A DNA stretch of 64,000 bases from Flavobacteriaceae bacterium (GTDB lineage: Bacteria; Bacteroidota; Bacteroidia; Flavobacteriales; Flavobacteriaceae). A model generated the notes under the pieces. That model made no database searches and had not been told where the DNA came from. It was given only the letters and a program-made list of their open reading frames with translations. The translations under genes and the position numbers were made by a program. The stretch is from the NCBI GenBank assembly GCA_013373385.1, contig JABXHX010000021.1:9499-73498 (forward strand). Reading direction: 5' to 3'. Each line of letters opens with the position of its first letter. Position 1 is the first letter of the stretch. This document shows, in pieces, positions 1 to 64,000 of the stretch.

Positions 1-903
1 TTGAAACTAAAAGAAATTCCTGAGCACTTAATTGTAATTGGAGGTGGAGTTATTGGCTTAGAGTTAGGATCTGTTTATAAGCGTTTAGGTGCAGAAGTTA
101 CTGTAGTAGAATATGCTCCTAAAATTACGCCAACTATGGATACTGATGTTTCTAAAGAATTGCAAAAAGTTTTAAAGAAACAAGGGATAAAATTTGCTGT
201 TAGTCATGGAGTTTCTGCTGTAGAAAGAAATGGAAACAGCGTTACTGTAAAAGCAACCGATAAAAAAGGAAAAGAAGTTGAGTTTACTGGAGATTACTGT
301 TTAGTTGCTGTTGGCCGTAAACCTTATACAGAAGGACTTGGTTTAGAAAATGCAGGTGTAAAACTAAACGAGAGAAATCAAGTTGAAGTGAACGAACATC
401 TACAAACAAACGTTCCAAACATTTATGCCATAGGTGATGTTGTAAAAGGTGCTATGTTAGCGCATAAAGCAGAAGAAGAAGGTGTTGTTGTTGCAGAATA
501 TTTAGCTGGACAAAAACCACATATAGATTATAATTTAATTCCGGGTGTAGTCTACACTTGGCCAGAAGTTGCTGCTGTTGGTAAAACAGAGGATGAATTA
601 AAAGAAGCGGGCATTGCTTATAAAGCTGGAAAATTTTCTATGCGAGCATTAGGGCGATCTAGAGCAAGTGGAGATATTGATGGTTTTGTAAAAGTTTTAG
701 CAGATAAAACCACCGATGAAGTTTTAGGTGTACATATTGTTGGTGCACGTGCTGCCGATTTAATTATGGAAGCTGCTGTAGCTATGGAGTACAGAGCCTC
801 TGCAGAAGATTTAGCAAGAATTTGCCATGGACATCCAACCTATTCTGAAGCAGTTAAAGAAGCTGCTAAAGCTGCATGGGACGGAAAACCATTGAATGCA
901 TAA
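1..903 (+). CDS. lpdA: Dihydrolipoamide dehydrogenase, 5'-truncated by the window edge
   Basis: GGGVIGLE NAD-binding motif, YAIGDVVKGAMLAHKA, and GHPTYSE (HPTxSE catalytic His-Glu) near the C-terminus. Confidence 0.95.
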   Translation: MKLKEIPEHLIVIGGGVIGLELGSVYKRLGAEVTVVEYAPKITPTMDTDVSKELQKVLKKQGIKFAVSHGVSAVERNGNSVTVKATDKKGKEVEFTGDYCLVAVGRKPYTEGLGLENAGVKLNERNQVEVNEHLQTNVPNIYAIGDVVKGAMLAHKAEEEGVVVAEYLAGQKPHIDYNLIPGVVYTWPEVAAVGKTEDELKEAGIAYKAGKFSMRALGRSRASGDIDGFVKVLADKTTDEVLGVHIVGARAADLIMEAAVAMEYRASAEDLARICHGHPTYSEAVKEAAKAAWDGKPLNA

Positions 904-922
904 TTCACAAAATACATATTTT

Positions 923-952
923 AAAAAGCAACTCTGTAGAGTTGCTTTTTTT
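923..952 (+). terminator. Intrinsic terminator after lpdA
   Basis: AAAAAGCAACTC-TGTA-GAGTTGCTTTTT hairpin followed by a T tract. Confidence 0.8.
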
Positions 953-980
953 GTTTGTTGAGTTTACTTATTTTTACCCA

Positions 981-2192
981 ATGCAAAAAACGCTAATTAT
1001 TATTCTTTTTTTCAGTTTTTTAAAGGGATACTCTCAACAAAAAGATAGTGTGTATTTTAAAAACGGAATTGAAAATCCGAGTTTGTCTACTACACATCAT
1101 TTCGGAATTTTTAGCGCAAGAATACAGTCAAATTTTAAACATCATTCTCCCAAAAAAACGAGTTTTTTAGTAAGCTATGCTAGCGGAAATACATTTCATC
1201 CATTTGTAGAGGCGTACCTGCCCAAAGATCTATCAATTAGAGAACAGTTTAGCAAACAGGTTTGGTATAACCGACAATTTAATTTTATAGACCAAGCAAC
1301 AACTCCGGCAGAGTACATGAACATAGTAATTGATGCTGTAATTAAAGAGTTTAGACTACAACTTAGCATTCCCTTACACAAGCAACACGAAATAAACATT
1401 GCACTACGCTCTTACTTAATTACAAAAGGAAAATACCCTTTTTCTTTTTTTGTTGGCGATGAATTTATTGAATGGTTTCATAGCAATATTGCTGGTGGCG
1501 AAGATCCTTATGGAAGAAGATATTACGGGTTGAATCAGGTAAATTTTAAATATACGGATAGAAACGGTAAGATTTTAGAATTAAAGCAAAACGATTTTTT
1601 TTTAGGAGGTATAGAATTGAGTCATTATTATTATCCGAAGCTATTAGAAAAACAAAAAGTATATATCAACTTTGGTTCTCATATTGGCATAAACACGTCT
1701 CAGTTTAATACCTCTGTTGATGTTGGGCTATCAACAAACATTGTTAAAAACTATGTTTTAAAGAGCAACAATGAATTTAATATCGGATTAGGAGCAAGTC
1801 TACTTCGAAAAAATGCCATTAATTTTGGTTCAAACCAAATTGACTTGGGTAACAATCGGTTTTTAGGAAATTTTGAAGGCGAAATTGAGTTTACAAAATA
1901 TACACGTAAAAAGAACTTTCATTCTTTTGGTATACATTACCAGTTTCAAACACAATACAATGCTGTTCAAGAAGAAGACTACTATCATTTAAAAGGTAAA
2001 TGGAAAGAAATAAATGCTGGCTGGCAACACGGTTTTACAACGCTGTATGAAGGCTTGTCTGCATGGACTTTTTTGTATGCTTACAATAAACCAAACTACA
2101 AAATCACCCTATACTTTAAAGAAGACTTTTTAGTAAATAACGCTCCAGATGTGCAAACAGGCATCAGTATCCAGATTCCACTAAAAAAATAA
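981..2192 (+). CDS. Hypothetical exported protein, possibly an outer-membrane beta-barrel
   Basis: Long ORF. The ATG at 981 (MQKTLIIILFFSFLKGYSQQ) gives a Sec signal peptide; the C-terminus is aromatic/alternating (ISIQIPL). The track start at 876 overlaps lpdA and its terminator. Confidence 0.7.
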   Translation: MQKTLIIILFFSFLKGYSQQKDSVYFKNGIENPSLSTTHHFGIFSARIQSNFKHHSPKKTSFLVSYASGNTFHPFVEAYLPKDLSIREQFSKQVWYNRQFNFIDQATTPAEYMNIVIDAVIKEFRLQLSIPLHKQHEINIALRSYLITKGKYPFSFFVGDEFIEWFHSNIAGGEDPYGRRYYGLNQVNFKYTDRNGKILELKQNDFFLGGIELSHYYYPKLLEKQKVYINFGSHIGINTSQFNTSVDVGLSTNIVKNYVLKSNNEFNIGLGASLLRKNAINFGSNQIDLGNNRFLGNFEGEIEFTKYTRKKNFHSFGIHYQFQTQYNAVQEEDYYHLKGKWKEINAGWQHGFTTLYEGLSAWTFLYAYNKPNYKITLYFKEDFLVNNAPDVQTGISIQIPLKK

Positions 2193-2193
2193 A

Positions 2194-3282
2194 CTATACT
2201 TTAATAAAAATGTTCTTTTTATAAAGTATGTATCCTACAAGCATATAAAAACTTACAACCATTAGTGCATAGGTAAATGAAGCCAGTTTGGCATCAGCAA
2301 TTACACTTACAACAAAAGAATTGTACAACCAACCGTGAATTGTTGTGTCTCCTATTCTAACCAAATAAAATACTTTAGTTATAAAACTTGACGTAAAGTA
2401 AATTACAATTGCATTGGCTCCAACATATTTAAAAATAGTAGCTAATTGTACCTTTTGTATATCGTATATATAATACAATATGCTTAAAAATACAGATGCC
2501 CAACCAGCCGTAACCAGCACAAAACTACTAGACCATAATGCTTTGTTAAAAGGGAACCAGAGATTCCATAAGTATCCTAACCCAATTAGCACTAGACCTA
2601 TTAGAAATAAAAGTATTGTTTTCATATACTCTTGATAGCGAATTATTTTTCCAATCAATACACCGATAATTGCAGTAGCAATGGCTGGTAGTGTACTTAA
2701 AATTCCTTCTGGATCATAATCTGGTTTCCAAGTATGGTTTTTTAAGAAGTTAACATCTACATAATTTGCCCAATTGTTTGGTGCTCTATCAAAAGTTGGC
2801 AATACTCCATTTGGCAATGGCACAAAACCAAGCCAAAGCCAATAGATAACTAGTATAGCAATCACAATACTTATCAATGTTTTCCAATTGAAATGTAAAG
2901 TTAGCAATACTGTAAAAAAGAAAACAATTCCTATTCTTTGCAATACACCAAGTAACCGGATGGTAGAAAAATCTTTTACAAAAGGGAAATAAGGCAAAAA
3001 TGCAGCTAAAAACAGCCCTAGGAATATCAATTTAAGACTTCGTATTGCAATTTTCTTATAGGTGATACTATTTGGTCTTTTATCTTGATATGCTAAGGCA
3101 ATTGAGACACCAACTAGAAATAAAAAAAACGGAAAAATCAAATCTGTTGGTGTATAGCCATGCCAATTTGCATGTAGCAAGGGTGCATAAACATGCCCCC
3201 ATGAGCCTGGTGTATTTACTAAAATCATAGCAGCAATAGTTACTCCTCTAAACACATCTACTGAAGCAACTCTGCCACGCAT
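2194..3282 (-). CDS. DUF5009 / heparan-alpha-glucosaminide N-acetyltransferase-like membrane protein (NagX-like)
   Basis: SVDVFRGVTIAAMILVN, TDLIFPFFLF, GVLQRIG and DPEGILST motifs; polytopic; lies in a GlcNAc locus. Confidence 0.85.
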   Translation of the reverse strand: MRGRVASVDVFRGVTIAAMILVNTPGSWGHVYAPLLHANWHGYTPTDLIFPFFLFLVGVSIALAYQDKRPNSITYKKIAIRSLKLIFLGLFLAAFLPYFPFVKDFSTIRLLGVLQRIGIVFFFTVLLTLHFNWKTLISIVIAILVIYWLWLGFVPLPNGVLPTFDRAPNNWANYVDVNFLKNHTWKPDYDPEGILSTLPAIATAIIGVLIGKIIRYQEYMKTILLFLIGLVLIGLGYLWNLWFPFNKALWSSSFVLVTAGWASVFLSILYYIYDIQKVQLATIFKYVGANAIVIYFTSSFITKVFYLVRIGDTTIHGWLYNSFVVSVIADAKLASFTYALMVVSFYMLVGYILYKKNIFIKV

Positions 3283-3284
3283 TG

Positions 3285-5096
3285 TTATAAGATTTTAGCT
3301 TTAATTTTTTTCCAGAACTTCTTTAATAGAAAACCTGATATTATTGCAGATATAGTAGTTGAAATTGCCAAAGTTACTTCTCCGTAAATCCAATAACCTG
3401 TGGCAAACATACAGCTGTAAATTAACACACAACCTAGCAGCATAGCAATAACTCCTGCAGGCACACTCCATCCTTCATTAACATCAACAATAGTTATATT
3501 TTCTGCCTTAGCTTGATTTACAATCTTAGTCCATCCAGGCCCTCCTGGTTGCGTTCTTTTATAAAATGCTTGCAGTACTTCTTTTGTTTCTGGTTGAGTG
3601 ATAAAGGTAACTATTAGCCAAACTGTTGTTGTAATAAATACCACCATAGGGAATTTTGCCCAACTTGGCATTATTGCTTCTGCTCCAAATAAATAATCTC
3701 CTATCGATTTTGAAGCAAAGAGCAATGAAACTACACCAGAGACAATCATTGCATAAATTTCGCTCCAAGCATTTATTCTCCACCAAAACCAACGTAAAAT
3801 AAAAATCAACCCTGTACCTGCACCAAACATAATAATGATATCGAATAGTTGTTTTGCATTTTGAAGATACAAGGCAAACAATGCACTTAAAATCATTAAT
3901 ACTACAGTAGATATTCTTCCTACGCGTACTAGTTCTTTTTCTGAAGCATCTTTGTTAACCTGCTGCTTATAAAAGTCATTTACAATATAAGATGAACCCC
4001 AATTTAAATGGGTAGAAATGGTACTCATATAAGCTGCTACTAAAGAAGCCAACACCAAACCTAATAAACCGCTTGGTAATTTAGTTAACATTGCAGAATA
4101 GGCTAAATCGTGGCCAAGTTTATCTTGTGTTACATTTGGAAATGCTTCTTGTATGCTTGCAATATCTGGAAAAACAACCAATGATGCCAAGGCTACAATA
4201 ATCCATGGCCAAGGACGTAATGCATAATGCATGATATTAAAAAAGAACGTAGCACCTATTGCATGGTTTTCGTTTTTTGCTGCTAGCATACGTTGTGCTA
4301 TATAACCACCTCCTCCTGGTTCTGCTCCTGGATACCAAGAGCTCCACCATTGTACCGCTAACGGAATTATTAATAATGTTATCAATGCTTCTGTATTGCT
4401 AAAATCTGGTAAAATTGATAACTTACTCGCCACATTTTCATTACTAAACAAAGCGTCTAATCCGCCAACTTCTGGTAAGTTCACCAAATAATATGCGGCT
4501 CCAATAGCACCAGCCATTGCTGTAAAAAATAAAATAAAATCTGTATAAACCACTCCTTTAAAACCTCCTACAGCACTAAAAGCAACCGTTACTGTACCCG
4601 CATACACAATGGTTTCCCAAGGTTGCAAGCCTAGCATTATACTTCCTATTTTAATAGCAGCTAAGGTTACACCTGCCATTGCAAAAACATTAAACAACAA
4701 ACCTAAATACAAAGCTCTAAAACTTCTTAAAAACCTAGCTGGTTTACCGCCATAACGCAATTCGTAAAATTCAATATCTGTATTTACAGCAGATTTTCGC
4801 CATAATTTTGCATACACAAAAACAGTTAGCAGGCCTGTAATTAAAAATGCCCACCACATCCAGTTAGCAGAGACACCATCTTTTCTAACAATATCTGTTA
4901 CAAAGTTTGGCGTATCTGTAGAAAAGGTAGTAGCTACCATAGAAATACCTAGTAACCACCAGGGCATATTTCTACCAGATAAAAAATATTCAGATGAATT
5001 TTTACCTGATTTTTTAGATACATAAAGACCTATAAATAATGTAATTGCAAAAAAGGAAAAGATTAAAACGTAATCTAGTGTGCTTAATGATACCAT
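3285..5096 (-). CDS. Sodium:solute symporter family protein (probable sugar/GlcNAc transporter)
   Basis: EYFLSGRNMPWW, ATTFSTDTP, QRMLAAKNE and AAYMST motifs; many transmembrane segments. Confidence 0.9.
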   Translation of the reverse strand: MVSLSTLDYVLIFSFFAITLFIGLYVSKKSGKNSSEYFLSGRNMPWWLLGISMVATTFSTDTPNFVTDIVRKDGVSANWMWWAFLITGLLTVFVYAKLWRKSAVNTDIEFYELRYGGKPARFLRSFRALYLGLLFNVFAMAGVTLAAIKIGSIMLGLQPWETIVYAGTVTVAFSAVGGFKGVVYTDFILFFTAMAGAIGAAYYLVNLPEVGGLDALFSNENVASKLSILPDFSNTEALITLLIIPLAVQWWSSWYPGAEPGGGGYIAQRMLAAKNENHAIGATFFFNIMHYALRPWPWIIVALASLVVFPDIASIQEAFPNVTQDKLGHDLAYSAMLTKLPSGLLGLVLASLVAAYMSTISTHLNWGSSYIVNDFYKQQVNKDASEKELVRVGRISTVVLMILSALFALYLQNAKQLFDIIIMFGAGTGLIFILRWFWWRINAWSEIYAMIVSGVVSLLFASKSIGDYLFGAEAIMPSWAKFPMVVFITTTVWLIVTFITQPETKEVLQAFYKRTQPGGPGWTKIVNQAKAENITIVDVNEGWSVPAGVIAMLLGCVLIYSCMFATGYWIYGEVTLAISTTISAIISGFLLKKFWKKIKAKIL

Positions 5097-5206
5097 GTAT
5101 ATATATTTTACGAGTGTAAAGTAGTGAATCTAATATTATTTATTGAAGTTTTTCTACTGACAACACAAAAAAAAGGCTGAACTTACTTAAATGTAATACA
5201 AACAGA

Positions 5207-5917
5207 TTATTCGTTTACGTTTAAGATTATCTGCTTTGCCTGATTGATGTATTTTCTTCCAATAGGGATTCTTTTAAGGTTAATATCTACCGAATTGCCT
5301 TCTATACTTTTTACTTTATCTAAAGAGATGGTAAAAGACCTATGTATTCTTAAAAATCTCTTCCCAGGCAGCTCTTCTGTTATACTTGTTAGAGATTTGT
5401 GTACTAAATAGCTATCTGTTGTTGTAAAAATTTTAATATAGTCTTTTAAACTTTCTATATATAAAATTTCATCAAAAAGTATTTTAACTAATTTTTTATC
5501 AACCTTCAAAAATATATACGAATCTTTATTTTCTTTTTCTTGCTGTATACCTCTTTGTACTGCTATTTTTTGGGTTGTTTTATTTATCGCTTTTAAAAAC
5601 CTATTAAAAGATATTGGCTTTACCAAATAATCTATCACATCTAAATCATAACTTTCTACAGCGTATTCTCTGTAGGCTGTAGTGATAATAATATTGAACT
5701 TTAAAGCTAGGCTTTTTACAAATTCTAATCCATTCATTTTAGGCATATTAATATCTAAAAAAATAATATCAATTTTTTCACTTTCTAGGAGTTGAATAGC
5801 TGTAATAGGGTTGTTAAAAGTTGCAACAACGGTTATATTATCAAATTCTTGTAAATGATTTTCTATAACTTTGATAGCCAAAGGCTCGTCATCTATAATG
5901 ATACATTTTATGTCCAT
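5207..5917 (-). CDS. LytTR/AlgR family response regulator
   Basis: REC domain (IIDDEP, FLDINMP, TTAY, LVKP) plus LytTR domain (FLRIHRSF, IPIGRKY). Confidence 0.95.
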   Translation of the reverse strand: MDIKCIIIDDEPLAIKVIENHLQEFDNITVVATFNNPITAIQLLESEKIDIIFLDINMPKMNGLEFVKSLALKFNIIITTAYREYAVESYDLDVIDYLVKPISFNRFLKAINKTTQKIAVQRGIQQEKENKDSYIFLKVDKKLVKILFDEILYIESLKDYIKIFTTTDSYLVHKSLTSITEELPGKRFLRIHRSFTISLDKVKSIEGNSVDINLKRIPIGRKYINQAKQIILNVNE

Positions 5918-5959
5918 GCAATGTTAGAAGTTTTGTAAATGTACTAAAATATCGTTAAA

Positions 5960-7009
5960 TTAAAAACTTATTTCATACAACGGAAAAGTTAATTCTACCT
6001 TATAACGTTGGTTTTCTGTAGTTATGTTTAATGTATAATCTTCTCTAAAAAGCAGTTGTAATCTACGCTCAATATTCGCGTTTCCGATACCGTGCTTTTT
6101 TACTTTATTGCTAAACTCATTGTAACTATTTGAGGCACAGAAATAAATGTAACTGTTAGGTAGTTTTTTAAATGTAATTTCAATATCTAAATGGTTGTTA
6201 TATCTAGCTCCGTGCTTAAAACAATTTTCTATAAAGGTTAAAAAGAGTAGAGTTGGCACTTCATTACTTTCAATATCTCCAATAATATTTACATTTACAT
6301 TGACCTTATCTCCATACCTCAATTTTTCTAAATCTATATAATTTTGTATTGACTTTATTTCTTTAAATAGTCTAATTTTAGGCTCTTTAGCTTCATATAA
6401 AATATACTCCATTATTTCAGACAATTTTAAAACAACTTCTGGAGCTTTTTTTGATTTCTCTAGCGTCAAGGCATATAGATTATTTAATGTATTAAAGAAA
6501 AAATGTGGTTGTATTTGTGTTTTTAAAAATTCTAATTCTGTTTTTAACTGTAGGGCTTCTAAATTTCTATAACGCTTTTTTTCTTGCACCCAATCAATTG
6601 TTAATTTAATTGCAGTTGCAAAAGCAATCACATACAATTCTCCTAAGACCACAGCAACTACATGGTTAAATGTAAATGCTTGTTGCGAAGACTCTGCCTC
6701 TGGCCATATGTTTTCTGTTACTAGCAAATAATTTAAGCCAGACCTTAATACATATGCCGCGCCTAATGATAGGAATAGCAATAGTATGTATCTTTTGTAT
6801 TTTTTCTTTAAGATATATTTAGGAATTAAATAGTATACATTTAAATATACCATAAGTATGTGCAGTGGGAATTCAACTAAATTAGACTTTATTGAGTACC
6901 AATAATCATGAAAATAACTCCCCCACCTAACAACATTAAACGAAAAATAACCTAACCAAAATAAAATATGATACTTGGTAGAAATAGACCTATTTTTTAA
7001 TTGAATCAT
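5960..7009 (-). CDS. LytS/YehU-type sensor histidine kinase
   Basis: N-terminal TM helices, LKTQIQPHFFFNTLNN H-box, FIENCFKHG N-box, GIGNANIERRL. Confidence 0.9.
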   Translation of the reverse strand: MIQLKNRSISTKYHILFWLGYFSFNVVRWGSYFHDYWYSIKSNLVEFPLHILMVYLNVYYLIPKYILKKKYKRYILLLFLSLGAAYVLRSGLNYLLVTENIWPEAESSQQAFTFNHVVAVVLGELYVIAFATAIKLTIDWVQEKKRYRNLEALQLKTELEFLKTQIQPHFFFNTLNNLYALTLEKSKKAPEVVLKLSEIMEYILYEAKEPKIRLFKEIKSIQNYIDLEKLRYGDKVNVNVNIIGDIESNEVPTLLFLTFIENCFKHGARYNNHLDIEITFKKLPNSYIYFCASNSYNEFSNKVKKHGIGNANIERRLQLLFREDYTLNITTENQRYKVELTFPLYEISF

Positions 7010-7199
7010 GTTAATTATTTACTTTTTAGGCTCCTAATGTACGTCAAAGTATTCTGAAAAACAGATTTCTTAAAAAGAAAACCTATAATAGAATAAATTG
7101 TGCTATTCGTTCTTAAATTACTGTCGTTTATATATTAAATTTTTTAACAATTAGTTGTCTAGCTACATTTATGATATTAAACTAATTAACAATTTACTC

Positions 7200-10100
7200 A
7201 TGAAAAAAATAAAAATACTTTTATTTATTACCTTTTCATTGTTGCTAACTACAAACTCAATAGCACAAGAAAAAAGTATCTCAGGTACTGTTACCTCTAA
7301 ATCAGATGGTAGCGCATTACCCGGTGTAAGTATAGTTGTACAAAACACACAAAGAGGTACAGAAACAGACTTTGACGGAAAATACAACATCAAAGCTTCT
7401 GTAGGGCAAGTTCTTACATTTTCTTATATCGGTATGAAAACAGTAAACATTACTGTTACTACAACATCATCTACAATTAATGTACAGTTAGAAGATGCTG
7501 ACAATGTATTAGATGAAGTAGTAGTTACTGCACTTGGTATTAGTAGAGAAAAGAAATCATTAGGGTACTCTGTTTCAGATTTAAAAGGATCATCAGTATC
7601 TCTAGCTAAAGAAAACAATGTTGTAAATTCTCTTTCTGGAAAAGTAGCCGGAGTAGTAATTACTCAATCTGCTTCTGGTCCAGCTGGTGGGACAAGAGTT
7701 GTAATTAGAGGGAACAATTCTATTACTGGAAATAACCAACCTTTATATGTAGTAGACGGTGTGCCAATTGACAACTCAGGAAACGGTAGTGCTAATGGTA
7801 GCAATACTTCTGAATACAGCAGATTTGATTTAGGTACTGGTATTTCTGATATCAATCCAGACGATATTGAAACAATTTCTATCTTAAAAGGACCTAATGC
7901 AGCAGCATTATACGGATCTAGAGCAAGTAACGGTGTTATTCTTATTACCACAAAAAAAGGAGCTTTAGGAAAAGGACTAGGTGTTTCTTTTACTTCTAGT
8001 TTCTCTGCTCAAAATCCTTTACTACTACCAGAATATCAGAATCAATATGGTCGTGGAGTTAACGGGAATTTCCCAGCTGACTTAAATCAGTTAAAAAGTG
8101 CTGGTTCTTGGGGGCCTAAGTTTGATGGTTCTCAACAATTATATTATGACGGAACGCAAAAAACATACGCTGCACAATCTAATAATGTAAAAGACTTCTT
8201 TAGAACGGGTACTAGTATTATAAATACAGTAGCACTGAGCAGAAGCACAGAAGCTTCTTCGTTACGTTTTTCTTATTCTAATTCTGATATTAAAAGTATT
8301 TTACCTAACTCTACCGTAGATAGAAATAACTTTAACCTTAGAGCATCTTCTAAGTTAACAGATAAATTTTCTATTGATGCTAAAGTAACTTACTTTTTAC
8401 AAGGAGCAAAAAATCGTGCTTCACAAGGTACAGAAGGTATCATGGCATATTTATACGGATTGGCAAGAAACGTAAATATCAACGATTTAAAAAACTACCA
8501 AGATCTATCTAAAGGATATAATGTAATTGCTCCAACAGCAAGTGGAGGAAACCCTTACTGGATTCTATTCCAAGATAAAAATGAAGACAACAGAAAAAGG
8601 TTTACTGGTTTTGCTAAAGCCCAATACGATTTTAATAATAAATGGAAAGCTTTTGTAAGAGTAGGTACAGATGCAGTAGATTTAAAAACTGAAGGATACA
8701 ACGCTGTTGGACATCACTTTAACCCAAAAGGAACAATAAACTACTCTAACTACAACACTTCAGAAACAAACTACGATTTCTTAGTTATGTTTAATGATAA
8801 TTTAAATGAAGATTTTAATTTATCTGCAAATTTTGGTGGTAATGCATTACATGCTACCTCTCAATTTTCTTCAATCTCTGGAGCAGATTTTAAAATTCCA
8901 GGGAAATATTTTATTGCAAACACAGACTCAGAAAAGTTAAGAGTTAATCAAACTGAATTGGTAGAGAAAAAAGTTCACTCTTTATACGGATCTGCTTCTT
9001 TAGCATATAAAGGCATGGTGTATGTTGATATTACAGGAAGAAACGATTGGTCTTCTGCATTAGCAGCAGAAAACAGATCATATTTTTACTCTTCTGCAAG
9101 TGTAAGTTTGTTATTAAATAAAGTATTTGATATTAACTCAGAAAAGATCAACTTTTCTAAATTACGTTTAAGTTACGCTAATGTTGGTAACGATACAGAT
9201 CCACATCAAATTGTAAATCTTTACAATGTTGCGGGCAATGGTTATTTAGGTAACACAACTGTATCTAGCCCAAATATTAAATTTAGCAACAGTTTAAAGC
9301 CAGAAAGCGTAACCTCTACGGAAGTAGGTTTTGAAGTTAAAGCATTAGAAAACAGATTGTTTGCTGACTTTACTTACTACACTATTACTTCTAAAGATTT
9401 AATCTTTGACGTTCCTGTTGACCCAGCAACTGGATTTAGCCACTTTAGAGAAAATATTGGAGAAATTAGCAATAAAGGTTTTGAATTTATGATTGGTGGT
9501 ACACCTATAAAAACTGAAGGCTTTAGATGGGATATTTCAGCTAATATTTCTGGAAACAAGAACAAATTAAACAGCTTGATTAAAGGGCAAGACTTTTTCC
9601 AATTTACCTCAAGTAATAGTGGGGTAATTGACGTAAGAGCACAAGTTGGAGAAGGTTTTGGTGATATTTATGGAACAGATTGGAAAAGAGCTCCATCTGG
9701 AGAATTATTATTAACCGCTACAGGTAGACCACAAGCTACTTCTGATAGAGTTAAATTAGGAAACTACCAACCAGATTTCACAGGTGGTGTTACAAACACA
9801 GTAAACTACAAAGACTTTACTTTAAACTTTTTGGTTGACTATAGAATCGGAGGGCAAGTGTATTCTGGTACAGATGCTGCTTTAGATGCATCGGGTGTAT
9901 CTACTAGATCTTTAAAATATAGAGAAGGTGGTGTAACATTAAATGGTGTTTGGGATGACAATGGTACCTTAAAACCAAACACTACAAATATTACTGCTGA
10001 GCAATATTGGAGTTCTGTATCTGGCATAGCTTCAGAATACGTATATGACCAAACTAATGTGCGTTTAAGAGAAGTAAGTTTATCATACAAAATACCTGCC

Positions 10101-10295
10101 AACTTTCTTAAAAAATCTTTTATCAGTAGTGCTTCTTTAAGTTTAACCGGAAGAAATTTATTTTTCTTATACAAGAAAAGTAAAAACTTTGACCCTGAAT
10201 CTAGCTACTCTACAAGTAACTTTGCACAAGGGGTATTATACTACAACCTACCTACAACAAAAAGTGTAGGACTTAGCCTAAATATTAAATTTTAA
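7200..10295 (+). CDS. SusC/RagA family TonB-dependent transporter
   Basis: Signal peptide from MKKIK (7200), carboxypeptidase-regulatory-like N-domain, LDEVVVTALG, PLYVVDGVP, KGPNAAALYGSRASNGVILITTK, C-terminal Phe. Confidence 0.95.
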   Translation: MKKIKILLFITFSLLLTTNSIAQEKSISGTVTSKSDGSALPGVSIVVQNTQRGTETDFDGKYNIKASVGQVLTFSYIGMKTVNITVTTTSSTINVQLEDADNVLDEVVVTALGISREKKSLGYSVSDLKGSSVSLAKENNVVNSLSGKVAGVVITQSASGPAGGTRVVIRGNNSITGNNQPLYVVDGVPIDNSGNGSANGSNTSEYSRFDLGTGISDINPDDIETISILKGPNAAALYGSRASNGVILITTKKGALGKGLGVSFTSSFSAQNPLLLPEYQNQYGRGVNGNFPADLNQLKSAGSWGPKFDGSQQLYYDGTQKTYAAQSNNVKDFFRTGTSIINTVALSRSTEASSLRFSYSNSDIKSILPNSTVDRNNFNLRASSKLTDKFSIDAKVTYFLQGAKNRASQGTEGIMAYLYGLARNVNINDLKNYQDLSKGYNVIAPTASGGNPYWILFQDKNEDNRKRFTGFAKAQYDFNNKWKAFVRVGTDAVDLKTEGYNAVGHHFNPKGTINYSNYNTSETNYDFLVMFNDNLNEDFNLSANFGGNALHATSQFSSISGADFKIPGKYFIANTDSEKLRVNQTELVEKKVHSLYGSASLAYKGMVYVDITGRNDWSSALAAENRSYFYSSASVSLLLNKVFDINSEKINFSKLRLSYANVGNDTDPHQIVNLYNVAGNGYLGNTTVSSPNIKFSNSLKPESVTSTEVGFEVKALENRLFADFTYYTITSKDLIFDVPVDPATGFSHFRENIGEISNKGFEFMIGGTPIKTEGFRWDISANISGNKNKLNSLIKGQDFFQFTSSNSGVIDVRAQVGEGFGDIYGTDWKRAPSGELLLTATGRPQATSDRVKLGNYQPDFTGGVTNTVNYKDFTLNFLVDYRIGGQVYSGTDAALDASGVSTRSLKYREGGVTLNGVWDDNGTLKPNTTNITAEQYWSSVSGIASEYVYDQTNVRLREVSLSYKIPANFLKKSFISSASLSLTGRNLFFLYKKSKNFDPESSYSTSNFAQGVLYYNLPTTKSVGLSLNIKF

Positions 10296-10306
10296 AAGCA
10301 TACAAA

Positions 10307-11980
10307 ATGAAAACATTTAAAACATTTATATACAGTATTCTATTTCTTTCTGTTGCTTCTTGTACAGGAGATTTTGACGAAATAAATACTAAAAAATATG
10401 GTTTCGAGTCTAGCGAATTAAGTGCTAAGTATTTTATTACAGAAACCCAATATCAACTTTATGCACCGAATAGATACCCTTATTGGAGAGCACATCTAAT
10501 TCATGCAGATCGTTTTGCAGGACACTTTACTTTTGGACATGATCAATCATGGTGGTCAGACGGTTTAAGCTATGTTTATAATGGAGGGTATACAGACGCT
10601 TCTTGGGGATGGCTAGCTGGCTACTTTGGTAATGTTAAAAAGTTTTTAGATTTAACTAAAGAAGGTGGTGATTTTGAAAATGAAAAAATGTATGCTACAG
10701 GACTCATTATCAAGTCGCTTTATTACCAAATGTATACAGACATTTTTGGAATGATTCCTTATACAGAAGCTGGTATTGAAGGTAATTTAACTCCAAAATA
10801 CGATGATCAAAAAACCATTTATAAAGGTATTATTTCCGACTTAAACAAAGCAATGACTTTAATTGGTTCAGCTACAAAAACTGGAGATGGTGTAAATGAT
10901 CTAGCAGAAAATGACTTGTATTGTGGTGGTGATTTACAAAAGTGGAAAAAATTAGCAAATACCTTAAAACTAAGAATTGCCATGCGTGCACTTGGAGCTC
11001 CAGGTGATGATTTTGCAAATACCGCAATTACTGAAGCATTGGCTGCACCACTATTAGATGATGGTACAGGAAGTGTTACCATGAAAAAAGATGTTAAAAT
11101 TGGCCAGTGGGGAAGTGCAGCTTACGGAGACGTATGGCATAACTTCGGTGGAGGATCTGACTGGACAATGGGTGCTACTTTAATAAACACTTTAAAAAAT
11201 AGCAATGACCCTAGATTAGCTGCTTATGCAAAAGCTGCTCCAGGTGGTGAGTTTACATTTGACGATGATGGTAGCAATCCTAATTTCCAAGACCAACTAA
11301 ATTTCATCACTACAAATCTAGACAATGCCAATGCTAGCTATACAAAAACAGTTACAGGTACTACTACTAAAATTACTGTTGCTCCTGGGCAATATATCGG
11401 GCAACCAACAAGATTAAACAGCTTGATAAAACCTATGGTAAAATACAATATGTTTAGCAAGCCAAGTGACTTAGTAATTCAAGAAACAGGTAAAGGTACT
11501 GATGCGTACCCAGAAATCATTCTTACCAGTGCAGAAGCATACTTTTTACAAGCAGAAGCGGCAGTTAGAACAATAGGATCTGGAAATGCACAAAGCCTAT
11601 TTGAAAAAGGAATTAGAGAAGCCATGAAATTATGGAAAGTACCTAGTGGTGATGTAGATACCTATATTGCGACACAAGCTGCAGCAAATATTTCTGCGGG
11701 TACAATGGCAGAAAAACTAGAAAAAATAGCTTTACAGCGTTGGTTGGTTAGCTATACAGACGGATTTGAAGCTTGGGCTGTTGTAAGAGATTACGGATAT
11801 CCAACAGAATTAGCTGTAGGTGTTTCTGACGCAAAAATATTTGAATTAGGAACATTAAATGGTAAGTACCCACAACGTATGAGATACGGAAGTGGCGCAC
11901 AATCTAACCCTAATTACACACAGGCCATTGGCACTCAAGGCTCTGATGAACAAGGAACTACTTTGTGGTTTGCAAAATAG
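10307..11980 (+). CDS. SusD/RagB family nutrient-binding lipoprotein
   Basis: Lipobox VASC, WKKLANTLKLR, AEAYFLQAEAA, IALQRW, YPQRMRY; directly after susC. Confidence 0.9.
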   Translation: MKTFKTFIYSILFLSVASCTGDFDEINTKKYGFESSELSAKYFITETQYQLYAPNRYPYWRAHLIHADRFAGHFTFGHDQSWWSDGLSYVYNGGYTDASWGWLAGYFGNVKKFLDLTKEGGDFENEKMYATGLIIKSLYYQMYTDIFGMIPYTEAGIEGNLTPKYDDQKTIYKGIISDLNKAMTLIGSATKTGDGVNDLAENDLYCGGDLQKWKKLANTLKLRIAMRALGAPGDDFANTAITEALAAPLLDDGTGSVTMKKDVKIGQWGSAAYGDVWHNFGGGSDWTMGATLINTLKNSNDPRLAAYAKAAPGGEFTFDDDGSNPNFQDQLNFITTNLDNANASYTKTVTGTTTKITVAPGQYIGQPTRLNSLIKPMVKYNMFSKPSDLVIQETGKGTDAYPEIILTSAEAYFLQAEAAVRTIGSGNAQSLFEKGIREAMKLWKVPSGDVDTYIATQAAANISAGTMAEKLEKIALQRWLVSYTDGFEAWAVVRDYGYPTELAVGVSDAKIFELGTLNGKYPQRMRYGSGAQSNPNYTQAIGTQGSDEQGTTLWFAK

Positions 11981-12007
11981 TTTTGAGAATTATTTGATTT
12001 AATCATT

Positions 12008-12040
12008 ACAAGCGAGGATACAAATTCTCGCTTGTTTTTT
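12008..12040 (+). terminator. Intrinsic terminator after susD
   Basis: ACAAGCGAG...CTCGCTTGT stem followed by a T tract. Confidence 0.75.
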
Positions 12041-12095
12041 ATAGGTGATTTTCTGTTTTTAGTCGAAATAAATTTTACTTATTTTTCTTAGAAAC

Positions 12096-12103
12096 TACTT
12101 TTG
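12096..12103 (+). promoter_or_regulatory. Bacteroidota -7 promoter element upstream of nagB
   Basis: TACTTTTG matches TAnnTTTG, 22 nt before the ATG. Confidence 0.5.
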
Positions 12104-12125
12104 ATATATACAATTTACTCATAAA

Positions 12126-14060
12126 ATGAACACACAGTTTACAATCGCTAATCCTCAAAGAATAGTACATCAACCAGCAGGTCAGTTTGAAGAAACAAGG
12201 TTTGAAAAAATTCACAATGTAATCTTTAACAACTCTAAAGAAGCCTCTGTTATTGTTGCTCAAGAAATCGCTAATTTAATTCTTACAAAGCAGCAAGAAA
12301 ATAAACCCTGCGTGTTAGGTTTGGCAACAGGTTCATCACCAATAAAGGTGTACGAGGAATTGGTTAGAATGCATAAAGAAGAAGGCTTAAGTTTCTCTAA
12401 TGTCATCACATTTAATTTAGATGAATATTATCCGATGGATAAAGAAAATATTCAAAGCTATTTTTATTTTATGCACGAGCATTTATTCAATCATATAGAT
12501 ATACTGCCTGAAAATATTAATATTCCGGATGGAACCGTACCTATAGAAGATATTTATCAATACTGCATAGATTACGAAATGAAAATTAAAGCTGCTGGTG
12601 GTTTAGATTTTCAGCTGTTAGGCATTGGAAGAACGGGTCATATTGGGTTTAACGAACCTGGTTCACATTTTAATTCTAGTACGAGAAGCATTACCTTAGA
12701 CCATGTTACAAGAGTAGATGCTTCCCCTGCTTTTTTAGGTATAGACAATGTTCCTAAAAGGGCTATTACTATGGGAATTGGTACTATTAGAAATGCAAAG
12801 AGAATCGTATTGTTAGGTTGGGGTATAAACAAAGCAAGTGTTATTAAAAAAACTATTGAAGGAGAAATTACATCAGACATCCCTGCTACCTATTTGCAAA
12901 GACACAACAATACAACGATTGTTTTAGACGAAGAAGCCTCAGATAAACTAACAAGAGTAAAAACTCCTTGGGTTGCTTCTTCTTGTGTATGGTCAGAAAA
13001 TCTTAAGAAAAAAGCCATTATTTGGTTAAGCGAGAAATTAAAAAAACCTATACTAAAATTAACAGATAAAGATTACAACAACAATGGCATGTCTGGTCTG
13101 CTATCTGAACATGGTTCTGCATACCATTTAAACATAGAAATGTTTAACAACATTCAACACACCATAACTGGTTGGCCAGGAGGAAAACCCAACGCAGATG
13201 ATACCAAAAGACCAGAACGTGCAAATCCTGCCAAAAAACGAGTGATCATTTTTAGTCCGCATCCAGATGATGATGTGATTTCTATGGGAGGTACTTTTGA
13301 TAGATTAGTAGAACAAGGGCACGAGGTACATATCGCTTACCAAACCTCTGGGAACATTGCTGTATCTGATCAAGATGCTTTAAAATTTGCAGAAGTTACC
13401 AAAGCATTTGGCGTGAACGACAATACAATTGATAAGGTAATCACAGCGCTACAAACAAAAAAAATGAATGATAAAGACATCGTAGAGGTTAGAAAGTTAA
13501 AAGGAACTATTCGTAAATACGAGTCTATGGCCGCAACAAGATATCTTAATTTACCAGATAGCAATGTTCACTTTTTAAATTTACCTTTTTACGAAACTGG
13601 CACGGTAAAAAAAGACAACTACACAAAGGTTGATATTGACATAATTAGCAATTTAATAGATAAGATTAAACCTCATCAAATCTATGCTGCCGGAGATTTA
13701 GCAGATCCTCACGGAACACATAAAGTGTGTTTAGATGCCATTTTTGAATCGTTAAGAGAACTCAAATCAAATTCATATATGAAAGACTGTTGGGTTTGGC
13801 TCTATCGTGGTGCTTGGCATGAGTGGGAACCGCATGATATAGAAATGGCTGTACCTATGAGTCCAGACCAAGTGTTAAAAAAACGAAATGCCATTTTTTT
13901 CCATCAGTCACAAAAAGACCGCGTAATGTTTCAAGGTGATGATTCAAGAGAATTTTGGGTAAGGGCAGAAGATAGAAACAGACTAACAGCAGAACGTTAC
14001 AACAACTTGGGGCTTGCCAATTATGCAGCTATAGAAGCTTTTAAGAGGTATCATTTTTAA
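12126..14060 (+). CDS. nagB: Glucosamine-6-phosphate deaminase, long Bacteroidota form with a C-terminal PIG-L-like domain
   Basis: LGLATGSSP, FNLDEYY, LLGIGRTGHIGFNEPGS; C-terminal FSPHPDDDVISMGG and DPHGTH motifs. Confidence 0.95.
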   Translation: MNTQFTIANPQRIVHQPAGQFEETRFEKIHNVIFNNSKEASVIVAQEIANLILTKQQENKPCVLGLATGSSPIKVYEELVRMHKEEGLSFSNVITFNLDEYYPMDKENIQSYFYFMHEHLFNHIDILPENINIPDGTVPIEDIYQYCIDYEMKIKAAGGLDFQLLGIGRTGHIGFNEPGSHFNSSTRSITLDHVTRVDASPAFLGIDNVPKRAITMGIGTIRNAKRIVLLGWGINKASVIKKTIEGEITSDIPATYLQRHNNTTIVLDEEASDKLTRVKTPWVASSCVWSENLKKKAIIWLSEKLKKPILKLTDKDYNNNGMSGLLSEHGSAYHLNIEMFNNIQHTITGWPGGKPNADDTKRPERANPAKKRVIIFSPHPDDDVISMGGTFDRLVEQGHEVHIAYQTSGNIAVSDQDALKFAEVTKAFGVNDNTIDKVITALQTKKMNDKDIVEVRKLKGTIRKYESMAATRYLNLPDSNVHFLNLPFYETGTVKKDNYTKVDIDIISNLIDKIKPHQIYAAGDLADPHGTHKVCLDAIFESLRELKSNSYMKDCWVWLYRGAWHEWEPHDIEMAVPMSPDQVLKKRNAIFFHQSQKDRVMFQGDDSREFWVRAEDRNRLTAERYNNLGLANYAAIEAFKRYHF

Positions 14061-14077
14061 ACAAAAAAACACAAACT

Positions 14078-16096
14078 TTGAGAAATTTTATTTTTGTCAT
14101 AATCCTTAGTTTATTGTCAAAGTATGCCATTTCACAGCAGCATACTTCTGAACAACTAAACCTTATGCCTTGGCCAAAATCTATCATTACTACAACCAAT
14201 AAATTTGTTGTTACCAACAACTTTAAAATTCAAATAAGCAACAAAGACCAAGGAAAAGTAAATTATGCTGCTACTAAATTTCTTAGAAGGTTATCTAACA
14301 GGACAGGTATTTTTTTAAAAGAAGGATTTCCGTTTAAAAAAGATAACAACTCTGCATTAAAAATTACTTTTGATACAGTTGCACAACCAAGCTTAGGAGT
14401 TGATGAGTCGTACACACTAGAAGTAAATGCAACTAATATTCAGCTAAATGCAAAAACAGACATTGGTGCTATCAGAGGTTTAGAAACCCTATTACAGCTA
14501 CTAAAAACAACAGCAAATGAATCTTATTTTACAGGTACAAAAATTAACGATGCTCCAAGGTTTTTATGGAGAGGGTTGCTAATTGATGCGGCAAGACATT
14601 TTCAGCCAGTAGCTGTAATTAAAAGAAACTTAGAAGCAATGGCTGCTGTTAAAATGAATGTTTTTCACTGGCATTTAACAGATGATCAGGGCTTTAGAAT
14701 AGAATCGAAAGTGTATCCTAAACTCCACAAACTAGCTTCTGATGGGCTCTATTATACACAACATCAAATTAAAAATGTTGTAACCTATGCAACACGTTTG
14801 GGAATTCGAGTAATTCCAGAAATAGATGTTCCAGGACATGCTAGTGCTATTTTAACTGCATATCCTGAGTTAGGTAGCAAGGATAATTACACGTATTCAT
14901 TACAGAGAAATGCAGGTGTGTTTGATCCAACACTAAACCCTACTATTGATAAAACGTATAAGTTTTTAGAAAATCTGTTTACAGAAGTTTCCTCTCTTTT
15001 CCCAGATAAATACTTTCATATTGGCGGTGATGAAAACGAAGGAAAACATTGGACAGAGAATAAAAAAATAGCAGCATTTAAGAAAAAACATCAACTTAAA
15101 ACCAACCACGATTTACAAACCTATTTTAATATTAAGCTAGAAAAGATATTATCAAAACTTGGTAAGAAACTGATGGGTTGGGATGAAATTATGACAAAGA
15201 ATATGCCTACTACAGCTGTAATTCATTCTTGGAGAGGCACAAATGAAGGCTTAAAAGAAAGCACCTTAATTGCTGCTGCAAAGAAAGGATATCCAACGGT
15301 TTTATCAAACGGTTATTATATAGACAGAATGCAATCGGTTGTGCATCATTATAAGGTAGATCCAATAGGTAACGCAAAACTAACCCCAGCACAGAGAGCT
15401 AATATTTTGGGTGGTGAGGCAACCATGTGGGGAGAACTCGTTACTCCACTTACAATAGATTCTAGAATTTGGCCAAGAACTGCAGCTATTGCAGAACGCT
15501 TTTGGTCGCCAAAAAATGTAACAGACATAGACCATATGTTTAAAAGATTGTCAGTTGTTAGTTTTCAGTTAGAAGAACTTGGCATTACACATATTAGAAA
15601 TAAAGATGTGATTTTAAGAAATCTTACACAAAATCAACCTACTAAATCTCTTGAAGTATTAAGTGCCATTTCAGAGCCATTAAAAATTTACACAAGAAAT
15701 GCCGGCGGTACAGAATATCAAACTTATTCTCCGTTTACATTATTTGCAGATGCTTGTACTGCAGATGCACCAGATGCATTACAATTTAACAGCTATGTTA
15801 ACCAGTATATTACGCAACCAACAGTTAAAAAAAAACAGCAGCTAACGTACTTTTTTAAAAAATGGATAAGTGGTTATAAAGCATTTCAAGAATTAAAAAA
15901 TAATACAAAGCTTCAAAAAATTGCACCTTTATATAAAAATTTAAATCAAGTTTCAGGCTTGTTTTTAAACGCATTAAAATCAGGAAAAAGCAATGCCGAA
16001 CTTACAAGTGCACTAAAAAAACTTAGTAGACCAGTAGAAGATGTTGAAATTGTAATTGTTAATGCGTTAGAAAAACTTAACAAATCCTTTCAATAA
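14078..16096 (+). CDS. Beta-N-acetylhexosaminidase, glycoside hydrolase family 20
   Basis: WRGLLIDAARHF, FHWHLTDDQGFR, PEIDVPGH, HIGGDE catalytic pair, GGEATMWGE, WPRTAAIAERFW. TTG start. Confidence 0.93.
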   Translation: MRNFIFVIILSLLSKYAISQQHTSEQLNLMPWPKSIITTTNKFVVTNNFKIQISNKDQGKVNYAATKFLRRLSNRTGIFLKEGFPFKKDNNSALKITFDTVAQPSLGVDESYTLEVNATNIQLNAKTDIGAIRGLETLLQLLKTTANESYFTGTKINDAPRFLWRGLLIDAARHFQPVAVIKRNLEAMAAVKMNVFHWHLTDDQGFRIESKVYPKLHKLASDGLYYTQHQIKNVVTYATRLGIRVIPEIDVPGHASAILTAYPELGSKDNYTYSLQRNAGVFDPTLNPTIDKTYKFLENLFTEVSSLFPDKYFHIGGDENEGKHWTENKKIAAFKKKHQLKTNHDLQTYFNIKLEKILSKLGKKLMGWDEIMTKNMPTTAVIHSWRGTNEGLKESTLIAAAKKGYPTVLSNGYYIDRMQSVVHHYKVDPIGNAKLTPAQRANILGGEATMWGELVTPLTIDSRIWPRTAAIAERFWSPKNVTDIDHMFKRLSVVSFQLEELGITHIRNKDVILRNLTQNQPTKSLEVLSAISEPLKIYTRNAGGTEYQTYSPFTLFADACTADAPDALQFNSYVNQYITQPTVKKKQQLTYFFKKWISGYKAFQELKNNTKLQKIAPLYKNLNQVSGLFLNALKSGKSNAELTSALKKLSRPVEDVEIVIVNALEKLNKSFQ

Positions 16097-16171
16097 GGTT
16101 ATTAAATGTGGTTAAACTAAGCATCTTCTCATTTGATGCTTAGTTTTTTTAAAGTTAAAAACAACGTAATT

Positions 16172-17050
16172 ATGCATTTCAAAAACATCTTGTATTTTTT
16201 TTGTACTTGTACCCTTCTATCCTCTTGTCAAAAAAAACTAAAAAATAATAGCTCAGATTTCACCAAAGAATTTGAATTTACAAAAGGTATTGAAGGTCCT
16301 GCTGTTGACAGAGATGGAACATTATATGCTGTAAATTATAAAGAAGAAGGTACCATAGGTAAAGTAGCTGCAAACGGAAAAGCGAGTTTATTTATCACCC
16401 TACCTAAAGGCAGTATTGGCAACGGAATCCGTTTTGATAAAAATGGCACGATGTACATCGCAGATTATACCAAACATTCTATTTTACAAATTAAAAAAGG
16501 CGAAACTACTGTTCAAATTTACGCACAAGACACAACAATGAATCAGCCGAATGATTTGGCAATTGCACCTAATGGAATCCTTTATGCTAGTGACCCAAAT
16601 TGGGCTAACAATTCAGGTAATTTGTGGATGGCAAGAAACAATCGCTTGGTTTTATTAGAAAGTAATATGGGCACTACAAACGGAATTGAAGTTAGCCCTA
16701 AAGGTAAATTTTTATATGTAAACGAATCTGTACAGCGCAAAATTTGGAGGTATGAAATAGACGCGAATAACAAACCAAAAAACAAAACGCTTTTTACTTC
16801 TTTTACCGATTTTGGTTTAGACGGAATGCGCTGTGATGCAAAAGGAAATCTTTACGTTTGCAGATATGGTAAGGGAACCGTGGTAATGCTTTCTACAGAA
16901 GGGAAAATTATAAGAGAAATACAGCTAAAAGGCACAAAACCATCTAACATAACCTTTGGTGGCAAAAATCTACAACAATGCTTTGTTACCATGGCAGACA
17001 GAGGTAATTTTGAAACTTTTACGGCAGAATTTCCAGGTAGAAGCTTTTAA
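16172..17050 (+). CDS. SMP-30/gluconolactonase family lipoprotein
   Basis: IEGPAVD, QPNDL, TNGIEVSP, LDGMRCD propeller motifs; lipobox LLSSC when started at 16172. Confidence 0.88.
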   Translation: MHFKNILYFFCTCTLLSSCQKKLKNNSSDFTKEFEFTKGIEGPAVDRDGTLYAVNYKEEGTIGKVAANGKASLFITLPKGSIGNGIRFDKNGTMYIADYTKHSILQIKKGETTVQIYAQDTTMNQPNDLAIAPNGILYASDPNWANNSGNLWMARNNRLVLLESNMGTTNGIEVSPKGKFLYVNESVQRKIWRYEIDANNKPKNKTLFTSFTDFGLDGMRCDAKGNLYVCRYGKGTVVMLSTEGKIIREIQLKGTKPSNITFGGKNLQQCFVTMADRGNFETFTAEFPGRSF

Positions 17051-17081
17051 AAAAAGCTGTCATTATCAGTAATAACATTTG

Positions 17082-17089
17082 TATTTTTG
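17082..17089 (+). promoter_or_regulatory. Bacteroidota -7 promoter element for the pabB-like gene
   Basis: TATTTTTG matches TAnnTTTG, 7 nt before the ATG at 17097. Confidence 0.6.
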
Positions 17090-17096
17090 CGCTCGT

Positions 17097-18395
17097 ATGC
17101 AACGGATAGAAAAAAAATTTACTGTAAATTCAATAGACGATTTTAAATCTAATCTACTTACTTGGGCACAGCAATATGAAGCCATTTCTTGGTTAGATTC
17201 TAATCAATACAACCAAAAATACACATCATATGATGCCATCTTAGCTGTAGAAGAATTTACATCGATTAAAACAGATGCTGTCAATGCTTTTGATAAATTA
17301 AAAGAATACCAAACAACTACACAAGACTATATTTTTGGGTATTTAAGTTACGATTTAAAAAACGATGTTGAACAGTTAAGTTCTAACAATTTTGATGGAT
17401 TAGGCTTTGCCGACTTGTATTTTTTTCAACCACAACGTATTCTTTTTATCAAAGGAAATACTATTGTGTTTTCGTATCTAAAAATGATTGCTGACGAAAT
17501 AGACACAGATTTTAATACAATTCTTCAAACAAAACAATCAGCCGCTAAAAAAACTAATAATGAAATTAAGATAAAACTTAGAATTCACAAAGATGAATAT
17601 CATCAAAAAGTGGCTGCAATTTTACAGCATATTCGCCGTGGAGATATTTACGAAGCTAATTTTTGTCAAGAATTTTACGCAGAAAATGCCGATATCTGTC
17701 CGTTAGAAATATACCAGCAGTTAAACAAAATATCAGAACCACCGTTTGCCACTTTTTTTAGATGTGAGCATCAGTTTTTATTATCTGCATCTCCTGAGAG
17801 ATATCTAAAAAGAGAAGGAAATAAAATTATTTCTCAACCAATAAAAGGAACAGCAAAAAGATTTATAAGTACAGTTGATGATACACAAGCAGCCTTTGAT
17901 TTAGCGAGAGACCAAAAAGAACGTTCCGAAAACATTATGATTGTAGATTTAGTACGTAATGATTTGTCTAGAACTGCAATTAAGGGAAGTGTTAAGGTAG
18001 AAGAACTGTGTCAAGTATATTCTTTTAAACAAGTGCATCAATTAATTTCTACAGTAGTATCAGAAGTAACACCTGGCACAAATTCTGTAGATATAATCAA
18101 AGAAACTTTTCCTATGGGGAGTATGACGGGTGCTCCTAAAATATCTGCAATGGAAATCATAGAAAAAGAAGAAGAAACCAAAAGAGGATTGTATTCTGGT
18201 GCGGTAGGATACTTCTCTCCTACCGGAGATTTTGATTTTAATGTGGTGATTAGAAGCATACTATATAACCAAAAAAACAAGTATCTTTCGTTTTCTGTTG
18301 GTGGTGCAATTACCGCAAAATCTACTCCAGAAAAAGAATATGAAGAATGTTTATTAAAAGCAAAAGCGATGAAACAAGTATTGTTAAATGAATAA
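17097..18395 (+). CDS. pabB: Aminodeoxychorismate synthase component I / anthranilate synthase component I family
   Basis: GDIYEANFC, SPERY, PIKGT, KERSENIMIVDLVRNDL, FPMGSMTGAPK, YSGAVGY. Start taken at MQRIE. Confidence 0.82.
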   Translation: MQRIEKKFTVNSIDDFKSNLLTWAQQYEAISWLDSNQYNQKYTSYDAILAVEEFTSIKTDAVNAFDKLKEYQTTTQDYIFGYLSYDLKNDVEQLSSNNFDGLGFADLYFFQPQRILFIKGNTIVFSYLKMIADEIDTDFNTILQTKQSAAKKTNNEIKIKLRIHKDEYHQKVAAILQHIRRGDIYEANFCQEFYAENADICPLEIYQQLNKISEPPFATFFRCEHQFLLSASPERYLKREGNKIISQPIKGTAKRFISTVDDTQAAFDLARDQKERSENIMIVDLVRNDLSRTAIKGSVKVEELCQVYSFKQVHQLISTVVSEVTPGTNSVDIIKETFPMGSMTGAPKISAMEIIEKEEETKRGLYSGAVGYFSPTGDFDFNVVIRSILYNQKNKYLSFSVGGAITAKSTPEKEYEECLLKAKAMKQVLLNE

Positions 18396-19683
18396 ACGCA
18401 GAATACTTTTTCTTTTTTTTATATTGAGCAATAGTGTTTTTTCTCAACAACTCACCTATGGTAATCCATCTGAAGTACAAATGGATTCGCTTTATATACA
18501 TACAAAAGTAGATTCTATTTTAAACGATGCCATTCAGAAAAAAGCCTTTCCAGGAGTACAAGTATTGGTAGCAAAAAATCATACAATTATTTTTCATAAA
18601 GCTTATGGATATCACACCTATGATAGCATCCAAAAAGTACAAACAACCGATGTGTATGATATTGCCTCTGTAACCAAAATTTTAGGCCCTTTACCTGCCC
18701 TAATGAAATTGTATGACGAAGGCAAAATTGATTTAGACACGCCTTTTTCTACCTATTGGAAACCTTGGAAAAGAAGACAGGCAAAAAAGCAACTTAGCTT
18801 GAGAGAAATCTTAGCCCATCAAGCCGGATTGCAATCGTATATTGCCTTTTTAAAAGAAGTTCTCAGAAAAAACAAAAGCTTAAAATCTCGTTTTGTAAAA
18901 AGTGCACTAAAAAGAAGATATACACATCAGGCCTACAACAATATGTTTATCAAAGATAGGTTTGTACATAAAATGTACAGACATATCAATCGATCTAAAG
19001 TAGCAGCAACAAAAAACTACAAGTATTCTGGTGTATCATTTCTGTTATTTCCACAAGTAATTACTGATATTACCAAGCAAGATTACGAGCGTTATTTACA
19101 AAAAAGTTTTTACGAGCCTATCGGCGCTAATACCTTAGGTTATTTACCTACAACAAAAAAATGGCAAGCCAATATTGTTCCTACAGAAATAGATTCGCTC
19201 TTTAGAAAAGAGCTTGTAAAAAATTGGGTACATGATGAAAACGCTGCGTTAATGGGTGGTATTTCTGGCAATGCAGGTTTATTTGGTAGCGCAATAGATT
19301 TAGCAAAAATGATGCAGATGTATTGCAACTATGGCTATTACAACATGAAACAATACATTTCTGAACGTACCGTAAAAGAATTTACCAACATTCAGTTTCC
19401 AAAAAACAACAACAGAAGAGGTTTAGGTTTTGACAAACCACTTATTGGCAATGACACTTTACCCATACACAAAGCCTACCCCGCACCAGAAGTGAGTAAA
19501 GAAAGTTTTGGTCACTCTGGCTTTACTGGAACGTTTGTTTGGGCAGATCCAACTCACAATTTAGTATTTATCTTTTTATCAAATAGAGTGTATCCAACAA
19601 GGAATCAGAGAAATATTTACAACTTAAATATTAGACCAAAAGTGCAGCAAGTATTTTATCAAGCCATGCGAAAATCAAAATAA
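18388..19683 (+). CDS. Serine hydrolase, beta-lactamase/class C-like
   Basis: SxxK (ASVTK), YxN-like YKYSG, VHDENA, GHSGFTGT; signal peptide. Confidence 0.85.
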   Translation: MNKRRILFLFFILSNSVFSQQLTYGNPSEVQMDSLYIHTKVDSILNDAIQKKAFPGVQVLVAKNHTIIFHKAYGYHTYDSIQKVQTTDVYDIASVTKILGPLPALMKLYDEGKIDLDTPFSTYWKPWKRRQAKKQLSLREILAHQAGLQSYIAFLKEVLRKNKSLKSRFVKSALKRRYTHQAYNNMFIKDRFVHKMYRHINRSKVAATKNYKYSGVSFLLFPQVITDITKQDYERYLQKSFYEPIGANTLGYLPTTKKWQANIVPTEIDSLFRKELVKNWVHDENAALMGGISGNAGLFGSAIDLAKMMQMYCNYGYYNMKQYISERTVKEFTNIQFPKNNNRRGLGFDKPLIGNDTLPIHKAYPAPEVSKESFGHSGFTGTFVWADPTHNLVFIFLSNRVYPTRNQRNIYNLNIRPKVQQVFYQAMRKSK

Positions 19684-19688
19684 TACCC

Positions 19689-19696
19689 TAGCTTTG
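19689..19696 (+). promoter_or_regulatory. Bacteroidota -7 promoter element for tilS
   Basis: TAGCTTTG matches TAnnTTTG, 6 nt before the ATG at 19703. Confidence 0.6.
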
Positions 19697-19702
19697 CTTT
19701 TT

Positions 19703-21010
19703 ATGGTACAAAAATTAAAAGAACATATTGCTACTCATTTTTCTTTTTTAAAAGATAAAAAATTACTGATTGCTATTTCTGGCGGAGTAGATAGTATGGT
19801 TTTGACGCATCTCTTTGCACAATTAAACTACACCATTGTATTGGCACATTGTAATTTTAAATTACGAGGAATCGATAGCGACGCAGATGAATCTTTTGTA
19901 AAATCGCAGGGTAAAAAACTAGGCTTAACAACATTTACGACTCAGTTTGACACTGAAAAAATTGCTAAAGAAAAAAAACTTTCAGTACAAATTACAGCCA
20001 GAGAATTACGCTACAACTGGTTTCAAGAATTGGTATATGACAATGGTTTAGATTATATTGCAACAGCACATCATGCTGATGATAATTTAGAAACTTTTTT
20101 AATCAACCTAACTAGAAAAACTGGGCTTGAGGGACTCACCGGAATTCCGCCAGTAAACAATAATATTATCCGACCGCTACTCCCTTTTTCACGTGATGAG
20201 ATTGAAGCCTATGCACAAAACAACAAGATTGAATGGAGAGAAGATAAGAGCAATGCTTCTACCAAATATCTAAGAAATAAAATTAGACATCAAGTAGTAC
20301 CTGTCTTAAAAGAAATCAACCCCAACTTATTAAACTCATTTCAACAAACACTCTCAAATTTACAAGGTTGTCAAGAAATTATTAACACAAGCATTTCTAA
20401 AATCAAAAAAAAAACGTTTGATACTTCAAAAAATGGAATTGTAAAAATTGACATTTCGGCTTTTAACAAACTTAAAAATCCGAAACCTTATCTTTTTGAA
20501 CTTTTAAAAACGTATGGCTTTTCGGAATGGAATGATGTTTCTAACTTATTAACTGCTCAATCAGGGAAAGAAGTAGCTTCAAAAACACATCGTCTATTAA
20601 AAGATAGAGAAACACTATTGCTTACCCAACTAAAAAAAATTGATCAAGAAGTGTATTTTATTGAAAAAGACACAAATTCTATTAAGAAACCGCTACAATT
20701 AAATTTAGAGTACAATCCAACTAAAACCACTTTTGATGTTAACACGATTTATATTGATACCGCAAAAGTAAAGTTTCCGTTAACAATCAGAAAATGGAAA
20801 GTGGGCGACTATTTTTATCCGTTGGGAATGCAAGGGAAAAAGAAAGTTTCTAAATTTTTTAAAGACCTCAAATTTTCTGCCATAGACAAAGAAAACACTT
20901 GGTTGTTGTGTTCTACCAATCAAATTGTTTGGGTTATTGGGCATAGGCAAGACAAACGATTTACCTCTAACAATAATAACTTGGCAATACAAGTTGCTGT
21001 TGCTCAATAA
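19703..21010 (+). CDS. tilS: tRNA(Ile)-lysidine synthetase
   Basis: ISGGVDS PP-loop, AHCNFKLR, ARELRY, TAHHADDNLET, IRPLL, RNKIR. Confidence 0.95.
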   Translation: MVQKLKEHIATHFSFLKDKKLLIAISGGVDSMVLTHLFAQLNYTIVLAHCNFKLRGIDSDADESFVKSQGKKLGLTTFTTQFDTEKIAKEKKLSVQITARELRYNWFQELVYDNGLDYIATAHHADDNLETFLINLTRKTGLEGLTGIPPVNNNIIRPLLPFSRDEIEAYAQNNKIEWREDKSNASTKYLRNKIRHQVVPVLKEINPNLLNSFQQTLSNLQGCQEIINTSISKIKKKTFDTSKNGIVKIDISAFNKLKNPKPYLFELLKTYGFSEWNDVSNLLTAQSGKEVASKTHRLLKDRETLLLTQLKKIDQEVYFIEKDTNSIKKPLQLNLEYNPTKTTFDVNTIYIDTAKVKFPLTIRKWKVGDYFYPLGMQGKKKVSKFFKDLKFSAIDKENTWLLCSTNQIVWVIGHRQDKRFTSNNNNLAIQVAVAQ

Positions 21011-21134
21011 TCTATTGATTTACTTAAAATTATGTTAATTTTTTTTGGCTTTTTTAGTAATTAGCACGAAATGATGTTTATTCAAATCAGATTTTGTACT
21101 TTTAGCTCTTATTTAAAATCAAACAACAGAAATT

Positions 21135-22523
21135 ATGAAAAAATTATGGCTATTAGTTGCTGCCATTGCAATTGTTTCTTGTAAAAAAGAAGCAACTGTA
21201 GATTACGCAGTAATATCAGGAAAAATCACAAATGCTGAGCCTAAAGAGATGACATTATACAGCTCATCAGATAGGTCTTTTAGAGAAAAAATTACCATTG
21301 CAGAAGATGGTACGTTTAATGATACTATTAAAAAATTTGGTGCCTTTTCCTTATATCAGGGAAGAAACTTTACTCCACTACACTTAGAAGCTGGGAATAC
21401 TATCACCATTAATTTTGACGCTAAAGATCATAAAAATACCTTAGCTATTACTGGTACAGGTTCAGAAATCTCTAACTATTTACTTGAAAAGAAAGCGAAA
21501 GAAAATGAGATAAAAGGTAAAGGAATTGATCTCTTTAAAAAAGAAGAAGCAGACTATAAAAAAGCAATAAGCGATATTAAAACTGCTGCGACAGAGCTTA
21601 TAGATAGTAAAAAAGGCATTTCTGCTGATTATAAAGCAAAAGAAAAAAGAAACATCAATTATACATATATAACCAATTTAGATATGTACAAAATGTATCA
21701 CGCATATTATGCTAAAAAGAAAGATTTTGAACCTTCAGATGCTTACAAAAAAGAAATAGATGACTTAATGGCTGAGGTAAGTTTTAACAATGTAGATGAT
21801 TATAATTTCTCTTCGAGTTACAAAAACCTAGTATCTGCTCACTATAGAAAAAAAGCTAATGAATTAGCAAAAAAAGACAGTATTTCTAATGATGTTGCTT
21901 CATTAAAAATATATGGAGGCATTAAAAATGAAGAAATTAAAAATGCTCTAATTCATGAGGCAAGTATATATGGAATTACATACACGAGCGATTTAGAAGC
22001 TTTTTATGCAGCTTATAAAGCAGCAGGTTCTACAAATGAAAAAAATAATGCTGAGATAGAAAAAACATACAATATTCTAAAAAAGGTATCTAAAGGAAAT
22101 CCTTCTCCAGAGTTTAAAGATTACGAAAACTACAAAGGAGGGACAACTTCTTTAGCAGACTTAAAAGGCAAATATGTGTATATAGATGTTTGGGCTACTT
22201 GGTGTGGACCATGTAAAGCAGAAATCCCTTTCTTAAAGAAAGTAGAAAAGCAGTACCACGGTAAAAACATTACTTTTTTAAGTATTTCTATCGATGCAAA
22301 GAAAGATCACAAAAAATGGTTAGATATGGTAAAAGAAAAAGAGCTAGGTGGTGTACAACTTTTTGCTGACAACGATTGGAATTCTCAATTTATTCAAGAT
22401 TATTACATCAAAGGTATTCCTAAATTTATTTTATTAGACCCTAAAGGAACCATTGTAACGCCAAATGCGCCAAGACCTTCTAACAAAAAGCTTGTTGAGC
22501 TCTTTAACGAACTAAAAATATAA
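21135..22523 (+). CDS. TlpA-family thiol:disulfide oxidoreductase lipoprotein
   Basis: Lipobox IVSC; C-terminal WATWCGPC thioredoxin motif and GIPKF cis-Pro loop. Confidence 0.9.
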   Translation: MKKLWLLVAAIAIVSCKKEATVDYAVISGKITNAEPKEMTLYSSSDRSFREKITIAEDGTFNDTIKKFGAFSLYQGRNFTPLHLEAGNTITINFDAKDHKNTLAITGTGSEISNYLLEKKAKENEIKGKGIDLFKKEEADYKKAISDIKTAATELIDSKKGISADYKAKEKRNINYTYITNLDMYKMYHAYYAKKKDFEPSDAYKKEIDDLMAEVSFNNVDDYNFSSSYKNLVSAHYRKKANELAKKDSISNDVASLKIYGGIKNEEIKNALIHEASIYGITYTSDLEAFYAAYKAAGSTNEKNNAEIEKTYNILKKVSKGNPSPEFKDYENYKGGTTSLADLKGKYVYIDVWATWCGPCKAEIPFLKKVEKQYHGKNITFLSISIDAKKDHKKWLDMVKEKELGGVQLFADNDWNSQFIQDYYIKGIPKFILLDPKGTIVTPNAPRPSNKKLVELFNELKI

Positions 22524-22541
22524 TTACTTATATCAATATTG

Positions 22542-22573
22542 AAAAACCTCCAATAAAACTTGGAGGTTTTTTT
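22542..22573 (+). terminator. Intrinsic terminator after the TlpA gene
   Basis: AAAAACCTCCAA-TAAAAC-TTGGAGGTTTTTTT. Confidence 0.8.
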
Positions 22574-22587
22574 ACTACACTCTTTTT

Positions 22588-24558
22588 ATGAAAAAAATAG
22601 TTTTATTTTTTGCACTTTTTATTGGGCTTGCAACTACTTTTCAAGCTCAAACAGATGATAGCCCTGTAAACTGGACTACTTCATTTAAAAAAATTAGTGA
22701 TACAGAATACGATTTAATTTTTAGTACCACTATAAAAATGGGTTGGCATGTGTATTCTCAATACTCTGATAAAGGTGGAGCGCAACCAATAAAAATTAGC
22801 AAAACAAATAAAGATGCTAAGTTTAGGTTAGTTGGTAAAGCTGTAGAAAGTGATACCATAAAAAAGTACAACGATGTATTTGAAGTTTATGAAACCTATT
22901 TTGATGACTACGCTGAGTTAAAGCAGCGTATCGTTTTAGAAGATCCAAACATTACAGAAGTGTCTCTAAATCTTTTTGGACAAGTTTGTAAAGAAGTTTG
23001 TATACAATTTGAAGATGATTATACCTTTACCTTAAAAGGAAAAGCTACAAAAAAAGGTCCTGCAACCATTGATGATAAAAGTAAAACCCTTACCAAAAAA
23101 TTAAAACTTGATTTAAAAAACGCTGAACTATTACAAACTACAGCACAAAAAGAATCAAGTGAAGGAGGTAGTTTACTAAACATATTCTTATTAGGTTTTT
23201 TTGGCGGACTCTTAGCCTTGTTAACACCTTGTGTGTTTCCTATGATACCGTTAACGGTGTCATTTTTTACCAAACAATCTAAAAACAAAAGCAAAGGAAT
23301 TACCAATGCTATTCTTTATGGAGTATTTATTGTAGTAATTTACATTTTACTAAGTATTCCTTTCCACTTTTTAGACAGCTTAGATCCAGAAATATTAAAC
23401 ACCATTTCCACCAATGTTTGGTTAAATATTTTCTTCTTTACTATTTTAGTATTCTTTGCTTTCTCTTTCTTCGGATACTATGAAATTACCTTACCAAGTT
23501 CTTGGGGTAACAAAATGGATACCGCTTCTGGAGCAGGAGGACTCATTGGAATTTTCTTTATGGCGTTGACACTAGCCATTGTTTCTTTTTCGTGTACAGG
23601 ACCAATTTTAGGCTCGTTATTAGCAGGTTCCTTAACCTCTGATGGAGGCGCTACACAACTAACAGCTGGTATGACTGGGTTTGGTTTAGCTTTAGCTTTA
23701 CCATTTGCATTATTTGCACTCTTTCCTAGTTGGTTAAATTCGTTACCAAAATCTGGTGGGTGGCTAAATACAACTAAAGTAGTTTTAGGATTTTTAGAAT
23801 TAGCCTTTGCGTTTAAATTCTTATCGAATGCAGATTTAGTTGAACACTGGGGCATCTTAAAAAGAGAAATATTTGTTGGTTTATGGATAGTTATTTTTGC
23901 AGGATTGGCATTGTACTTATTTGCTAAAATTAAATTCCCGCACGATTCACCAATTAAAAAATTGAGTTTCTCAAGAGTTTCTTTTGGAGTCTTAGTTGTC
24001 GCTTTTGTAATCTATTTAATTCCGGGAGTAATGAAAAATCCAACTTGGAATCTAAATCTATTAAGTGGTTTTCCACCTCCACAATTTTATAGCGTATATG
24101 AGAAAGATACAAACTGCCCTTTAGGCTTAAACTGTTTTAAAGATTTTGATGAAGGTTTAGCCTATGCCAAGGCAAATAACAAACCAATATTATTAGATTT
24201 TACAGGATGGGCATGTGTTAATTGTAGAAAAATGGAAGAAACCGTTTGGGTAGAAAACGATATTTTTACAATTATAAATGACGATTATGTATTGATTTCA
24301 TTATATGTTGACGATAGAAAAGAGTTACCTAAAGAAGATCAGTTTGATTTTATTAAAAACAATGGTAAACTCAAAAAAATTAAAACCATCGGAGATAAAT
24401 GGGCTACCTTTCAAGCCATCAATTTTAAAACAGCATCTCAGCCGTATTATGTATTAATGAGTCCAGATTTAGAAATTTTGCACTCAGCACAACAATACAC
24501 AGATAGAGACACTTATTACAAGTGGTTAAAAGAGGGCTTGCAAAAGTTTAAAAAATAA
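22588..24558 (+). CDS. dsbD: Thiol:disulfide interchange protein DsbD
   Basis: N-terminal DsbD-alpha domain, LLTPCVFPMIP and SFSCTGP transmembrane cysteines, C-terminal WACVNC. Confidence 0.9.
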   Translation: MKKIVLFFALFIGLATTFQAQTDDSPVNWTTSFKKISDTEYDLIFSTTIKMGWHVYSQYSDKGGAQPIKISKTNKDAKFRLVGKAVESDTIKKYNDVFEVYETYFDDYAELKQRIVLEDPNITEVSLNLFGQVCKEVCIQFEDDYTFTLKGKATKKGPATIDDKSKTLTKKLKLDLKNAELLQTTAQKESSEGGSLLNIFLLGFFGGLLALLTPCVFPMIPLTVSFFTKQSKNKSKGITNAILYGVFIVVIYILLSIPFHFLDSLDPEILNTISTNVWLNIFFFTILVFFAFSFFGYYEITLPSSWGNKMDTASGAGGLIGIFFMALTLAIVSFSCTGPILGSLLAGSLTSDGGATQLTAGMTGFGLALALPFALFALFPSWLNSLPKSGGWLNTTKVVLGFLELAFAFKFLSNADLVEHWGILKREIFVGLWIVIFAGLALYLFAKIKFPHDSPIKKLSFSRVSFGVLVVAFVIYLIPGVMKNPTWNLNLLSGFPPPQFYSVYEKDTNCPLGLNCFKDFDEGLAYAKANNKPILLDFTGWACVNCRKMEETVWVENDIFTIINDDYVLISLYVDDRKELPKEDQFDFIKNNGKLKKIKTIGDKWATFQAINFKTASQPYYVLMSPDLEILHSAQQYTDRDTYYKWLKEGLQKFKK

Positions 24559-24633
24559 ACGATACCGTTTATTTATCAAACTAGAAACGATTCAAAAATA
24601 AATTGGTTATTTTTATCAAAAAAGTAACCAATT

Positions 24634-26124
24634 ATGAAAACAACAATTGCATCGTTTCTAGTTTTTTTATGTTTTACAACTTCGTTAACAGCTCAGAAAA
24701 GAGTTATTCCTACAGACACCACAGTTGTCACAACTCACACAACAACTATTAAAGGAAAAAAGATCGATTATACTGCTTACGCAGGTACCATTCCTTTATG
24801 GGACAAAGAAGGAAATCCAAAAGCAACCTTGTTTTATACCTATTACAAAAGAACCAATAAAGTCAACACAGCTAAAAGACCGTTACTCATTTCTTTTAAT
24901 GGTGGCCCTGGTTCTGCATCAGTTTGGATGCATCTTGCCTATACTGGTCCTAATATTTTAACTATTGATGATGAAGGGTATCCTGTTCAACCTTACGGAT
25001 ATAAAAGTAATCCGTATTCTATATTGGACGTTGCAGACATTGTTTTTGTAAATCCTGTAAATACAGGATATTCTAGAACTGTAAAACAAAAAGGAAAAAA
25101 AGTAAATAGAGCCGATTTTTTTGGTGTTAATGCAGATGTAAAGTACTTGGCAGAATGGGTAACTACTTTTGTAACTAGGTATAAACGTTGGCCATCTCCT
25201 AAATATTTAATTGGCGAAAGTTATGGAGGCACTAGAGTCTCTGGCTTGGCACATCGATTGCAAAGTAGCCAATGGATGTATTTAAATGGAGTTATTTTAG
25301 TTTCTCCTGCAGATTATGGCGCTAAAAACTCTGATAATGCCGTAGCATCCTCTATAGATTTTCCATACTTCACTGCGGCTGCTTGGTATCATAAAATGTT
25401 ACCTCCAGCTTTACAACAAAAAGATTTAATCGAAATACTACCAGAATCTGAAAAGTTTGCAATCAATTCTTTAATGCCTGCACTAGCAAAAGGTGGTTTT
25501 ATATCAGAAAATGAGAAAAACCTTATTGCAGAAAAAATAGCGTATTATACAGGGCTTTCTAAAAAAGTAATTTTACAACACAACTTAGAAATACCTAATA
25601 GCTTTTTTTGGAAAGAATTACTAAGAAACAAAAATGGAAAAACCATCGGACGACTTGATTCTAGATATTTAGGAATCGATAAAAAAGAAGCAGGTGATGC
25701 TCCTGATTATAATTCTGAGCTAACTTCTTGGTTACATTCTTTTACTCCAGCCATCAATCATTATATGCAACAACATTTAAAATTTAAAACAGATGTAAAA
25801 TACAACATGTTTGGGCCTGTTCATCCATGGGATTGGAGAAATAATAACACTAGAGAAGAACTAAGAAAGGCTGTGGCACAAAATCCTTATTTACACTTAT
25901 TATTCCAAGCTGGATATTACGATGGTGCTACAACCTATTTTAATACAAAGTATACCATGTGGCAAGTAGACCCAAGTGGAAAACTAAAAAATAGAATGTT
26001 CTTTAAAGGATACAGAAGCGGACACATGATGTATCTTAGAAAAGCAGACCTAAAAGCGGCCAATGAAGATATTAGAAACTTTATCAAAGCCAGTGCATCA
26101 AAAGGGAAACCTGCTAAATATTAA
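24634..26124 (+). CDS. Peptidase S10 family serine carboxypeptidase
   Basis: FNGGPGS, GESYGG nucleophile elbow, GYYDGAT, SGHMMY. Confidence 0.9.
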   Translation: MKTTIASFLVFLCFTTSLTAQKRVIPTDTTVVTTHTTTIKGKKIDYTAYAGTIPLWDKEGNPKATLFYTYYKRTNKVNTAKRPLLISFNGGPGSASVWMHLAYTGPNILTIDDEGYPVQPYGYKSNPYSILDVADIVFVNPVNTGYSRTVKQKGKKVNRADFFGVNADVKYLAEWVTTFVTRYKRWPSPKYLIGESYGGTRVSGLAHRLQSSQWMYLNGVILVSPADYGAKNSDNAVASSIDFPYFTAAAWYHKMLPPALQQKDLIEILPESEKFAINSLMPALAKGGFISENEKNLIAEKIAYYTGLSKKVILQHNLEIPNSFFWKELLRNKNGKTIGRLDSRYLGIDKKEAGDAPDYNSELTSWLHSFTPAINHYMQQHLKFKTDVKYNMFGPVHPWDWRNNNTREELRKAVAQNPYLHLLFQAGYYDGATTYFNTKYTMWQVDPSGKLKNRMFFKGYRSGHMMYLRKADLKAANEDIRNFIKASASKGKPAKY

Positions 26125-26138
26125 CAATGTTAACTCAT

Positions 26139-26168
26139 AAAAAAAGCCTGCATTTGCAGGCTTTTTTT
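26139..26168. terminator. Bidirectional intrinsic terminator
   Basis: A7-GCCTGC-ATTT-GCAGGC-T7 between convergent genes. Confidence 0.85.
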
Positions 26169-26181
26169 ATGAATCTTAATG

Positions 26182-28926
26182 TTAGTGCATTCTTCTAAAT
26201 GATCTTCTACCTCTATTGCTGCGTCCTTTTCCTTTGTTTCCGTTTAAAGTATAGGTTAAACTTACCATGTAATAGGTTCCTAATACTTCTCTTGTAGTCT
26301 CTTGAAAATAGTTGTCTGAACTGCTTCTAGAAAATCCAACATTTTTATTTAAAATATCTAGCGCTGTTAGTTTTAAGTTTAAAGCTTTAGATTTCAGTAA
26401 ATTATATGACACAGAAGCATTCCAAATTGGTACAGATTGATCAGTACCAAAATTACTATCTGTAAACACATCGTATTTAAACTGAGTATTAATGTTAAAT
26501 GACTTAGTAACATTCCAGTCAGATTTTACAAAGTATGATTGTTGTAAATAATCTCTGTCTCTACCAGAACTAGAAAATGATGTTATATTTTTATTAAAAT
26601 TGGCTCCAATTGCCATATCTAACTTGTCTTTCTTATTGTTTTCAAAAGACATTCTAACACTCATATTTTTAGAGTTGGTTTTATTGTTAATACTGTTAAT
26701 TACTGACTGATAGTTACTGGTAGAAAGATTCGCTCCTAAATTGTATCTAATTCCTAATTTCTTTAATCTATTTCCAAAATTAACATCTGCACTAAAACTT
26801 TCTCTATCTCCTAAATTAACATAAGTACTTGTTCTAACTCTAGTGCTAATATCTGTTGTTTCTGAATTAACAATTGCATTGCTAGTATTGTCGTAACTAA
26901 GGTGTGCCATAAAGCTAAAACCAGTTACAAAATTATAGTTACCATACATTCCAAAAAACGAATGTCTATTCTCTGGTGTTAGGCTTTGATTACCTTGTCT
27001 AATATACAACGGATTAAAGTTATTAACTACAGGAGAAACTCTATTTAAGCTTGGTAAATCTAACGATTTACGATATCTAAAAAACATCCAACTTCCTCTC
27101 TTTGGACGATATCTAAATCTAACGCTTGGGTTAAAGCTTGTGTACTTTCTATTGAATACAGAAACACCTGTTAGTCCAAATTTTTGTGATTGCTCTTGAA
27201 ACTCAGAGCCAATTGTTAAAGAAGTCTTTTGATTATTGTATTTATAATCAATAGAACCATAGGTTGTTGTCTTTTCTTCAAATAAATCGGCTATAAATGT
27301 TGAGCCAGAATTTGTTGTTCCGTTTAATGTTTGGCTTTGGTCTGTAAACTCATCTTCATTATTAAATCTTAACCCTGCACCAAATTCTACAAAATGCTTA
27401 TCGTTTAAAGGCTCTGTATATTGCGCTTCAAAATTAACAGTATTACTTTTGCTATCTTGAGTTTGTTTACCAATGGTAGATTCGTCTGTTTTTCCAGGGT
27501 CTGTATAATCTTTTGTAGCACTATTACCACTAACACTATTACTTTTGTTTCCAGAAAAATCAAACTCTAACTCTATACTGCGTTTACTTTTTGCATTGAA
27601 TCTTTTTATATAATCAATATTTACGCTTCCGCTCGAGCTTTCATTATTACTATTCGATGCGCTGATGTTTTTAACATCTAAATTATTACCAGTGTCATAG
27701 GCATCTAAAGAGCTATTACTATTTCCTTCTGTGTTACTAGAATTTAATCTACCTCTAATAATAAATGTCTTTAGCTTATCTGACCTATCTATATAGTTAA
27801 AATTTGCTTTGTTAGATTTTGTTGTACTATTACTGTTACTATTACTCTCAGAATACAGGGCATTATTACCAATAAATTCAGTTCTTTTGATAGAGACATT
27901 TCCAGATTTTGAATTGTTATAATTATAGAAGTAATCAAAATTTAAGTCCTGTCTCTTTTTAAATTCGTACCCTAAATTAAATCCTGCAATACCTGTAGTA
28001 ATAAAACCAGAAGAACTTCCTCCACTTCCCCCTCTAGAAATTCTAAAACCTCCTCTTCCTCCACCAAAAGACATAATCTCTGAAATATCAGAGCCAGAAC
28101 TGTTTACGTTATTGTATCTACCAATAATTGATGCTTGTATTTTAGGGGAAAATCGGTTATAGTTTAAGCTTGTTAAAAAACGATCGTCTGTACCGTATCC
28201 TCCTTGAAATTTACCAAAATCATTTACTTTTCTATCATCTTTTAGTTCTAAGTTTAGTACTTTTTTTCTATCAGAATCGTTCACTCCTGTTACTCTAGCT
28301 TTATCACTTTTTTCATCAATTAATTGTATTTTTTTAATTGCATCTGCAGACAAGTTTTTTAATGCTACAGATGGATCTCCACTAAAGAACTCTTTTCCAT
28401 CTACATAAACCTTAGAAACATCTTCTCCTTGTGCTTTTACCTTACCATTAGCATCAACTTCTACTCCAGGCAATTTCTTTAATAAATCTTCTACATTATC
28501 ATCAACTCTAACTTTAAATGCTTTTGCATTAAAAGCCATGGTGTCTTTTTTTATTGTAATTGGAATAACTGCATTTACTACAACTTCGTCTAAGGTATTG
28601 TCTTTTTCTTTTAATACTATAGTCCCATAGTTTAATGATTTACCATTAAAATCTAGTTTCTTTTGATATACCTTGTAACCAATTAAGTTAATTTGAAAAA
28701 TTCTTTTTCCGTTTGTAATATTTACAACTTTAAAATCGCCTTTAGCGTTTGTACTAGCGTAACTTACTAAAGTAGAATCTGTCGCATTAAGCACTGCTAC
28801 AGAAGCAAACTCTAGAGGTTTTTTATCTTCGCCAATTACTTTACCAGTAATACTTTGTGCTACAACATTAGATGTTACTATTAATAGTATTACTAATAGG
28901 AATTTGGTTGAAATTGATTGCGTCAT
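26182..28926 (-). CDS. Outer-membrane beta-barrel protein, TonB-dependent-receptor-like
   Basis: Signal peptide, carboxypeptidase-regulatory-like domain, LDEVVV, LLKKLPGVEV, DGKEFF, LTALDILN, C-terminal barrel strands. Confidence 0.85.
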   Translation of the reverse strand: MTQSISTKFLLVILLIVTSNVVAQSITGKVIGEDKKPLEFASVAVLNATDSTLVSYASTNAKGDFKVVNITNGKRIFQINLIGYKVYQKKLDFNGKSLNYGTIVLKEKDNTLDEVVVNAVIPITIKKDTMAFNAKAFKVRVDDNVEDLLKKLPGVEVDANGKVKAQGEDVSKVYVDGKEFFSGDPSVALKNLSADAIKKIQLIDEKSDKARVTGVNDSDRKKVLNLELKDDRKVNDFGKFQGGYGTDDRFLTSLNYNRFSPKIQASIIGRYNNVNSSGSDISEIMSFGGGRGGFRISRGGSGGSSSGFITTGIAGFNLGYEFKKRQDLNFDYFYNYNNSKSGNVSIKRTEFIGNNALYSESNSNSNSTTKSNKANFNYIDRSDKLKTFIIRGRLNSSNTEGNSNSSLDAYDTGNNLDVKNISASNSNNESSSGSVNIDYIKRFNAKSKRSIELEFDFSGNKSNSVSGNSATKDYTDPGKTDESTIGKQTQDSKSNTVNFEAQYTEPLNDKHFVEFGAGLRFNNEDEFTDQSQTLNGTTNSGSTFIADLFEEKTTTYGSIDYKYNNQKTSLTIGSEFQEQSQKFGLTGVSVFNRKYTSFNPSVRFRYRPKRGSWMFFRYRKSLDLPSLNRVSPVVNNFNPLYIRQGNQSLTPENRHSFFGMYGNYNFVTGFSFMAHLSYDNTSNAIVNSETTDISTRVRTSTYVNLGDRESFSADVNFGNRLKKLGIRYNLGANLSTSNYQSVINSINNKTNSKNMSVRMSFENNKKDKLDMAIGANFNKNITSFSSSGRDRDYLQQSYFVKSDWNVTKSFNINTQFKYDVFTDSNFGTDQSVPIWNASVSYNLLKSKALNLKLTALDILNKNVGFSRSSSDNYFQETTREVLGTYYMVSLTYTLNGNKGKGRSNRGRRSFRRMH

Positions 28927-29172
28927 TATAATTTAATTGAATTAGTTTATTTTTTAAGCTACAATTAGCTTTTTGCTTTGACCATTGAACAACTGTAAAG
29001 TTTAATTACAATTTTCGCTTTTAATCGTTTTAATATTTATTTAACATTTACAATAAATATATGCAGCAGCAAATGTAAACAGTATTGCTATTGATGGACA
29101 CTTTTTAACATTGTTTAACAACGATCTACAAAAAGTGGCTTTTAAAAATTTTTAGTACCTTTAAAATAAAAA

Positions 29173-30006
29173 ATGCTAGTGAAAATTTACGGTAGCGCCC
29201 TCTTTGGCATCGAAGCTACTACAATAACAGTTGAGGTAAATATAGATAAAGGCATTGGCTACCATTTAGTTGGTTTACCAGACAATGCTGTAAAAGAAAG
29301 TTCTTACAGAATTACTGCTGCGCTTAACAATAACTCTTATAAACTTCCGGGTAAAAAAATCATTATCAATATGGCTCCTGCAGATATTAGAAAAGAAGGT
29401 GCTGCTTATGATTTAACACTGGCTATTGGAATTCTTACTGCCTCTAACCAAATTATGTCTCATAATATTAATGATTACATTATTATGGGCGAGCTCTCTT
29501 TAGACGGGAGTTTACAACCCATAAAAGGTGCTTTACCTATTGCTATTAAAGCCAGAGAAGAAGGTTTTAAGCATTTTATTTTACCAAAAGAGAATGCGAA
29601 TGAAGCTGCCATTGTAAATGATTTAGAGGTGCTTGGAGTTACAAACATTATGGAGGTAATTCATCATTTTAATGGAGACAAACTAATTGAACCAACTGTT
29701 GTTGATACGAGGGCCGAATTTTACAAGCATATCAATTTTCCTGAGTTTGATTTTTCTGATGTCAAAGGACAAGAATCGATTAAACGCTGTATGGAAATTG
29801 CTGCTGCTGGCGGACATAATATTATTCTCATTGGTCCACCAGGCTCTGGAAAAACCATGTTGGCAAAACGATTACCATCTATCTTACCACCTATGACTTT
29901 ACATGAAGCATTGGAAACTACCAAAATTCATTCTGTGGTAGGTAAAACAAAGAATAATGGTTTACTATATCAACGTCCGTTTCGTTCACCTCATCACACT
30001 ATATGA
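29173..30006 (+). pseudogene. comM: ComM/YifB Mg-chelatase-like AAA+ ATPase, 5' half, interrupted by the island
   Basis: GLPDNAVKES, NMAPADIRKEG, GELSLDG, DVKGQE, GPPGSGKTMLAK, RPFRSPHHTI, then a TGA stop. Family members continue SDVALVGGG and are about 500 aa. Confidence 0.92.
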
Positions 30007-31479
30007 GGTGTGTCGCTCATTTGTTCCGTTTTCCAAAGAAGAAGGTATATAGCCATCGGGTAAAAGTTTATATAAGTTAATTTCAATGTCATCTTTACCA
30101 ACAATTATTTTATCTACAATGATTTCTATAATACTACGCTTTTGATCACGATTTAGCGTCTCCCATTTTTCATATAAATTTTGAGCTTCTTGAAGAATAG
30201 TATCTGTTGAAGCTTTTGATGTTGAGAACCCTAATATTTCTCCTTCAAGTTCAATAATAGATTGATTAATTTGTACAACTTGTTCGTAGGGTTCAGCATG
30301 ATAGGAATGAAAAGCTTCTGTTTTAATCTGTCCTCGCACGTGTAACTCTAATAATTGTTCAATTTTTTCATTTAATTTATTCTTTTTACGTTTAAGTATT
30401 GTAAGTTCTTGTTCTTTAGTAGTAATGAGGTTTTTAATTCTCTCAAAATAGTTTTCTACATTCTGTGGAGATACCGCATAGGAATACAACTCACTTTTAA
30501 ATACTTCTTCTAAATCTTCTTTGCGGATAAAATTACCGCAACTTTTATTGCATACATAACTTGGCGTATTATATCTTGTGTACATACGTCCTCCACATAT
30601 ACAAAACACATACCCTGTGAAAAGATGAACTTTAAGGTTTAAGGGTTTTGTATTGGTTCTTTTTTGTGAAGTAATAATTTGATTAACTTGATTCCATACA
30701 GTTTCATCAACAACCGCTTCTATATTATGAATACACCATTCTTCCTTTGGCTTTGGTTTATTCTTTGAATCTTTACGATTCATAATATGTAACCCTTTAG
30801 CTACAGGCTCTTGCAATAACCGTCGTACCGTTGAATCGGTAAACTTATTTCCTTTTTTCGTTCTATACCCACGTTCATTAAGAATATTTGCAACGGTACG
30901 TTTACGCTTATACTCTAAAAAAAGTTCATACATGAGCTTTAATATTGGTGCTTCATCTTTATGAGGAACAAGTATTTTGTTTTCATAGGTAAATCCAAAG
31001 GGAGCAACGCCTCCTACATGAATACCTCGTTTTGCTCTACTTAATGAAGAGGCTTTAACTCTATCAGTAATCAGTTCGAGTTCAAGTTCAGCAATAGAAC
31101 TCATACTACGATAAAAATGTCTTCCTATTGGTGTTGACGTATCAATAGACATATCCATTGATACCAAATCAGCATTATATTCTTGGAAGTATTTTGCTAT
31201 ATTTATAAGTTCTCCCGTATTACGTGCTAATCGTGCTATCTTATTAAACACCAAACCACTTATTACTCCATTTCTAATATCTTCCATCATTTTATTGGTT
31301 TGAGGATAACTCATAATAGATTTTCCACTCATCGCTTCAAGTCGATAGATTTTGATTAGTTTCCATCCTCGTGCTTGTACAAAACTTTTAGCACGTATTT
31401 CATGGTGTAGCGCATTGTCTTTGTCTACGGAATCCTGTGAGGAAACTCTCACCCAAATCCCTACTTTTTTGTGCTTCAT
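29986..31479 (-). CDS. Large serine recombinase (integrase 1)
   Basis: GIWVRVS catalytic Ser, RLARN, GGVAPFGF recombinase domain, CICGGRM...YVC zinc ribbon, coiled coil. Confidence 0.93.
   Translation of the reverse strand: MKHKKVGIWVRVSSQDSVDKDNALHHEIRAKSFVQARGWKLIKIYRLEAMSGKSIMSYPQTNKMMEDIRNGVISGLVFNKIARLARNTGELINIAKYFQEYNADLVSMDMSIDTSTPIGRHFYRSMSSIAELELELITDRVKASSLSRAKRGIHVGGVAPFGFTYENKILVPHKDEAPILKLMYELFLEYKRKRTVANILNERGYRTKKGNKFTDSTVRRLLQEPVAKGLHIMNRKDSKNKPKPKEEWCIHNIEAVVDETVWNQVNQIITSQKRTNTKPLNLKVHLFTGYVFCICGGRMYTRYNTPSYVCNKSCGNFIRKEDLEEVFKSELYSYAVSPQNVENYFERIKNLITTKEQELTILKRKKNKLNEKIEQLLELHVRGQIKTEAFHSYHAEPYEQVVQINQSIIELEGEILGFSTSKASTDTILQEAQNLYEKWETLNRDQKRSIIEIIVDKIIVGKDDIEINLYKLLPDGYIPSSLENGTNERHTSYSVMR
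29987..30010. repeat. Inverted repeat at the comM/island junction (putative att site)
   Basis: CACCTCAT-CACACTAT-ATGAGGTG: perfect 8-bp arms with an 8-bp spacer spanning the point where comM homology ends. Confidence 0.55.
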
Positions 31480-31545
31480 TTTTATGGTTTTATACCAAAC
31501 CTACAGTTCTAAAAAGGGATATACAAGGGAATACAACACTATTTT

Positions 31546-34500
31546 TTACTTCTTTTTAGATGATGGTTTAGTGATGATATTTTTGAGTGCTTGATTTTTA
31601 TATTCAGCATCTTTTCCTTGCAAGAGAATACGATTTGACTTAACACGATAGCCTCTTATTCGTTTTGTATTAATTTGTTGTGGTTCTTCAAGTGAATCCA
31701 AAAAAGTGTTTAACTCGCTTGGATCAAAAAATCGCAATATTTTACCATCTTCTTTACTAATATATTCTTGTATTCGGTTTTTAATGTTTGTTAAATGTGT
31801 TCTGCCATCACATACACTACAAATGTATTCAAAGCCATGTGATATACATTTAAGAAGATTCTGTACTTCATAGTCGATACTATTGGTAACTGAAACTTCA
31901 AAGGCAATACGTCGCGTATCTTTTTCGATAACAACATCTATACGTTTTCCATCATCAAGCTGTTTTTCAATAATGGTTCTATATCCTCTTTGTGAAGCCA
32001 AAACCTTAATATAATTCTGCAACGTTCTATGCTTTCGTTCTTGTTCTTTGGCTTCAGCTTTTTCAAGAATAGTTTGTTTTTGTTCTTCAAACGAACGTTG
32101 AAGTATTGGTTTAGGAATAATTACAAGAGGAATTTCTTTTTCGGGTTCTTTGTGTACTTGTTCTGTTTGAGTGAAGTTTGCAGGGCTTGTTTGGGGTAAT
32201 AATGTATGTAATATCTGTTCAACTTTTGCTCTTGATTGAGTATACTTATTCCTACTTTGCTGGATAACATATTCTTTAAGATATGATGAATATTTGGTGT
32301 CTATTTCAGATAAGGGAAATGTATCACAATTAAAATCTTTATTTGCACCTCCAAAACGTATAATGGTTTGACCTGTTTGAAGACTTAATAAATCGCTATC
32401 ACTAAACGAAGAAAAACCACTATCAAGCTTACGTGCATCAATATCGCCTAACCTAAAACAAATACGGATATATGGATTAGCTATTACAGAGTTAAGTGTT
32501 TTAACATCTTCAATTTGTGATAGTTCTTGATGGGCAAGGGTAAGTCCAATACCATATTTTCTTGCTCCTGAGAGAATTTTACTAATTGATGGTGTAATAA
32601 AATTATGAAATTCATCACAGTAAATATAATACGGGTGGCGTTCATTTTTAACTAAGTTTTGTCTACTTTGGGCTACTTGATTAAACTTTGAAAGAAAGAG
32701 GGAACCTAATAGGTAACTGTTATCTTCTCCTATTAAACCTTGTGACAACTTGATAAGTACTATTTTCTTTTTATCAATACACTCTCTGAAATCTATTCCA
32801 TTTTTTTGAGCCAACATATAGCGGACAATTTTAGGACGGAGAAAGGTGTCAATTCGTGTAAGTAAGGGTGCAATTCTCTTTTTTAAGTAACTGTATTCAT
32901 TATTCCAATAGTAGTGTATTGACGGGTCATCAACGTTTTGTAAAAATTCTTTTCTGAATTTGTCTTCTAAAAGAAAGCGCTTTAACTCAATTAAAGTTCC
33001 ACCCCTATCACTTTCTAAAAAAGTGGTTACCGCTTGAGATAACACTGATGACATGGTATCACCCCAAGAGGTAGCATATCTTTTAAATGCTGAAACCATA
33101 TCAGAAGAAAGTACAATTTTTTCTGCATCAGTATGAGCGTGTAGCATGTTGAAGCCAGTAGGGAAATCAATGTCATAGGGGTTAATGAGGATGACATCAT
33201 TTTTACGATGTTCTGGAATACGAAGCAGCACATCTTCAACAATATCACCATGTGGATCAAATAAGGCACAGCCATTTCCAGCTTTCATGTCTTCAAGCAT
33301 CATATTTGCCATTAGCGTACTTTTTCCCGTACCTGTTGCTCCTATAATATGTGTATGACGAAGTCTCATTTCATCATTGAGCATAACCTTGGTAGCTACT
33401 CCATTATGTTTATTTGTTCCAATTAGATATTTTTGATGAATTGTTTCTTTTGGAACTTGTTTTGTTTTACCGCCTTGTAGTCCTATTTTTTTAGAAACAA
33501 TTGTTCTATTCGGATAGTGAAGAAAGGTGTTAAGCTCCTTACTATTGAGAACAAATCCTAATCGATTGCTCAAACGATGATGTAAGTTGTAGTAGTGAAA
33601 ATCGTAATTGTAGCCCTCATTCGATAGTGGTATCAGCTTGTTATGTGCTGAACGTGAAATCGTTGAAATACTACGACTCAGTTCTTGAGCTAGGTACTGA
33701 CTGCGAATATTACTATTACCCTGTGTAGCAATTCGCATCACAACAGAGAACAACGGACTTGATATTTTTTCCTTAGCACAGTGTGGCATCTCCGGAGCAT
33801 CAGAGAAAAATGAACCTCCTACTCCATCTGAAACAGCATAACTAATGTCGTTTGCAAGTGGGGAAGTAATACCTTTAAACAAGATTTGAAATACAACAAT
33901 ATCATCATTGTCTAATGATTCCATAACTGCTATTACAGATGTTAGAGGGTCAAGAACAAATGAATCTGCTGTTGATATACATCTTATATGTTCATCATTG
34001 AGAGCAAAATCAGCAATGGCAAGATCATGTTGTAAATCAAAACCAAAACTATCAATCTCAATATCACGGATAACAGCAAGAGGGAAGTAAGCCTTAAGCT
34101 GTGATTGTACTCGACCCATGTCTTGTTCACTGCAAACTATTTGAATGCTAATACTTTTATCTTTTCCTATTATTTCAAAAGAAAGTACTTGCTCAGTATA
34201 TGACAGCATATTTAAGAATTCTATATTCCTGCTCGGAAGTATCTCAGTTTCCTTTGGAAAAGAAAGTGAAATGCCTACAAGTTTTGGCTTATCCTCAAAG
34301 GCTAAAAATTTAGGTTTAATATGATCAATTTCTTGAGTAGGTTTTTCTACTTCTTTTGATGAGCTAAGAAAATTCGTAATTTGTTTAACAAACGTTGGTA
34401 CACGACCATCATCAATGCTTAGGGTACTTGATGGAAGTGAAATATAGCGAAAAGGCACATAAGGGACTTCTATATCAACAGGAGTATCAAAGTGGTAATA

Positions 34501-34569
34501 CCCACGATATTGATACTCCCATAGATAGAAATGTAGGGTTGATTTTTCACTAGCGCTTAAAGACATCAC
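31546..34569 (-). CDS. VirD4/TraD-like coupling ATPase with a C-terminal PD-(D/E)XK-like domain
   Basis: HTHIIGATGTGKS Walker A, LFDPHGD, YIYCDEFHNF Walker B, SGARKYG, AHQ; C-terminal RIDVVIE...IAFEVS. Confidence 0.85.
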   Translation of the reverse strand: MMSLSASEKSTLHFYLWEYQYRGYYHFDTPVDIEVPYVPFRYISLPSSTLSIDDGRVPTFVKQITNFLSSSKEVEKPTQEIDHIKPKFLAFEDKPKLVGISLSFPKETEILPSRNIEFLNMLSYTEQVLSFEIIGKDKSISIQIVCSEQDMGRVQSQLKAYFPLAVIRDIEIDSFGFDLQHDLAIADFALNDEHIRCISTADSFVLDPLTSVIAVMESLDNDDIVVFQILFKGITSPLANDISYAVSDGVGGSFFSDAPEMPHCAKEKISSPLFSVVMRIATQGNSNIRSQYLAQELSRSISTISRSAHNKLIPLSNEGYNYDFHYYNLHHRLSNRLGFVLNSKELNTFLHYPNRTIVSKKIGLQGGKTKQVPKETIHQKYLIGTNKHNGVATKVMLNDEMRLRHTHIIGATGTGKSTLMANMMLEDMKAGNGCALFDPHGDIVEDVLLRIPEHRKNDVILINPYDIDFPTGFNMLHAHTDAEKIVLSSDMVSAFKRYATSWGDTMSSVLSQAVTTFLESDRGGTLIELKRFLLEDKFRKEFLQNVDDPSIHYYWNNEYSYLKKRIAPLLTRIDTFLRPKIVRYMLAQKNGIDFRECIDKKKIVLIKLSQGLIGEDNSYLLGSLFLSKFNQVAQSRQNLVKNERHPYYIYCDEFHNFITPSISKILSGARKYGIGLTLAHQELSQIEDVKTLNSVIANPYIRICFRLGDIDARKLDSGFSSFSDSDLLSLQTGQTIIRFGGANKDFNCDTFPLSEIDTKYSSYLKEYVIQQSRNKYTQSRAKVEQILHTLLPQTSPANFTQTEQVHKEPEKEIPLVIIPKPILQRSFEEQKQTILEKAEAKEQERKHRTLQNYIKVLASQRGYRTIIEKQLDDGKRIDVVIEKDTRRIAFEVSVTNSIDYEVQNLLKCISHGFEYICSVCDGRTHLTNIKNRIQEYISKEDGKILRFFDPSELNTFLDSLEEPQQINTKRIRGYRVKSNRILLQGKDAEYKNQALKNIITKPSSKKK

Positions 34570-35134
34570 TTAATAGAGGTTTGCACTCTGCTTCAGATAA
34601 CACTCGAACTCCTTGGTTGTTGCAAATGTCGTTTATAACCTTAAGAACTGATTGTTGTGCATACGACATAAACATAGACGCCGTATCAATACGATAGTAG
34701 GTTACCGGATACAACTTCTGTGCTAAAATTCCTCCTACAAAAGGTATTTTACTAACAACGATTTTCCAGAAAGAGTTTTTGTAGAATAACCACCATGAGA
34801 TAAAAAAGCCATTTCCAAACTTACAAGCACAAATATCATACTGATAGCCCTTCCACGTAACACGTAGATAGATACGTAAATGTGACATGATACCTCCTTC
34901 GCTAAGATTCTTTTCCCGTATCTTAATATTCTTAATACCGTGAGATTCAAGTTCTAATTTCAACCGTTTATAAAACTCTTTTGAAGAATAATTAAAGTTA
35001 TCAATCAGTGTATTCCAGTTAGAATGGTACTCCTTTAAAGGTTCGTTAAAAAGGTGTTTAAGGATAAGGAATGTAATAATTCCGTAAACTAGGTACATAC
35101 CGTACTCAAAAAAGTAATAGATAAATTCGTTCAT
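34550..35134 (-). CDS. Hypothetical membrane protein coupled to the ATPase gene
   Basis: 194-aa ORF with an N-terminal hydrophobic helix; overlaps the ATPase start by 20 nt. Confidence 0.7.
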   Translation of the reverse strand: MNEFIYYFFEYGMYLVYGIITFLILKHLFNEPLKEYHSNWNTLIDNFNYSSKEFYKRLKLELESHGIKNIKIREKNLSEGGIMSHLRIYLRVTWKGYQYDICACKFGNGFFISWWLFYKNSFWKIVVSKIPFVGGILAQKLYPVTYYRIDTASMFMSYAQQSVLKVINDICNNQGVRVLSEAECKPLLSDVFKR

Positions 35135-35282
35135 AATATGTGTTTTTAGTTAATACTATGAGCTAAAGTAGTTGTGAAAAGAGTCTTTGTATATATGAAA
35201 TTGAGATGTGGTAATATCTGTGGGATATGTAGCTTATGTAATGTGCTGAAATCAAAAAACCGCCCAAACAAGGACAATTCTG

Positions 35283-35678
35283 TTACAGTACTAATTGATC
35301 AAATCTGGTTTTTACTTCTTGTCTATAGTGACGTGACACCTTAAATCGATACTCTCCACTCCAAAGGTATATCCATTCGTATCTTCTATCAATTTTGGAT
35401 ATGTTCACAATGGTATCCTTAGCAATAAATATAAAATTATCATTTATGCTGACTACATCTTTTAATGATAACCTTTTATAGTATTCAACTCCTCCAACGG
35501 CAATAAACTTAAGGTAATTCTTCTTTATATTAAAACTTGTAGCAAAGAGTATGTTATGAAATTGAATTTTAAATTCTTTGGCAATCATTTTCCCACTCTG
35601 TCTGTCAATCAAACTAACATTTTGAGTTGGTTGTTTATATAGCCAACATTCATTTTTATTCAATTCTACCGTTAACAT
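35283..35678 (-). CDS. Stand-alone LytTR-like DNA-binding protein
   Basis: FHNILFATS..NYLKF..YYKRLSLKDV..NFIFIAKDTIVNISKI..FKVSRHY follows the LytTR pattern; no receiver domain. Confidence 0.55.
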   Translation of the reverse strand: MLTVELNKNECWLYKQPTQNVSLIDRQSGKMIAKEFKIQFHNILFATSFNIKKNYLKFIAVGGVEYYKRLSLKDVVSINDNFIFIAKDTIVNISKIDRRYEWIYLWSGEYRFKVSRHYRQEVKTRFDQLVL

Positions 35679-35739
35679 TTATTTTATTAGTAACATAATA
35701 GAAATTTTAAAACTTCCTAACTGTTACCTCCGAGTTTTT

Positions 35740-36723
35740 CTAAAGAATACCTCTATTAACCATTTCCCAGTATGATTTTCCCTGAGGTGTTAATTCACAT
35801 CCTTTTTCATATATAGCTGCCCAATACATGTCTTTTTTCCCTTCGGGCAATTCTTTCTTTATAGGGATAACGAGGTTAACACGATTGTAAAGTTTAAGGA
35901 TAGTAAATTTTTCAACATTCTTAGTAATTGCTGTTTTTTCAGTATGCTCAAATGTCCTATTTAATTTAAACTTATAATCTGGGTGTTTAAATAGTATTGT
36001 AATTTGCCTAAGCTCATCTGGAATAATTTGAGATTTAATTTTTCTAAGTGAAATATATCTTCTAACGTTAGTTATAAAAATAGGACGTTGCGCTTTTTCT
36101 CCCATAGCCTTATCAATATATCCATAAACATTACCAGGAGTTATTTCTCCTATAATACTTGCAGCACCACCTTCAAGAGCATGACAAAATAGTTTAGTAA
36201 AGATTCCTTCGCCATCAATTTCTGTAGAATATTGATTAGCTGCTGAGGCAGCAAGAATAGTTACTCCTTCTTTAATTCTTACTAAATCACTACTAATAAA
36301 ATCTTTTGCAAAACTTCCTGAATGACAACAATCAAAAATTATAATCTTATTCCGAGCAGGTGAATTATTAACCTCTTGTAAAATGTCATTCATTGATAAA
36401 CCATGATATCCTTTTTCATTTTCAGTGGTTACTAAATACCCCTGTCCTTTTCGAATAGCTCCATGTCCAGCAAAATAAAATAAAGAAGTTTCTCTTTCAT
36501 CTCTAAATAATTCTTCAATCTTTTTCCTTAAAAAGTCTGTCGTAATAATATTCTTTTCTCCTGAAATTATTGTTTCTGTGTGAAAGTTTTTTTCTTTTCC
36601 ATTAATTCCTTCATTATAAGATAATACTTTTTCAATCTTATTAGCATCATTAATGCATCCAAATAATGATGTTTTGTGGTCATAGTGATTGATTCCTACA
36701 ATTAAAGCTTTTCTCCCACCCAT
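35740..36723 (-). CDS. Caspase-like protease (peptidase C14), type IV Thoeris-like effector
   Basis: RKALIVGINHY, L.GCINDA, FYFAGHG (His) and FDCCHSG (Cys) dyad, GIFTKLFCHALEGGAA; extra C-terminal domain of about 90 aa. Confidence 0.92.
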   Translation of the reverse strand: MGGRKALIVGINHYDHKTSLFGCINDANKIEKVLSYNEGINGKEKNFHTETIISGEKNIITTDFLRKKIEELFRDERETSLFYFAGHGAIRKGQGYLVTTENEKGYHGLSMNDILQEVNNSPARNKIIIFDCCHSGSFAKDFISSDLVRIKEGVTILAASAANQYSTEIDGEGIFTKLFCHALEGGAASIIGEITPGNVYGYIDKAMGEKAQRPIFITNVRRYISLRKIKSQIIPDELRQITILFKHPDYKFKLNRTFEHTEKTAITKNVEKFTILKLYNRVNLVIPIKKELPEGKKDMYWAAIYEKGCELTPQGKSYWEMVNRGIL

Positions 36724-36725
36724 TA

Positions 36726-37127
36726 TTATACTACTTTTTTTATTGCTTCAACTATTGATTTTCCTTGCCATTTAACAATTTCATCGGCATTGTTTTTAAC
36801 TAGTATAGATGTTTTTTCAGCACCCCAAGGTTCAATTGCTATTATAGGTTTCCCTTGCTCAATAGCTATATTTATTTCTTTTTGTATCCACTTACTATAG
36901 TTAGCATATACACCTGCTAAAATTAGAATGCAATGTGTTCCTTTTATTTTATTTTCAATAGCAACTTTAAGTTGTTTGTCTGTTCCATTTGTATGTACTG
37001 GATCATTTTTAGGAACAGAATAGTCATAAAATAATAAGTTTTGGTCTTTTAATAATTTGGTAATTTTATCGTAGGCATCTCCATAAGCCCATGAATGACT
37101 GATAAACAATCGATATATCTTTGGCAT
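36726..37127 (-). CDS. TIR-domain protein, Thoeris ThsB/MTH538-like
   Basis: RLFISHSW, DYSVP, SKWIQKEI (catalytic Glu), GKPIIAI, ADEIVKW. Confidence 0.9.
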   Translation of the reverse strand: MPKIYRLFISHSWAYGDAYDKITKLLKDQNLLFYDYSVPKNDPVHTNGTDKQLKVAIENKIKGTHCILILAGVYANYSKWIQKEINIAIEQGKPIIAIEPWGAEKTSILVKNNADEIVKWQGKSIVEAIKKVV

Positions 37128-37140
37128 AATATTTTTGTTA

Positions 37141-37707
37141 TTAGTGAATTGTAGGGCTTTGACCTCTTAACCAATCACTCAATTGAACATATTTATTTAC
37201 ACTTTCATTAATCCAAAGAACTTTTTTATGCGGTATCATTTTAGTTCCTTCTTTAGTTATGTATGGGTATACTGACAAAAATTCTTGTCCTTTAAAACTT
37301 GACGATTCATAATCAGTAATAGGAAGGATTGAGCATCTACTCTCTTTACCATCAACAAAACCCAATTCCCAAGGCATCCATTTTGAATTGGAAGCATTTT
37401 CAGAAGTGGCATAGACAAGAGACTTTGATTGCCTCATTCTATTCCTTATATGATCTACGGTTCTTTTGGTTACACTACTTCTACTAAGATGTGGATCTAT
37501 AATCCAATCCACGTAAACTGTAAATCCTAAATCTGATAATTCTAAAAACAACCCTTCGATAAATTGTTTATCTTTATAGCTATGTGATAAAAAAATATCA
37601 AATTGAGTCAATTTTTTACTTTCATTTAGTACACTACTAAATGTTCTTTTTCCCTTTAATCCACTACTTGATAGATTTCTTAGATAATCCTTTGTATAAA
37701 ATCCCAT
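37141..37707 (-). CDS. TIR-domain protein (second, TIR_2-like)
   Basis: FDIFLSHSYKD, VYVDW, SKWMPWELG (catalytic Glu), ILPI. Confidence 0.88.
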   Translation of the reverse strand: MGFYTKDYLRNLSSSGLKGKRTFSSVLNESKKLTQFDIFLSHSYKDKQFIEGLFLELSDLGFTVYVDWIIDPHLSRSSVTKRTVDHIRNRMRQSKSLVYATSENASNSKWMPWELGFVDGKESRCSILPITDYESSSFKGQEFLSVYPYITKEGTKMIPHKKVLWINESVNKYVQLSDWLRGQSPTIH

Positions 37708-37710
37708 TTT

Positions 37711-38517
37711 TTATTTATTGTTTATTAATTCTTTAATATTTACTCTCCTTGCTATCAATTTTGATTGACTATTACCAGATAACATACCTCTTGCATTTTT
37801 GTTTGAAGGAGAAGGAGCTTCAAAAACCTTTTTTTCAAATTCTATTAAGTCTATAAAAACTGTCACATTATCCGACCAATCATGTATCAGAACATTTCCG
37901 CTAGATTTAGACACCCTTAGACTAGAACTAGCTGAAATATTTACTGAACGAGATTTGATACCTGTAAGATCAGTTTTTAATAAAATTTCTGATGATTTTG
38001 ATTTTGATTGAGCCATGAAGGCTTTTTTTGCTACTGTAACAGAGGTGACAAGATATGTGTCATCCCAAACCAATTGCTTTCCTTTAGAGTTAATCTCTTT
38101 TTCTAAAAAAAGAAGATCATCCAATTCGCGTTTATCACAATCAATAGCTAAAAGAAATATAGCTCCTTCAGAAAAAAATTGGATATGTAAATCTTTTTCA
38201 ACCTTAGGAAGTGATTTTTTTCCAAGATTAGCACCGCCTTTCAGTCCAAATTGAATATTAACTTCATCCTTACTTGAAAACCTATATGTGTCAGGTGTTC
38301 CTGAAAATTCTGGTATATTAAAATCCACTCCTAACTTTTCAAGAGAGGTTATCTTTTTAAAACTTCCATATGGAAGTTTCTTACCAAAAAGAGGTCTTCT
38401 GGCATTGGGAAATTTAATAATATCTCCAACTTCAATTTTTTCGCCCGGTAGGTATACTGCTATTTTACCTAGCTCTTCAGCAATTTTTTTAGAATATTGT
38501 ATTTGTAAATCTGACAT
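37711..38517 (-). CDS. Gasdermin-like pore-forming protein (putative)
   Basis: 268 aa from MSDLQ. AVYLPGEKIEVGDII, F..ITSL..LGVDF, YLVTSVTVAKK and VTVFIDLIEF echo gasdermin strand motifs, with Ser/Gly-rich amphipathic stretches and a short C-terminal tail. First gene of an operon with a caspase. Confidence 0.65.
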   Translation of the reverse strand: MSDLQIQYSKKIAEELGKIAVYLPGEKIEVGDIIKFPNARRPLFGKKLPYGSFKKITSLEKLGVDFNIPEFSGTPDTYRFSSKDEVNIQFGLKGGANLGKKSLPKVEKDLHIQFFSEGAIFLLAIDCDKRELDDLLFLEKEINSKGKQLVWDDTYLVTSVTVAKKAFMAQSKSKSSEILLKTDLTGIKSRSVNISASSSLRVSKSSGNVLIHDWSDNVTVFIDLIEFEKKVFEAPSPSNKNARGMLSGNSQSKLIARRVNIKELINNK

Positions 38518-38619
38518 AATAGAATCATTTTGATAAAACAAAATTGAATCTATTTATACTTTTATACTTCGTATTATATGATGATTTTTATGTAATCTAA
38601 TATGGGTAGTTATCTCTAA

Positions 38620-39252
38620 TTAAATCTGTATGTAACCGCTCTTTATAGCAAATTTTGTTAATTCAATAGAGTTTCTAACTCCAGTCTTGGCAATAAGGTT
38701 TCTTCTATGGGTGTTAACTGTAGCCTCAGAAACATACAATTTTTCAGCAATAATAGAAGCTTTATCACCGTTGGCTATAAGTTTTAAAACTTCTATTTCC
38801 TTTTTGGTAAGTTCAATTTCTCCTATAACATTTTTTGATCTCATACTATTCATAACAGTATTTTTAACATCTTCTCCAAAATACCCTTTATTATCATTCA
38901 GTGTGTTAATAGCAGTAATCAATTCTTCTTTTCCTTTGTTTTTTAGAATATACCCATTTACTCCAGCCTCCATCATTTTACGAATAAAACCTATTTCATC
39001 ATGCATCGTTAAAATAAGCACCTTCGTCTTTGGGAATTTTTCTTTTATAATCTTTGTTAAGTCTAGACCATCAATTTCTGGCATTTCAATATCAAGTACT
39101 GCAATATCTACTTCATTTTTTTCAAGTAATGAAAGAGCTTCTAGTCCATTTTCAGCAGTACCTACAATACAAATATTATCATTTTCGGTAACAAGAGAAG
39201 TTAATCCTTCAATGATTATTTTATGGTCGTCAGCAATTATAATTTTAGTCAT
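38620..39252 (-). CDS. NarL/LuxR family response regulator
   Basis: IIADDH, VLDIEMP, LTMH, YILK; LTKKEIEVLKLIANG...TVNTHRRNL helix-turn-helix. Confidence 0.95.
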   Translation of the reverse strand: MTKIIIADDHKIIIEGLTSLVTENDNICIVGTAENGLEALSLLEKNEVDIAVLDIEMPEIDGLDLTKIIKEKFPKTKVLILTMHDEIGFIRKMMEAGVNGYILKNKGKEELITAINTLNDNKGYFGEDVKNTVMNSMRSKNVIGEIELTKKEIEVLKLIANGDKASIIAEKLYVSEATVNTHRRNLIAKTGVRNSIELTKFAIKSGYIQI

Positions 39253-39263
39253 TGTTATATATT

Positions 39264-41357
39264 TTAAGATAAAGGGATATCAATTGAAATCATAGTCCCA
39301 ATATTAATTGTTGAGTCGATTAAAAAATTTCCGTTAAGAGCATCAACCCTTGATTTTACATTTATAATTCCAATACCAGTGTCCTCTTCCTTTGATAAAT
39401 TAAATCCGACACCATCATCTTCAATAATAATATTGAGTATTCCCTTGTCTTTAATTAACTGTATCGTAATCTCTTTTGCTTTAGCATGTTTAAGCACATT
39501 ACTAACTAGCTCTTGTACAATACGATACACGCCTAACTCTATATCATTACCAAGTCTATTATCAACCCCATAAGTAATTAAGACAACAGATATTTGCTTA
39601 CTTTTTTCTAAAGTATCTTTAAGGTTTTCAAGAGCAGTAACTAAACCAAACTTTGTAAGAAGTCCAGACCCTAGATCATGAGAAATCTTTCGAACCTCAC
39701 TACAAGCATCATCAAGTAATTCATTTGCTTTTTGATATTGTGTTATATTTTCTTTCTTAAGATTTTCAACACTTTCTTCGACGGATTTAAAGTACATTTT
39801 TACTGTTGATAAAATACTTCCTATTCGATCATGTAAATCCTCTGAAATCCTCTTTCTCTCTTTTTCTTGTAAATCAAGCATATTATTAATCGCATTAATT
39901 TCTTGGCTTTTTAAAAAACTATCTATCTCTTGTTGTTTAATTTTTATTTGATTATCTCTAAGTTTAATTTTTTCTTTTTGAGACCTATTCCTTAAAGCTA
40001 AATAAGACAAAATCATAACTAATAATAATCCTATAGCTAGACTAATAATAACTGTTTTTTTTCGTTGATTATCTGCTTTGAATTTTTCAAGGTTTATTTT
40101 AGTAATCTCTTGAGTATTTTTAATTTCTTTATATCTAGCATTTGTCTGTACGGCCTCTTTATATTGCTTTTCTATTTTGTTTTTAAGAATGATATACTTA
40201 TTACTATAATTTAACGCTGTTTTGTATTCTTTTAACGAAGTATGGCAGAGAGATAAGTCATTAAGTATTTTTAACTGACTTATTACATATCCTGATTTTT
40301 TTGATATCTCAAGAGCTTTATTATAGAACTTAACTGATTGCAAATAATTAGATTTTAAATAATAAATATCTGCCATATTCATAGTTGTCGATAAGGTAGT
40401 TTGAATATTTGCTTTAACTAGATTACTCTTTTGGTAATATAAAAGAGCTAAGTCTAGATTTCCTTTTTGATGGTATAATGCCCCTATATTATTTAAAATT
40501 CGAGTATCTTTACTTTCTATCCCTAGCTCTTTTTTTAACTTTTGAGCTTTCTCGTAATAAAAAAGAGACCTATTAAATTTTTCCAGTTCATAAAAACATA
40601 TTCCAAAATTATTATAAACTTTCACTAATTCATATTTGTCATTATAGGTTAAAAAAATCCTTTCACTTTCATTAAGGTGCTCAATACTTTTATTATAGTC
40701 TTCAAGCTTAATATATAATGTTGAAAGACCTAACAATGTAAATGCTAATCCTTTATTATTTTTTAACTGCTTTCTGATATCAAGACTTAAATGATAACTT
40801 TTAGCAGATAATTCATAGAGTCCAAGTTCAGAATAAATAAATCCTAAGTTGCTTGAGACTAAAGCAACTATATTTTCTTTTTTTAATTCTTTAAAATTCT
40901 TAAATGACTTTTTAGTATAGTCTAAGGCTAAATTCAAATTGCCAATATTTTTATATATCTCTCCTAGCTGATTTTGTGCTCTACCAATTCCATATTGATT
41001 ATTAATTCTTTTTTCCCTTTCTAAAACCTCTAAATAAATTTTCTCAGACTTTTTAAATTCTTTTTGATAAATATAAATAGCTCCTAATCTATTTAAGCCT
41101 GTTGTTTTTCCCTTATAAAAAGAAAGAGAATCACTTATTTTTATTGCTCTAGAAGCATACTCAATTGCTAATGAAAAATTTGTTTTATTATATTCCCATG
41201 CTAAATCATTAAGAATATTTACAGTAGAAGTATCAATTATTTTTTCTTTTCTTAATTTATCTTCAAGATTATTAATAGTAGAAATGTTTTGCCCATAGCA
41301 ACTACTAATGGCTATTAACAACCTAGTTAAAAACAAAAAAAGATAATGTTTTTTCAT
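39264..41357 (-). CDS. TPR-repeat sensor histidine kinase (HisKA_3 type)
   Basis: Signal-like N-terminus, many TPR repeats, one TM helix, ERKRISEDLHD, QELVSNVLKHA, DDGVGF, GIGI. Confidence 0.92.
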   Translation of the reverse strand: MKKHYLFLFLTRLLIAISSCYGQNISTINNLEDKLRKEKIIDTSTVNILNDLAWEYNKTNFSLAIEYASRAIKISDSLSFYKGKTTGLNRLGAIYIYQKEFKKSEKIYLEVLEREKRINNQYGIGRAQNQLGEIYKNIGNLNLALDYTKKSFKNFKELKKENIVALVSSNLGFIYSELGLYELSAKSYHLSLDIRKQLKNNKGLAFTLLGLSTLYIKLEDYNKSIEHLNESERIFLTYNDKYELVKVYNNFGICFYELEKFNRSLFYYEKAQKLKKELGIESKDTRILNNIGALYHQKGNLDLALLYYQKSNLVKANIQTTLSTTMNMADIYYLKSNYLQSVKFYNKALEISKKSGYVISQLKILNDLSLCHTSLKEYKTALNYSNKYIILKNKIEKQYKEAVQTNARYKEIKNTQEITKINLEKFKADNQRKKTVIISLAIGLLLVMILSYLALRNRSQKEKIKLRDNQIKIKQQEIDSFLKSQEINAINNMLDLQEKERKRISEDLHDRIGSILSTVKMYFKSVEESVENLKKENITQYQKANELLDDACSEVRKISHDLGSGLLTKFGLVTALENLKDTLEKSKQISVVLITYGVDNRLGNDIELGVYRIVQELVSNVLKHAKAKEITIQLIKDKGILNIIIEDDGVGFNLSKEEDTGIGIINVKSRVDALNGNFLIDSTINIGTMISIDIPLS

Positions 41358-41424
41358 AACAAAAAGAAAAGGCTTTACCTTTTAAAAATAGTAAAGCCAT
41401 TTAAGATAAGCAATTAAAATTTAA

Positions 41425-41586
41425 TTAATCTTCATCATCCTCTTCTCCAGGGCGAATGATTTCTCCTCCAGAGCTAGGAACTGTATTTGGTTTTTCTTTT
41501 GGTTTTTCTTCTGGAGTATCTTGATTTTCTTCTACATCCATAAACATTCTTTCTTTTTCAAACTGTTCATTGTAATTGTTATTCAT
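41425..41586 (-). CDS. Small acidic peptide, 53 aa, absent from the ORF track
   Basis: Hand translation: MNNNYNEQFEKERMFMDVEENQDTPEEKPKEKPNTVPSSGGEIIRPGEEDDED. A TAnnTTTG element lies 25 nt upstream. Confidence 0.6.
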   Translation of the reverse strand: MNNNYNEQFEKERMFMDVEENQDTPEEKPKEKPNTVPSSGGEIIRPGEEDDED

Positions 41587-41611
41587 AATATCTCTTTTTA
41601 ATTAATAACTC

Positions 41612-41619
41612 CAAAATTA
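41612..41619 (-). promoter_or_regulatory. Bacteroidota -7 element for the peptide/kinase/regulator unit
   Basis: Plus-strand CAAAATTA reads TAATTTTG on the minus strand. Confidence 0.45.
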
Positions 41620-41725
41620 ATGCTCTATCTAATAAAAAAAATCATCATAAAGTATTGTTTTCTTCTCATCATAAGTTGTAACTAAAATCATGTTTTATAA
41701 TTAAAAAACCCATCTCGTTTATATA

Positions 41726-41733
41726 TAGTTTTG
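41726..41733 (+). promoter_or_regulatory. Bacteroidota -7 element for the cupin/radical SAM operon
   Basis: TAGTTTTG matches TAnnTTTG, 46 nt before the cupin ATG. Confidence 0.4.
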
Positions 41734-41779
41734 AACTATCATCTTGATTTAGAATACAAAATCAAATAAAATACAATTT

Positions 41780-42160
41780 ATGAAATTATCATACTTTAAA
41801 GATCTTAAATGGATATCTTCTCCAGAACTAAACTGTTTTATTGGAGTTGAATCAAACTTACCTTCTAATGATAATGCAGATATTGTCTATGCAAAAATAG
41901 AAGGAAAACAAAAGTTAAAAAAGCATTTTCATATTAGACCAACAGATTCTGGTTACGAAAGTTTTTTCTTTTTTAATGGGGCCAACATTAAAGTTCATTT
42001 AAAAGAAAAAACAAACCATATCAAATCTTCATTGCCCTTTCATCTAACATTCTTTACAAAAGAAGAGCATGGTATTGAAAACTTGTCCGATAAAGAATTA
42101 GTTTTCGAAGTTTTATGCGCTCCTAAACATCAAGAAGGTGAAGAAATACTTACTGAATAA
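41780..42160 (+). CDS. Cupin-domain protein
   Basis: HFH...YE (motif 1) and FFTKEEHGIEN (motif 2) metal-binding pattern. Confidence 0.75.
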   Translation: MKLSYFKDLKWISSPELNCFIGVESNLPSNDNADIVYAKIEGKQKLKKHFHIRPTDSGYESFFFFNGANIKVHLKEKTNHIKSSLPFHLTFFTKEEHGIENLSDKELVFEVLCAPKHQEGEEILTE

Positions 42161-42168
42161 GCCTAAAA

Positions 42169-43044
42169 ATGAATAAAATTTATACCATAGACTGGAGAAT
42201 AACTGGGCTTTGCAATGAAAGATGTCCTTTTTGTTATGGTCCAGAAAAACATATTCATCCACCAATAGATATAATTAATAAAATAACTAGCGCCATCTGT
42301 AATAGTAACTTTAATGTTGTTCGATTTTCTGGAGGAGAGCCTCTTTTGATTTCTAATCTAAGCGAAGTCATTAAAAGACTTAATACTAAAAAAATAAAAG
42401 TTGTTTTATCTACTAATGGTTTTTCTTACTTAAAAAAGAAAAATGATTTTGAACCAAATATTAGCAAATTAAACCTTTCATTAGATGGGTACGATCAGAA
42501 AAGTCATAGTATAAATGGAAGAAGTAAAAAATCTTTTACAGACATTATTAATATTCTTGAATATTATAATTCTTTTTCAAAAAATCTTTTTTCAATAAAA
42601 ATAGGAACAATCATCACATCAAAAAATATATCAGTCAAATTTCTTTTAAAGATGTACTATTTTTTAAAACAGTACTCAATAATTGATAGGTGGAAGATTT
42701 ATCAATATGTCCCTGAAGGTCCCATCATAGATATGAACTTATCGGTTAATGATGATTCTTTTAATGAATTAGAATCCACTTTTTTTAAAGCCATTAAACC
42801 TTCTAGTGATAGAAATGATTTTACAATAAAGTTTAGCTCTATACTTCAAAGAACCCAAGCTTATCTCATAATTCAACCGTATGGAAAAGTTTTTATCCCA
42901 ATCCATAATGGTAATTATACTAAAGAAGTTTATCTCGGAAATATTTTGGAAGATAATATAACTACTATAATTAATAATTGGTTTAAAAAAGGAGGAGATA
43001 GAAAAAAACACCTAAACAATAATAGCATTTTAAATAATGAATAA
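42169..43044 (+). CDS. Radical SAM protein, viperin-like
   Basis: CNERCPFC (CxxxCxxC), FSGGEPLL, STNG, LSLDG, KIGTII..N, RWKIYQ, AYLIIQPYGKV; no SPASM cysteines. Confidence 0.88.
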   Translation: MNKIYTIDWRITGLCNERCPFCYGPEKHIHPPIDIINKITSAICNSNFNVVRFSGGEPLLISNLSEVIKRLNTKKIKVVLSTNGFSYLKKKNDFEPNISKLNLSLDGYDQKSHSINGRSKKSFTDIINILEYYNSFSKNLFSIKIGTIITSKNISVKFLLKMYYFLKQYSIIDRWKIYQYVPEGPIIDMNLSVNDDSFNELESTFFKAIKPSSDRNDFTIKFSSILQRTQAYLIIQPYGKVFIPIHNGNYTKEVYLGNILEDNITTIINNWFKKGGDRKKHLNNNSILNNE

Positions 43045-44032
43045 AATAATACTTGATAAAATAGATAAGAAAATTCTATTTGAAATAGATAGAAACCCAA
43101 CGATTACAATCGAAAGTTTAGCAAAAAAAACTAGCTCAACTATCGAAAATGTTTCTTTTAAAATTTCTAAACTCTTTAAAACAGGAATAATTAAGTATTC
43201 TATGCCTATAGTTAATCTAGATAAATTAGGGTTCAGTATTTTTCTTTTTCATATTAAAATAAGTGATATTAATAAATCAAAAATCATTATTGATGTTTTT
43301 ATAACCAATGAACATATTGCTTGGCTAGTTAAAACCTCTAAAAAAAATGTTTTATTGGGAGCATTATTTGCTAAAAGTGCTAATCAATGCAACGAAATTC
43401 TAATTTCAATAACACAATCTACCAACAACAATATCAAAGAAATCCAGACATCTTTAGTGTATGAAAAATATGTTCTTGGTCAACGATATTTAATAATTGA
43501 TGATAAAATAACAGATTTTATGTTTGATAATTCAAGAATAGCCTATGACGGAGTTGAAAGGGATTTTCTTACTGTAACTGAAAGAAACATACTGTTTAAT
43601 ATAAGAGAATTAAAATCAAATTCTTTAAATAATATAACTGAACACACAAACTATAATTTAACTCAGATTAATCAATTAATAAGAGATTTAAAACGTAGAG
43701 ATATAATTACAAAATTTCAACCTGTTTTTGACGTAAAGAAAATGAATTATAAATGGTTTTTAATTTCATTAAAAACAGTCTGGTTAACAAAAGAAATTAA
43801 AAACAAATTTATTCAATATCTCCATTCTATTACTAAAATTGTTCACATAAACTGTATGCTTGGCACCTGGGATATTAATTTTGAAATTCATGTTAAAAAC
43901 AAAAAAGAGACAGAAGATATTTTAACTGTTATAGAAGAAAAGTTTCCAAATTTAATAAGTCAAAAAGATGTACAAGAAATATTGGAAGAGTATAAATTCA
44001 ATTTTTTAATTGACTGTGTTTTAAAATCTTAA
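43037..44032 (+). CDS. Tandem Lrp/AsnC-type regulator (two wHTH + RAM repeats)
   Basis: LDKIDKKIL...KL.KTGII...VNLDKLG and LTVTERNIL...L.RRDII..F.PVFDVKKM...MLGTWD repeats. Confidence 0.78.
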   Translation: MNKIILDKIDKKILFEIDRNPTITIESLAKKTSSTIENVSFKISKLFKTGIIKYSMPIVNLDKLGFSIFLFHIKISDINKSKIIIDVFITNEHIAWLVKTSKKNVLLGALFAKSANQCNEILISITQSTNNNIKEIQTSLVYEKYVLGQRYLIIDDKITDFMFDNSRIAYDGVERDFLTVTERNILFNIRELKSNSLNNITEHTNYNLTQINQLIRDLKRRDIITKFQPVFDVKKMNYKWFLISLKTVWLTKEIKNKFIQYLHSITKIVHINCMLGTWDINFEIHVKNKKETEDILTVIEEKFPNLISQKDVQEILEEYKFNFLIDCVLKS

Positions 44033-44034
44033 TT

Positions 44035-44478
44035 ATGAATCTCTTAATTCATTCTAGCTTAGACCACAAAGATAAATTACTTGACTGTGCCAATAAATTT
44101 AAAAACATTGGTTTATCAATCATATTCCCAGAATTAAAAAGATTTCAACATATTAGGGACAAACAGAATAATCAATTATTATTCAACAAAATAAAAAACA
44201 AATTATCTATTGAAAATATAAAAAATGTAGAAAAATGTGATTATCTACTTATCGTAAATCCTAATCATAGAGGTATCGAAAATTATATCGGAGGGAATTC
44301 CTTTTTAGAAATGGTTGTTGCTTTTTATTTAAAAAAACCTATTTTCTTGACTAATCCGATACCTGAAAATTTACCATACACAGAAGAGATAAAATCTTTC
44401 TTTCCTTTAGTAATTTGTTTGAAAAATATAACTAAAAAATCATGGGAAAATTATGTCAAAACCGCGTATATTCGTTAG
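44035..44478 (+). CDS. Nucleoside 2-deoxyribosyltransferase (NDT)-like Rossmannoid protein
   Basis: IKNVEKCDYLLIVN, YIGGNSFLEM (conserved Glu helix) and AFYLKKPIFL resemble NDT/nucleotide N-glycosidase folds. Confidence 0.55.
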   Translation: MNLLIHSSLDHKDKLLDCANKFKNIGLSIIFPELKRFQHIRDKQNNQLLFNKIKNKLSIENIKNVEKCDYLLIVNPNHRGIENYIGGNSFLEMVVAFYLKKPIFLTNPIPENLPYTEEIKSFFPLVICLKNITKKSWENYVKTAYIR

Positions 44479-45391
44479 TTCAACATATTATGACTTAAAG
44501 TTTATAAGAGGTACTTTAGAAACCTTTATAAATGAGTATGGCTTTGAACCAGTTCTTTTTGAAAAAGGGCATGTAACCTACAATAATGATTTTTCAATAG
44601 AATATTCTTCCTACAAAGAAGTCACAAAATCTGATATATTGATATTTGTTATTGGTGGTTCTTATGGAACAAAAGCAAATAAAAAAAATGAAATAGATTT
44701 CAACACATATAATTCTATTTCAAAAGAAGAGTATAAGGTCGCATTAGAAAACAATATCCCTACTTATACTTTTATTCTCGCAGAGATAGTAAATGAATAT
44801 GAAATTTTTAAACTTAATAGGAATAAAGATATTACATATTCAACTACAAAAACAATTGAAATTTTTAAGCTTCTAGACTTTATTTATGGTTTAAATGAAA
44901 ACAATGTTGTAACTCCTTTTAATAGTATTTATGATATTTTAAATTTTTTAAAAGTGCAATGGGCTGGATTATTTCATGAGTTTTTAATAAATAAAAAAGA
45001 GCAATTAAATATAAACAATATAAAGAATGCTATTAATGAATTAAAAGATATTGCATCTCGGTTAGAAAAATATAATGAAAAGATAATTCTACAAATAGAT
45101 GCCAAATCAGCCAAGGAATTACTTCAAGAAAAACAAGAACTATTACAAAGAAAAGAATTAGAAAAATCTTTTAATCAATTTTGCGATACAACTTTTGGTA
45201 AGTTTATACTTAAATATTTTGACTTTGACAACGACCAACAATGGGTTGACATGATAATAAAAAGTGAAAATCTTATCTCTTTTTTGAAAGCTTGTAAGGT
45301 ACCTCAAAAACAAATCAGCTATATAGTACAAAATGATTCTTCTGAAAATGAATTTTTAAATGTCAAAAAAATAATAGAAGGATTTATTTAG
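44453..45391 (+). CDS. DUF4062 domain protein (TIR/NDT-like fold) with a C-terminal coiled coil
   Basis: RIFVSSTYYDL..IR, EV.KSDILIFVIGGSYG, SISKEEY..A; predicted coiled coil around INNIKNAINELKDIASRLEK. Confidence 0.85.
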   Translation: MSKPRIFVSSTYYDLKFIRGTLETFINEYGFEPVLFEKGHVTYNNDFSIEYSSYKEVTKSDILIFVIGGSYGTKANKKNEIDFNTYNSISKEEYKVALENNIPTYTFILAEIVNEYEIFKLNRNKDITYSTTKTIEIFKLLDFIYGLNENNVVTPFNSIYDILNFLKVQWAGLFHEFLINKKEQLNINNIKNAINELKDIASRLEKYNEKIILQIDAKSAKELLQEKQELLQRKELEKSFNQFCDTTFGKFILKYFDFDNDQQWVDMIIKSENLISFLKACKVPQKQISYIVQNDSSENEFLNVKKIIEGFI

Positions 45392-45474
45392 TAGATAATA
45401 TCTTTTAAATATTTAATTATAAAATGTAGTAAAGTACTTAGAATTATAGGTCCTTTCTATGTCATTTTGAAGAT

Positions 45475-45501
45475 AAAACCGTAGAATTTATCTACGGTTT
45501 T
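45475..45501. terminator. Hairpin between convergent genes (probable bidirectional terminator)
   Basis: AAAACCGTAGA-ATTTA-TCTACGGTTTT, a perfect 11-bp stem. Confidence 0.6.
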
Positions 45502-45525
45502 GTTACTTTGCTAAATATTTTTATG

Positions 45526-46008
45526 CTATTTACTTGAAATAATACTACCATTTAAAGAAATAATATCCCCACGAGATGATTTTAAATCACTCCCTTTCTT
45601 ACGCAGTAAACGTTGTGTATTAAACAGTGAACGACATTTAATGTTGAACTCTGTATAATTCACAGCATCTTCTTTACTTTTCAATGATGCTACATAAGCC
45701 TCATAGAGTTTAGCATTGCTCAGTTGGTTACCTTTTACTTTCAGAATGATATCAAGTGCAATTGAAGCAATAGCGTTCAATCCTTGTTGTGTTGAGAAGT
45801 TAAAACCAAGGTCTTTAATCTTTTTCTGTTGTTGGTCATCAGCATACTTCAGTAATACAGAAATATCCTTATGATAAGCTCTTAAGCGTTCAGCAATAAC
45901 ACGTTTTTCTTCTTTTGCCTTTTCAATCTGTTCTTCTGATTGTTTAAGTAGCTCTTGATCTGTTTTGATGTTTTCAATTAATACATCAACAATACTTGCA
46001 TTGTTCAT
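45526..46008 (-). CDS. Hypothetical protein with an N-terminal coiled coil
   Basis: 160-aa ORF with a heptad-rich N-terminal half. Confidence 0.75.
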   Translation of the reverse strand: MNNASIVDVLIENIKTDQELLKQSEEQIEKAKEEKRVIAERLRAYHKDISVLLKYADDQQQKKIKDLGFNFSTQQGLNAIASIALDIILKVKGNQLSNAKLYEAYVASLKSKEDAVNYTEFNIKCRSLFNTQRLLRKKGSDLKSSRGDIISLNGSIISSK

Positions 46009-46038
46009 AATTTTAAGTTTTATATTAATATTTAGTTT

Positions 46039-46635
46039 TTAGGTAATCTTCCACAGTGAGTGAATGACAAAATTTGATGCGCTTTGTTTAGATTCTATAC
46101 AAATACGTTCTAGCTCCTGCTCTGCTTCTTGTTTAGTGTCAAAGAAAAATGATGGTTGTGTTGTTACTGCATACTTATCCTCATCTGTTACATCAGAGGT
46201 AAATATGGCAAAGACTCGTTTAGTTTTTCCATGTTTAAACAATATAGAATAATAGTTACTTACATCATACTCATCCCACTGCTCAACGGGTTTATCTCTC
46301 AAATAATGAGGGTCAATTTGTATCTCATCAAAGAAATAATGTACTTCTTCTTGACCTAGTTTAGGCACGGCACTGATATTACTTTTCCACTTCTCAATGG
46401 TATAGGAAAGGACACAAGCATCATCACCAATTAATTCAAGCAACTCTACTTCTGTCTTTTCAGCTAACATACTGTTATCATAATCAGTGTAGAGCCATAG
46501 AACGATATCAACCAATTCTTTTCTTGAAAACAGTTGTAGAAATACAGAATTGATTTCTGTCACTTTTCTATTTTCAAGTTGTTGCTTTAACATTTCTAAA
46601 AAGTAAAGCAGCAATTTTCGTTCTCTAATTGTCAT
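46039..46635 (-). CDS. Hypothetical acidic protein
   Basis: Likely start MTIRE at 46635, overlapping the end of the upstream gene. Confidence 0.7.
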   Translation of the reverse strand: MTIRERKLLLYFLEMLKQQLENRKVTEINSVFLQLFSRKELVDIVLWLYTDYDNSMLAEKTEVELLELIGDDACVLSYTIEKWKSNISAVPKLGQEEVHYFFDEIQIDPHYLRDKPVEQWDEYDVSNYYSILFKHGKTKRVFAIFTSDVTDEDKYAVTTQPSFFFDTKQEAEQELERICIESKQSASNFVIHSLWKIT

Positions 46636-46846
46636 GACTATCGTCTTTAGCTTCACAGTGGTTGCTAATGGTTGCTAATAGGTGATTATAATCACCACTT
46701 TTTGCTTCAGCAATCACGGTGTCAATCTCTTTGTTAGTCCAGCCTTCTTTTTTGGCTTGCCATTTGAATATGCCCATAATCATAAAGGCATTTCCATCTA
46801 CGCCAACCAAGTTTAGGTTGACGGTTTTGTCAATTACTTTTTTCAT
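46625..46846 (-). CDS. Small hypothetical protein of a type seen on mobile elements
   Basis: LVGVDGNAF.IMG...A..EGW...EI..V..EAKSGDY.HLLAT; sits in an operon with the methylase. Confidence 0.7.
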   Translation of the reverse strand: MKKVIDKTVNLNLVGVDGNAFMIMGIFKWQAKKEGWTNKEIDTVIAEAKSGDYNHLLATISNHCEAKDDSHDN

Positions 46847-46872
46847 TGATATTAAGTTTTAAGGTTTATATA

Positions 46873-47661
46873 TTAGATAGGATAGTTAGCAGTCAATACT
46901 TCAGTCTTTACTTTTCGCCTTACCCCTGCTACTGCTTTTGAAGCAGAAATTATTTTGGTAACTGTCTTAGTGTACCAACCATTCTTTTTTATATACTGAT
47001 CAAGAATTTCTGATGGATAAGAACTCAAGAGAAATTTTCCTTGTACACGGGATAACGTTTCAAGTAATCGTGTGTAATCTTCTTTTGTGTATCCACTATA
47101 ATGTCCCATATTTGAATTGAAATACGGAGGATCAACATAATGAAAAGCATCAACGGTATTTCGATTTGCAATTACCTTACAGGCATCATTATTTTCAATT
47201 TGTACTCCTTTAAGGCGTTTTGCAATAGATTCATCAAAAATGAGTTTTCTGTTCCAAAATGATTTTACTCGTTTATTATACTTATCATACCCCCATGAGC
47301 CTATCTGACATGAAAAGCCCATGTTGGTAGCAATGTAGAATGCCCATGCCTGTTGTAGTTTACTAAACAAGTGTGGCATTTTGTAAATACTCATTGCGAC
47401 ATTGTATGCTACACGAGAGAATAAGGTTGCTTCAACTTTTGATTTAAGCTTATCAAAATCTGTCTGCACTACTTCGTAAAAATTTACTACCATATTATTG
47501 ATATCATTAATCGTTTCTGCTTTTGATTTTTCCTTTGCAAAGAATATTGCTCCTCCGCCAAAAAAGGCTTCAGTATATATTTTGTGTGGTGGAATGAGCG
47601 GAAGAATGGTTGGAATCATATTAATTTTTCCGCCATAGTATGATATGGGAGTTTTAGGCAT
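46873..47661 (-). CDS. Orphan DNA adenine methyltransferase (Dam/D12 class)
   Basis: YYGGK, EAFFGGGA (motif I), INDIN, YVDPPY (motif IV), KFLLSSY, EVLTANY; no adjacent endonuclease. Confidence 0.92.
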   Translation of the reverse strand: MPKTPISYYGGKINMIPTILPLIPPHKIYTEAFFGGGAIFFAKEKSKAETINDINNMVVNFYEVVQTDFDKLKSKVEATLFSRVAYNVAMSIYKMPHLFSKLQQAWAFYIATNMGFSCQIGSWGYDKYNKRVKSFWNRKLIFDESIAKRLKGVQIENNDACKVIANRNTVDAFHYVDPPYFNSNMGHYSGYTKEDYTRLLETLSRVQGKFLLSSYPSEILDQYIKKNGWYTKTVTKIISASKAVAGVRRKVKTEVLTANYPI

Positions 47662-47789
47662 GATCGTGTTAATTACGGTTAATAAGAGTAAAAGTAGAGA
47701 CAGACAGTTGTTCCTTTTCTAGCTATGTGACAAGAGGTATATCCGTTAGGACATTAATTCAATCTTGTACGATGAAATTTCTCAACGTA

Positions 47790-48257
47790 CTAGATTAATC
47801 CTTTCTGAGCCATTGAATGATAGTCTTCAGAACTCATTACAATGTGATCAAGCAGGTTTATCTCAAAGAGTTTACACATCTTCTGTAGTCGTTTTGTCAA
47901 TTCAACATCAGATGCTGAAAAACTTAAAGAACCAGATGGATGATTGTGCATTACAATAATAGCAGAGGCATTTTTAAGCAGTGCTAGTTGTATTATTTCT
48001 CTGATGTTAACGGGTACACAGTGTATTGTTCCACTTGAGATTTGTACGATACTCAATACCCGATTGGCATGGTTAAGTAATAGTAGCCAAAAAAACTCTT
48101 TAAAGTCTAGTTGCTTGTTATTACTTATCCTCTTTACTGCCTGTACCACATCATGTGCTTGAGTTATGTATAGCATTGTTTCAAACAATGGTCGTACATA
48201 GTGAATTTCAATAGAGCTACTGCTTAATATCTCAGTAGATAGCATAGTTGTTTTCAT
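47790..48257 (-). CDS. RadC-like JAB-domain protein
   Basis: KEFFWLLLLN, HNHPSG...S.SD, LLDHIVM. Confidence 0.88.
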   Translation of the reverse strand: MKTTMLSTEILSSSSIEIHYVRPLFETMLYITQAHDVVQAVKRISNNKQLDFKEFFWLLLLNHANRVLSIVQISSGTIHCVPVNIREIIQLALLKNASAIIVMHNHPSGSLSFSASDVELTKRLQKMCKLFEINLLDHIVMSSEDYHSMAQKGLI

Positions 48258-48324
48258 TACTTATTTATTTAAAGGTTCATTTGAAATCAGTATGAGTGAA
48301 CCAAACAATTCAAAAAAGACGTGA

Positions 48325-49524
48325 TTAAGGCATGAAGTTTAGAAACAACACAGATGTGTAATGAATGCAAGTAGCTGAGAAACCTTTACTAGGCTTTCCA
48401 TTAATCATAAGTTTTAAAAAGATGTCATAATTCTCTAAATTGGTAAAATCAGATGCTATAAACTCAGGGGCAAAAATTTGCTCCAAATATTTCGCATCTG
48501 ATTGCCCGGTACGAAAGGAAATGATGGTTCCTACATTACCTAACACGGAGTTCCGTATATTTACATCAAGTTGATGCAAGTATTGATGTGCCATAACCAG
48601 CGAAACGTTAAACTTTCGTAACTCAGAGAGCATTGAAGCAACCGAATCAGTGGTGTAGTGTTGGAACTCATCTAAAAACACTGCTACGGGTTTTCGCTCT
48701 TCCTCAGTAGAGTCAATACGAGAAAACGAAGCATTCATAATAGTGTTGAGCAGTAACGAACCGATAATATGAGAGCTATCAATTCCTAAATCTCCTTTGT
48801 TTAAGTTGATTAACACTATTTTGTTGGTATCCATCGCACGACGGAGTGAAATTTCTTTTTTATTTTGAATCAAAAATCGCTTAATTGATGGATGCACCAA
48901 AAAAGCTCCTACCTTGTTGAGAATAGGGATAATGTCGGTTTTAGTATATTTTTCAAATTCTTTGTACCAAAAACGTTGCACATCTTCATTCACAATATTT
49001 TTGATACACTGTTCTCGATACGAGAGGTCGTGAATAATACGCGTAATATCGCCAAAATCGGCTCTCTGTTGGTCTAACAGCGTCAACAGGATATACCGTA
49101 GAATATGTTCTAATTTTACGCCCCACGCTCCTTTCCATAGCTTTTTGAAGGTGTCTAATATTCCAGAGGCAACCAGTGAACGTTTTTCATACGATACTGA
49201 TTTCAGTGGGTTATACCGATAGCTCATACTTGGATTGGGAATATCAAGATAAATGAGGTCTTGTTTTCTTGATGCTGAAATATGGTTGCGAATTGTTTTA
49301 ATAAGGTCTCCATGTACATCAAAAACGAAGACTGCACGCCTATGAATGATGTCTTGTAAAATAAGTGTTGTTAACAAATTGGTTTTTCCAGTACCTGTTT
49401 TACCGAGAATATAGGTATGTAATAATCGATCCTTTTGATATATCCCAAAGAGCTGTCGTTGCTCTCTAAAATTAGTTTTTGCAAAGTAACTAACTTCCTT
49501 ATTATTGTTATGCTCACCATTCAT
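48325..49524 (-). CDS. Second VirD4/TraD-like ATPase (core domain only)
   Basis: HTYILGKTGTGKT Walker A, FDVHGD, FLDEFQHY Walker B, SELRKF, AHQYLHQL, NVGTIISFR. Confidence 0.85.
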   Translation of the reverse strand: MNGEHNNNKEVSYFAKTNFREQRQLFGIYQKDRLLHTYILGKTGTGKTNLLTTLILQDIIHRRAVFVFDVHGDLIKTIRNHISASRKQDLIYLDIPNPSMSYRYNPLKSVSYEKRSLVASGILDTFKKLWKGAWGVKLEHILRYILLTLLDQQRADFGDITRIIHDLSYREQCIKNIVNEDVQRFWYKEFEKYTKTDIIPILNKVGAFLVHPSIKRFLIQNKKEISLRRAMDTNKIVLINLNKGDLGIDSSHIIGSLLLNTIMNASFSRIDSTEEERKPVAVFLDEFQHYTTDSVASMLSELRKFNVSLVMAHQYLHQLDVNIRNSVLGNVGTIISFRTGQSDAKYLEQIFAPEFIASDFTNLENYDIFLKLMINGKPSKGFSATCIHYTSVLFLNFMP

Positions 49525-49554
49525 ACAGCCAGTATGATGGTTTCCTTAACGAAC

Positions 49555-49596
49555 AAAAGACATGATGATGTAGGACTACACATCACCACGTCTTTT
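49555..49596 (-). terminator. Strand-specific RNA hairpin upstream of the second ATPase
   Basis: On the minus strand AAAAGACGTGGTGATGTG pairs with TACATCATCATGTCTTTT using three G-U pairs; these are A-C mismatches on the plus strand. Confidence 0.5.
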
Positions 49597-49630
49597 TATA
49601 ATACTCACTGAAAGATAAACTTCTTCTGTT

Positions 49631-49795
49631 ATGAAAACAAACAACGAAAAACACATTACTAATTTCATTCAAGGCATTTGTAAGGGAAAAACAAAAGAAG
49701 AACAGAAACAAGCAGAACTTAATTTTTTACGATTTATCAGCCTTGTGGAAAGAATTACCAATCGATTATCTTCTGAGAAAACCCATAAAAAGTAA
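49631..49795 (+). CDS. Small protein, 54 aa, upstream of integrase 2; absent from the ORF track
   Basis: Hand translation: MKTNNEKHITNFIQGICKGKTKEEQKQAELNFLRFISLVERITNRLSSEKTHKK; predicted amphipathic helix. Confidence 0.5.
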   Translation: MKTNNEKHITNFIQGICKGKTKEEQKQAELNFLRFISLVERITNRLSSEKTHKK

Positions 49796-49861
49796 CTCGC
49801 TTCACTGCGAGATGGGAGTTATACTCACACACGCCATTATTCGCTTAACCAATAAACAACT

Positions 49862-51448
49862 ATGAAAGAAGTATATGGATATATTAGAGTATCGGATGTA
49901 AAACAAAAGGATGGTGCTTCATTAATTGAGCAAAAACGTATCATTAAAGAATTTGCTAAAAAGAATAAGTTAAAAATTATTAGGTTTTATGAAGAAAACA
50001 AAACTGCTGCAAAACAAGGTCGTCCACTTTTTGACAAAATGATACAGAATTTAAGAGCAAATAAAGCACAAGGGGTAATTATTCATAAGATAGATAGAAG
50101 TGCACGAAACCTTCATGACTGGGCAAATATTGGAGACCTTATTGATATAAATATTGATGTATTCTTTGCCCATGAAAGTCTTAATTTAAATGAACGTAGC
50201 GGTCGATTATCCGCAGATATACAGGCAGTTATGGCATCAGATTATGTTCGCAATTTAAGGCAAGAGACCATCAAGGGACTTTATGGACGACTCAAACAAG
50301 GCTTCTATCCTTGGAGAGCACCAATTGGCTATGTAGATAATGGAAAAGCAAAAGAAAAAACTGTTAATACTGCAACAGCAGAATTAATCAAGCAACTTTT
50401 TGAGTTATATGTTTCAAAAAACTATAACATAAAAAACCTTTCTAAAGAAATGGAAAAAAGAGGCCTAAGAAACAAACGTGGAAATAGAATTTGTAAAAAT
50501 GGAATAACAAGGATTCTTCGGAATCCATTCTACATAGGTCTAATGAAAATAAAAGATAAGGTCTTTCAAGGAAATCATCATCCAATCATTGATCCACGAA
50601 TGTTTAAACAAGCACAATTAAAAATTAAAGATAGACAAAGAAATACAGGATTTACCCATCATTTCCTCTTTAGACGACAAATTCGCTGTGAACTCTGTAA
50701 TTATATTATGTCAGGAGAAAGACAAAAAGGGCACATCTATTATCGGTGTTCAACTAAAGGCTGTTTAACCAAAACAATAAGAGAAGATACAATTGAACAT
50801 TATATACAAAATATTCTTAAAACCATTTCGCTTTCAAAAAAAGAGATTGTGTTATTAAAAGCTGTACATCTTGAAAGTAAAAATGATTGGTTAGCTACTC
50901 AAGAAAAAATTTCACAAAGTAACAAGTTACAAATGCGTCAATTAGAAATGAAAGATCAAAAGCTCGTTGATATGTACCTGGAAGATGCTATTGATAAAAA
51001 TCGCTATAATGAGCAAAAAGAAGAACTTCTTATAGAATTACAGAGAATTAAAAGCAGACAAAGCCAACTTTTAGAGTCAAAAGACCTTATCTTTGAGAGT
51101 ATTGAAATTTTCCTCGAACTTTGTAAAACCCCTATAGAATCTTATATTTCTGCGATTTTTGAAGAAAAACGAGAATTGCTTAAAATTATAACCTCGAACA
51201 TTACGGTAAACCAAAGAAAGCTAAGTTTTACAATGGTTTCTCCGTTTTATGAACTCGCAAATCGAGACATTTTAACTTTATGTACGCCTAATCGGGACAA
51301 TAGACGAATGCTGTACCGTAAAATTGTCTATACGGATAAGAATACATCTTCTATCGTTCCAAAGCCTATGAATAAAGAGCAAATCAAAATCTTTTATCAA
51401 TTTCTAATCAATGCTGCTTCAACATTATCAGAAATAAATAAGCTTTAA
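49862..51448 (+). CDS. Large serine recombinase (integrase 2)
   Basis: YGYIRVS catalytic Ser, HKIDRSARN, APIGY, RNPFYIG, CELC...YYRC...C zinc ribbon, coiled coil. Confidence 0.93.
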   Translation: MKEVYGYIRVSDVKQKDGASLIEQKRIIKEFAKKNKLKIIRFYEENKTAAKQGRPLFDKMIQNLRANKAQGVIIHKIDRSARNLHDWANIGDLIDINIDVFFAHESLNLNERSGRLSADIQAVMASDYVRNLRQETIKGLYGRLKQGFYPWRAPIGYVDNGKAKEKTVNTATAELIKQLFELYVSKNYNIKNLSKEMEKRGLRNKRGNRICKNGITRILRNPFYIGLMKIKDKVFQGNHHPIIDPRMFKQAQLKIKDRQRNTGFTHHFLFRRQIRCELCNYIMSGERQKGHIYYRCSTKGCLTKTIREDTIEHYIQNILKTISLSKKEIVLLKAVHLESKNDWLATQEKISQSNKLQMRQLEMKDQKLVDMYLEDAIDKNRYNEQKEELLIELQRIKSRQSQLLESKDLIFESIEIFLELCKTPIESYISAIFEEKRELLKIITSNITVNQRKLSFTMVSPFYELANRDILTLCTPNRDNRRMLYRKIVYTDKNTSSIVPKPMNKEQIKIFYQFLINAASTLSEINKL

Positions 51449-51455
51449 AACTACT

Positions 51456-51959
51456 ATGAAATATCAACAGACAACACACGTTCCTAATGTCATTTTTGAC
51501 AAGTACCTTCCTCAACTGTCCTTCTCAGAGTTAAAAATACTCCTCTACATCATACGTCAAACTTACGGATGGAAAACTAAAAAGGGTAAGCGTAAAACAA
51601 GAGACAGAATTACTCACGGTCAGTTTAAAACCAAAACAGGACTTTCAAGACGAATTATTTCTCAAACGATTCAATCACTCATAACCAAAGAACTCATTCA
51701 AGTAACCAACTACTATGGAAACCTCTTACATCTTCCAAGTGATCGTAAAGGGAAGATAAGCATATATTACGCACCATACCTCCAAACCTATGCAAAGAAT
51801 AACACTAAGGTAGGCAAACAAAAGCATCAAGCTATGCACAATAGGGTATATAACAAAACTAATGATACAAAACTAAAAGGACAAAAGGAAATTTCTCAAC
51901 CACAACGAATTTCAGACTGGGAACGGATACAACAAATACGACAATTCCAACATCAATAG
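51456..51959 (+). CDS. Phage replication protein O-like wHTH protein
   Basis: THVPNVIFD...LSFSELKILLYIIRQTYGW...RDRI...F...TGLSRR matches the lambda-O N-terminal pattern. Confidence 0.7.
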   Translation: MKYQQTTHVPNVIFDKYLPQLSFSELKILLYIIRQTYGWKTKKGKRKTRDRITHGQFKTKTGLSRRIISQTIQSLITKELIQVTNYYGNLLHLPSDRKGKISIYYAPYLQTYAKNNTKVGKQKHQAMHNRVYNKTNDTKLKGQKEISQPQRISDWERIQQIRQFQHQ

Positions 51960-52267
51960 TGTAATCATAGTTTTTTGATTTTGTTACTTGCCTTTATTCT
52001 ATAAAGGCAGATGATGTCATAGTTAAAATGCTATGTTTAAGAATTATTTAATTTGTAATATCCAGATTAATACTTTTAATCATAAGCTCCAGAATCAATC
52101 ACACCATCTTTTTTTAAATTAATGCTGTCATTACCAATCATTTTAAATAATGATTAACCGCTATATTTTAATGCTACTGCCATAAAAGTGTAGGTAATCT
52201 GAAATGAAACATTTATCGAATAACCAATCCACAACTTTTTCACTAAACAAGGTACGACCGCGAAAAA

Positions 52268-52287
52268 AATTGTCCATACGGACAATT
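52268..52287. promoter_or_regulatory. Perfect palindrome, putative protein-binding site
   Basis: AATTGTCC-ATAC-GGACAATT. Confidence 0.5.
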
Positions 52288-52336
52288 ATACACGCTAAAC
52301 TTAGGTCTTTAAAACAAGATATCATTCTTCTAAAAT

Positions 52337-52378
52337 AAGTATGGCGGTGAGAGATTAACCCTCACCGCCATACTTTTT
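52337..52378 (+). terminator. Strong hairpin with T tract immediately before an XRE gene
   Basis: AAGTATGGCGGTGAG-AGATTAACC-CTCACCGCCATACTT: perfect 15-bp stem, 5 nt before the ATG at 52381. Confidence 0.6.
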
Positions 52379-52380
52379 AT

Positions 52381-52728
52381 ATGAACAAACAAACACATCT
52401 CTTAAGGCAGATTCGTACTGGTGCAGATGTCATGCAACAAGATGTAGCCTTTTTGCTCAACATTGACACTGGCAACCTCGCACGATACGAGACTGGTAAA
52501 CGAAGTCCAACCCCAGAAATATTATTGATGTACCATATCCTCTTCGGCGTACCTATTTCAGAACTCTTATCTCCCTTGTTAAAACGAGTTAAGAAAAACT
52601 TCATTAGTCGAAGTAAATTACTTCATACACAGAACAGATCTATGCACACGCCGAAGAGTGTACATAGTATATCATACATACAAGCTGTTGTCAATGACCT
52701 AATTCAGAATAAACTGTATGACATCTAA
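52381..52728 (+). CDS. XRE-family helix-turn-helix protein
   Basis: LRQIR...MQQDVAFLL...LARYETGKRSP. Confidence 0.85.
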   Translation: MNKQTHLLRQIRTGADVMQQDVAFLLNIDTGNLARYETGKRSPTPEILLMYHILFGVPISELLSPLLKRVKKNFISRSKLLHTQNRSMHTPKSVHSISYIQAVVNDLIQNKLYDI

Positions 52729-53227
52729 TAAAGAACAGCATAAGAAAGAGATTATACTCTCAATTTATCCAAATTCAATTGGTTTTGGTTATGCCATAAT
52801 GAGCAATGCATTAACTGTCCTTAATTCGCAAGTGGTACAAGTTCGACCTATTTCTAATACTCAAGCGCTACAACGTATGAAAGAAATTATTGATTACTAC
52901 GAACCTAAAATAGTAGTTATTGAAGACTACCGTGGTATTGGTTCTCGTAAATCAAAAAGGATTGTGAAAATGATCGATGCTATTTCTCGGTATGCAACTA
53001 AAACGCATTTAGCTACTTGCAAGTATTCTCGAGCAGATATTCGCTACGTCTTTAGTAACTTTAATGCTCATACTAAATATGAAATTGCCTGTGTTATTGC
53101 TGAAAACATCAGTAGCATGAAACACAAGTTAATGAAACCAAGAAAGACAAGTGAATCAGAAAAATATATGACTGGAGCTTTTGATGCTGTTTCTCTAGGG
53201 ATAACACATTTCTATATGAATAATTAA
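52718..53227 (+). CDS. RuvC/RNase H-fold protein with a degenerate first catalytic motif
   Basis: ILSIYPNSIGFGYAI (Tyr in place of the usual IDPG Asp), IVVIED, AFDAVSLG. Confidence 0.55.
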   Translation: MTSNKEQHKKEIILSIYPNSIGFGYAIMSNALTVLNSQVVQVRPISNTQALQRMKEIIDYYEPKIVVIEDYRGIGSRKSKRIVKMIDAISRYATKTHLATCKYSRADIRYVFSNFNAHTKYEIACVIAENISSMKHKLMKPRKTSESEKYMTGAFDAVSLGITHFYMNN

Positions 53228-53266
53228 ATACCTTGTTGGTGTTTTTTATTCTAAAAAAATTAGTGA

Positions 53267-53509
53267 CTACCTTTCTTTTTTTAAACTAATAAATGAAGTT
53301 GGACTTACATCTAGCACTTCTGCTAGTTTAAAAAGAAATAATACCTGAATATTAGTTTCTCCCTTTTCTATTCTTCTTAGTACTCTCACATCAATATCTA
53401 ACAGATCAGATAATTCATACTGTTTTAAATCTCTTTTTTCTCTGAGTTTAACAATATACGACCCTAACTCTTTTAAATATTTCTCTTGTTCCTTTTTAGA
53501 TAAATCCAC
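53267..53509 (-). CDS. Small XRE regulator, controller-protein-like
   Basis: 80 aa; LG..IVKLREKRDLKQYELS...RRIEKGETNI...KLAEVLDV. Confidence 0.9.
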   Translation of the reverse strand: MDLSKKEQEKYLKELGSYIVKLREKRDLKQYELSDLLDIDVRVLRRIEKGETNIQVLFLFKLAEVLDVSPTSFISLKKER

Positions 53510-53559
53510 TTTATTTTTTCTAATATCTTGAAATGTATAGGAATCTTGAAAAAAATAAG

Positions 53560-53600
53560 CGGACTATATTGTCCGTTTATAAATTATTTTATTATGTTTG
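53560..53600. promoter_or_regulatory. Palindromic operator next to a divergent Bacteroidota promoter
   Basis: CGGAC-TATATT-GTCCG (53560-53575) and TATGTTTG -7 element (53593-53600) ahead of the lipoprotein gene. Confidence 0.55.
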
Positions 53601-53628
53601 TTACATAAAACAGTAAAAACAAATCATT

Positions 53629-54369
53629 ATGAAAAAACTTCTTACTCTTATCGGTTTACTTCTACTTGTAAATTGTGGTTCAACCAACAATGTAGTTACC
53701 AAAGCACCTAAGTACAACCCCAACTTTGATTACACACCACCTGAGAGAGCTAACCCTCGTAGTGCAGGAATTACCATTGCCCTTATCAACCCTGTCTTTT
53801 CTGATAAAGACCCTGGTAAATCAGTTCCTCCCTACGCCACCTTTATCGAAAATATGGCAGATGACTTTGAAGAAATGCTTATTGCAAAAGGATTTTCACT
53901 TCGTGGACCTTTTAAATCAAGAGACGAGATGGTCTACGGAGATAAAAAGAACTCTGACATTGCCTTAGAAATTAAAATTACCTTAAAAGAAGAAGGAAAA
54001 CTCAGATTACATAAAAAGACTAATTGGGCACAGGCTATCAACAAGTATGCAAGTAATCACTACACCGTCGCTGGAAAGTTCTACCACTTTGGTAACATCA
54101 TCATTGAAGCAACTGACCCATTCACCGGAGAGAAGTTTTGGAAAAAAACCGTGTCACTTCCACGAAAAGAGATTATTGCACAGGGAAATCAAACATGGAC
54201 AGGAAAACCTACGACCTCTCAAATGTTATCACTTGACACAGGAATCTATAACCCTGTTGCAAAAGCACTTGAACAGTACTACCAAGAGGCTATCAAAACT
54301 GCATGGAGACATATTGATGTTAATGAGATGAACTTAATTAAAAAACAAATACAAAAATCTAAACAATAA
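53629..54369 (+). CDS. Lipoprotein, possibly HpaA/neuraminyllactose-binding hemagglutinin-like
   Basis: Lipobox LVNC; ALINPVF, LIAKGF, DEMVYGDKK and GNIIIEATDPFTGE recall the HpaA pattern. Confidence 0.75.
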   Translation: MKKLLTLIGLLLLVNCGSTNNVVTKAPKYNPNFDYTPPERANPRSAGITIALINPVFSDKDPGKSVPPYATFIENMADDFEEMLIAKGFSLRGPFKSRDEMVYGDKKNSDIALEIKITLKEEGKLRLHKKTNWAQAINKYASNHYTVAGKFYHFGNIIIEATDPFTGEKFWKKTVSLPRKEIIAQGNQTWTGKPTTSQMLSLDTGIYNPVAKALEQYYQEAIKTAWRHIDVNEMNLIKKQIQKSKQ

Positions 54370-54619
54370 AAGATATGAGTGTTCTGAATCTTTTTCCATA
54401 TCTTTATACTGAAATGCAGTGCATAGCACTGTTCTTTTTCATAGCAATTTTTCCCACTTCAAGTTCTTTGAGGTGGGTTATTTTTTTAAAAAAAGAATAT
54501 TTTTTTGTTTTATTAAAAATCATTTTTTACCTTTAACCTGCTTAAAAAAGAATTCTATAAAAAAGAAAAAATTGCTATACATTTCCAAACAAACATTACT
54601 AATATTTAAAAATTTTACT

Positions 54620-57600
54620 ATGAAAAAATTGCTAGTAAGCTTATCTGCTATGCTCTTTTGTGCAGTAGGATTAAGTGCACAAATTGTAAATCCACCAACA
54701 GATATTAAAAGTCCTAACACATCTAGTTTAGGAAAATACGGAGATATCCCCATTAGTTATTATAATGGAACGACAAATGTAAATGTTCCTTTATATTCCA
54801 TAAATGAAGGAGGTATTCCTTTAAATATATATTTGAATTATGATTCAAGCGGGATAAGAGTCAATTCAGTAGCAAGTTGGGTTGGTCAAAATTGGTCGCT
54901 AAATGCTGGAGGAATAATTACAAGAACAATTAGAGGCGCAAATGATACAAGAAACTATGACTTTACATACAACACAGGGCAAACAGTCACTTATAAGGGG
55001 TTTAAGCACACAGGTCATCGATTGAATACCTCTAACTGGTCAAGTACAAGTAACCTTGAAAATTTAATTAACGAATCAAATACATGGCATACAACTAATC
55101 CATATAGAGATATGGATTTAGAGCCAGATATCTTCGTTTTTAATTTTATGGGGATTAGTGGAAAATTTTTTTTAGGAAATGATGGTAAGTGGAAAGTACA
55201 ATCTAAATTCAAATTAAAAATATCTACAATTGAACGAGCAATTCCAGATTTTAAAAGTGTTAATCCAAGTAGTCCTTCAGGAAACGATATTGGAGAAATT
55301 ATCATCGAAGATTATTATGGGAATAAGTATTATTTTGGTAAAACGAATGATCATATAGAGTATAGTGCAGCTTTTAAGCCTCGAATGTATATAGGTGCCT
55401 TAGGTCAACCCTATTATCAGTACGACATTACTGATAGAACAAAGCCTAATGCATGGTATTTATCATCAGTAACAAATAATAAAAATGAAATAGTATATAC
55501 ATTTAATTATGAAAGAGGTAATAAGTTAGCTCAGCTATATCGAGATAATTCTTTTTTATTTGGAAGTTGTTTTAGTGAAGGTGATCCACCAAGCTCACCT
55601 TATAATGTCGTTGTAAACAAAACTCAAGAAGATATATATAATGGAACATTAATTTTTCCTGTATATCTTAAAGAAATAATCACTAGTAGTGGTAATCAAG
55701 TTTCTTTTTCAAGTTCTGAATTAAATGAAAACCCTTATAGTCCAACGGAATATCCATTAAAACACCGATATGGGAATAACTCGTATGTACTTAGTGGTTG
55801 GCTTGCAGGGAGCGATGCTGCATTTAATTCTTTATTTAGTTTTTTCACTCCATATAGTAACCCAAGTATAATAACTGACATTAATGCTATTAAACAAAGA
55901 AGGATAGAGCACCTAATTAATCAATTAAAGTGGAGAAAGCTAGATAATATTACTATTAAAAACTACAATAACAAACATATTAAATCTTTAGATTTAAATT
56001 TTACATTGACATCTAACCGTCGATTAAATTTAACGTCTATTGATGAGATTGGAATAAATAATGAATTAATAAATTTATATTCTTTTGATTACAATCAATT
56101 TGATCAATTACCTAATTACTTGTCTAAAAAAATTGATAAATGGGGGTTTTATAATGGAAATGATTTCATTTTAACTGAATTAACAGATACAGATTTGTCA
56201 AATGGGATTTATCATAACATTTCATTTACTCAGCACGGCACATCAAGAATAGCCAATGAAAATTATGCAAAAATAGGTATGCTGAATAAAATCATTTATC
56301 CAACAAAAGGTTATACACTTTTTGAGTATGAATCCAATAGAGCAACAAAAAAAGTAAACAACAATAAAGTGCTTGAAGCATATGACCCAAATAATATTAT
56401 TGGGGGTGTTCGTATAAAAAAAATTGAAAAAATCAGTAATTTCTCAGCCAATATAATAACTTCTTTTGAATATTCTGATGGTATTTTAATGTATGAACCT
56501 GACTCTGAAGCAAGTGTGTTTACTGCTGGAAATAGCTACGGAGCATCATATATTTTTAATATTAATAATATTATACCATTATCAAATATTAACGGGAGCC
56601 ATATTGGTTATTCTAAAGTTATTGAAAGATACGCTGACAATAGTAGTACAGAATACAAATATTCAGACTATAATTTATTTCCTGATATTGCATATGAAGG
56701 CACTTTAAGTACTAGCCAATCTATTTTTAATAAGGGCACTGATAAAAGTTTACTAAGAGGTCATTTAATTGAAATACTAAAAAAAGACAAAAATGGAATT
56801 TTAAAGGAGAAAAAAACAAAAGAATATTTAAATGTGAATACAGCACCTCATGTAAATAAATATGTTAAAGCCTTTGAATATAAAAAACCTTCAATATGTA
56901 GTGTTAATGGGAAAAATTTCGGAAATGCCTATAAATTATTTTATATGGATTATGATGTCATTAAAAATTCTACTATTGTCTACCTTAAAAATGGGAAAAA
57001 TTTAAATACGGAAGTTAATTACCTTTACAATAACGACTTTCTGGTATCAGAAATATCATCAATAAAATCTAACGGCAAAACTGAAAAGACTACAATCAAA
57101 TATGTTAATGATTTTATCAATCCATCGATATCATCAATATATAAGAGCATGGCTGAAAAGAACATAATTAATTTCCCAATTGAAAAAATAAAAGAAATTA
57201 ATAACAAAGTGATTTTTTCTGAAATTAATACTTTTAAAAATATCACCGCTAACAATTTACCTACATATGTGCCAGAAAAATTCAAAAAATTAGAAATCAT
57301 GAATCCTGTGGATAATTATAATAACGGGTTTGTGAATAACGCAGGGTATTTAATCTTGGACACAAGAATTAAAGATAAAATCATTTATGATCAATATGAT
57401 AGTAAAGGTAATATTAAAGAATTCCATATTCCCAATGGAAATTACACAACAATCATATGGGGTTATAAAAAAACTCATCCAATAGCAAAAATTGAAAATA
57501 TAACTTATTCTAATATTCAAAGCTATGTCTCAAATTTAGAATCTCTTTCTGATAATGATAATGATAGAACTTATGGTTCAGTAGGTGCTGAAGGTAATTT

Positions 57601-57820
57601 ACGAACTGCGTTAGAAGCAATGAGAGTTAATTTGTTAACATCTGCTCCAAACGCAAAAGTAACTTATTACACTTACGACCCTTTAATTGGGATTACTAGC
57701 ATCACAGACAATAGAGGTAAAACGATTTATTATAATTATGACTCATTTGGGAGGCTAGAATATGTAAGAGATCATAACAATAAAGTTTTAAAGAAAAACG
57801 AATATAACTACAAAAACTAA
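54620..57820 (+). CDS. YD/RHS-repeat partner protein of a Bacteroidota RHS toxin
   Basis: Signal peptide MKKLLVSLSAML, SPNTSSLGKYGDIPISYYNG, GQNWSLNAGG, LEPDIFVFNF; ends YTYDPLIGITSITD..YDSFGRL. Confidence 0.85.
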   Translation: MKKLLVSLSAMLFCAVGLSAQIVNPPTDIKSPNTSSLGKYGDIPISYYNGTTNVNVPLYSINEGGIPLNIYLNYDSSGIRVNSVASWVGQNWSLNAGGIITRTIRGANDTRNYDFTYNTGQTVTYKGFKHTGHRLNTSNWSSTSNLENLINESNTWHTTNPYRDMDLEPDIFVFNFMGISGKFFLGNDGKWKVQSKFKLKISTIERAIPDFKSVNPSSPSGNDIGEIIIEDYYGNKYYFGKTNDHIEYSAAFKPRMYIGALGQPYYQYDITDRTKPNAWYLSSVTNNKNEIVYTFNYERGNKLAQLYRDNSFLFGSCFSEGDPPSSPYNVVVNKTQEDIYNGTLIFPVYLKEIITSSGNQVSFSSSELNENPYSPTEYPLKHRYGNNSYVLSGWLAGSDAAFNSLFSFFTPYSNPSIITDINAIKQRRIEHLINQLKWRKLDNITIKNYNNKHIKSLDLNFTLTSNRRLNLTSIDEIGINNELINLYSFDYNQFDQLPNYLSKKIDKWGFYNGNDFILTELTDTDLSNGIYHNISFTQHGTSRIANENYAKIGMLNKIIYPTKGYTLFEYESNRATKKVNNNKVLEAYDPNNIIGGVRIKKIEKISNFSANIITSFEYSDGILMYEPDSEASVFTAGNSYGASYIFNINNIIPLSNINGSHIGYSKVIERYADNSSTEYKYSDYNLFPDIAYEGTLSTSQSIFNKGTDKSLLRGHLIEILKKDKNGILKEKKTKEYLNVNTAPHVNKYVKAFEYKKPSICSVNGKNFGNAYKLFYMDYDVIKNSTIVYLKNGKNLNTEVNYLYNNDFLVSEISSIKSNGKTEKTTIKYVNDFINPSISSIYKSMAEKNIINFPIEKIKEINNKVIFSEINTFKNITANNLPTYVPEKFKKLEIMNPVDNYNNGFVNNAGYLILDTRIKDKIIYDQYDSKGNIKEFHIPNGNYTTIIWGYKKTHPIAKIENITYSNIQSYVSNLESLSDNDNDRTYGSVGAEGNLRTALEAMRVNLLTSAPNAKVTYYTYDPLIGITSITDNRGKTIYYNYDSFGRLEYVRDHNNKVLKKNEYNYKN

Positions 57821-57825
57821 CAGCT

Positions 57826-60800
57826 ATGAAAAAGTATTTATTAACTCCAATTATTACATGTTTGATTGTATCGTTTTCGCTACAACAAATATTTGCTCAA
57901 AAAGTTGAAGGTGAAATTGGTGGTGGTACCGTTACTATATTAGGCTCTACTACAGCTTATCAAAATGACACTAAAACTTATACCGCAACTCCTTCTTCTG
58001 GACTTACCATTTACAATGCATTTTGGTCTGCTACAGGAGGAATAATCCAAAGTCAAACTACTACAAGTGTAACTATTAAATGGAATACTACTGGTATATA
58101 TCAACTTGATTATGAAGCTACTCACACAAATATGGGGTATGTAAATGCAAATCTATCAGTAACAGTTTCTGAATCAGCAGTTCCCCCTACACCAAATACA
58201 CCAAGTATTAATAGTCAGGATTGTTCAAGTGCTAACTTATGGGCATCAGGTAGTCCCCCATCTGGGGTAACTTGGTATTGGCAAGGAACCAACAGTGTAG
58301 GAACTAATGACAATAGTAGTAATAATGCCATTTATCCTTTCGTAGCAACCACATCTGGGGTGTATTACTTAAGAGCAAAAAACATCTCTAGTGGAGCTTG
58401 GAGTTCAACATCTGCTTCCATAACTGTTTCTCTAGGGACTATTGGGGGAACTATTTGGTATCAAGATTTAGATGGAGATGGATTGGGCGATCCTGATCTT
58501 AACAATTCTATTGTTAGTTGTTCAAAACCAAATGGTTATGTTGCAAACAATAATGATCAATGTGTAGGACAAAATGGGGGTGGAACACCCAATGGATGCC
58601 CTTTTACTGGTTCTTTAAGTAATGACAACTATATATATACAATTTTTCCACAAATTGAGTCTACCAATACTTCTTCATTAATTCAAGATAGCCATGCGAT
58701 AAGAAACGTTACTTATTTTGATGGACTAGGAAGACCTAAACAAAGTATAGCTATTAAACAAAGTGTAACTAGTAAAGATATCGTTACTCATTATGAATAC
58801 AATAATTTAGGGCAACAAATAAAAGAGTACCTCCCATACCCATCATCTACTAGTGGAGGTTATTTCAAAACTGATGCTTTAACTTCAATTAATACATACT
58901 ATAAGACAAACTTTCCTGAAGATATAAATATTTCAAATCCAAACCCTTATTCAGAAAAAGACTTTGATGACTCTCCTTTAAATAGAATTATTAAACAATC
59001 TTACCCTGGATATGACTGGAGATTAGGAAGTGGGCATGAAGTCAAATTCGATTATGATACTAATACTAACTCAGAAGTTCGTTTATATACTGTTTCTTTA
59101 GATTCTAATGGAAACCCAACATTAGTGTTAAACACTAATATAAATAATGGGTATTATGAGGAAGGTAAGCTTATTAAAAATATCACCTTTAATGAAAATC
59201 ATAATGGAAATACAAAAGATAATAGTGTTGAGGAGTATAAAAATAAACAAGGCAAAATAGTTTTAAAAAGATTATATGAAAATAATATAGCACACGATAC
59301 CTACTATGTCTATGATGATTTTGGGAACTTGACATTTGTTATACCTCCTAAAGCAAATGAAACTACAATTGACAACAACGTGTTAAACCAATTATGTTAT
59401 CAATATAAATACGATTCCAAGAAAAAAATAGTTGAAAAGAAAATCCCCGGAAAAGGTTGGGAATATATTATTTATGATGAGCTTGGGCGTATTGTTGCTA
59501 CACAAGATAAAAATCAGAGAGAAATTAATCAATGGACGTTTACAAAATATGATGAATTGGGACAAATAGCTTATACTGGTTTGTATACTAATTCAAGTAA
59601 CCGTGAAACTATGCAGTCAGGTGTATATGCTTATGCCAATTACGAAACAAGAACAACTACCCCTACAACTATGCAAGATGGCTCCTTAGTTCATTATACT
59701 AAAAATGCTTTTCCAAATTCAGGAAATCAAACAATTTTAACTGTAAAATACTACGATAATTACAACTTCGATTTAGCAGGATCGGTTATACCGACATCTA
59801 TTCCGTCCGTATATGGAACTACAGTTACAAACAATGCAAAAGGGTTAATCACTGGAACAAAAACAAAAGTATTAGGAACCAATGATTGGATTACTACTAT
59901 TACGTATTATGACGATAAAGCGAGGCCAATTTATGTATATTCATATAACGCTTATTTAAAAACAACAGATATAGAATTAAAGAAACTAGATTTTGTTGGA
60001 AAAGTAATCGAAACTACTAATTTACATACTAATACAAATAGCAATTTACCTACTTTATCTTTATATAACAAGTTCGATTATGATCATACTGGTCGAGTAA
60101 AAAAACAAACTCAATGGGGAACAAATATCTCTGGGACTGAAGTTATCTTTGAAAGATCATATAATGAACTGGGAAAACTATTAACAAAAAAAGTTGGTGG
60201 AAAAACCACTCAATCTAGATTACAAGAAGTTAACTATAAATTTAATATTAGAGGTTGGCTAAAAAGTATTAATCAAGATGCAAAAAATGATTTATTTAGT
60301 TTTGACCTAAATTATAATACTCTAACCCCTTCTTCTGGAACAGCTTTATATAATGGAAATATATCACAAATCAATTGGAATTCATTAAGCCTAGACACCA
60401 GTACCAAAACTTATACTTTTTACTATGATGCACTCAATCGAATTAAATCTGCAATTGACAACACTGGAGAGTATAATTTAGGCTCACTGGTTAATCCAAT
60501 TACATATGACAAGAATGGAAATATACTGACTTTAAAAAGAAGAGGAGCAATAGTTCCAAACCCTACAAAAGGTACAAGTTCTCATTTTGGCTTAATGGAT
60601 GATTTAACATATACTTATGATAATGAAAATAAACTTTTAAAAGTAATAGACAATGGAAATAGCATCTTTGGATTTAACGATGGTGTAAATACTTCTACCG
60701 AGTATACTTATGATAGTAATGGAAATATGATTACTGACTCTAACAAAGGTATTACTAACATTACGTATAATCATTTAAATTTACCAACATCAGTTACTTT

Positions 60801-62601
60801 TAATCCTCCAGCAGGACTTTATGGAGGTACTAGAAAGATTTCGTATATATACGATGCAAATGGCACAAAACTAGAAAAGAAAGTGACCAACATTATCATT
60901 ACTGGAGCAGGGCCAACAGGCTCAACAAACTCTACATACTATGCAGGAAATTTTGTTTATAAAAAAATAGTTGATGAACAACCTATTCTTGGAGGAGGAC
61001 AAACCACTTTACAATTTTTTAACCAGCCAGAAGGTTATGTGAAAAATAATAATGGGGTATTTTCTTACGTATATCAGTTTAAAGATCAGGTTGGAAATAT
61101 TAGATTAAGCTATTCCGATTCAGATCAAGATGGTATGATATCTGAAGCTATTTTTGCAGATAGTTTTGAAAGCTCTAGTGGATGGAGTAGTCAAGGGTCA
61201 CTATATGGCTCATCAATTGATGGGTATGACACTTCTAAAAAGCATTCAGGAATTTATTCTGGGAAAATTGTTAAAAGTACTTCTGGAGAAAAATATGTCC
61301 ATAGCAATACTTGGATACCTATAAATAATGGACAAGCCACAAATTATACTTTTTCAGGGTGGGTTTATACCGATAATCCTTCTGTAGATCTCTTCTTATT
61401 TATGAAAAAGGATGGTGAAACTTCTTATTTTACAAATGTTGAAAGTGTTAGAAATTATACCAAAAACCAATGGGTTTATATTGAAAAAACAGTATCTGTT
61501 CCTTCAAATATTAGAACATTAAATATTCGGATTGATAACAATGGAGGAGGAACTGTTTGGTTTGATGACATAAGGATTAGAAAAGAAGGAACTGAAATTA
61601 TAGAAGAGTCTAATTACTATCCCTTTGGTTTAAAACATAAAGGGTATAATAATGTGGTTTCTTCTAATGGAAACTCAACGGCACAAAAAAGAGGTTTCCA
61701 AGACCAAATGTTAGATGATGAATTAGGGTTAAATTGGAATACATTTAAATATAGAAATTATGACCCTTCTTTAGCTCGTTTTCATAATATAGATCCTTTA
61801 GCTGAAGATTATAATTATCAATCTCCATATAATTTTTCTGAAAATAGACTTATAGATGGAGTAGAGCTTGAAGGTCTAGAATGGGAAAGTATAAAAAAAT
61901 TCTTTAGACAAGTTCATTCGGGATGGGATAAGTTAATTGGTGAGCCTATGCGTTATTCCAGAAGGAAAGAAGCTGAACGAATAGCTGTTTATGGGACTCC
62001 TAATAGAAAACCTATAGGAAGAAATATAACTGGAAACTATTTTGGTGACGCACTGTTTCGATTAATGGGTGGCGATACATATAGAAGAGCCTATAGCGGA
62101 AACCAAAGAGCTAGGGGGCAGCTATTAATGAATGCTCCTCTTCTATTTTTACCTTCTGGAAGAACAGCAGTTACTTCTAGATCTGCAAATTCTTCCCTAT
62201 TTAATCGATCGATTTTCCAAAAAGGAGCTTCCAGTTCTCTACCTGATGGAAGCTTTTATTCTGTAGCATTTAGAACAAAATTATCACCAAAGTCTTACCC
62301 AGGAGTTTCAAGATATATGCATTTTAAGGAATCAAATTACTTATTAAATAATGCTATATTAGCCGATAAAAGTTTCGCAAAATCTATGTCTCAACTTGGA
62401 GTAGAAATCCCACTATTGCCTTCTGGGTCATTTAATGGTATTTCACCTAGAGGCTGGGTGTGGCATCATAATATAGAAACTGGAATAATGGAACTTGTTC
62501 CAAAGTCTCAACATCCAAATGTTCCTGGCGGAATATTTTGGGAGACAATGCATCCAAATAGAATTGGTGGTTATTCAATTTGGGGCAAGTCGCCAAAATA
62601 A
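57826..62601 (+). CDS. DUF6443/RHS-repeat polymorphic toxin with a C-terminal WHH-type HNH nuclease
   Basis: Signal peptide, Ig-like domains, DLDGDGLGD Ca-binding loop, YFDGLGRPKQ (DUF6443), YD repeats, core NYYPFGL..YRNYDPSLARF..DPLAE..ELEGL, tip GWVWHH..MELVP..QH..HPNRIGGYSIWG. Confidence 0.93.
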   Translation: MKKYLLTPIITCLIVSFSLQQIFAQKVEGEIGGGTVTILGSTTAYQNDTKTYTATPSSGLTIYNAFWSATGGIIQSQTTTSVTIKWNTTGIYQLDYEATHTNMGYVNANLSVTVSESAVPPTPNTPSINSQDCSSANLWASGSPPSGVTWYWQGTNSVGTNDNSSNNAIYPFVATTSGVYYLRAKNISSGAWSSTSASITVSLGTIGGTIWYQDLDGDGLGDPDLNNSIVSCSKPNGYVANNNDQCVGQNGGGTPNGCPFTGSLSNDNYIYTIFPQIESTNTSSLIQDSHAIRNVTYFDGLGRPKQSIAIKQSVTSKDIVTHYEYNNLGQQIKEYLPYPSSTSGGYFKTDALTSINTYYKTNFPEDINISNPNPYSEKDFDDSPLNRIIKQSYPGYDWRLGSGHEVKFDYDTNTNSEVRLYTVSLDSNGNPTLVLNTNINNGYYEEGKLIKNITFNENHNGNTKDNSVEEYKNKQGKIVLKRLYENNIAHDTYYVYDDFGNLTFVIPPKANETTIDNNVLNQLCYQYKYDSKKKIVEKKIPGKGWEYIIYDELGRIVATQDKNQREINQWTFTKYDELGQIAYTGLYTNSSNRETMQSGVYAYANYETRTTTPTTMQDGSLVHYTKNAFPNSGNQTILTVKYYDNYNFDLAGSVIPTSIPSVYGTTVTNNAKGLITGTKTKVLGTNDWITTITYYDDKARPIYVYSYNAYLKTTDIELKKLDFVGKVIETTNLHTNTNSNLPTLSLYNKFDYDHTGRVKKQTQWGTNISGTEVIFERSYNELGKLLTKKVGGKTTQSRLQEVNYKFNIRGWLKSINQDAKNDLFSFDLNYNTLTPSSGTALYNGNISQINWNSLSLDTSTKTYTFYYDALNRIKSAIDNTGEYNLGSLVNPITYDKNGNILTLKRRGAIVPNPTKGTSSHFGLMDDLTYTYDNENKLLKVIDNGNSIFGFNDGVNTSTEYTYDSNGNMITDSNKGITNITYNHLNLPTSVTFNPPAGLYGGTRKISYIYDANGTKLEKKVTNIIITGAGPTGSTNSTYYAGNFVYKKIVDEQPILGGGQTTLQFFNQPEGYVKNNNGVFSYVYQFKDQVGNIRLSYSDSDQDGMISEAIFADSFESSSGWSSQGSLYGSSIDGYDTSKKHSGIYSGKIVKSTSGEKYVHSNTWIPINNGQATNYTFSGWVYTDNPSVDLFLFMKKDGETSYFTNVESVRNYTKNQWVYIEKTVSVPSNIRTLNIRIDNNGGGTVWFDDIRIRKEGTEIIEESNYYPFGLKHKGYNNVVSSNGNSTAQKRGFQDQMLDDELGLNWNTFKYRNYDPSLARFHNIDPLAEDYNYQSPYNFSENRLIDGVELEGLEWESIKKFFRQVHSGWDKLIGEPMRYSRRKEAERIAVYGTPNRKPIGRNITGNYFGDALFRLMGGDTYRRAYSGNQRARGQLLMNAPLLFLPSGRTAVTSRSANSSLFNRSIFQKGASSSLPDGSFYSVAFRTKLSPKSYPGVSRYMHFKESNYLLNNAILADKSFAKSMSQLGVEIPLLPSGSFNGISPRGWVWHHNIETGIMELVPKSQHPNVPGGIFWETMHPNRIGGYSIWGKSPK

Positions 62602-62619
62602 AATTTAAATAAATTTAAA

Positions 62620-62940
62620 ATGAGTCTTATAGAATTAGTTGATTTATTTTTGAATGGGAAAAACTTTGAAAGTTTTTGTTCTTCTCAATCATTAAATATA
62701 AACTCAGAGGTAATAGAAGTTTATATGAAAAAACCTTTTTCAATAACATCTGAATTAAAGTTTTTTGAAATAGAAATGACTGAAGGAGCAATTGAATATG
62801 ATTATAATGGGCAACTATATTATAATTTGTTTGATTTCTATTACTTTCAAGAAACAATAGAAGAGTTTAAAAACAGCAATGATTTAGATGCCATTAATAT
62901 TGCTAAAATTTTAATTTCTTACTCTATAAATGATGCTTAA
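62620..62940 (+). CDS. Putative cognate immunity protein
   Basis: 106-aa acidic ORF 18 nt after the toxin stop, same strand. Confidence 0.7.
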   Translation: MSLIELVDLFLNGKNFESFCSSQSLNINSEVIEVYMKKPFSITSELKFFEIEMTEGAIEYDYNGQLYYNLFDFYYFQETIEEFKNSNDLDAINIAKILISYSINDA

Positions 62941-62952
62941 ATTGATTATAAT

Positions 62953-62985
62953 AAAAAAGAGAAGCAAATAACACTTCTCTTTTTT
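62953..62985. terminator. Bidirectional intrinsic terminator
   Basis: AAAAAAGAGAAG-CAAATAACA-CTTCTCTTTTTT between convergent genes. Confidence 0.75.
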
Positions 62986-62987
62986 AT

Positions 62988-63368
62988 TTATTCCCTTAGA
63001 TAGGAATTAAGAATATTTTTTTTTGCAATTTCTATTTCTTCTTCATTTTCCCACACATCAATCTTACTTCCTTCTTGATAATAATTTTCAATAAAAAAAG
63101 AAGCAAATTCAGAGGGAGAGAATTTAATTTCTTTTTCAAAGGCTATTTTAGAATTCTTCAACCATAAATCTTGAATTGCAATCTCTATTGTATCAGATAG
63201 CTTTAAAGAGCTCTTTATAATTTCTTTCCACCCCTCTTCTTCACTTTGAAAAACTTTTTTCAAATTCATTGATTGAATTAGCATTAGCTGTTCATTAGGT
63301 AATTCATTAATTGTATCTAATACAAAACATAAAAACAGCTTATACATCGGATCATTAGTATTCATCAT
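62988..63368 (-). CDS. Hypothetical protein, possible orphan immunity protein
   Basis: 126-aa acidic helical ORF next to the toxin/immunity pair. Confidence 0.65.
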   Translation of the reverse strand: MMNTNDPMYKLFLCFVLDTINELPNEQLMLIQSMNLKKVFQSEEEGWKEIIKSSLKLSDTIEIAIQDLWLKNSKIAFEKEIKFSPSEFASFFIENYYQEGSKIDVWENEEEIEIAKKNILNSYLRE

Positions 63369-63605
63369 ATTTTGCCAAAAAATTTTAATAAAACCATAAA
63401 TATATTATTTTTAAACGACAAAAGTTAGACAGGTAATAAATAATGTCTTCATGTTAAAAAATAAGCTTTTATGCTAATTGAAAAATATTTTTGACTTTTG
63501 TTATGATAATATAGGAGAGATTGATATTTTTTCTTTAAAAGACTTAGACAAAGATTTAATTTTGAAAGGTAAAAATAACTCTACACCTTTTTATAAAAAG
63601 AAATA

Positions 63606-63926
63606 ATGGAAGAATCACAAGAGTATCATATTAGAAGAACATTGTTTAACAATCAAGGTATACGCTTATTTTTTGACTTGGATCTTGATTGGGAAACATT
63701 CTTATCTAGTTTAAGTCCAAACTTGGAAGCTATCATTGATGATGATTATAATTTTCAATATTCCTCGATTGGAAAAATAGGTATATCACTAGAAAATACA
63801 TTTATTCATGTATGGTTTGAAAATGGTAAATTTTCTAATAATGATGCTCTTAAAATTATTAAAGAGTTTCATAACACTCTCATTAATAAGTATGACTCAA
63901 ATATTGAATATTATCAGTCTCAATAA
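63606..63926 (+). CDS. Hypothetical protein, possible orphan immunity protein
   Basis: 106-aa acidic ORF whose ATG overlaps the TAA of a short upstream broken frame. Confidence 0.6.
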   Translation: MEESQEYHIRRTLFNNQGIRLFFDLDLDWETFLSSLSPNLEAIIDDDYNFQYSSIGKIGISLENTFIHVWFENGKFSNNDALKIIKEFHNTLINKYDSNIEYYQSQ

Positions 63927-64000
63927 AAATTATATTTCACATTAAATAATCATGTGGCATAGTTCTTAAAAAAATGTCCGCCTTTTTGTTGCAAGTCCAG

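Follow-up and report, generated by a model that had tools for sequence, protein, structure and literature searches.

A divergent gasdermin encoded in one operon with a type IV Thoeris-type TIR-caspase pair in a flavobacterium: a possible second-messenger route to a bacterial pore former

Animal innate immunity relies heavily on TIR signalling, caspases and gasdermins, and each of the three has separately been traced to bacterial anti-phage systems. To our knowledge, the natural triggers that activate bacterial gasdermins are mostly unknown. A stretch of 64,000 nucleotides from a Flavobacteriaceae bacterium (contig JABXHX010000021.1, positions 9,499 to 73,498; called the window in the following) contains four adjacent genes for a gasdermin-like protein, two TIR proteins and a caspase-like protease and raises the question whether a TIR-made nucleotide could, via the caspase, control a gasdermin. 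The first-pass annotation of this DNA had proposed such a chain and had suspected that it was not described as one operon. Type IV Thoeris and bacterial gasdermins are both known; for a combination of gasdermin, TIR and caspase in one operon we found no description in the literature searched.

The four open reading frames are present as annotated, all on the minus strand and separated by 3 nt (A/B), 13 nt (B/C) and 2 nt (C/D). Gene A (37711-38517, from ATG) encodes the gasdermin-like protein of 268 aa; a TTG at 38541 is an alternative start that would give 276 aa, and the N-termini of the homologues favour the ATG. It is followed by gene B (37141-37707) for a ThsB-type TIR protein of 188 aa, by gene C (36726-37127) for a short TIR protein of 133 aa of the Thoeris IV type and by gene D (35740-36723) for a caspase-like protease of 327 aa, which is the only protease encoded in the cluster. 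The motifs that had been read from the translations were recovered, and the numbered residues are invariant across orthologues: PWE114LG in B, IQKE84I in C, and GH87G and DCC133HSG in D. A sigma-70 promoter scan yielded fewer sites than shuffled sequence; the sigma-70 consensus does not apply to Bacteroidota.

In the published type IV Thoeris a short TIR protein is combined with a caspase having a C-terminal domain, the signal molecule is N7-cADPR, and Arg is required at P1 of the protease substrate (bioRxiv 10.1101/2024.10.24.620036); the caspase, ThsE, is the only effector (Rousset et al., Science 2025 / bioRxiv 10.1101/2024.10.24.620036). By sequence comparison, proteins C and D have this architecture, as the first-pass annotation had claimed. 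Protein D matches Pfam Peptidase_C14 (1e-18), its dyad H87/C133 being invariant across orthologues, and it is a full-length homologue, the C-terminal domain included, of the caspases of two-gene operons on plasmids from E. coli, P. aeruginosa and Thiolapillus (40-42% identity); to the caspase encoded beside a 124-aa TIR protein on an E. coli IncI plasmid it is 40% identical over residues 4-327 (2e-87). In a tblastn search against plasmids 49 records covered at least 80% of the length of D, and the presence of a TIR gene next to the D-type caspase was verified for E. coli, P. aeruginosa, Thiolapillus and E. faecalis. This search exposed the Thoeris family; a word-based search with the C-terminal domain of D had returned only 12 close relatives. 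The domain itself, given as about 90 aa in the first-pass annotation, has to be corrected to about 115 aa (roughly residues 210-327), since the match of Pfam C14 stops at residue 187 and that of NCBIfam at residue 209. With the AF2 model of D (pLDDT 90.4) Foldseek found MALT1, caspases including caspase-11, and metacaspases; a solved ThsE structure was not among the matches of this fold search, in which the C-terminal domain gave no informative match.

Protein C, whose gene ends 2 nt upstream of the caspase gene, belongs to Pfam ThsB_TIR (2e-20) and shares 56% identity (1e-52) with the TIR protein of the two-gene TIR-caspase operon on the Thiolapillus plasmid; its E84 is invariant among orthologues. 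Protein B matches Pfam TIR_2 (2e-7), the ThsB model of PADLOC (6e-57) and PDB entry 8BTN_B (1.3e-38), which we take to be the ThsB of a type I Thoeris, and its E114 is invariant in 9 orthologues. Both TIR proteins have therefore kept the catalytic Glu, as annotated. On an Enterococcus faecalis plasmid a TIR protein 47% identical to B is encoded next to a D-family caspase, and this plasmid holds a trio of TIR, caspase and B-type TIR genes.

Protein A was without a match in Pfam-A, NCBIfam and PADLOC-DB 2.0 (E <= 0.1), the last of which may hold no model for bacterial gasdermins, and a direct sequence search of the PDB gave nothing either, the only hits of the direct searches being spurious short LRR matches to residues 46-70. 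When its AF2 model (pLDDT 81.8) was compared with the PDB by Foldseek, ranks 1-17 were all gasdermin-family structures, led by 8SL0 (E 2e-5), with a probability of 1.00 for ranks 1-3 and of at least 0.93 through rank 10, at low TM-scores of 0.30-0.36. A widened sequence profile (A3) reached 7N50_A, annotated 'Gasdermin', the bacterial gasdermin from Bradyrhizobium, with E 9.3e-7. Judged by the fold of the model, protein A is a divergent bacterial gasdermin, and the assignment made from the translation alone is supported by Foldseek and by the profile match to 7N50. Next to the gene of a distant relative of A there is one for a TPR-CHAT protease. Distant gasdermin-like proteins from the loci L032 and L033 were also without a match in PADLOC and did not provide a bridge to known bacterial gasdermins.

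The first-pass annotation had suggested a search for synteny of gasdermin, TIR and C14 genes. An A-family gene was recovered at 28 further loci, all from Bacteroidota. It was never seen without a D-type caspase gene: at each of these 28 loci, which belong to other genomes, the two share a cluster, and the arrangement is therefore not due to chance. TIR genes are present in 28 of the 29 loci, often inserted between the gasdermin and caspase genes, and are interchangeable between loci, at least eight families being represented. A preliminary count, according to which TIR genes were confined to 8 of 28 loci, was overturned by Pfam annotation of the remaining neighbours.

Upstream of the gasdermin gene, genes for a TPR histidine kinase and a LuxR regulator were found in all 27 loci for which upstream sequence is available. 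In the window the LuxR/NarL-type response regulator of 210 aa (38620-39252, minus strand; Pfam Response_reg and GerE) is encoded 102 nt upstream of gene A, and the histidine kinase of 697 aa (39264-41357, minus strand; Pfam HisKA_3 and HATPase_c) is composed of a signal peptide, a TPR region, one membrane helix at about residues 435-451 (a hydrophobic stretch), HisKA_3 and HATPase_c, in this order. The constancy of kinase and regulator and the swapping of at least eight TIR families had both escaped the first-pass annotation.

The closest relatives of D (53-55% identity; loci L034 and L035) are encoded together with kinase, regulator and TIR, and a gasdermin gene is absent. In the caspase tree the gasdermin-linked caspases are not monophyletic, which led us to reject a single origin of the gasdermin-caspase pairing. 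From the gasdermin-less nearest relatives and the lack of monophyly we conclude that the caspase alone is probably a sufficient effector and the gasdermin an add-on.

The linker of protein A (residues 235-248) is predicted to be disordered, has a low pLDDT and is variable in sequence, whereas the last 18-20 or so residues, which come after it, form a conserved segment; within the linker R243|G244 is a candidate cleavage site. Arg makes up 1.9% of the residues in the A-family gasdermins. It is present within the first 12 residues of the tail in 9 of 11 gasdermins that are paired with the caspase clade containing the plasmid Thoeris caspases, as compared to 2 of 17 gasdermins of the other caspase clade, several of which have no Arg in the tail at all. 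A strictly Arg-specific cut can therefore not be general.

We propose, with a probability of about 0.55, that the four genes form a composite abortive-infection operon, in which a type IV Thoeris system (C, B and the ThsE-type D) is joined to gasdermin A as a protease-gated membrane effector, and that the TIR signal activates the caspase, the caspase cleaves the gasdermin tail and a pore opens. The whole unit would be under the control of the TPR histidine kinase and the LuxR response regulator. A TIR protein would sense phage infection and convert NAD+ to an ADP-ribose-derived signal, in the case of C presumably N7-cADPR, as judged by orthology only. Once bound to the conserved domain at the C-terminus of the caspase, the signal would switch on Arg-specific proteolysis, and the protease would cut the disordered linker of A at the predicted site R243|G244, so that an inhibitory peptide of about 25 aa is released from the C-terminus. 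The gasdermin core would then oligomerize to form membrane pores, with cytoplasmic proteins as possible further substrates of the caspase, and the cell would die before the phage cycle is completed. The coupling of TIR, caspase and gasdermin cleavage is strengthened by the synteny and by the Arg in the gasdermin linker, and it is tempered by the closest relatives of the caspase, which work without a gasdermin. Somewhat more tentatively, at slightly less than even odds, the unit may be regarded as a complete, modular pyroptosis-like cascade composed of interchangeable TIR sensors, a nucleotide messenger, a caspase and a gasdermin as its dedicated substrate, and armed at the level of transcription by a two-component system with an envelope-sensing kinase.

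It is possible, if unlikely, that the operon instead holds two self-sufficient systems, of which Thoeris kills by indiscriminate proteolysis, whereas the gasdermin is not a substrate of the caspase, is controlled separately, for example by kinase/regulator-driven expression or by a protease encoded elsewhere, and adds to or synergizes with Thoeris. The canonical two-gene type IV Thoeris defends alone, the caspases of L034 and L035 have no gasdermin next to them, and in L032 a distant gasdermin-like gene is found with kinase and regulator and without a caspase. There is also a precedent in the operon shared by a type IV Thoeris and a clade F Pycsar system, which act in synergy without cross-activation of the effectors (Nucleic Acids Res 2026, PMC13069673). 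Against such independence speak the invariable company of the A family and the D caspase type (28 of 28 loci) and the location of the TIR genes between the gasdermin and the caspase genes at distances of only 2-13 nt. Moreover, it is a protease encoded next door that frees the characterized bacterial gasdermins (Johnson et al.), for which role the cluster offers only D, and the occurrence of the Arg motif in the linker follows the division of the caspases into clades.

What surrounds the operon bears on the question whether its role is defence at all. As the first-pass annotation had inferred, the copy in the window lies on a mobile island: the cluster is located beside a gene for a large serine recombinase (29986-31479, minus strand; Pfam Resolvase, Recombinase and Zn_ribbon_recom), which abuts a truncated comM/ChlI gene. 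The latter is cut off at 30006 (plus strand, within 29173-31479; Pfam Mg_chelatase covers 1-85 of 207) and marks the left border of the island. No 3' half of comM turned up in the window, and hence the right border could not be placed; a search for direct repeats at the island ends gave only repeats at chance level. The island also holds the defence-type genes DUF4062 and Dam methylase.

Downstream of the caspase gene, at a distance of 61 nt, there is a gene for a LytTR DNA-binding protein of 131 aa (35283-35678, minus strand; Pfam LytTR 1.7e-7), followed by a terminator-like hairpin (35256-35281). A homologue of the LytTR protein is absent from all 28 related loci; the gene is specific to the window. 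Further downstream are the genes for a membrane protein of 194 aa (34550-35134, minus strand) and, overlapping with it, a HerA/TrwB-type ATPase of 1007 aa (31546-34569, minus strand; PADLOC mad8 1e-20 and HerA, Pfam TrwB_AAD_bind and DUF87). The pair, a possible part of the system, directly follows the caspase gene in four loci (L001, L006, L021 and L038).

Quite improbable is a primary function other than anti-phage defence, namely a circuit for programmed death or lysis run by the two-component system, in which the periplasmic TPR sensor reads an envelope or population cue and induces caspase and gasdermin, the TIR proteins being NAD-consuming or signalling accessories. Kinase and regulator are indeed the most constant neighbours (27 of 27), and they accompany gasdermin-only and caspase-only variants as well, a LuxR-type regulator being encoded also next to the gasdermin-less caspase and TIR genes of L034 and L035 and in the caspase-less L032; in several genomes the flanks are housekeeping rather than defence genes (in L018 acyl-CoA dehydrogenase and thiolase). 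Against this stands that the TIR-caspase pair has its orthologues in a system whose activity against phages is proven by experiment, that the swapping of TIR families resembles the diversification of the Thoeris ThsB sensors and that the copy in the window resides on an integrative island with DUF4062 and Dam methylase.

That protein A has a gasdermin-like fold and no pore role, serving as phage sensor, regulator or decoy substrate of the caspase, is highly improbable: it has no counterpart of the N-terminal Cys carrying the palmitoyl group in the Runella gasdermin (C127 is its sole Cys), matches no gasdermin HMM and reaches only low TM-scores, but the palmitoylation is reported to be supportive and not essential (Johnson et al.), the best structural matches in Foldseek are pore-state gasdermins of bacteria, animals and fungi, and bacterial gasdermins agree with A in size, in the conserved short C-terminal segment past a disordered linker and in having a protease as neighbour.

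If the proposed chain from TIR via caspase to gasdermin holds true, the three would be joined in one bacterial death pathway of sensor, messenger, caspase and gasdermin, and second-messenger control of the caspase-gasdermin axis would be present in prokaryotes. Protein A would be the first gasdermin known to be under the control of a small-molecule-activated protease, and the operon the first Thoeris with a two-tier effector, first protease and then pore; it would show how Thoeris systems take on new effector layers, and bacterial gasdermins would gain a defined, experimentally tractable trigger. The natural series of loci with and without gasdermin, with and without caspase and with at least eight TIR families offers ready comparisons of how the parts depend on each other.

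Among the known systems type IV Thoeris shares with the operon a short TIR protein with catalytic Glu encoded directly upstream of a caspase that has about 320 aa, a His/Cys dyad and a conserved C-terminal domain. The operon differs in that it is headed by a gasdermin-family gene, in that the genes for the TPR histidine kinase and the LuxR regulator invariably precede it, and in its variable complement of TIR proteins (at least eight families across related loci).

With the bacterial gasdermin systems (Johnson et al. 2022; Wein et al. 2025) it has in common a gasdermin fold of about 265 aa with flexible linker and short C-terminal segment, and an adjoining C14 caspase-like protease, the described systems employing caspase-like, CHAT or trypsin-like proteases. 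In the described systems a repeat, NACHT or CARD sensor module accompanies the protease, either as a fusion or as a partner, and the protease is thought to sense directly, whereas the protease here is from a family activated by a TIR-made small molecule; in addition, protein A has no N-terminal Cys and is too divergent for the Pfam, PADLOC and NCBIfam models.

In the hybrid of type IV Thoeris and Pycsar, too, the type IV Thoeris is part of a larger operon that includes a second effector system. Each half of the hybrid has its own signal synthase and effector, whereas the gasdermin here has no activator of its own beyond the Thoeris caspase.

In animal pyroptosis (caspase-1/4/5/11, gasdermin D) the order of events is the one proposed here: a sensor acts on a caspase, which removes an inhibitory segment from a pore former. 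In the bacterial operon a diffusible NAD-derived nucleotide would take the place of the CARD/PYD scaffold in activating the caspase, the inhibitory part would be a tail of about 25 aa rather than a domain of 200 aa, and the residue expected at P1 is Arg instead of Asp.

The operon combines type IV Thoeris with a bacterial gasdermin system and carries a two-component regulator that is conserved. Its four minus-strand genes, separated by gaps of 3, 13 and 2 nt, encode the gasdermin-like protein A (37711-38517; 268 aa; the chosen ATG agrees with the N-termini of homologues), the TIR protein B (37141-37707; 188 aa; PADLOC ThsB model, 6e-57), the short TIR protein C (36726-37127; 133 aa; Pfam ThsB_TIR, 2e-20) and the caspase D (35740-36723; 327 aa; Peptidase_C14, 1e-18). 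Genes, order and component identities are those claimed in the first-pass annotation, and the catalytic residues that it pointed out (E114 in B, E84 in C, the H87/C133 dyad in D) are each invariant among orthologues; the C-terminal part of D, put there at about 90 aa, is in fact a non-caspase region of about 115 aa.

Protein A gave no match in Pfam, PADLOC, NCBIfam or a direct PDB sequence search. Among 5.8 billion proteins it has 73 relatives, all about 265 aa long and unannotated, and those with organism names are from Flavobacteriaceae. An AlphaFold2 model from the alignment of these relatives has a mean pLDDT of 81.8, with low confidence only at residues 93-104, 186-190 and 235-248. Compared with the PDB by Foldseek, it retrieved gasdermin-family structures at all of ranks 1-17 (best E 2e-5; probability 1.00 for ranks 1-3, at least 0.93 through rank 10), as anticipated from the gasdermin fold first proposed for A. 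They include the crystal structures from Bradyrhizobium, Runella and Vitiosangium, the bacterial gasdermin oligomer and pore (8SL0, 9A84), the Trichoplax protein, GSDMA3, GSDME, GSDMD, GSDMB and fungal RCD-1. The TM-scores are low (0.30-0.36), which calls for some caution, though probably it is because the model has long extended hairpins resembling a pore state. As sequence evidence independent of the fold comparison, an exhaustive HMM search with the A-family profile yielded 1,170 cluster representatives at E <= 1e-3; widened with 87 representatives, the profile matched 7N50_A, the Bradyrhizobium gasdermin, along about 185 positions (E 9.3e-7). One of the distant relatives, with 25% identity (pairwise E 4e-10), is encoded directly upstream of a 1,228-aa TPR-CHAT protease, a canonical partner of bacterial gasdermins (Johnson et al.). 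From the predicted fold and the profile matches we conclude that A belongs to the bacterial gasdermin superfamily, within which it is divergent.

In type IV Thoeris, as the two-gene TIR and caspase architecture is named, the TIR makes N7-cADPR, which is thought to be bound via the C-terminal domain of the caspase, and the activated caspase cuts indiscriminately after arginine (Rousset et al., bioRxiv 10.1101/2024.10.24.620036). A tblastn search of PLSDB plasmids with D matched 139 records, 49 of which cover at least 80% of the protein at about 38-42% identity, C-terminal domain included. In E. coli IncI, P. aeruginosa and Thiolapillus records a TIR gene of 124-138 aa lies about 10 nt upstream of the caspase gene; D and the E. 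coli plasmid caspase share 40% identity over residues 4-327 (2e-87), C and the Thiolapillus TIR 56% (1e-52). TIR B differs from C in being ThsB-like (PDB 8BTN_B, 1.3e-38); a 47%-identical copy flanks a TIR and caspase pair on an E. faecalis plasmid, and in a Flavobacteriaceae genome (L037) another copy comes after a caspase that lacks a gasdermin. With these homologues, B, C and D make up a two-TIR type IV Thoeris module, which supports the earlier reading. A Pediococcus damnosus plasmid (L040, 1582-4049) carries a TIR, a TPR protein and a B-type TIR without a caspase; this trio resembles the TPR-S protein (ORF family c17) that four Flavobacteriaceae loci encode between gasdermin and caspase.

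The suggested synteny search for gasdermin, TIR and C14 operons, for which a single genome from each prokaryotic species was scanned for A-family proteins, found 28 further loci: 25 in Flavobacteriaceae, two in Chryseobacterium and one in a Saprospiraceae MAG. ORF clustering and annotation gave a constant core of TPR histidine kinase, LuxR regulator, gasdermin and caspase, with the caspase in 28 of 28 loci and kinase and regulator in all 27 that have upstream sequence. One or more TIR-family genes, belonging to eight or more sequence families in all, occur in 28 of 29 loci (window counted), L018 being the sole exception. The genes around the core vary (c-numbers are clustered ORF families): the window has GSDM-TIRc7-TIRc12-caspase-c13-c15, nine loci, mostly from Aquimarina, have GSDM-caspase-c8-TIRc9-c10-c11-c6, Chryseobacterium has GSDM-TIRc7-caspase-c38-TIRc39-c40, and GSDM-(TPR-S protein)-caspase-TIRc4 and GSDM-caspase-TIRc16-c24 also occur.

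The kinase with periplasmic TPR and its LuxR regulator (38620-41357 in the window) precede the gasdermin gene in L001-L028 wherever upstream sequence exists and recur in L032, L034 and L035, also beside gasdermin-less caspase and TIR loci and beside a caspase-less gasdermin-like gene, which suggests that death effectors of Flavobacteriaceae are under two-component transcriptional control. In Aquimarina litoralis (L022, 5311-5754) the gasdermin gene is apparently truncated or frameshifted to a 147-aa ORF, the caspase is intact, and a CAP12/Pycsar-type TIR gene lies between regulator and gasdermin. In Flavivirga aquimarina (L005, 7350-11649) the operon is like that of the window except that about 4.3 kb with three ORFs (545, 440 and 300 aa), probably a mobile-element insertion, separates its two TIR genes. 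In Chryseobacterium (L024/L025, 8366-9773) the caspase is followed 3' by a 109-aa unknown protein, a ThsB-type TIR and a 162-aa protein (GITGHQ…GGTGDIV) that by sequence alone looks SLOG/LOG-like and has no Pfam or PADLOC match.

The window's copy of the operon is on an integrated element of a 2.94-Mb genome, the mobile island claimed earlier: a comM/ChlI gene is cut short at 30006 by a large serine recombinase gene that starts there (29986-31479). Rightward follow radical-SAM, DUF4062, Dam methylase, RadC, TraG-like ATPase, second serine recombinase and Rep_O-like genes; the window yielded neither the right border nor the 3' half of comM. Of the two regions with a serine recombinase (29173-31479 and 46873-51959), the second also holds the genes for RadC, Dam methylase, the Rep_O-like protein and the TraG-like ATPase; one or two tandem integrative elements are likely. 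At 31546-35134 the gene of a 194-aa membrane protein overlaps that of a 1007-aa HerA/TrwB-type ATPase (PADLOC mad8, 1e-20) with a putative nuclease-like C-terminal part; the pair, also found 3' of the caspase in L001, L006, L021 and L038, could be one more effector, or else a module of its own for defence or transfer. The plus-strand cluster at 42169-45391 (radical-SAM protein, winged-helix regulator, 147-aa unknown protein, DUF4062 protein) is possibly a second defence system on the island, by analogy with the Swarozyc system, in which DUF4062 was recently reported to be a TIR-like NADase (bioRxiv 10.64898/2026.05.01.722283). Two very large plus-strand ORFs at 54419-62601 (1133 and 1591 aa), the first with a YD-repeat-like end (…YDSFGRLEYVRD…), suggest an Rhs/YD-type polymorphic toxin locus.

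A gasdermin gene within a TIR and caspase operon is not described in the full texts searched, namely the type IV Thoeris paper, the 2025 systematic survey of TIR systems, both bacterial gasdermin papers, the 2026 modularity paper and recent reviews, with subscription journals and supplements little covered.

A cascade from the TIR signal via the caspase to the gasdermin is plausible, and we infer it with a probability of about 0.55. A-family gasdermins always occur with a D-type caspase (28/28), the cluster encodes no other protease, and the TIR genes are wedged between those of gasdermin and caspase with spacers of 2-13 nt. The tail of A, which follows the last core strand (…FEKKVF232), consists of a variable low-confidence linker and then a terminal segment of about 18-20 aa that is conserved, an anatomy that in model and alignment appears as expected of a gasdermin substrate. 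Arginine is rare in A-family gasdermins (1.9%); it occurs within the first 12 tail residues (YRG, HRG, ARG) in 9 of 11 gasdermins paired with the caspase clade that contains the Arg-specific Thoeris caspases and in only 2 of 17 of the other clade, a correlation among phylogenetically non-independent loci. Six tails of the second clade have no arginine at all; if these are cleaved, their caspases must differ in specificity. In the window, the candidate cut in A would fall between R243 and G244 and release 25 residues.

The main rival, that two independent systems share one operon, we consider unlikely; it draws on caspases that occur without a gasdermin. In 401 genomes sampled from the window's own family, a full-length D-type caspase occurs in seven and the gasdermin in only two. 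The caspases closest to D (L034 and L035; 53-55% identity), with which it groups in a maximum-likelihood tree (support 100/98), are accompanied by kinase, regulator and TIR and lack a gasdermin, and the plasmid Thoeris caspases are nested among gasdermin-linked ones. This implies repeated gain or loss of the gasdermin, or exchange of the Thoeris cassette beside it, and the caspase alone is probably a competent effector. Conversely, L032 has a distant gasdermin-like gene with kinase and regulator and without a caspase. Type IV Thoeris and Pycsar in one operon can act in synergy without cross-activation (PMC13069673), so that a shared operon by itself is no proof of a cascade.

The cascade from TIR to gasdermin is a specific hypothesis, conserved in many genomes and open to existing assays. 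The hallmark of Thoeris systems is an effector that stays constant while the TIRs diversify, and the A-family loci show the same combination. In known bacterial gasdermins the tail has about 20 residues (Johnson et al.), close to the 25 predicted to be released from A.

What the first reader, a model, noticed from the sequence alone, without database searches (positions are those of the whole stretch)
41780..45391. Cupin / viperin-like rSAM / tandem Lrp / NDT-like / DUF4062 operon: possible nucleotide-modifying defence or biosynthetic system
Seen: five co-directional genes with 8-nt and 2-nt gaps and 8-nt and 26-nt overlaps, a promoter-like element in front, a hairpin behind, and very AT-rich sequence. 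It lies back to back with the gasdermin/Thoeris region. Established: NDT-fold enzymes cleave N-glycosidic bonds of nucleotides (for example MilB and BlsM in peptidyl-nucleoside pathways); DUF4062 is a TIR/NDT-related fold often found in conflict systems; Lrp RAM domains bind small ligands. Inference: a pathway that makes, senses or removes a modified nucleotide or base. I do not recognise this gene set as a named system.
Basis: partly seen in the sequence, partly recalled or inferred. Interest (0 to 1): 0.78.

Follow-up and report, generated by a model that had tools for sequence, protein, structure and literature searches.

The report
Viperin-like radical-SAM immune cassette
Five tightly packed genes form a rare, mobile, apparently undescribed candidate bacterial immune cassette: a viperin-like radical-SAM enzyme with two helper enzymes, a ligand-sensing Lrp-type partner that many relatives fuse to the enzyme, and an NAD-destroying effector that relatives replace with TIR or caspase domains.

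Summary
There are five + strand ORFs with junctions of +8, -8, +2 and -26 nt, a Bacteroidetes-type TAnnTTTG element in front and a 14-bp hairpin behind. GC is 25% against 32% for the window. All five domain calls were verified:
- A is a small metal cupin (fold search).
- B is a radical-SAM enzyme closest to viperins but below the curated viperin cut-off.
- C is a tandem Lrp/AsnC protein.
- D has an NDT fold (model pLDDT 96).
- E is a DUF4062 TIR-like NADase with its catalytic Glu-Tyr.

The same five genes recur in three diverged lineages, with B down to 44% identity, in unrelated neighbourhoods. The invariant pair is B+D. B and C are one polypeptide in about 45% of the family's clusters. That fusion often carries an N-terminal TIR or caspase domain, the caspase forms beside the EACC1 pore-former. 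Independent loci sit next to DISARM, restriction, Hhe-like and TIR/NLR genes.

I read it as a modular anti-phage system: a nucleotide-transforming enzyme core, a RAM-domain switch and a swappable suicide effector. The chemistry and the direction of signalling are inferred. I found no description of it in PADLOC or the searched literature.

The parts
41726..41733 (+). Promoter-like element TAGTTTTG (Bacteroidetes -7 consensus TAnnTTTG), 47 nt upstream of gene A
   Evidence: Pattern match in the 193-nt intergenic region. Consensus match only; function not tested.
41780..42160 (+). Gene A: small single-domain metal cupin (126 aa)
   Evidence: No Pfam hit. The AF2 model has pLDDT 95.6. Foldseek against the PDB returns small monocupins at TM about 0.7: phosphomannose isomerase 7zvy, the Mn-cupin TM1459, KdgF, and the nucleoside 3'-dehydratase Pac13 (5oo4). 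H49, H51, H97 and N101 are invariant. Homologues lie beside B in L001, L003, L007, L008, L009, L017 and L025.
42169..43044 (+). Gene B: viperin-like radical-SAM enzyme (291 aa), single CxxxCxxC cluster, no SPASM cysteines
   Evidence: Pfam Radical_SAM 54.6 bits. PADLOC pVip PDLC02903 105.5 bits. NCBIfam viperin_w_prok is the best hit but scores 92.8 bits against a cut-off of 180. A family profile hits viperin structures first (66.5-63.8 bits), with MoaA at 59.7. C15, C19, C22, G55-G56-E57, R118, K144 and W175-K176 are invariant.
43037..44032 (+). Gene C: tandem Lrp/AsnC-type protein, two wHTH + RAM units (331 aa)
   Evidence: HTH_24 37.9 bits; Lrp model over residues 7-144 and AhbA model over 191-302. 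The family profile hits FL11 (PH1519) at 56 bits and the tandem NirD-like protein 4ch7 at 43 bits. C is fused C-terminally to B in L014, L017, L020, L025, L026 and L108, and in about 26 of about 58 cluster representatives.
44035..44478 (+). Gene D: NDT-fold (nucleoside 2'-deoxyribosyltransferase / N-glycosidase-like) protein (147 aa)
   Evidence: No sequence-level hit. The AF2 model has pLDDT 96.3. Foldseek returns NDTs (E 3e-5, probability 1.0), YtoQ (TM 0.63), the CMP N-glycosidases BcmB and MilB, and DNPH1. E92 in GGNSFxE is invariant. Every D relative of at least 45% identity lies in the same locus as a B-type rSAM, directly downstream of the B-C block in all but L009.
44453..45391 (+). 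Gene E: DUF4062 (TIR-like NADase) domain, residues 5-97 by the Pfam match, plus a C-terminal region with no Pfam match above threshold (312 aa); its start overlaps D by 26 nt
   Evidence: PF13271 57.5 bits against a cut-off of 24.7. F7, E93-Y94 and Q169-W170 are invariant. These match the motifs named in the DUF4062 preprints. The 26-nt D/E overlap is kept in L001, L003 and L007.
45472..45504 (.). 14-bp perfect hairpin between convergent genes; likely bidirectional terminator
   Evidence: RNAfold gives dG -17.4 kcal/mol for 45465-45515; sequence.

Best explanation
The five genes are one cassette of a rare, horizontally transferred immune system with three layers.

(1) Enzymatic core. B is a viperin-like radical-SAM enzyme and D is an NDT-fold enzyme. 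They are the invariant pair, usually joined by the small metal cupin A. B keeps the 4Fe-4S and SAM motifs and the basic residues that align with viperin's nucleotide-phosphate contacts. It most likely does 5'-deoxyadenosyl-radical chemistry on the ribose of a nucleoside phosphate. D would cleave or transfer the N-glycosidic bond through its conserved Glu, and A would isomerise or dehydrate the sugar.

(2) Switch. C is a tandem Lrp/RAM protein and a physical partner of B; they are one polypeptide in roughly half of the family. I propose that its RAM domains bind a small molecule and change assembly state.

(3) Effector. This is the swappable suicide module. Here it is E, a DUF4062 TIR-like NADase. 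Relatives instead have a TIR or caspase domain fused in front of B~C (the caspase forms beside the EACC1 pore-former), or a small membrane protein.

I commit, at about 55:45 within this model, to the reading that the A/B/D product (or turnover of B on an infection-specific substrate) is what C reads, and that C then licenses the effector to deplete NAD+ and abort infection. The reason is that in modular immune systems the conserved part is usually the sensor or transducer and the exchanged part the effector.

Shown: gene order, folds, motifs, co-conservation, fusions and defence-island contexts. Inferred: substrate, product, ligand of C, C-E coupling and the anti-phage phenotype.
For: - Conserved five-gene order in three diverged lineages with unrelated flanks.
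- D relatives of at least 45% identity always accompany a B-type rSAM, whereas D-like proteins of 27-40% identity in CPR, DPANN and other MAGs have no B-type rSAM within the 7-kb flanks fetched.
- B~C fusions occur in L014, L017, L020, L025, L026 and L108, and in about 26 of about 58 cluster representatives. They are interleaved with unfused forms on the tree, so fusion or fission happened repeatedly.
- N-terminal TIR (P0258, P0267) or caspase (P0261, P0270, L014; L020 and L026 by similarity to the L014 domain) is fused to B~C, the caspase forms next to EACC1 or an EACC1-like gene.
- EACC1 is a protease-activated pore-former whose protease carries variable sensor fusions (10.1101/2025.11.14.688446).
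- DUF4062 is a TIR-like NADase acting in abortive infection (10.64898/2026.05.01.722283 and 10.64898/2026.09.04.749371), and E keeps the catalytic Glu-Tyr.
- Neighbours in independent loci are defence genes: methyl-directed REase at 504 bits, PDC-S37/Hhe at 849 bits, DrmA at 576 bits, ThsB-type TIRs and TIR-NACHT proteins.
- The cassette is accessory: absent from 24 same-genus genomes and from 400 other genomes of the phylum. It sits between a T4 coupling protein, a serine recombinase, a Dam methylase and RadC.
- Catalytic residues of A, B, D and E are all conserved.
Against: - There is no experimental datum for any member.
- B fails the curated viperin threshold and replaces the N-aromatic-H motif by D/E-W-R, so viperin-type chemistry is an extrapolation.
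- A-B-D cassettes without C or any fused effector exist (L006, L008), so the enzymes can stand without the proposed switch.
- C of the window has net-basic HTH units (+4 and +3) and could simply be a DNA-binding regulator.
- Stand-alone DUF4062 proteins of similar size work as single-gene systems (Swarozyc, Evangelion), so E may be autonomous. E is only 25% identical between the two most distant five-gene loci.
- Nothing shows that C contacts E.
- Receptor domains are usually fused to effectors rather than to the signal-making enzyme.
Confidence: 0.4

Rival explanations
1. pVip-like antiviral-nucleotide factory. A, B and D together make a modified, chain-terminating or otherwise toxic nucleotide analogue that is itself the antiviral agent, as ddhNTPs are for prokaryotic viperins. 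C only regulates them, allosterically when fused and transcriptionally when separate. The NADase, TIR or caspase modules are second-line effectors.
For: Viperins are the closest structural and HMM relatives of B. A-B-D cassettes exist without C or a fused effector (L006, L008). More distant viperin-like relatives sit beside nucleoside kinases, PfkB and NUDIX genes, as pVips do (L012, L103). The cupin Pac13, among A's fold matches, is listed as a Streptomyces protein bound to uridine and, from my own knowledge, makes a 3'-deoxy-3',4'-didehydro nucleoside. NDT enzymes exchange bases on such sugars.
Against: Characterised pVips act alone or with kinases and are not recurrently fused to TIR or caspase domains. 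The swapping of death effectors around a constant core is the signature of a sensor or transducer. B scores 92.8 bits against the 180-bit viperin cut-off and lacks the N-aromatic-H motif.
Confidence: 0.28
2. Two unrelated systems packed together. A-D is one unit of either kind above. E is an autonomous single-gene DUF4062 defence protein of the Swarozyc/Evangelion type that senses a phage protein through its own C-terminal region.
For: Single-gene DUF4062 systems with a C-terminal auxiliary region are documented. Most B/D cassettes lack E. E diverges much faster than A-D (25% against 41-55% identity). Defence genes cluster without functional links.
Against: The 26-nt D/E overlap is kept in all four five-gene loci, even at 25% E identity. 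Among the loci examined, E occurs only where C is a separate gene, and relatives fill the same slot with fused TIR or caspase domains. Close relatives of E were found only in the L001 island.
Confidence: 0.17
3. Pool-cleansing or detection of phage-modified nucleotides. D hydrolyses phage-specific modified (d)NMPs, and B and A further destroy or convert them. This starves phages that use modified bases.
For: D's fold matches include the N-glycosidases MilB (one entry in complex with 5-hydroxymethyl-CMP), BcmB and DNPH1. From my own knowledge, MilB and DNPH1 prefer 5-hydroxymethylated pyrimidine nucleotides. All three enzymes keep their catalytic residues.
Against: It gives no role to the RAM partner or to the fused TIR and caspase domains. 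A radical-SAM step is an expensive way to degrade a nucleotide. No specificity data exist.
Confidence: 0.1
4. Secondary-metabolite (nucleoside antibiotic) biosynthesis or nucleotide salvage, with C as a pathway regulator.
For: rSAM plus NDT-like plus cupin combinations recall peptidyl-nucleoside pathways. BlsE-type cytosylglucuronate decarboxylase gives weak hits, and MilB and Pac13 appear among the fold matches.
Against: There is no transporter, ligase or tailoring gene in any locus. The cassette has a patchy, mobile distribution in defence islands. Fusions to TIR and caspase domains and pairing with EACC1 also argue against it.
Confidence: 0.05

Closest known systems
Prokaryotic viperins (pVips; Bernheim et al. 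2021, cited within)
   Same: Radical-SAM enzyme of about 290 aa with one CxxxCxxC cluster and a GGE motif, plus a W-K motif aligned to viperin RWKVFQ. Viperins are the best HMM and structural-sequence relatives. The gene lies in a defence island.
   Different: It scores half the curated viperin cut-off (92.8 against 180 bits). N-aromatic-H is replaced by D/E-W-R. It is obligately paired with an NDT-fold protein and usually a cupin. It is frequently fused to a tandem Lrp and to TIR or caspase domains. No kinase partner is present.
DUF4062 / NIR NADase systems (Swarozyc, Evangelion, Vulcan, Vesta; 2026 preprints)
   Same: E has a DUF4062 domain above the Pfam threshold, with the aromatic, Glu-Tyr and Q-W motifs, followed by a C-terminal auxiliary region. 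It lies in a defence island.
   Different: E is translationally overlapped with, and co-conserved beside, a four-gene enzymatic cassette. None of the three preprints mentions radical-SAM, cupin or Lrp partners; one cites viperins only in passing.
EACC1-caspase two-gene conflict systems (Kaur et al. 2020, PMC7159879; Evans et al. 2025, 10.1101/2025.11.14.688446)
   Same: Relatives L014/L023, L020/L024 and L026 are EACC1 (or EACC1-like) plus caspase systems whose variable C-terminal region is B~C, followed by D.
   Different: The window itself has no EACC1 and no fused caspase; the effector slot is taken by DUF4062. A radical-SAM/Lrp fusion is not among the C-terminal modules named in the passages of those papers that I retrieved.
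NirDL / AhbAB siroheme decarboxylases working with the rSAM enzymes NirJ, AhbC and AhbD
   Same: A tandem or paired Lrp/AsnC fold of about 330 aa used as a non-regulatory small-molecule-binding partner in a pathway with rSAM enzymes. C hits the AhbA model and the tandem NirD-like structure 4ch7.
   Different: The scores are far below family cut-offs (36 against 140 bits). There is no tetrapyrrole context. Ordinary Lrp regulators score higher.
NDT superfamily N-glycosidases and transferases (NDT, YtoQ, MilB/BcmB, DNPH1)
   Same: Same fold by Foldseek at probability 1.0. D has a conserved Glu in a G-G-N-S-F-x-E motif, at the position expected of the catalytic nucleophile.
   Different: D gives no Pfam PF05014 hit, and TM-scores are only 0.5-0.63. 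It forms its own tight family (50-65% identity) tied to the rSAM.
Thoeris and other TIR-signalling systems
   Same: TIR-type domains recur around the cassette: fused TIR, DUF4062, a ThsB1-type TIR, and TIR-NACHT proteins. A small-molecule-binding domain could read a nucleotide-derived signal.
   Different: There is no ThsA-like SLOG/SIR2 effector. A radical-SAM enzyme is the conserved core, and signal production is not demonstrated.

Membership tests
Viperin / pVip | Radical-SAM core: CxxxCxxC cluster motif and GGE SAM-binding motif | tested here: met
   C15, C19, C22 and G55-G56-E57 are invariant in 14 family members. Pfam Radical_SAM scores 54.6 bits.
Viperin / pVip | Score above the curated cut-off of the viperin family model (NCBIfam NF038283, 180 bits) | tested here: not met
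   92.8 bits for B, and 87-94 bits for relatives P0005 and P0009. It is the best-scoring family but at half the cut-off.
Viperin / pVip | N-aromatic-H motif immediately before the cluster cysteines (substrate pocket; motif recalled from the viperin literature) | tested here: not met
   The family has [DE]-W-R aligned to viperin N-Y-H.
Viperin / pVip | Basic residues contacting the nucleotide phosphates (viperin GR, K, RWK; roles recalled from the mouse viperin-CTP structure) | tested here: inconclusive
   G117-R118, K144 and W175-K176 are invariant and align to viperin IGR, KINSV and RWKVFQ. The Arg of RWK is not conserved. No structure of B was modelled.
Viperin / pVip | Makes 3'-deoxy-3',4'-didehydro-NTP and protects against phage | not testable with these tools
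   Needs enzymology, metabolomics and phage assays.
DUF4062 / NIR TIR-like NADase | PF13271 domain above the gathering score | tested here: met
   57.5 bits against a cut-off of 24.7, residues 5-97.
DUF4062 / NIR TIR-like NADase | Catalytic Glu (Glu-Tyr), N-terminal aromatic motif and Q/W/E motif, as described in the preprints | tested here: met
   F7, E93-Y94 and Q169-W170 are invariant in four orthologues down to 25% identity. The motifs are described.
DUF4062 / NIR TIR-like NADase | NAD+ hydrolysis on phage trigger | not testable with these tools
   Needs biochemistry.
NDT superfamily | NDT-type Rossmann-like fold | tested here: met
   The model has pLDDT 96.3. Foldseek's top 13 hits are NDTs and YtoQ at probability 1.0, followed by BcmB, MilB and DNPH1.
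NDT superfamily | Catalytic Glu nucleophile | tested here: inconclusive
   E92 is invariant in 28 sequences. No residue-level superposition was available.
NDT superfamily | Match to Pfam PF05014 Nuc_deoxyrib_tr | tested here: not met
   D gives no hit. Distant D-like proteins give sub-threshold hits in 6 of 10 cases (14-23 bits against 28.8).
Lrp/AsnC (FFRP) family | wHTH followed by a RAM domain; here two such units | tested here: met
   HTH_24 and HTH_AsnC hits cover 6-53, and weak, sub-threshold HTH hits cover 179-226. The Lrp model covers 7-144 and the AhbA model 191-302. The profile hits FL11 and the tandem NirD-like 4ch7. AsnC_trans_reg is above its cut-off in the fused relatives.
Lrp/AsnC (FFRP) family | Sequence-specific DNA binding and transcriptional control | not testable with these tools
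   The recognition helices are not conserved. HTH1 net charge runs from +4 (window) to -5 (fused forms), which is only weakly informative.
Cupin superfamily | Double-stranded beta-helix fold with a His-rich metal site | tested here: met
   The model has pLDDT 95.6, and 531 PDB matches at E<=1e-3 were found; all 50 listed are cupin-fold proteins. H49, H51 and H97 are invariant. Weak Cupin_2 profile hits were also found.
EACC1-caspase system | EACC1 gene followed by a caspase-fusion protein | tested here: not met
   This arrangement is absent from the window. It is present only in relatives L014, L020, L023, L024 and L026.

The most novel reading that the evidence does not exclude
A new kind of immune signalling in which a radical-SAM enzyme is the sensing and transducing core. 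B, with D and A, turns over only on an infection-specific nucleotide or under an infection-specific condition. The resulting small molecule, or the turnover co-products methionine and 5'-deoxyadenosine, is read in cis by the RAM domains of the Lrp module. Ligand-driven assembly of that module then switches on whichever death effector is attached: DUF4062, TIR, caspase with EACC1, or a membrane protein. The window's divergent gasdermin / ThsB-TIR / caspase operon might belong to the same circuit, because a 48%-identical copy of its 188-aa TIR lies one gene downstream of D in the unrelated locus L108.
Probability: 0.22. Interest if true: 0.92.

Novelty: new variant of a known kind. Interest (0 to 1): 0.8.

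Why it matters
Viperins are the textbook case of an antiviral enzyme shared by bacteria and animals, and they are thought of as stand-alone producers of chain terminators. This cassette shows a sister lineage of viperin-like enzymes that is hard-wired to other parts. These are an N-glycosidase-fold enzyme, a cupin, a ligand-binding Lrp module, and NAD-depleting or proteolytic suicide effectors.

If it defends against phages, one of two things follows. Either the repertoire of antiviral nucleotide chemistry is wider than 3'-deoxy-3',4'-didehydro-NTPs, or radical-SAM chemistry can serve as the sensing or signalling step of an abortive-infection pathway. It would also give a first biological partner set for a DUF4062 NADase, and a non-transcriptional role for Lrp/RAM domains outside heme biosynthesis.

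The system is small (3.6 kb), its catalytic residues are obvious, and the fused single-polypeptide relatives are convenient for biochemistry.

Tried and rejected
- Sequence-only identification of D failed. Pfam, NCBIfam and PADLOC gave nothing, phmmer and a 28-sequence profile against PDB sequences gave nothing, so a fold search was needed.
- hhalign of the A family against the Cupin_5 protein that replaces A in L006 gave probability 0.1%. They are analogous cupins, not detectable homologues.
- The N-terminal cupin-like domain fused to B in P0273 is not matched by the A profile. Its Pfam Cupin_2 hit is below threshold, so I use it only as a weak hint.
- Scans for D found nothing in IMG/VR viral contigs, PLSDB plasmids or INPHARED phages.
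- The metagenome scan for E found only the L001 island.
- B is absent from 40 relatives, and D from 400 genomes of the phylum.
- Literature searches for viperin+cupin, viperin-like+deoxyribosyltransferase and radical SAM+TIR+Lrp+antiphage returned nothing. The viperin-evolution preprint and the EACC1 and DUF4062 papers do not mention this architecture in the passages I retrieved.
- Earlier-findings look-ups gave only first-reader notes on this same window.
- I considered C as a siroheme-decarboxylase-like enzyme and rejected it as the main reading, because ordinary Lrp regulators score higher.
- I considered a SPASM auxiliary cluster in B and rejected it. The hit is only 13.5 bits and there are no C-terminal cysteines.

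Full report
**Observation.** The ORF list gives five + strand ORFs at exactly the reported coordinates:
- A: 41780-42160
- B: 42169-43044
- C: 43037-44032
- D: 44035-44478
- E: 44453-45391

The junctions are +8, -8, +2 and -26 nt. The operon has 25.1% GC against 31.6% for the window. In front lies TAGTTTTG at 41726, which fits the Bacteroidetes TAnnTTTG -7 element. The sigma-70 scan is no better than shuffles. Behind lies a perfect 14-bp hairpin at 45472-45504, with dG -17.4.

The minus-strand block upstream holds a gasdermin-like gene, two ThsB-type TIR genes and a caspase gene (35740-38541). A TPR histidine kinase, a response regulator and a 53-aa ORF separate that block from the operon. Downstream lie two unknown genes, a Dam-type methylase, RadC, a type IV coupling protein and a large serine recombinase. 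The cassette is therefore cargo of a conjugative or integrative element.

**What the five proteins are.**
- *A* has no family hit. Its model (pLDDT 95.6) matches small monocupins at TM about 0.7, and H49, H51, H97 and N101 are invariant.
- *B* is a radical-SAM enzyme. Its best family in PADLOC is pVip (105.5 bits). In NCBIfam the best is viperin_w_prok, at 92.8 bits against a cut-off of 180. A 14-member profile hits viperin structures first (66.5-63.8 bits) and MoaA just below (59.7). The cluster cysteines, GGE, G117-R118, K144 and W175-K176 are invariant and align with viperin's IGR, KINSV and RWKVFQ. Viperin's N-Y-H is replaced by D/E-W-R.
- *C* is two wHTH+RAM units. Its profile hits the Lrp-type regulator FL11 (56 bits) and the tandem NirD-like protein 4ch7 (43 bits).
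- *D* has no sequence-level relative of known function. Its model (pLDDT 96.3) matches nucleoside 2'-deoxyribosyltransferases, YtoQ, the CMP N-glycosidases BcmB and MilB, and DNPH1 at probability 1.0. E92 in GGNSFxE is invariant. Distant D-like proteins reach sub-threshold PF05014 scores.
- *E* has a DUF4062 domain (57.5 bits) with F7, E93-Y94 and Q169-W170 invariant. These are the motifs that three 2026 preprints describe for this family. Two of them show NAD+ hydrolysis or depletion in abortive infection.

**Co-conservation.** Close relatives of B are few, but their contexts are informative.
- L001/L002 carry the whole island at 70-85% identity.
- L007 (B 57%) carries A-B-C-D-E.
- L003/L004 (B 44%) carry A-B-C-D-E in a different neighbourhood, beside a methyl-directed restriction enzyme.
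- The 26-nt D/E overlap is kept in all of these, although E drops to 25% identity.
- L006 has Cupin_5-B-D.
- L008 has a TIR-NACHT gene followed by A-B-D.
- L009 has B-A, then a TIR-NACHT gene, then D further on.

**The wider family.** The D family is much larger than the set of stand-alone B relatives: more than 100 clusters at 50-65% identity. Every D relative of at least 45% identity lies in the same locus as a B-type rSAM, directly downstream of the B-C block in all but L009. D-like proteins of 27-40% identity in CPR, DPANN and other MAGs have no B-type rSAM within the 7-kb flanks fetched.

In these wider contexts B and C are a single polypeptide:
- L017 and L025: A, B~C (643-647 aa), a single-pass membrane protein, then D.
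- L014/L023, L020/L024 and L026: an EACC1 or EACC1-like gene, then caspase~B~C (885-902 aa), then D.
- L108: TIR~B~C (793 aa), then D.

A profile search of 1.84 billion representatives found about 58 clusters above 220 bits, and about 26 of them are B~C fusions. Some of these carry an N-terminal TIR, caspase or WD40 region, or a C-terminal methyltransferase. On a tree of B domains the fused and unfused forms interleave, so fusion or fission occurred repeatedly.

**Context and distribution.** Neighbours in independent loci score as defence genes: DrmA 576 bits (L025), PDC-S37/Hhe 849 bits (L006), methyl-directed REase 504 bits (L003) and ThsB1 190 bits (window). The cassette is absent from:
- 24 same-genus and 16 same-order genomes
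- 400 other genomes of the phylum
- IMG/VR viral contigs, PLSDB plasmids and INPHARED phages

Only four species genomes among 185,579 carry a close D, all MAGs of Clostridia, Acutalibacteraceae and Lentimicrobiaceae. The cassette is rare, patchy across phyla and mobile.

**Interpretation.**

*Shown.* The gene set is conserved with an invariant B+D pair. A is a frequent partner, and non-orthologous cupins replace it in L006 and perhaps P0273. C is a fusion (Rosetta-stone) partner of B. The remaining slot is variable and is filled by domains known as immune effectors: DUF4062, TIR, and caspase with the protease-activated pore-former EACC1.

*Inferred.* B probably acts on a nucleoside phosphate by viperin-type radical chemistry. 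D probably cleaves or transfers the glycosidic bond, and A probably isomerises or dehydrates the sugar. One of A's fold matches, Pac13, is listed as a Streptomyces protein bound to uridine; that it makes a 3',4'-didehydro nucleoside is my own knowledge. C's RAM domains probably bind a small molecule and change assembly, which would suit proximity-activated TIR and caspase domains.

The exchanged part of modular immune systems is normally the effector. For that reason I favour a model in which the enzymatic core and C form the sensing and transducing part and E executes NAD+ depletion. A pVip-like 'direct antiviral nucleotide' model is nearly as likely, because A-B-D cassettes exist without C. 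E may also be an autonomous Swarozyc/Evangelion-like gene. A biosynthetic or housekeeping role is unlikely, given the mobility, the contexts and the effector fusions.

**Comparison with the known.** B is not a viperin by the curated threshold or by the N-aromatic-H motif, although viperins are its closest relatives. E is a member of the DUF4062/NIR family. D belongs to the NDT superfamily by fold only. C is a tandem Lrp/AsnC protein with the architecture of NirDL. Some relatives are members of the EACC1-caspase systems. A radical-SAM/Lrp module is not among the C-terminal modules named in the passages of those papers that I retrieved. PADLOC 2.0 has no model for A, C, D or E, and its pVip model would probably tag B alone. 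I found no paper describing the combination.

**Limits.**
- No model of B, C or E and no complex models were made, because only two structure jobs were allowed.
- Residue roles in viperin are recalled from the literature, not computed here.
- The tree is a quick FastTree.
- Contexts come from a few dozen loci, many of them on short metagenomic contigs.

Noticed in passing
window 37141-37707 (-) and L108:5713-6381: The 188-aa ThsB1-type TIR of the neighbouring gasdermin/TIR/TIR/caspase operon (PADLOC ThsB1, 190 bits) has a 48%-identical homologue one gene downstream of D in the unrelated TIR~B~C locus L108. This hints that the two divergent operons of the window may be functionally linked.
   Followed up: partly
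L008:570-3263 and L009:3298-5940: Two diverged B/A/D cassettes (B 35-41% identical to the window) each sit beside a TIR-NACHT-FGE_sulfatase protein of about 890 aa. The two proteins are 38% identical to each other, a recurrent association with an NLR-like protein.
   Followed up: partly
L017:5574-6029 and L025:3380-3844: In the A / B~C / D architecture a 151-154-aa protein with one N-terminal transmembrane helix is inserted between B~C and D. It overlaps D and is a possible membrane effector. The two proteins are not detectably similar in sequence.
   Followed up: no
P0014-P0109; L103:5001-5885; L012:8001-8870: A much larger family of viperin-like rSAM proteins of about 294 aa also scores only about 93 bits on the viperin model (cut-off 180). 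It sits next to a PfkB kinase (L103). A separate relative sits next to dNK and PfkB-NUDIX genes (L012). These are further uncharacterised viperin-like lineages.
   Followed up: partly
L027-L102 (genome contigs): Stand-alone D-like proteins (27-40% identity) are widespread in Patescibacteria, DPANN archaea and some Gammaproteobacteria MAGs, with no B-type rSAM in the 7-kb flanks fetched. Six of 10 give sub-threshold Nuc_deoxyrib_tr hits. This is probably the parent family of D, perhaps with a salvage role.
   Followed up: partly
window 41425-41586 (-): The 53-aa acidic ORF upstream of the TPR histidine kinase is also called as a 53-aa gene at the same position in the homologous island L001 (7255-7416).
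   Followed up: no
L003:468-5301: The second five-gene locus is preceded by a HATPase_c_3/HEF_HK protein (1003 aa) and a Response_reg_2 protein (612 aa). The window's cassette is preceded by a TPR histidine kinase and a LuxR-type response regulator. These are different families, but a kinase/regulator pair lies upstream in both.
   Followed up: no
P0263, P0275, P0291 (representative proteins): Further B-clade architectures: B~C with a C-terminal class I methyltransferase (888 aa), a WD40 propeller region in front of B~C (1403 aa), and B with a weak HD-domain tail (480 aa).
   Followed up: no
window 45526-46656 (-): Two convergent ORFs (160 and 205 aa) directly after the hairpin have no Pfam match. 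They do not recur beside the diverged cassettes examined (L003, L006-L009, L014-L026, L108).
   Followed up: no

Follow-up and report, generated by a model that had tools for sequence, protein, structure and literature searches.

Viperin is among the few immune enzymes that humans have in common with bacteria, and the compounds it makes serve as leads for antiviral nucleotides. The viperin fold is shared by a larger radiation that has hardly been studied, and canonical viperins are a single branch of it. Its members are repeatedly encoded next to nucleotide kinases, NUDIX hydrolases, NDT-fold proteins and TIR-like NADases. The closest tested analogues of the gene cassette described here are the prokaryotic viperins (pVips) and Ophion. 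Ophion, found in Gammaproteobacteria, consists of the radical SAM (rSAM) enzyme OpnA, the PHP protein OpnB and the PRTase OpnC, and in this system, as proposed below for the cassette, an rSAM enzyme works with enzymes of nucleotide metabolism (bioRxiv 10.1101/2025.09.30.679545). The DUF4062 domain, which is also encoded in the cassette, has been reported as a TIR-like NADase and as the anti-phage system Swarozyc, a single protein whose auxiliary domain senses the phage portal, and operons that encode a DUF4062 protein together with other enzymes are also noted (bioRxiv 10.64898/2026.05.01.722283). In nucleoside-antibiotic pathways (BlsE with BlsM; MilB, BcmB) an rSAM enzyme from the neighborhood of MoaA, viperin and BlsE is likewise accompanied by a small NDT-superfamily protein, the substrates of both being cytosine nucleotides or nucleosides. 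The NirDL/AhbAB proteins share with the cassette a tandem Lrp/AsnC architecture beside a radical SAM enzyme and a conserved RAM-domain surface.

Relationship of the radical SAM enzyme to viperins

We analyzed a 64,000-nt stretch of Flavobacteriaceae DNA (the window), in which an open reading frame with an ATG start at positions 42169–43044 of the forward strand encodes a 291-aa radical SAM enzyme of viperin fold, assigned from Pfam, NCBIfam, PADLOC, fold and tree to a "DWRIT" clade outside the viperins. Reading of the translation confirmed the open reading frame and every motif quoted for it in the original prediction. The DWRIT segment occupies residues 8–12 and is followed by the C15-x3-C19-x2-C22 cluster loop (nt 42211–42234), GGEP is located at residues 55–58 (nt 42331–42342), KIGTII at 144–149 and RWKIYQ at 174–179, AYLIIQPYGKV starts at residue 231, and LSVNDDSF is also present. 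The radical SAM core, with CxxxCxxC and GGEP, is present as in viperins, and the protein matched Pfam Radical_SAM at 1.9e-14. The signature of the clade is D/E-W-R-I-T ahead of CxxxCxxC and Y-G-P or Y-A behind it. The protein has only four cysteines (15, 19, 22 and 44), none beyond residue 44, and because of this it has no second cluster of the SPASM/twitch or MoaA type, in agreement with the lack of SPASM cysteines that had been noted originally. The product looks like a working radical SAM enzyme with a viperin fold.

The NCBIfam viperin model (NF038283) matched the protein over its full length with an E-value of 2e-26 and 92.8 bits, which does not reach the curated cutoff of 180 bits, while a genuine pVip from a Bacteroidota genome scored 324.6 bits on the same model. 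The PADLOC pVip match was at 7e-31, and since the PADLOC pVip models match the protein over its full length at 93–105 bits, annotation pipelines may mislabel it as a viperin. The profile of the rSAM family matched PDB viperins at 1e-27 (88–100 bits), MoaA at 74 bits and BlsE at 72 bits. When the AF2 model (pLDDT 92.7) was compared using Foldseek, the best PDB match was mouse viperin with CTP (6Q2P; E 9e-15), with TM scores of 0.77/0.76 over 297 columns and the full length, as compared to 0.60–0.65 for MoaA. The model predicts a partial TIM barrel with a C-terminal extension and without an auxiliary cluster, which is the fold of viperins and pVips. The E-values of the profile and Foldseek comparisons place this resemblance far beyond chance. 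The viperin motifs that the original prediction had listed were also seen in real viperins, as TVNFH..C, KINSVIN, RWKILQ and SYVMVDPAGRF in the Bacteroidota pVip, and as SVNYHFT, KLNTVV, RWKVFQ and SYLILDEY in the PDB structures. Besides CxxxCxxC and GGEP, the enzyme has in common with viperins the K of "K-I/L-x-T-V/I", the W-K of "RWKxFQ" and the Y of "SYL".

Other radical SAM families were rejected as the identity of the enzyme. MoaA, which acts on a nucleoside triphosphate, shares the radical SAM core and is the second-best family by profile (60–74 bits), but its match of 60.4 bits covered residues 11–190 only, against a TIGR02666 cutoff of 284 bits, and the C-terminal cysteines of its second [4Fe-4S] cluster are missing. 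The SPASM/twitch enzymes (NirJ, AhbC/D, PqqE, sactisynthases) gave 30–43 bits against cutoffs of 400–650 bits. The "distinctive radical SAM" reported for FtsH ternary systems (eLife 2020, PMC7159879) is described as modifying peptides, and no link between it and this family was found.

In the IQ-TREE analysis, the viperins together with the radiation containing the query enzyme split from MoaA and other rSAM enzymes at 100/100, and the grouping with MoaA/PqqE/NirJ-type enzymes, which the original prediction had named as the outcome that would speak against it, was not observed. The viperins were monophyletic at 100/100 with the query outside, and the query was located in a 70-row clade (support 99/97) from which viperins were excluded; the AU test rejected a single clade of the query and viperins (p = 0.003). 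The viperins in the 182-row tree were a small set of one pVip, one cnidarian fragment and eight fungal sequences, with five of the fungal sequences retained in the 95-row tree, because the search with a PDB-derived fungal viperin fragment yielded fungal viperins only. Hence, by profile, fold and tree the closest characterized relative of the enzyme is viperin, well ahead of MoaA and the SPASM enzymes. The description "divergent viperin-like" is correct as far as the nearest relative is concerned, but the enzyme belongs to a separate clade and is not a viperin. The sequence comparisons indicate that this is a distinct clade without a curated family, within a large radiation beside the viperins. 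Its sister clades adjoin dNK and NUDIX, PfkB, or DUF4062-NUDIX genes. A separate 330-aa open frame of the host genome (L013) grouped with MoaA-like sequences in the tree.

Residues of the substrate pocket

The residues contacting CTP in the mouse viperin–CTP structure, which we take to be K120, K220, N222, R245, K247, Y302, C314 and K319 of the β8 loop, and R347, were used for comparison; K319 and C314 in this list are confirmed, while K220, N222 and K247 are supported as pocket residues only, by a docking study. The alignment to mouse viperin bore out the alteration of substrate-binding residues that had been predicted, as about three to four of roughly 10 CTP-contacting positions are kept. 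K144, K176 and Y232 correspond to K220, K247 and Y302, respectively, and R174 to R245, an arginine that is retained only within the query subclade and not conserved across the clade. On the other hand, the positions of K120 and N222 hold V and G, respectively, and neither the base-reading β8 loop nor the ERGG arginine (R347) is conserved in the clade. N77 and H79 of mouse viperin are substituted with D and R (D8-W9-R10). The N-x-H motif was found in none of the 264 sampled relatives in the radiation of the query, while it was present in eight of the 10 viperins of the tree, the exceptions being a second fungal enzyme resembling viperin, represented by two copies, with N-Y-F. The clade has its own invariant residues, which are W9, R10, R228, P244, G257/N258 and W271. 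Because the triphosphate contacts K120, N222 and R347 are lost and R245 varies in the clade, an NTP substrate is not assured.

These data bear on the explanation that the enzyme is a true but divergent pVip, which dehydrates CTP, UTP or GTP to chain-terminating ddhNTPs. Such an identity would be consistent with viperin models being the best full-length NCBIfam and PADLOC matches, with the viperin fold, with the retained equivalents of K220, K247 and Y302, and of R245 in the query itself, and with the location of the gene within a defense island. However, the score is below the cutoff and far from that of the pVip of the same phylum, the N-x-H and contact residues are changed, and the viperin clade forms without the query. 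In addition, the gene partners are unlike those of pVips, and the locus contains no nucleotide kinase. Hence, we consider this explanation improbable, and synthesis of ddhNTPs by the enzyme is not supported.

The five-gene cassette and its partners

The original prediction treated the enzyme on its own, but its gene is central to a conserved cassette of five genes. The genes, in the order metal cupin, rSAM, tandem Lrp/AsnC, NDT-fold protein and DUF4062 TIR-like protein, are joined at distances of +8, −8, +2 and −26 nt. The same five genes recur with different flanks at rSAM identities of 76%, 57% and 44%, and in locus L051 (42% rSAM identity) the set includes a fused rSAM–Lrp protein. These partners (NDT-fold protein, tandem Lrp/AsnC and cupin), which are obligate, and the fusions with TIR and caspase domains described below distinguish the cassette from viperins, which have neither. 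The cassette also differs from Ophion in its partners, as no match to PHP or PRTase was found in the five cassette proteins by Pfam, NCBIfam and PADLOC scans. No description of the five-gene cassette was found in a literature search.

The first gene (41780–42160, forward strand) encodes a small cupin of 126 aa, predicted to bind metal from the alignment of 12 homologues, in which the H49-x-H51...E...H97...N101 pattern is conserved. The cupin alone gave no Pfam match, and its profile matched the Mn-cupin TM1459 weakly (E 0.003), while the relative P0141 is a cupin–rSAM fusion with a Cupin_2 match. The cupin gene adjoins that of the rSAM enzyme in 15 of about 22 loci. The consensus of the −7 promoter element in Bacteroidota is TAnnTTTG, and a candidate element of this type, TAGTTTTG, could be read at 41726–41733 of the forward strand, 46 nt 5′ of the cupin ATG; a scan for sigma-70 promoters and terminators gave no useful signal, with no excess of sigma-70 sites over shuffled sequence.

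The third gene (43037–44032, forward strand), which shares its first 8 nt with the end of the rSAM gene, encodes a 331-aa tandem Lrp/AsnC-like protein with two wHTH+RAM units. An HTH_24/AsnC HTH was matched at residues 6–53, and Lrp and AhbA-like halves were recognized, which corresponds to a duplicated wHTH and RAM arrangement. Both halves match the archaeal Lrp/AsnC regulator FL11 (54 bits, versus 31 bits for a NirD-like protein); in the family profile (A4) the second half (173–300) matched FL11, and the first half (2–135) other Lrp/AsnC regulators, e.g., 7fby and LrpA. The RAM and linker motifs of the module are highly conserved, while the HTHs are variable. In most relatives, including all long members of the clade, the tandem Lrp is fused to the C terminus of the rSAM enzyme. 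This rSAM–Lrp2x fusion has at least 15 representatives, and further fusions include those with a methyltransferase, TIR–rSAM–Lrp2x, caspase–rSAM–Lrp2x, WD40–TIR–rSAM–Lrp2x and cupin–rSAM; in some relatives the N terminus bears a TIR or caspase domain. Should the cassette prove to be a defense system, this would to our knowledge be the first immune role of a tandem Lrp/AsnC module.

The presence of winged-helix domains next to a radical SAM enzyme could also be explained in two other ways. The two proteins could be a tetrapyrrole pair, in which the tandem Lrp resembles siroheme decarboxylase (NirDL/AhbAB) and the rSAM enzyme resembles NirJ, AhbC or AhbD. The second half of the 331-aa protein does match the AhbA model (5e-9), faint NirdL-like HTH matches are present in relatives, and the rSAM enzyme matches NirJ, AhbC and AhbD weakly (1e-10 to 1e-11). 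Those rSAM matches are, however, confined to the N-terminal core (40 versus 500–650 bits), the SPASM cysteines are missing, and the Lrp module fits FL11-type regulators better than NirD-like proteins. Since the cassette has no other genes for heme d1 or alternative heme, and its partners have nucleotide-type folds, this explanation is very improbable. Alternatively, the rSAM enzyme could modify a small peptide encoded nearby and recognized by the winged-helix domains, as peptide maturation is common among rSAM enzymes that have wHTH (RRE) domains nearby. This idea is in line with weak matches to sactipeptide and HxsC-type maturases, and with small open reading frames (53–62 aa) upstream in some loci. 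It is at odds with the lack of a SPASM/twitch cluster, with wHTH domains that are of the Lrp/AsnC type with RAM rather than PqqD-like, and with the fact that no precursor gene is conserved across the cassette loci. As the nearest enzymes by fold and profile are the nucleotide-acting viperin, MoaA and BlsE, we give peptide maturation an equally slight chance.

The fourth gene (44035–44478, forward strand) encodes a 147-aa protein (p147), for which Foldseek on the AF2 model (pLDDT 95) predicted the flavodoxin-like fold of the nucleoside 2′-deoxyribosyltransferase (NDT) superfamily. The best matches were NDT, YtoQ, the CMP N-glycosidases BcmB/MilB, and DNPH1, with E-values from 4e-5 to 5e-3 and TM scores of 0.5–0.6, while no Pfam match was found and the profile search against PDB sequences gave nothing meaningful. 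A glutamate (Glu92) is present at the position of the catalytic Glu, which in this superfamily follows the G-rich loop, in 10 of 12 homologues and missing in the other two. The p147 protein accompanies the rSAM enzyme more consistently than any other partner, being found in 15 of the 17 loci having enough downstream sequence, and is absent from the rSAM-carrying Methanothrix and Angelakisella genomes; its family comprises 225 clusters at 50–65% identity. The link to nucleotides is provided by the NDT/CMP-glycosidase fold of p147, the viperin-type lysines and tyrosine of the rSAM enzyme, the reported TIR-like NADase nature of DUF4062, and the kinase and NUDIX genes beside the sister clades.

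The fifth gene (44453–45391, forward strand) overlaps p147 by 26 nt and encodes a 312-aa DUF4062 (TIR-like) protein with an uncharacterized C-terminal part, which matched Pfam DUF4062 (PF13271) at 1.6e-15. Glu93 of this protein, which is part of the motif S-x-[ST]-x-x-E-[YF], does not vary among seven aligned homologues, and by analogy to Swarozyc an NADase activity is predicted. The arrangement is different than that of Swarozyc, because here the domain is encoded at the end of an operon built around an rSAM gene, or occurs as a NUDIX fusion beside a sister rSAM enzyme. The DUF4062 partner co-occurs in loci L001, L004, L007 and L051, and in a sister subfamily the rSAM enzyme is paired with a DUF4062-NUDIX protein.

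Defense context and proposed mechanism

Within the window, Thoeris-type TIRs and a caspase adjoin the cassette. In other loci the neighbors include a methyl-directed REase (L004), DrmA (L016), PDC-S37/Hhe (L003), the PDC-S06 ATPase (L067), PD-Lambda-3_B (L070), TIR-NACHT (L008), and a TIR with a MoxR ATPase (L019). Overall, known defense genes are located beside the rSAM gene in at least seven unrelated loci, as judged by qualitative inspection of the neighbors in about eight loci rather than by a computed enrichment. One clade of the radiation is tied to classic immune architectures, through the TIR, caspase and WD40 fusions and through its location in defense islands. This gene context, which points to nucleotides and defense, agrees with the antiviral direction of the original prediction.

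A cupin, a methyltransferase and glycosidase-fold enzymes would also fit ordinary small-molecule biosynthesis with an Lrp-type regulator. According to this alternative the genes form a housekeeping or secondary-metabolite pathway for a modified nucleoside or a compound resembling nucleoside antibiotics, with Lrp/AsnC as a transcriptional regulator, and the defense setting is incidental to mobility. Blasticidin and mildiomycin pathways pair an rSAM enzyme such as BlsE with NDT-fold CMP hydrolases, and MilB and BcmB are among the fold matches of p147, although p147 has no similarity to MilB/BlsM at the sequence level. Enzymes such as the cupin and the class I methyltransferase typically carry out tailoring steps, and Lrp/AsnC proteins are classic regulators. 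However, the cassette contains no glycosyltransferase, NRPS or other peptide-assembly gene, transporter or resistance gene, and it is found in defense islands and not in biosynthetic clusters, to which the TIR, caspase and WD40-TIR fusions and the MoxR-type conflict locus are foreign. Known defense genes recur beside it in unrelated loci, and most relatives have the Lrp module and the enzyme in one polypeptide, with variable HTHs and conserved RAM and linker motifs. Hence, a biosynthetic role seems rather unlikely.

We therefore favor as probable the explanation that the rSAM enzyme is the catalytic core of a horizontally spread, nucleotide-centered five-gene system of defense or conflict. The five-gene composition and the fusions with Lrp, TIR and caspase make the production of another ddh-nucleotide less likely than a regulated, multicomponent system. 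In the defense system that we propose, the rSAM enzyme would cleave SAM reductively, and the 5′-deoxyadenosyl radical would attack a nucleotide or a nucleotide-derived substrate, bound in a pocket in which part of the phosphate-binding set of viperin is kept and the rest rebuilt. The NDT-fold protein, of the N-glycosidase or base-exchange type, and the cupin could make the substrate or tailor the product, joined in other lineages by the methyltransferase. The tandem Lrp/AsnC module, in most cases part of the rSAM polypeptide, may serve as a ligand-binding, oligomerizing control element, and the DUF4062 protein here, like the fused TIR and caspase domains elsewhere, may be a proximity-activated effector. 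A more specific and speculative version, which we regard as distinctly unlikely as it stands, is that the trio of the rSAM enzyme, tandem Lrp/AsnC and NDT-fold protein is a new type of immune switch. In this switch the radical enzyme would make or destroy a nucleotide-derived ligand, the RAM domains of the fused Lrp module would read it, and Lrp-style oligomerization would gather and fire proximity-dependent effectors such as the DUF4062/TIR NADases and caspases, so that radical SAM chemistry would be used for signaling and not for a chain terminator. If the cassette is a defense system, it would provide a new radical SAM product, either an antiviral compound or a second messenger, and its five genes would be a defined unit that is directly testable in laboratory strains.

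The cassette is rare and patchy in its distribution. The profile searches detected it in one of 401 Bacteroidota genomes, with at most two weak matches in 399 Clostridia genomes; the prevalence was taken from these searches of about 800 genomes because scans of genome contigs and metagenomes by a single peptide pattern gave few loci (7 and 12, respectively). Searches of phage and plasmid records yielded neither a member of the rSAM clade nor a homologue of p147, and in the IMG/VR search for clade members the best matches had at most 27% identity over the protein length. Altogether, the module was found in about 20 independent loci of Bacteroidota, Firmicutes and Methanothrix, adjoining known defense genes or recombinases. 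Recombinases and integrases are located near the cassette loci, and the local GC content drops from 30–35% to 25%.

Relation of the radical SAM protein to viperins

The translation of the radical SAM (rSAM) ORF at 42169–43044 on the plus strand gave a product of 291 aa, in which all motifs quoted in the original prediction were found: DWRIT at residues 8–12, the cluster loop C15-x3-C19-x2-C22, GGEP at 55–58, KIGTII at 144–149, RWKIYQ at 174–179, as well as LSVNDDSF and AYLIIQPYGKV. Its radical SAM machinery is intact. The protein has four cysteines in total, which agrees with the noted lack of SPASM cysteines and makes a SPASM/twitch or MoaA-type second cluster impossible. Pfam detected only the generic Radical_SAM domain, and the top NCBIfam match was the prokaryotic viperin (pVip) equivalog NF038283, with an end-to-end alignment (residues 5–270 to model positions 2–268 of 281) and a score of 92.8 bits, below the cut-off of 180. 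The next matches, to MoaA (60 bits) and to SPASM families (about 40 bits), covered the N-terminal core only. A RiPP-related role is a weak alternative.

PADLOC pVip models matched the protein at 93–105 bits, and the rSAM family profile, searched against the PDB, gave 88–100 bits for viperins, 74 for MoaA and 72 for BlsE. The confident AlphaFold2 model, built with 52 homologues (pLDDT 92.7, pTM 0.91), best matched mouse viperin with CTP (6Q2P; TM 0.77 over 297 columns, 19% identity), followed by all other viperin structures, while BlsE, SuiB and SkfB matched more weakly and MoaA reached a TM of 0.60–0.65. Hence, by both fold and profile, viperin is the closest characterised relative of the query, as had been proposed.

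The phylogeny was analyzed with FastTree (182 sequences) and IQ-TREE under LG+C20 PMSF (95 sequences), and both trees agreed. Viperins and the large radiation of viperin-fold rSAMs adjoining them split from MoaA-like and other rSAMs at 100/100, so the query did not group with MoaA, PqqE or NirJ, the placement that would speak against viperin kinship. Viperins were monophyletic (100/100) in a small sample consisting of one Bacteroidota pVip (324.6 bits), a Nematostella fragment and fungal enzymes. The query was placed in a 70-row clade without viperins (99/97), inside a subclade named DWRIT after its N-terminal motif, and constraining this subclade with viperins cost 58 log-likelihood units and was rejected (AU p = 0.003). 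Of the 264 closest relatives, taken from libraries of 5.8 and 1.8 billion proteins, not one has the viperin N-[YFW]-H motif; they show D/E-W-R, D-W-W, D-W-Q or similar motifs instead, in most cases with C..C[YF]GP following. The identification of the query as a viperin itself was rejected on the sub-threshold score (92.8 versus 180 bits), the missing motif, the position outside the viperin clade and the AU test.

Organization and recurrence of the cassette

The rSAM gene is part of a tightly packed plus-strand operon of five genes, which are a cupin (41780–42160, 126 aa), the rSAM, a tandem Lrp/AsnC protein (Lrp2x; 43037–44032, 331 aa), p147 (44035–44478, 147 aa) and a DUF4062 protein (44453–45391, 312 aa), with junctions of +8, −8, +2 and −26 nt in this order. 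In a comparison of about 22 independent loci, the five genes recurred between different flanks at rSAM identities of 76% (the metagenomic island L001), 57% (L007) and 44% (L004), and also at 42% (L051), where the Lrp module is fused to the rSAM. The p147 gene was downstream of the rSAM in 15 of the 17 loci with enough downstream sequence, and the cupin was before, after or fused to the rSAM in 15 loci. The Firmicutes and Lentimicrobiaceae versions contain an extra upstream class I methyltransferase and a single-pass membrane protein of 146–189 aa between the rSAM–Lrp fusion and p147 (L067 8454–9023, L055 9957–10523, L016 3380–3844, L060 1819–2259), which the cassette in the window does not have.

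About half of the rSAM representatives (50% identity, E < 1e-30) were fusions, including rSAM-Lrp2x of 615–690 aa (at least 15), caspase-rSAM-Lrp2x (five), rSAM-Lrp2x-methyltransferase, TIR-rSAM-Lrp2x, WD40-TIR-rSAM-Lrp2x and cupin-rSAM. The presence of the tandem Lrp module in every long clade member is Rosetta-stone evidence that it works together with the rSAM. In a Methanothrix MAG (L019 4252–11902), a TIR protein, a MoxR-type AAA ATPase and a 320-aa protein precede a 1427-aa WD40-TIR-rSAM-tandem-Lrp protein, a layout similar to that of MoxR-vWA-beta-propeller ternary conflict systems; no p147 was found in this genome. In an Angelakisella MAG, also with no p147 in its genome, a 331-aa rSAM ORF without the Lrp module (L015 7687–8682) is followed by an opposite-strand 559-aa ORF, and may be a disrupted copy.

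Substrate pocket, partner proteins and proposed function

Pocket residues were mapped by L-INS-i alignment with viperins in mouse numbering, using the CTP contacts of the mouse viperin–CTP structure, only part of which are corroborated by the literature. K220 (K144 in the query), K247 (K176) and Y302 (Y232) are kept, as is R245 (R174), in the immediate subclade only, while N77 (D8), H79 (R10), K120 (V50) and N222 (G146) are replaced. Neither the beta-8 base-reading loop (C314/K319) nor the C-terminal ERGG arginine (R347) is conserved, and W9, R10, R228, P244, G257/N258 and W271 are new clade-invariant residues. The alignment thus bears out the predicted alteration of substrate-binding residues.

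Among the partners, cupin homologues keep an H-x-H...E...H...N metal site and weakly match the Mn-cupin TM1459. No match to p147 was found in Pfam or among PDB sequences; its confident model (pLDDT 95) matches nucleoside 2′-deoxyribosyltransferases, YtoQ, the CMP N-glycosidases BcmB/MilB and DNPH1, and the catalytic-position Glu is present in 10 of 12 homologues. The p147 family is unusually conserved (225 clusters at 50–65% identity). In one Clostridia genome (L076, G653:C4:97401-97811), two TAA stops break up a p147-like frame, which is a pseudogene or a recoded gene. The DUF4062 protein keeps the invariant Glu of a domain reported as a TIR-like NADase and as the stand-alone defence system Swarozyc, some members being in operons with other enzymes (bioRxiv 10.64898/2026.05.01.722283).

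A nucleotide or nucleotide-derived substrate, bound in a rebuilt pocket, is somewhat favored, because the substrates of the closest characterised enzymes, viperin, MoaA and BlsE, are all nucleotides or nucleosides, because three to four of the phosphate-binding positions are kept, and because the partner folds are of nucleotide type. Synthesis of ddhNTPs, as by pVip, is very improbable.

Both halves of the tandem Lrp profile hit Lrp/AsnC regulators of archaea, with FL11 scoring best (54 bits, second half), versus 31 bits for a NirD-like siroheme decarboxylase. A tetrapyrrole-related function is a weak alternative. The conserved stretches (EKYVLGQRYL, KFQPVxD, THIN, GxWDIxxEIH, KEHKFNFL) lie mostly within RAM domains and linkers, and the HTH regions are variable. 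FL11-type proteins have a documented ligand-driven assembly. The fused module would most plausibly serve as a ligand-binding, oligomerising control element, a mode of action that would fit TIR, DUF4062 and caspase effectors activated by proximity. A serious rival, to which we give a rather low probability, is an ordinary biosynthetic pathway regulated by the Lrp protein. Sequence, predicted structure and gene context together suggest that the cassette is a previously undescribed variant of radical-SAM, nucleotide-centred immunity. Less probably, its mode of action is itself new, with an Lrp-type oligomerisation switch fed by radical chemistry. Among known systems, pVip and Ophion come closest, the latter, compared by description, having the rSAM OpnA, reported as pVip-related yet distinct, and PHP and PRTase partners (bioRxiv 10.1101/2025.09.30.679545). 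Literature searches found no description, and NCBIfam, Pfam and PADLOC no curated family, for the cassette, the rSAM-tandem-Lrp fusion or p147.

Genomic context and other branches of the radiation

Qualitative inspection of neighbours at about eight loci identified known or candidate defence genes beside the cassette in loci unrelated to one another. These are Thoeris-type TIRs together with a caspase in the window, a methyl-directed REase (L004), DrmA (L016), PDC-S37/Hhe (L003), a PDC-S06 ATPase (L067), PD-Lambda-3_B and an RHS toxin (L070), TIR-NACHT (L008), and TIR and MoxR-type ATPase genes in Methanothrix (L019). The upstream operon in the window (35740–38541, minus strand) encodes an unannotated 276-aa protein, two ThsB-type TIR proteins and a Peptidase_C14 caspase, as assigned by domain matches for the TIRs and caspase. 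Between it and the cassette are a TPR-histidine kinase and a LuxR-type response regulator (38620–41357, minus strand), which occupy the same position in L001 (2498–5194).

Recombinases and integrases were found near the cassette. The drop in GC content to 25–26% at 40000–46000, from 30–35% in the flanks, together with the DNA methyltransferase, RadC/JAB protein, VirD4-like ATPase and serine recombinase that follow (46873–51448), points to an acquired island carried by a mobile element. The distribution of the cassette is rare and patchy: it occurs once in 401 Bacteroidota genomes, and no more than two weak matches, one broken by two in-frame stops, came from 399 Clostridia genomes. It was not found in phage, plasmid or IMG/VR records.

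Other branches are also tied to nucleotide enzymes, with adjacent deoxynucleoside kinase (dNK), NUDIX and PfkB genes. On the E. coli conjugative plasmids NZ_CP027324 and NZ_CP045714, a viperin-like rSAM, 25–27% identical to the query, forms a three-gene operon with a dNK and a NudI-type NUDIX (L072 5980–7990, L073 5980–7977), flanked by toxin-antitoxin genes; it looks like another uncharacterised nucleotide-centred module, and a metagenomic relative (L010) has dNK and PfkB-NUDIX. In a sister subfamily without the Lrp module and p147, a stand-alone rSAM accompanies a DUF4062-NUDIX protein of about 560 aa with an unknown middle part (L018 9899–12561, L020 10004–12547, L061 449–3002). A further branch combines rSAM, NUDIX and B12-rSAM. 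The large, actinobacterial-like D-W-W clade, which comprises about 100 clusters and apparently comes from high-GC genomes, has its rSAM next to a PfkB-family kinase (L062 6001–8021). JGI names some of its members RSAD2, and these RSAD2/viperin labels look wrong, since the N-x-H motif is missing.
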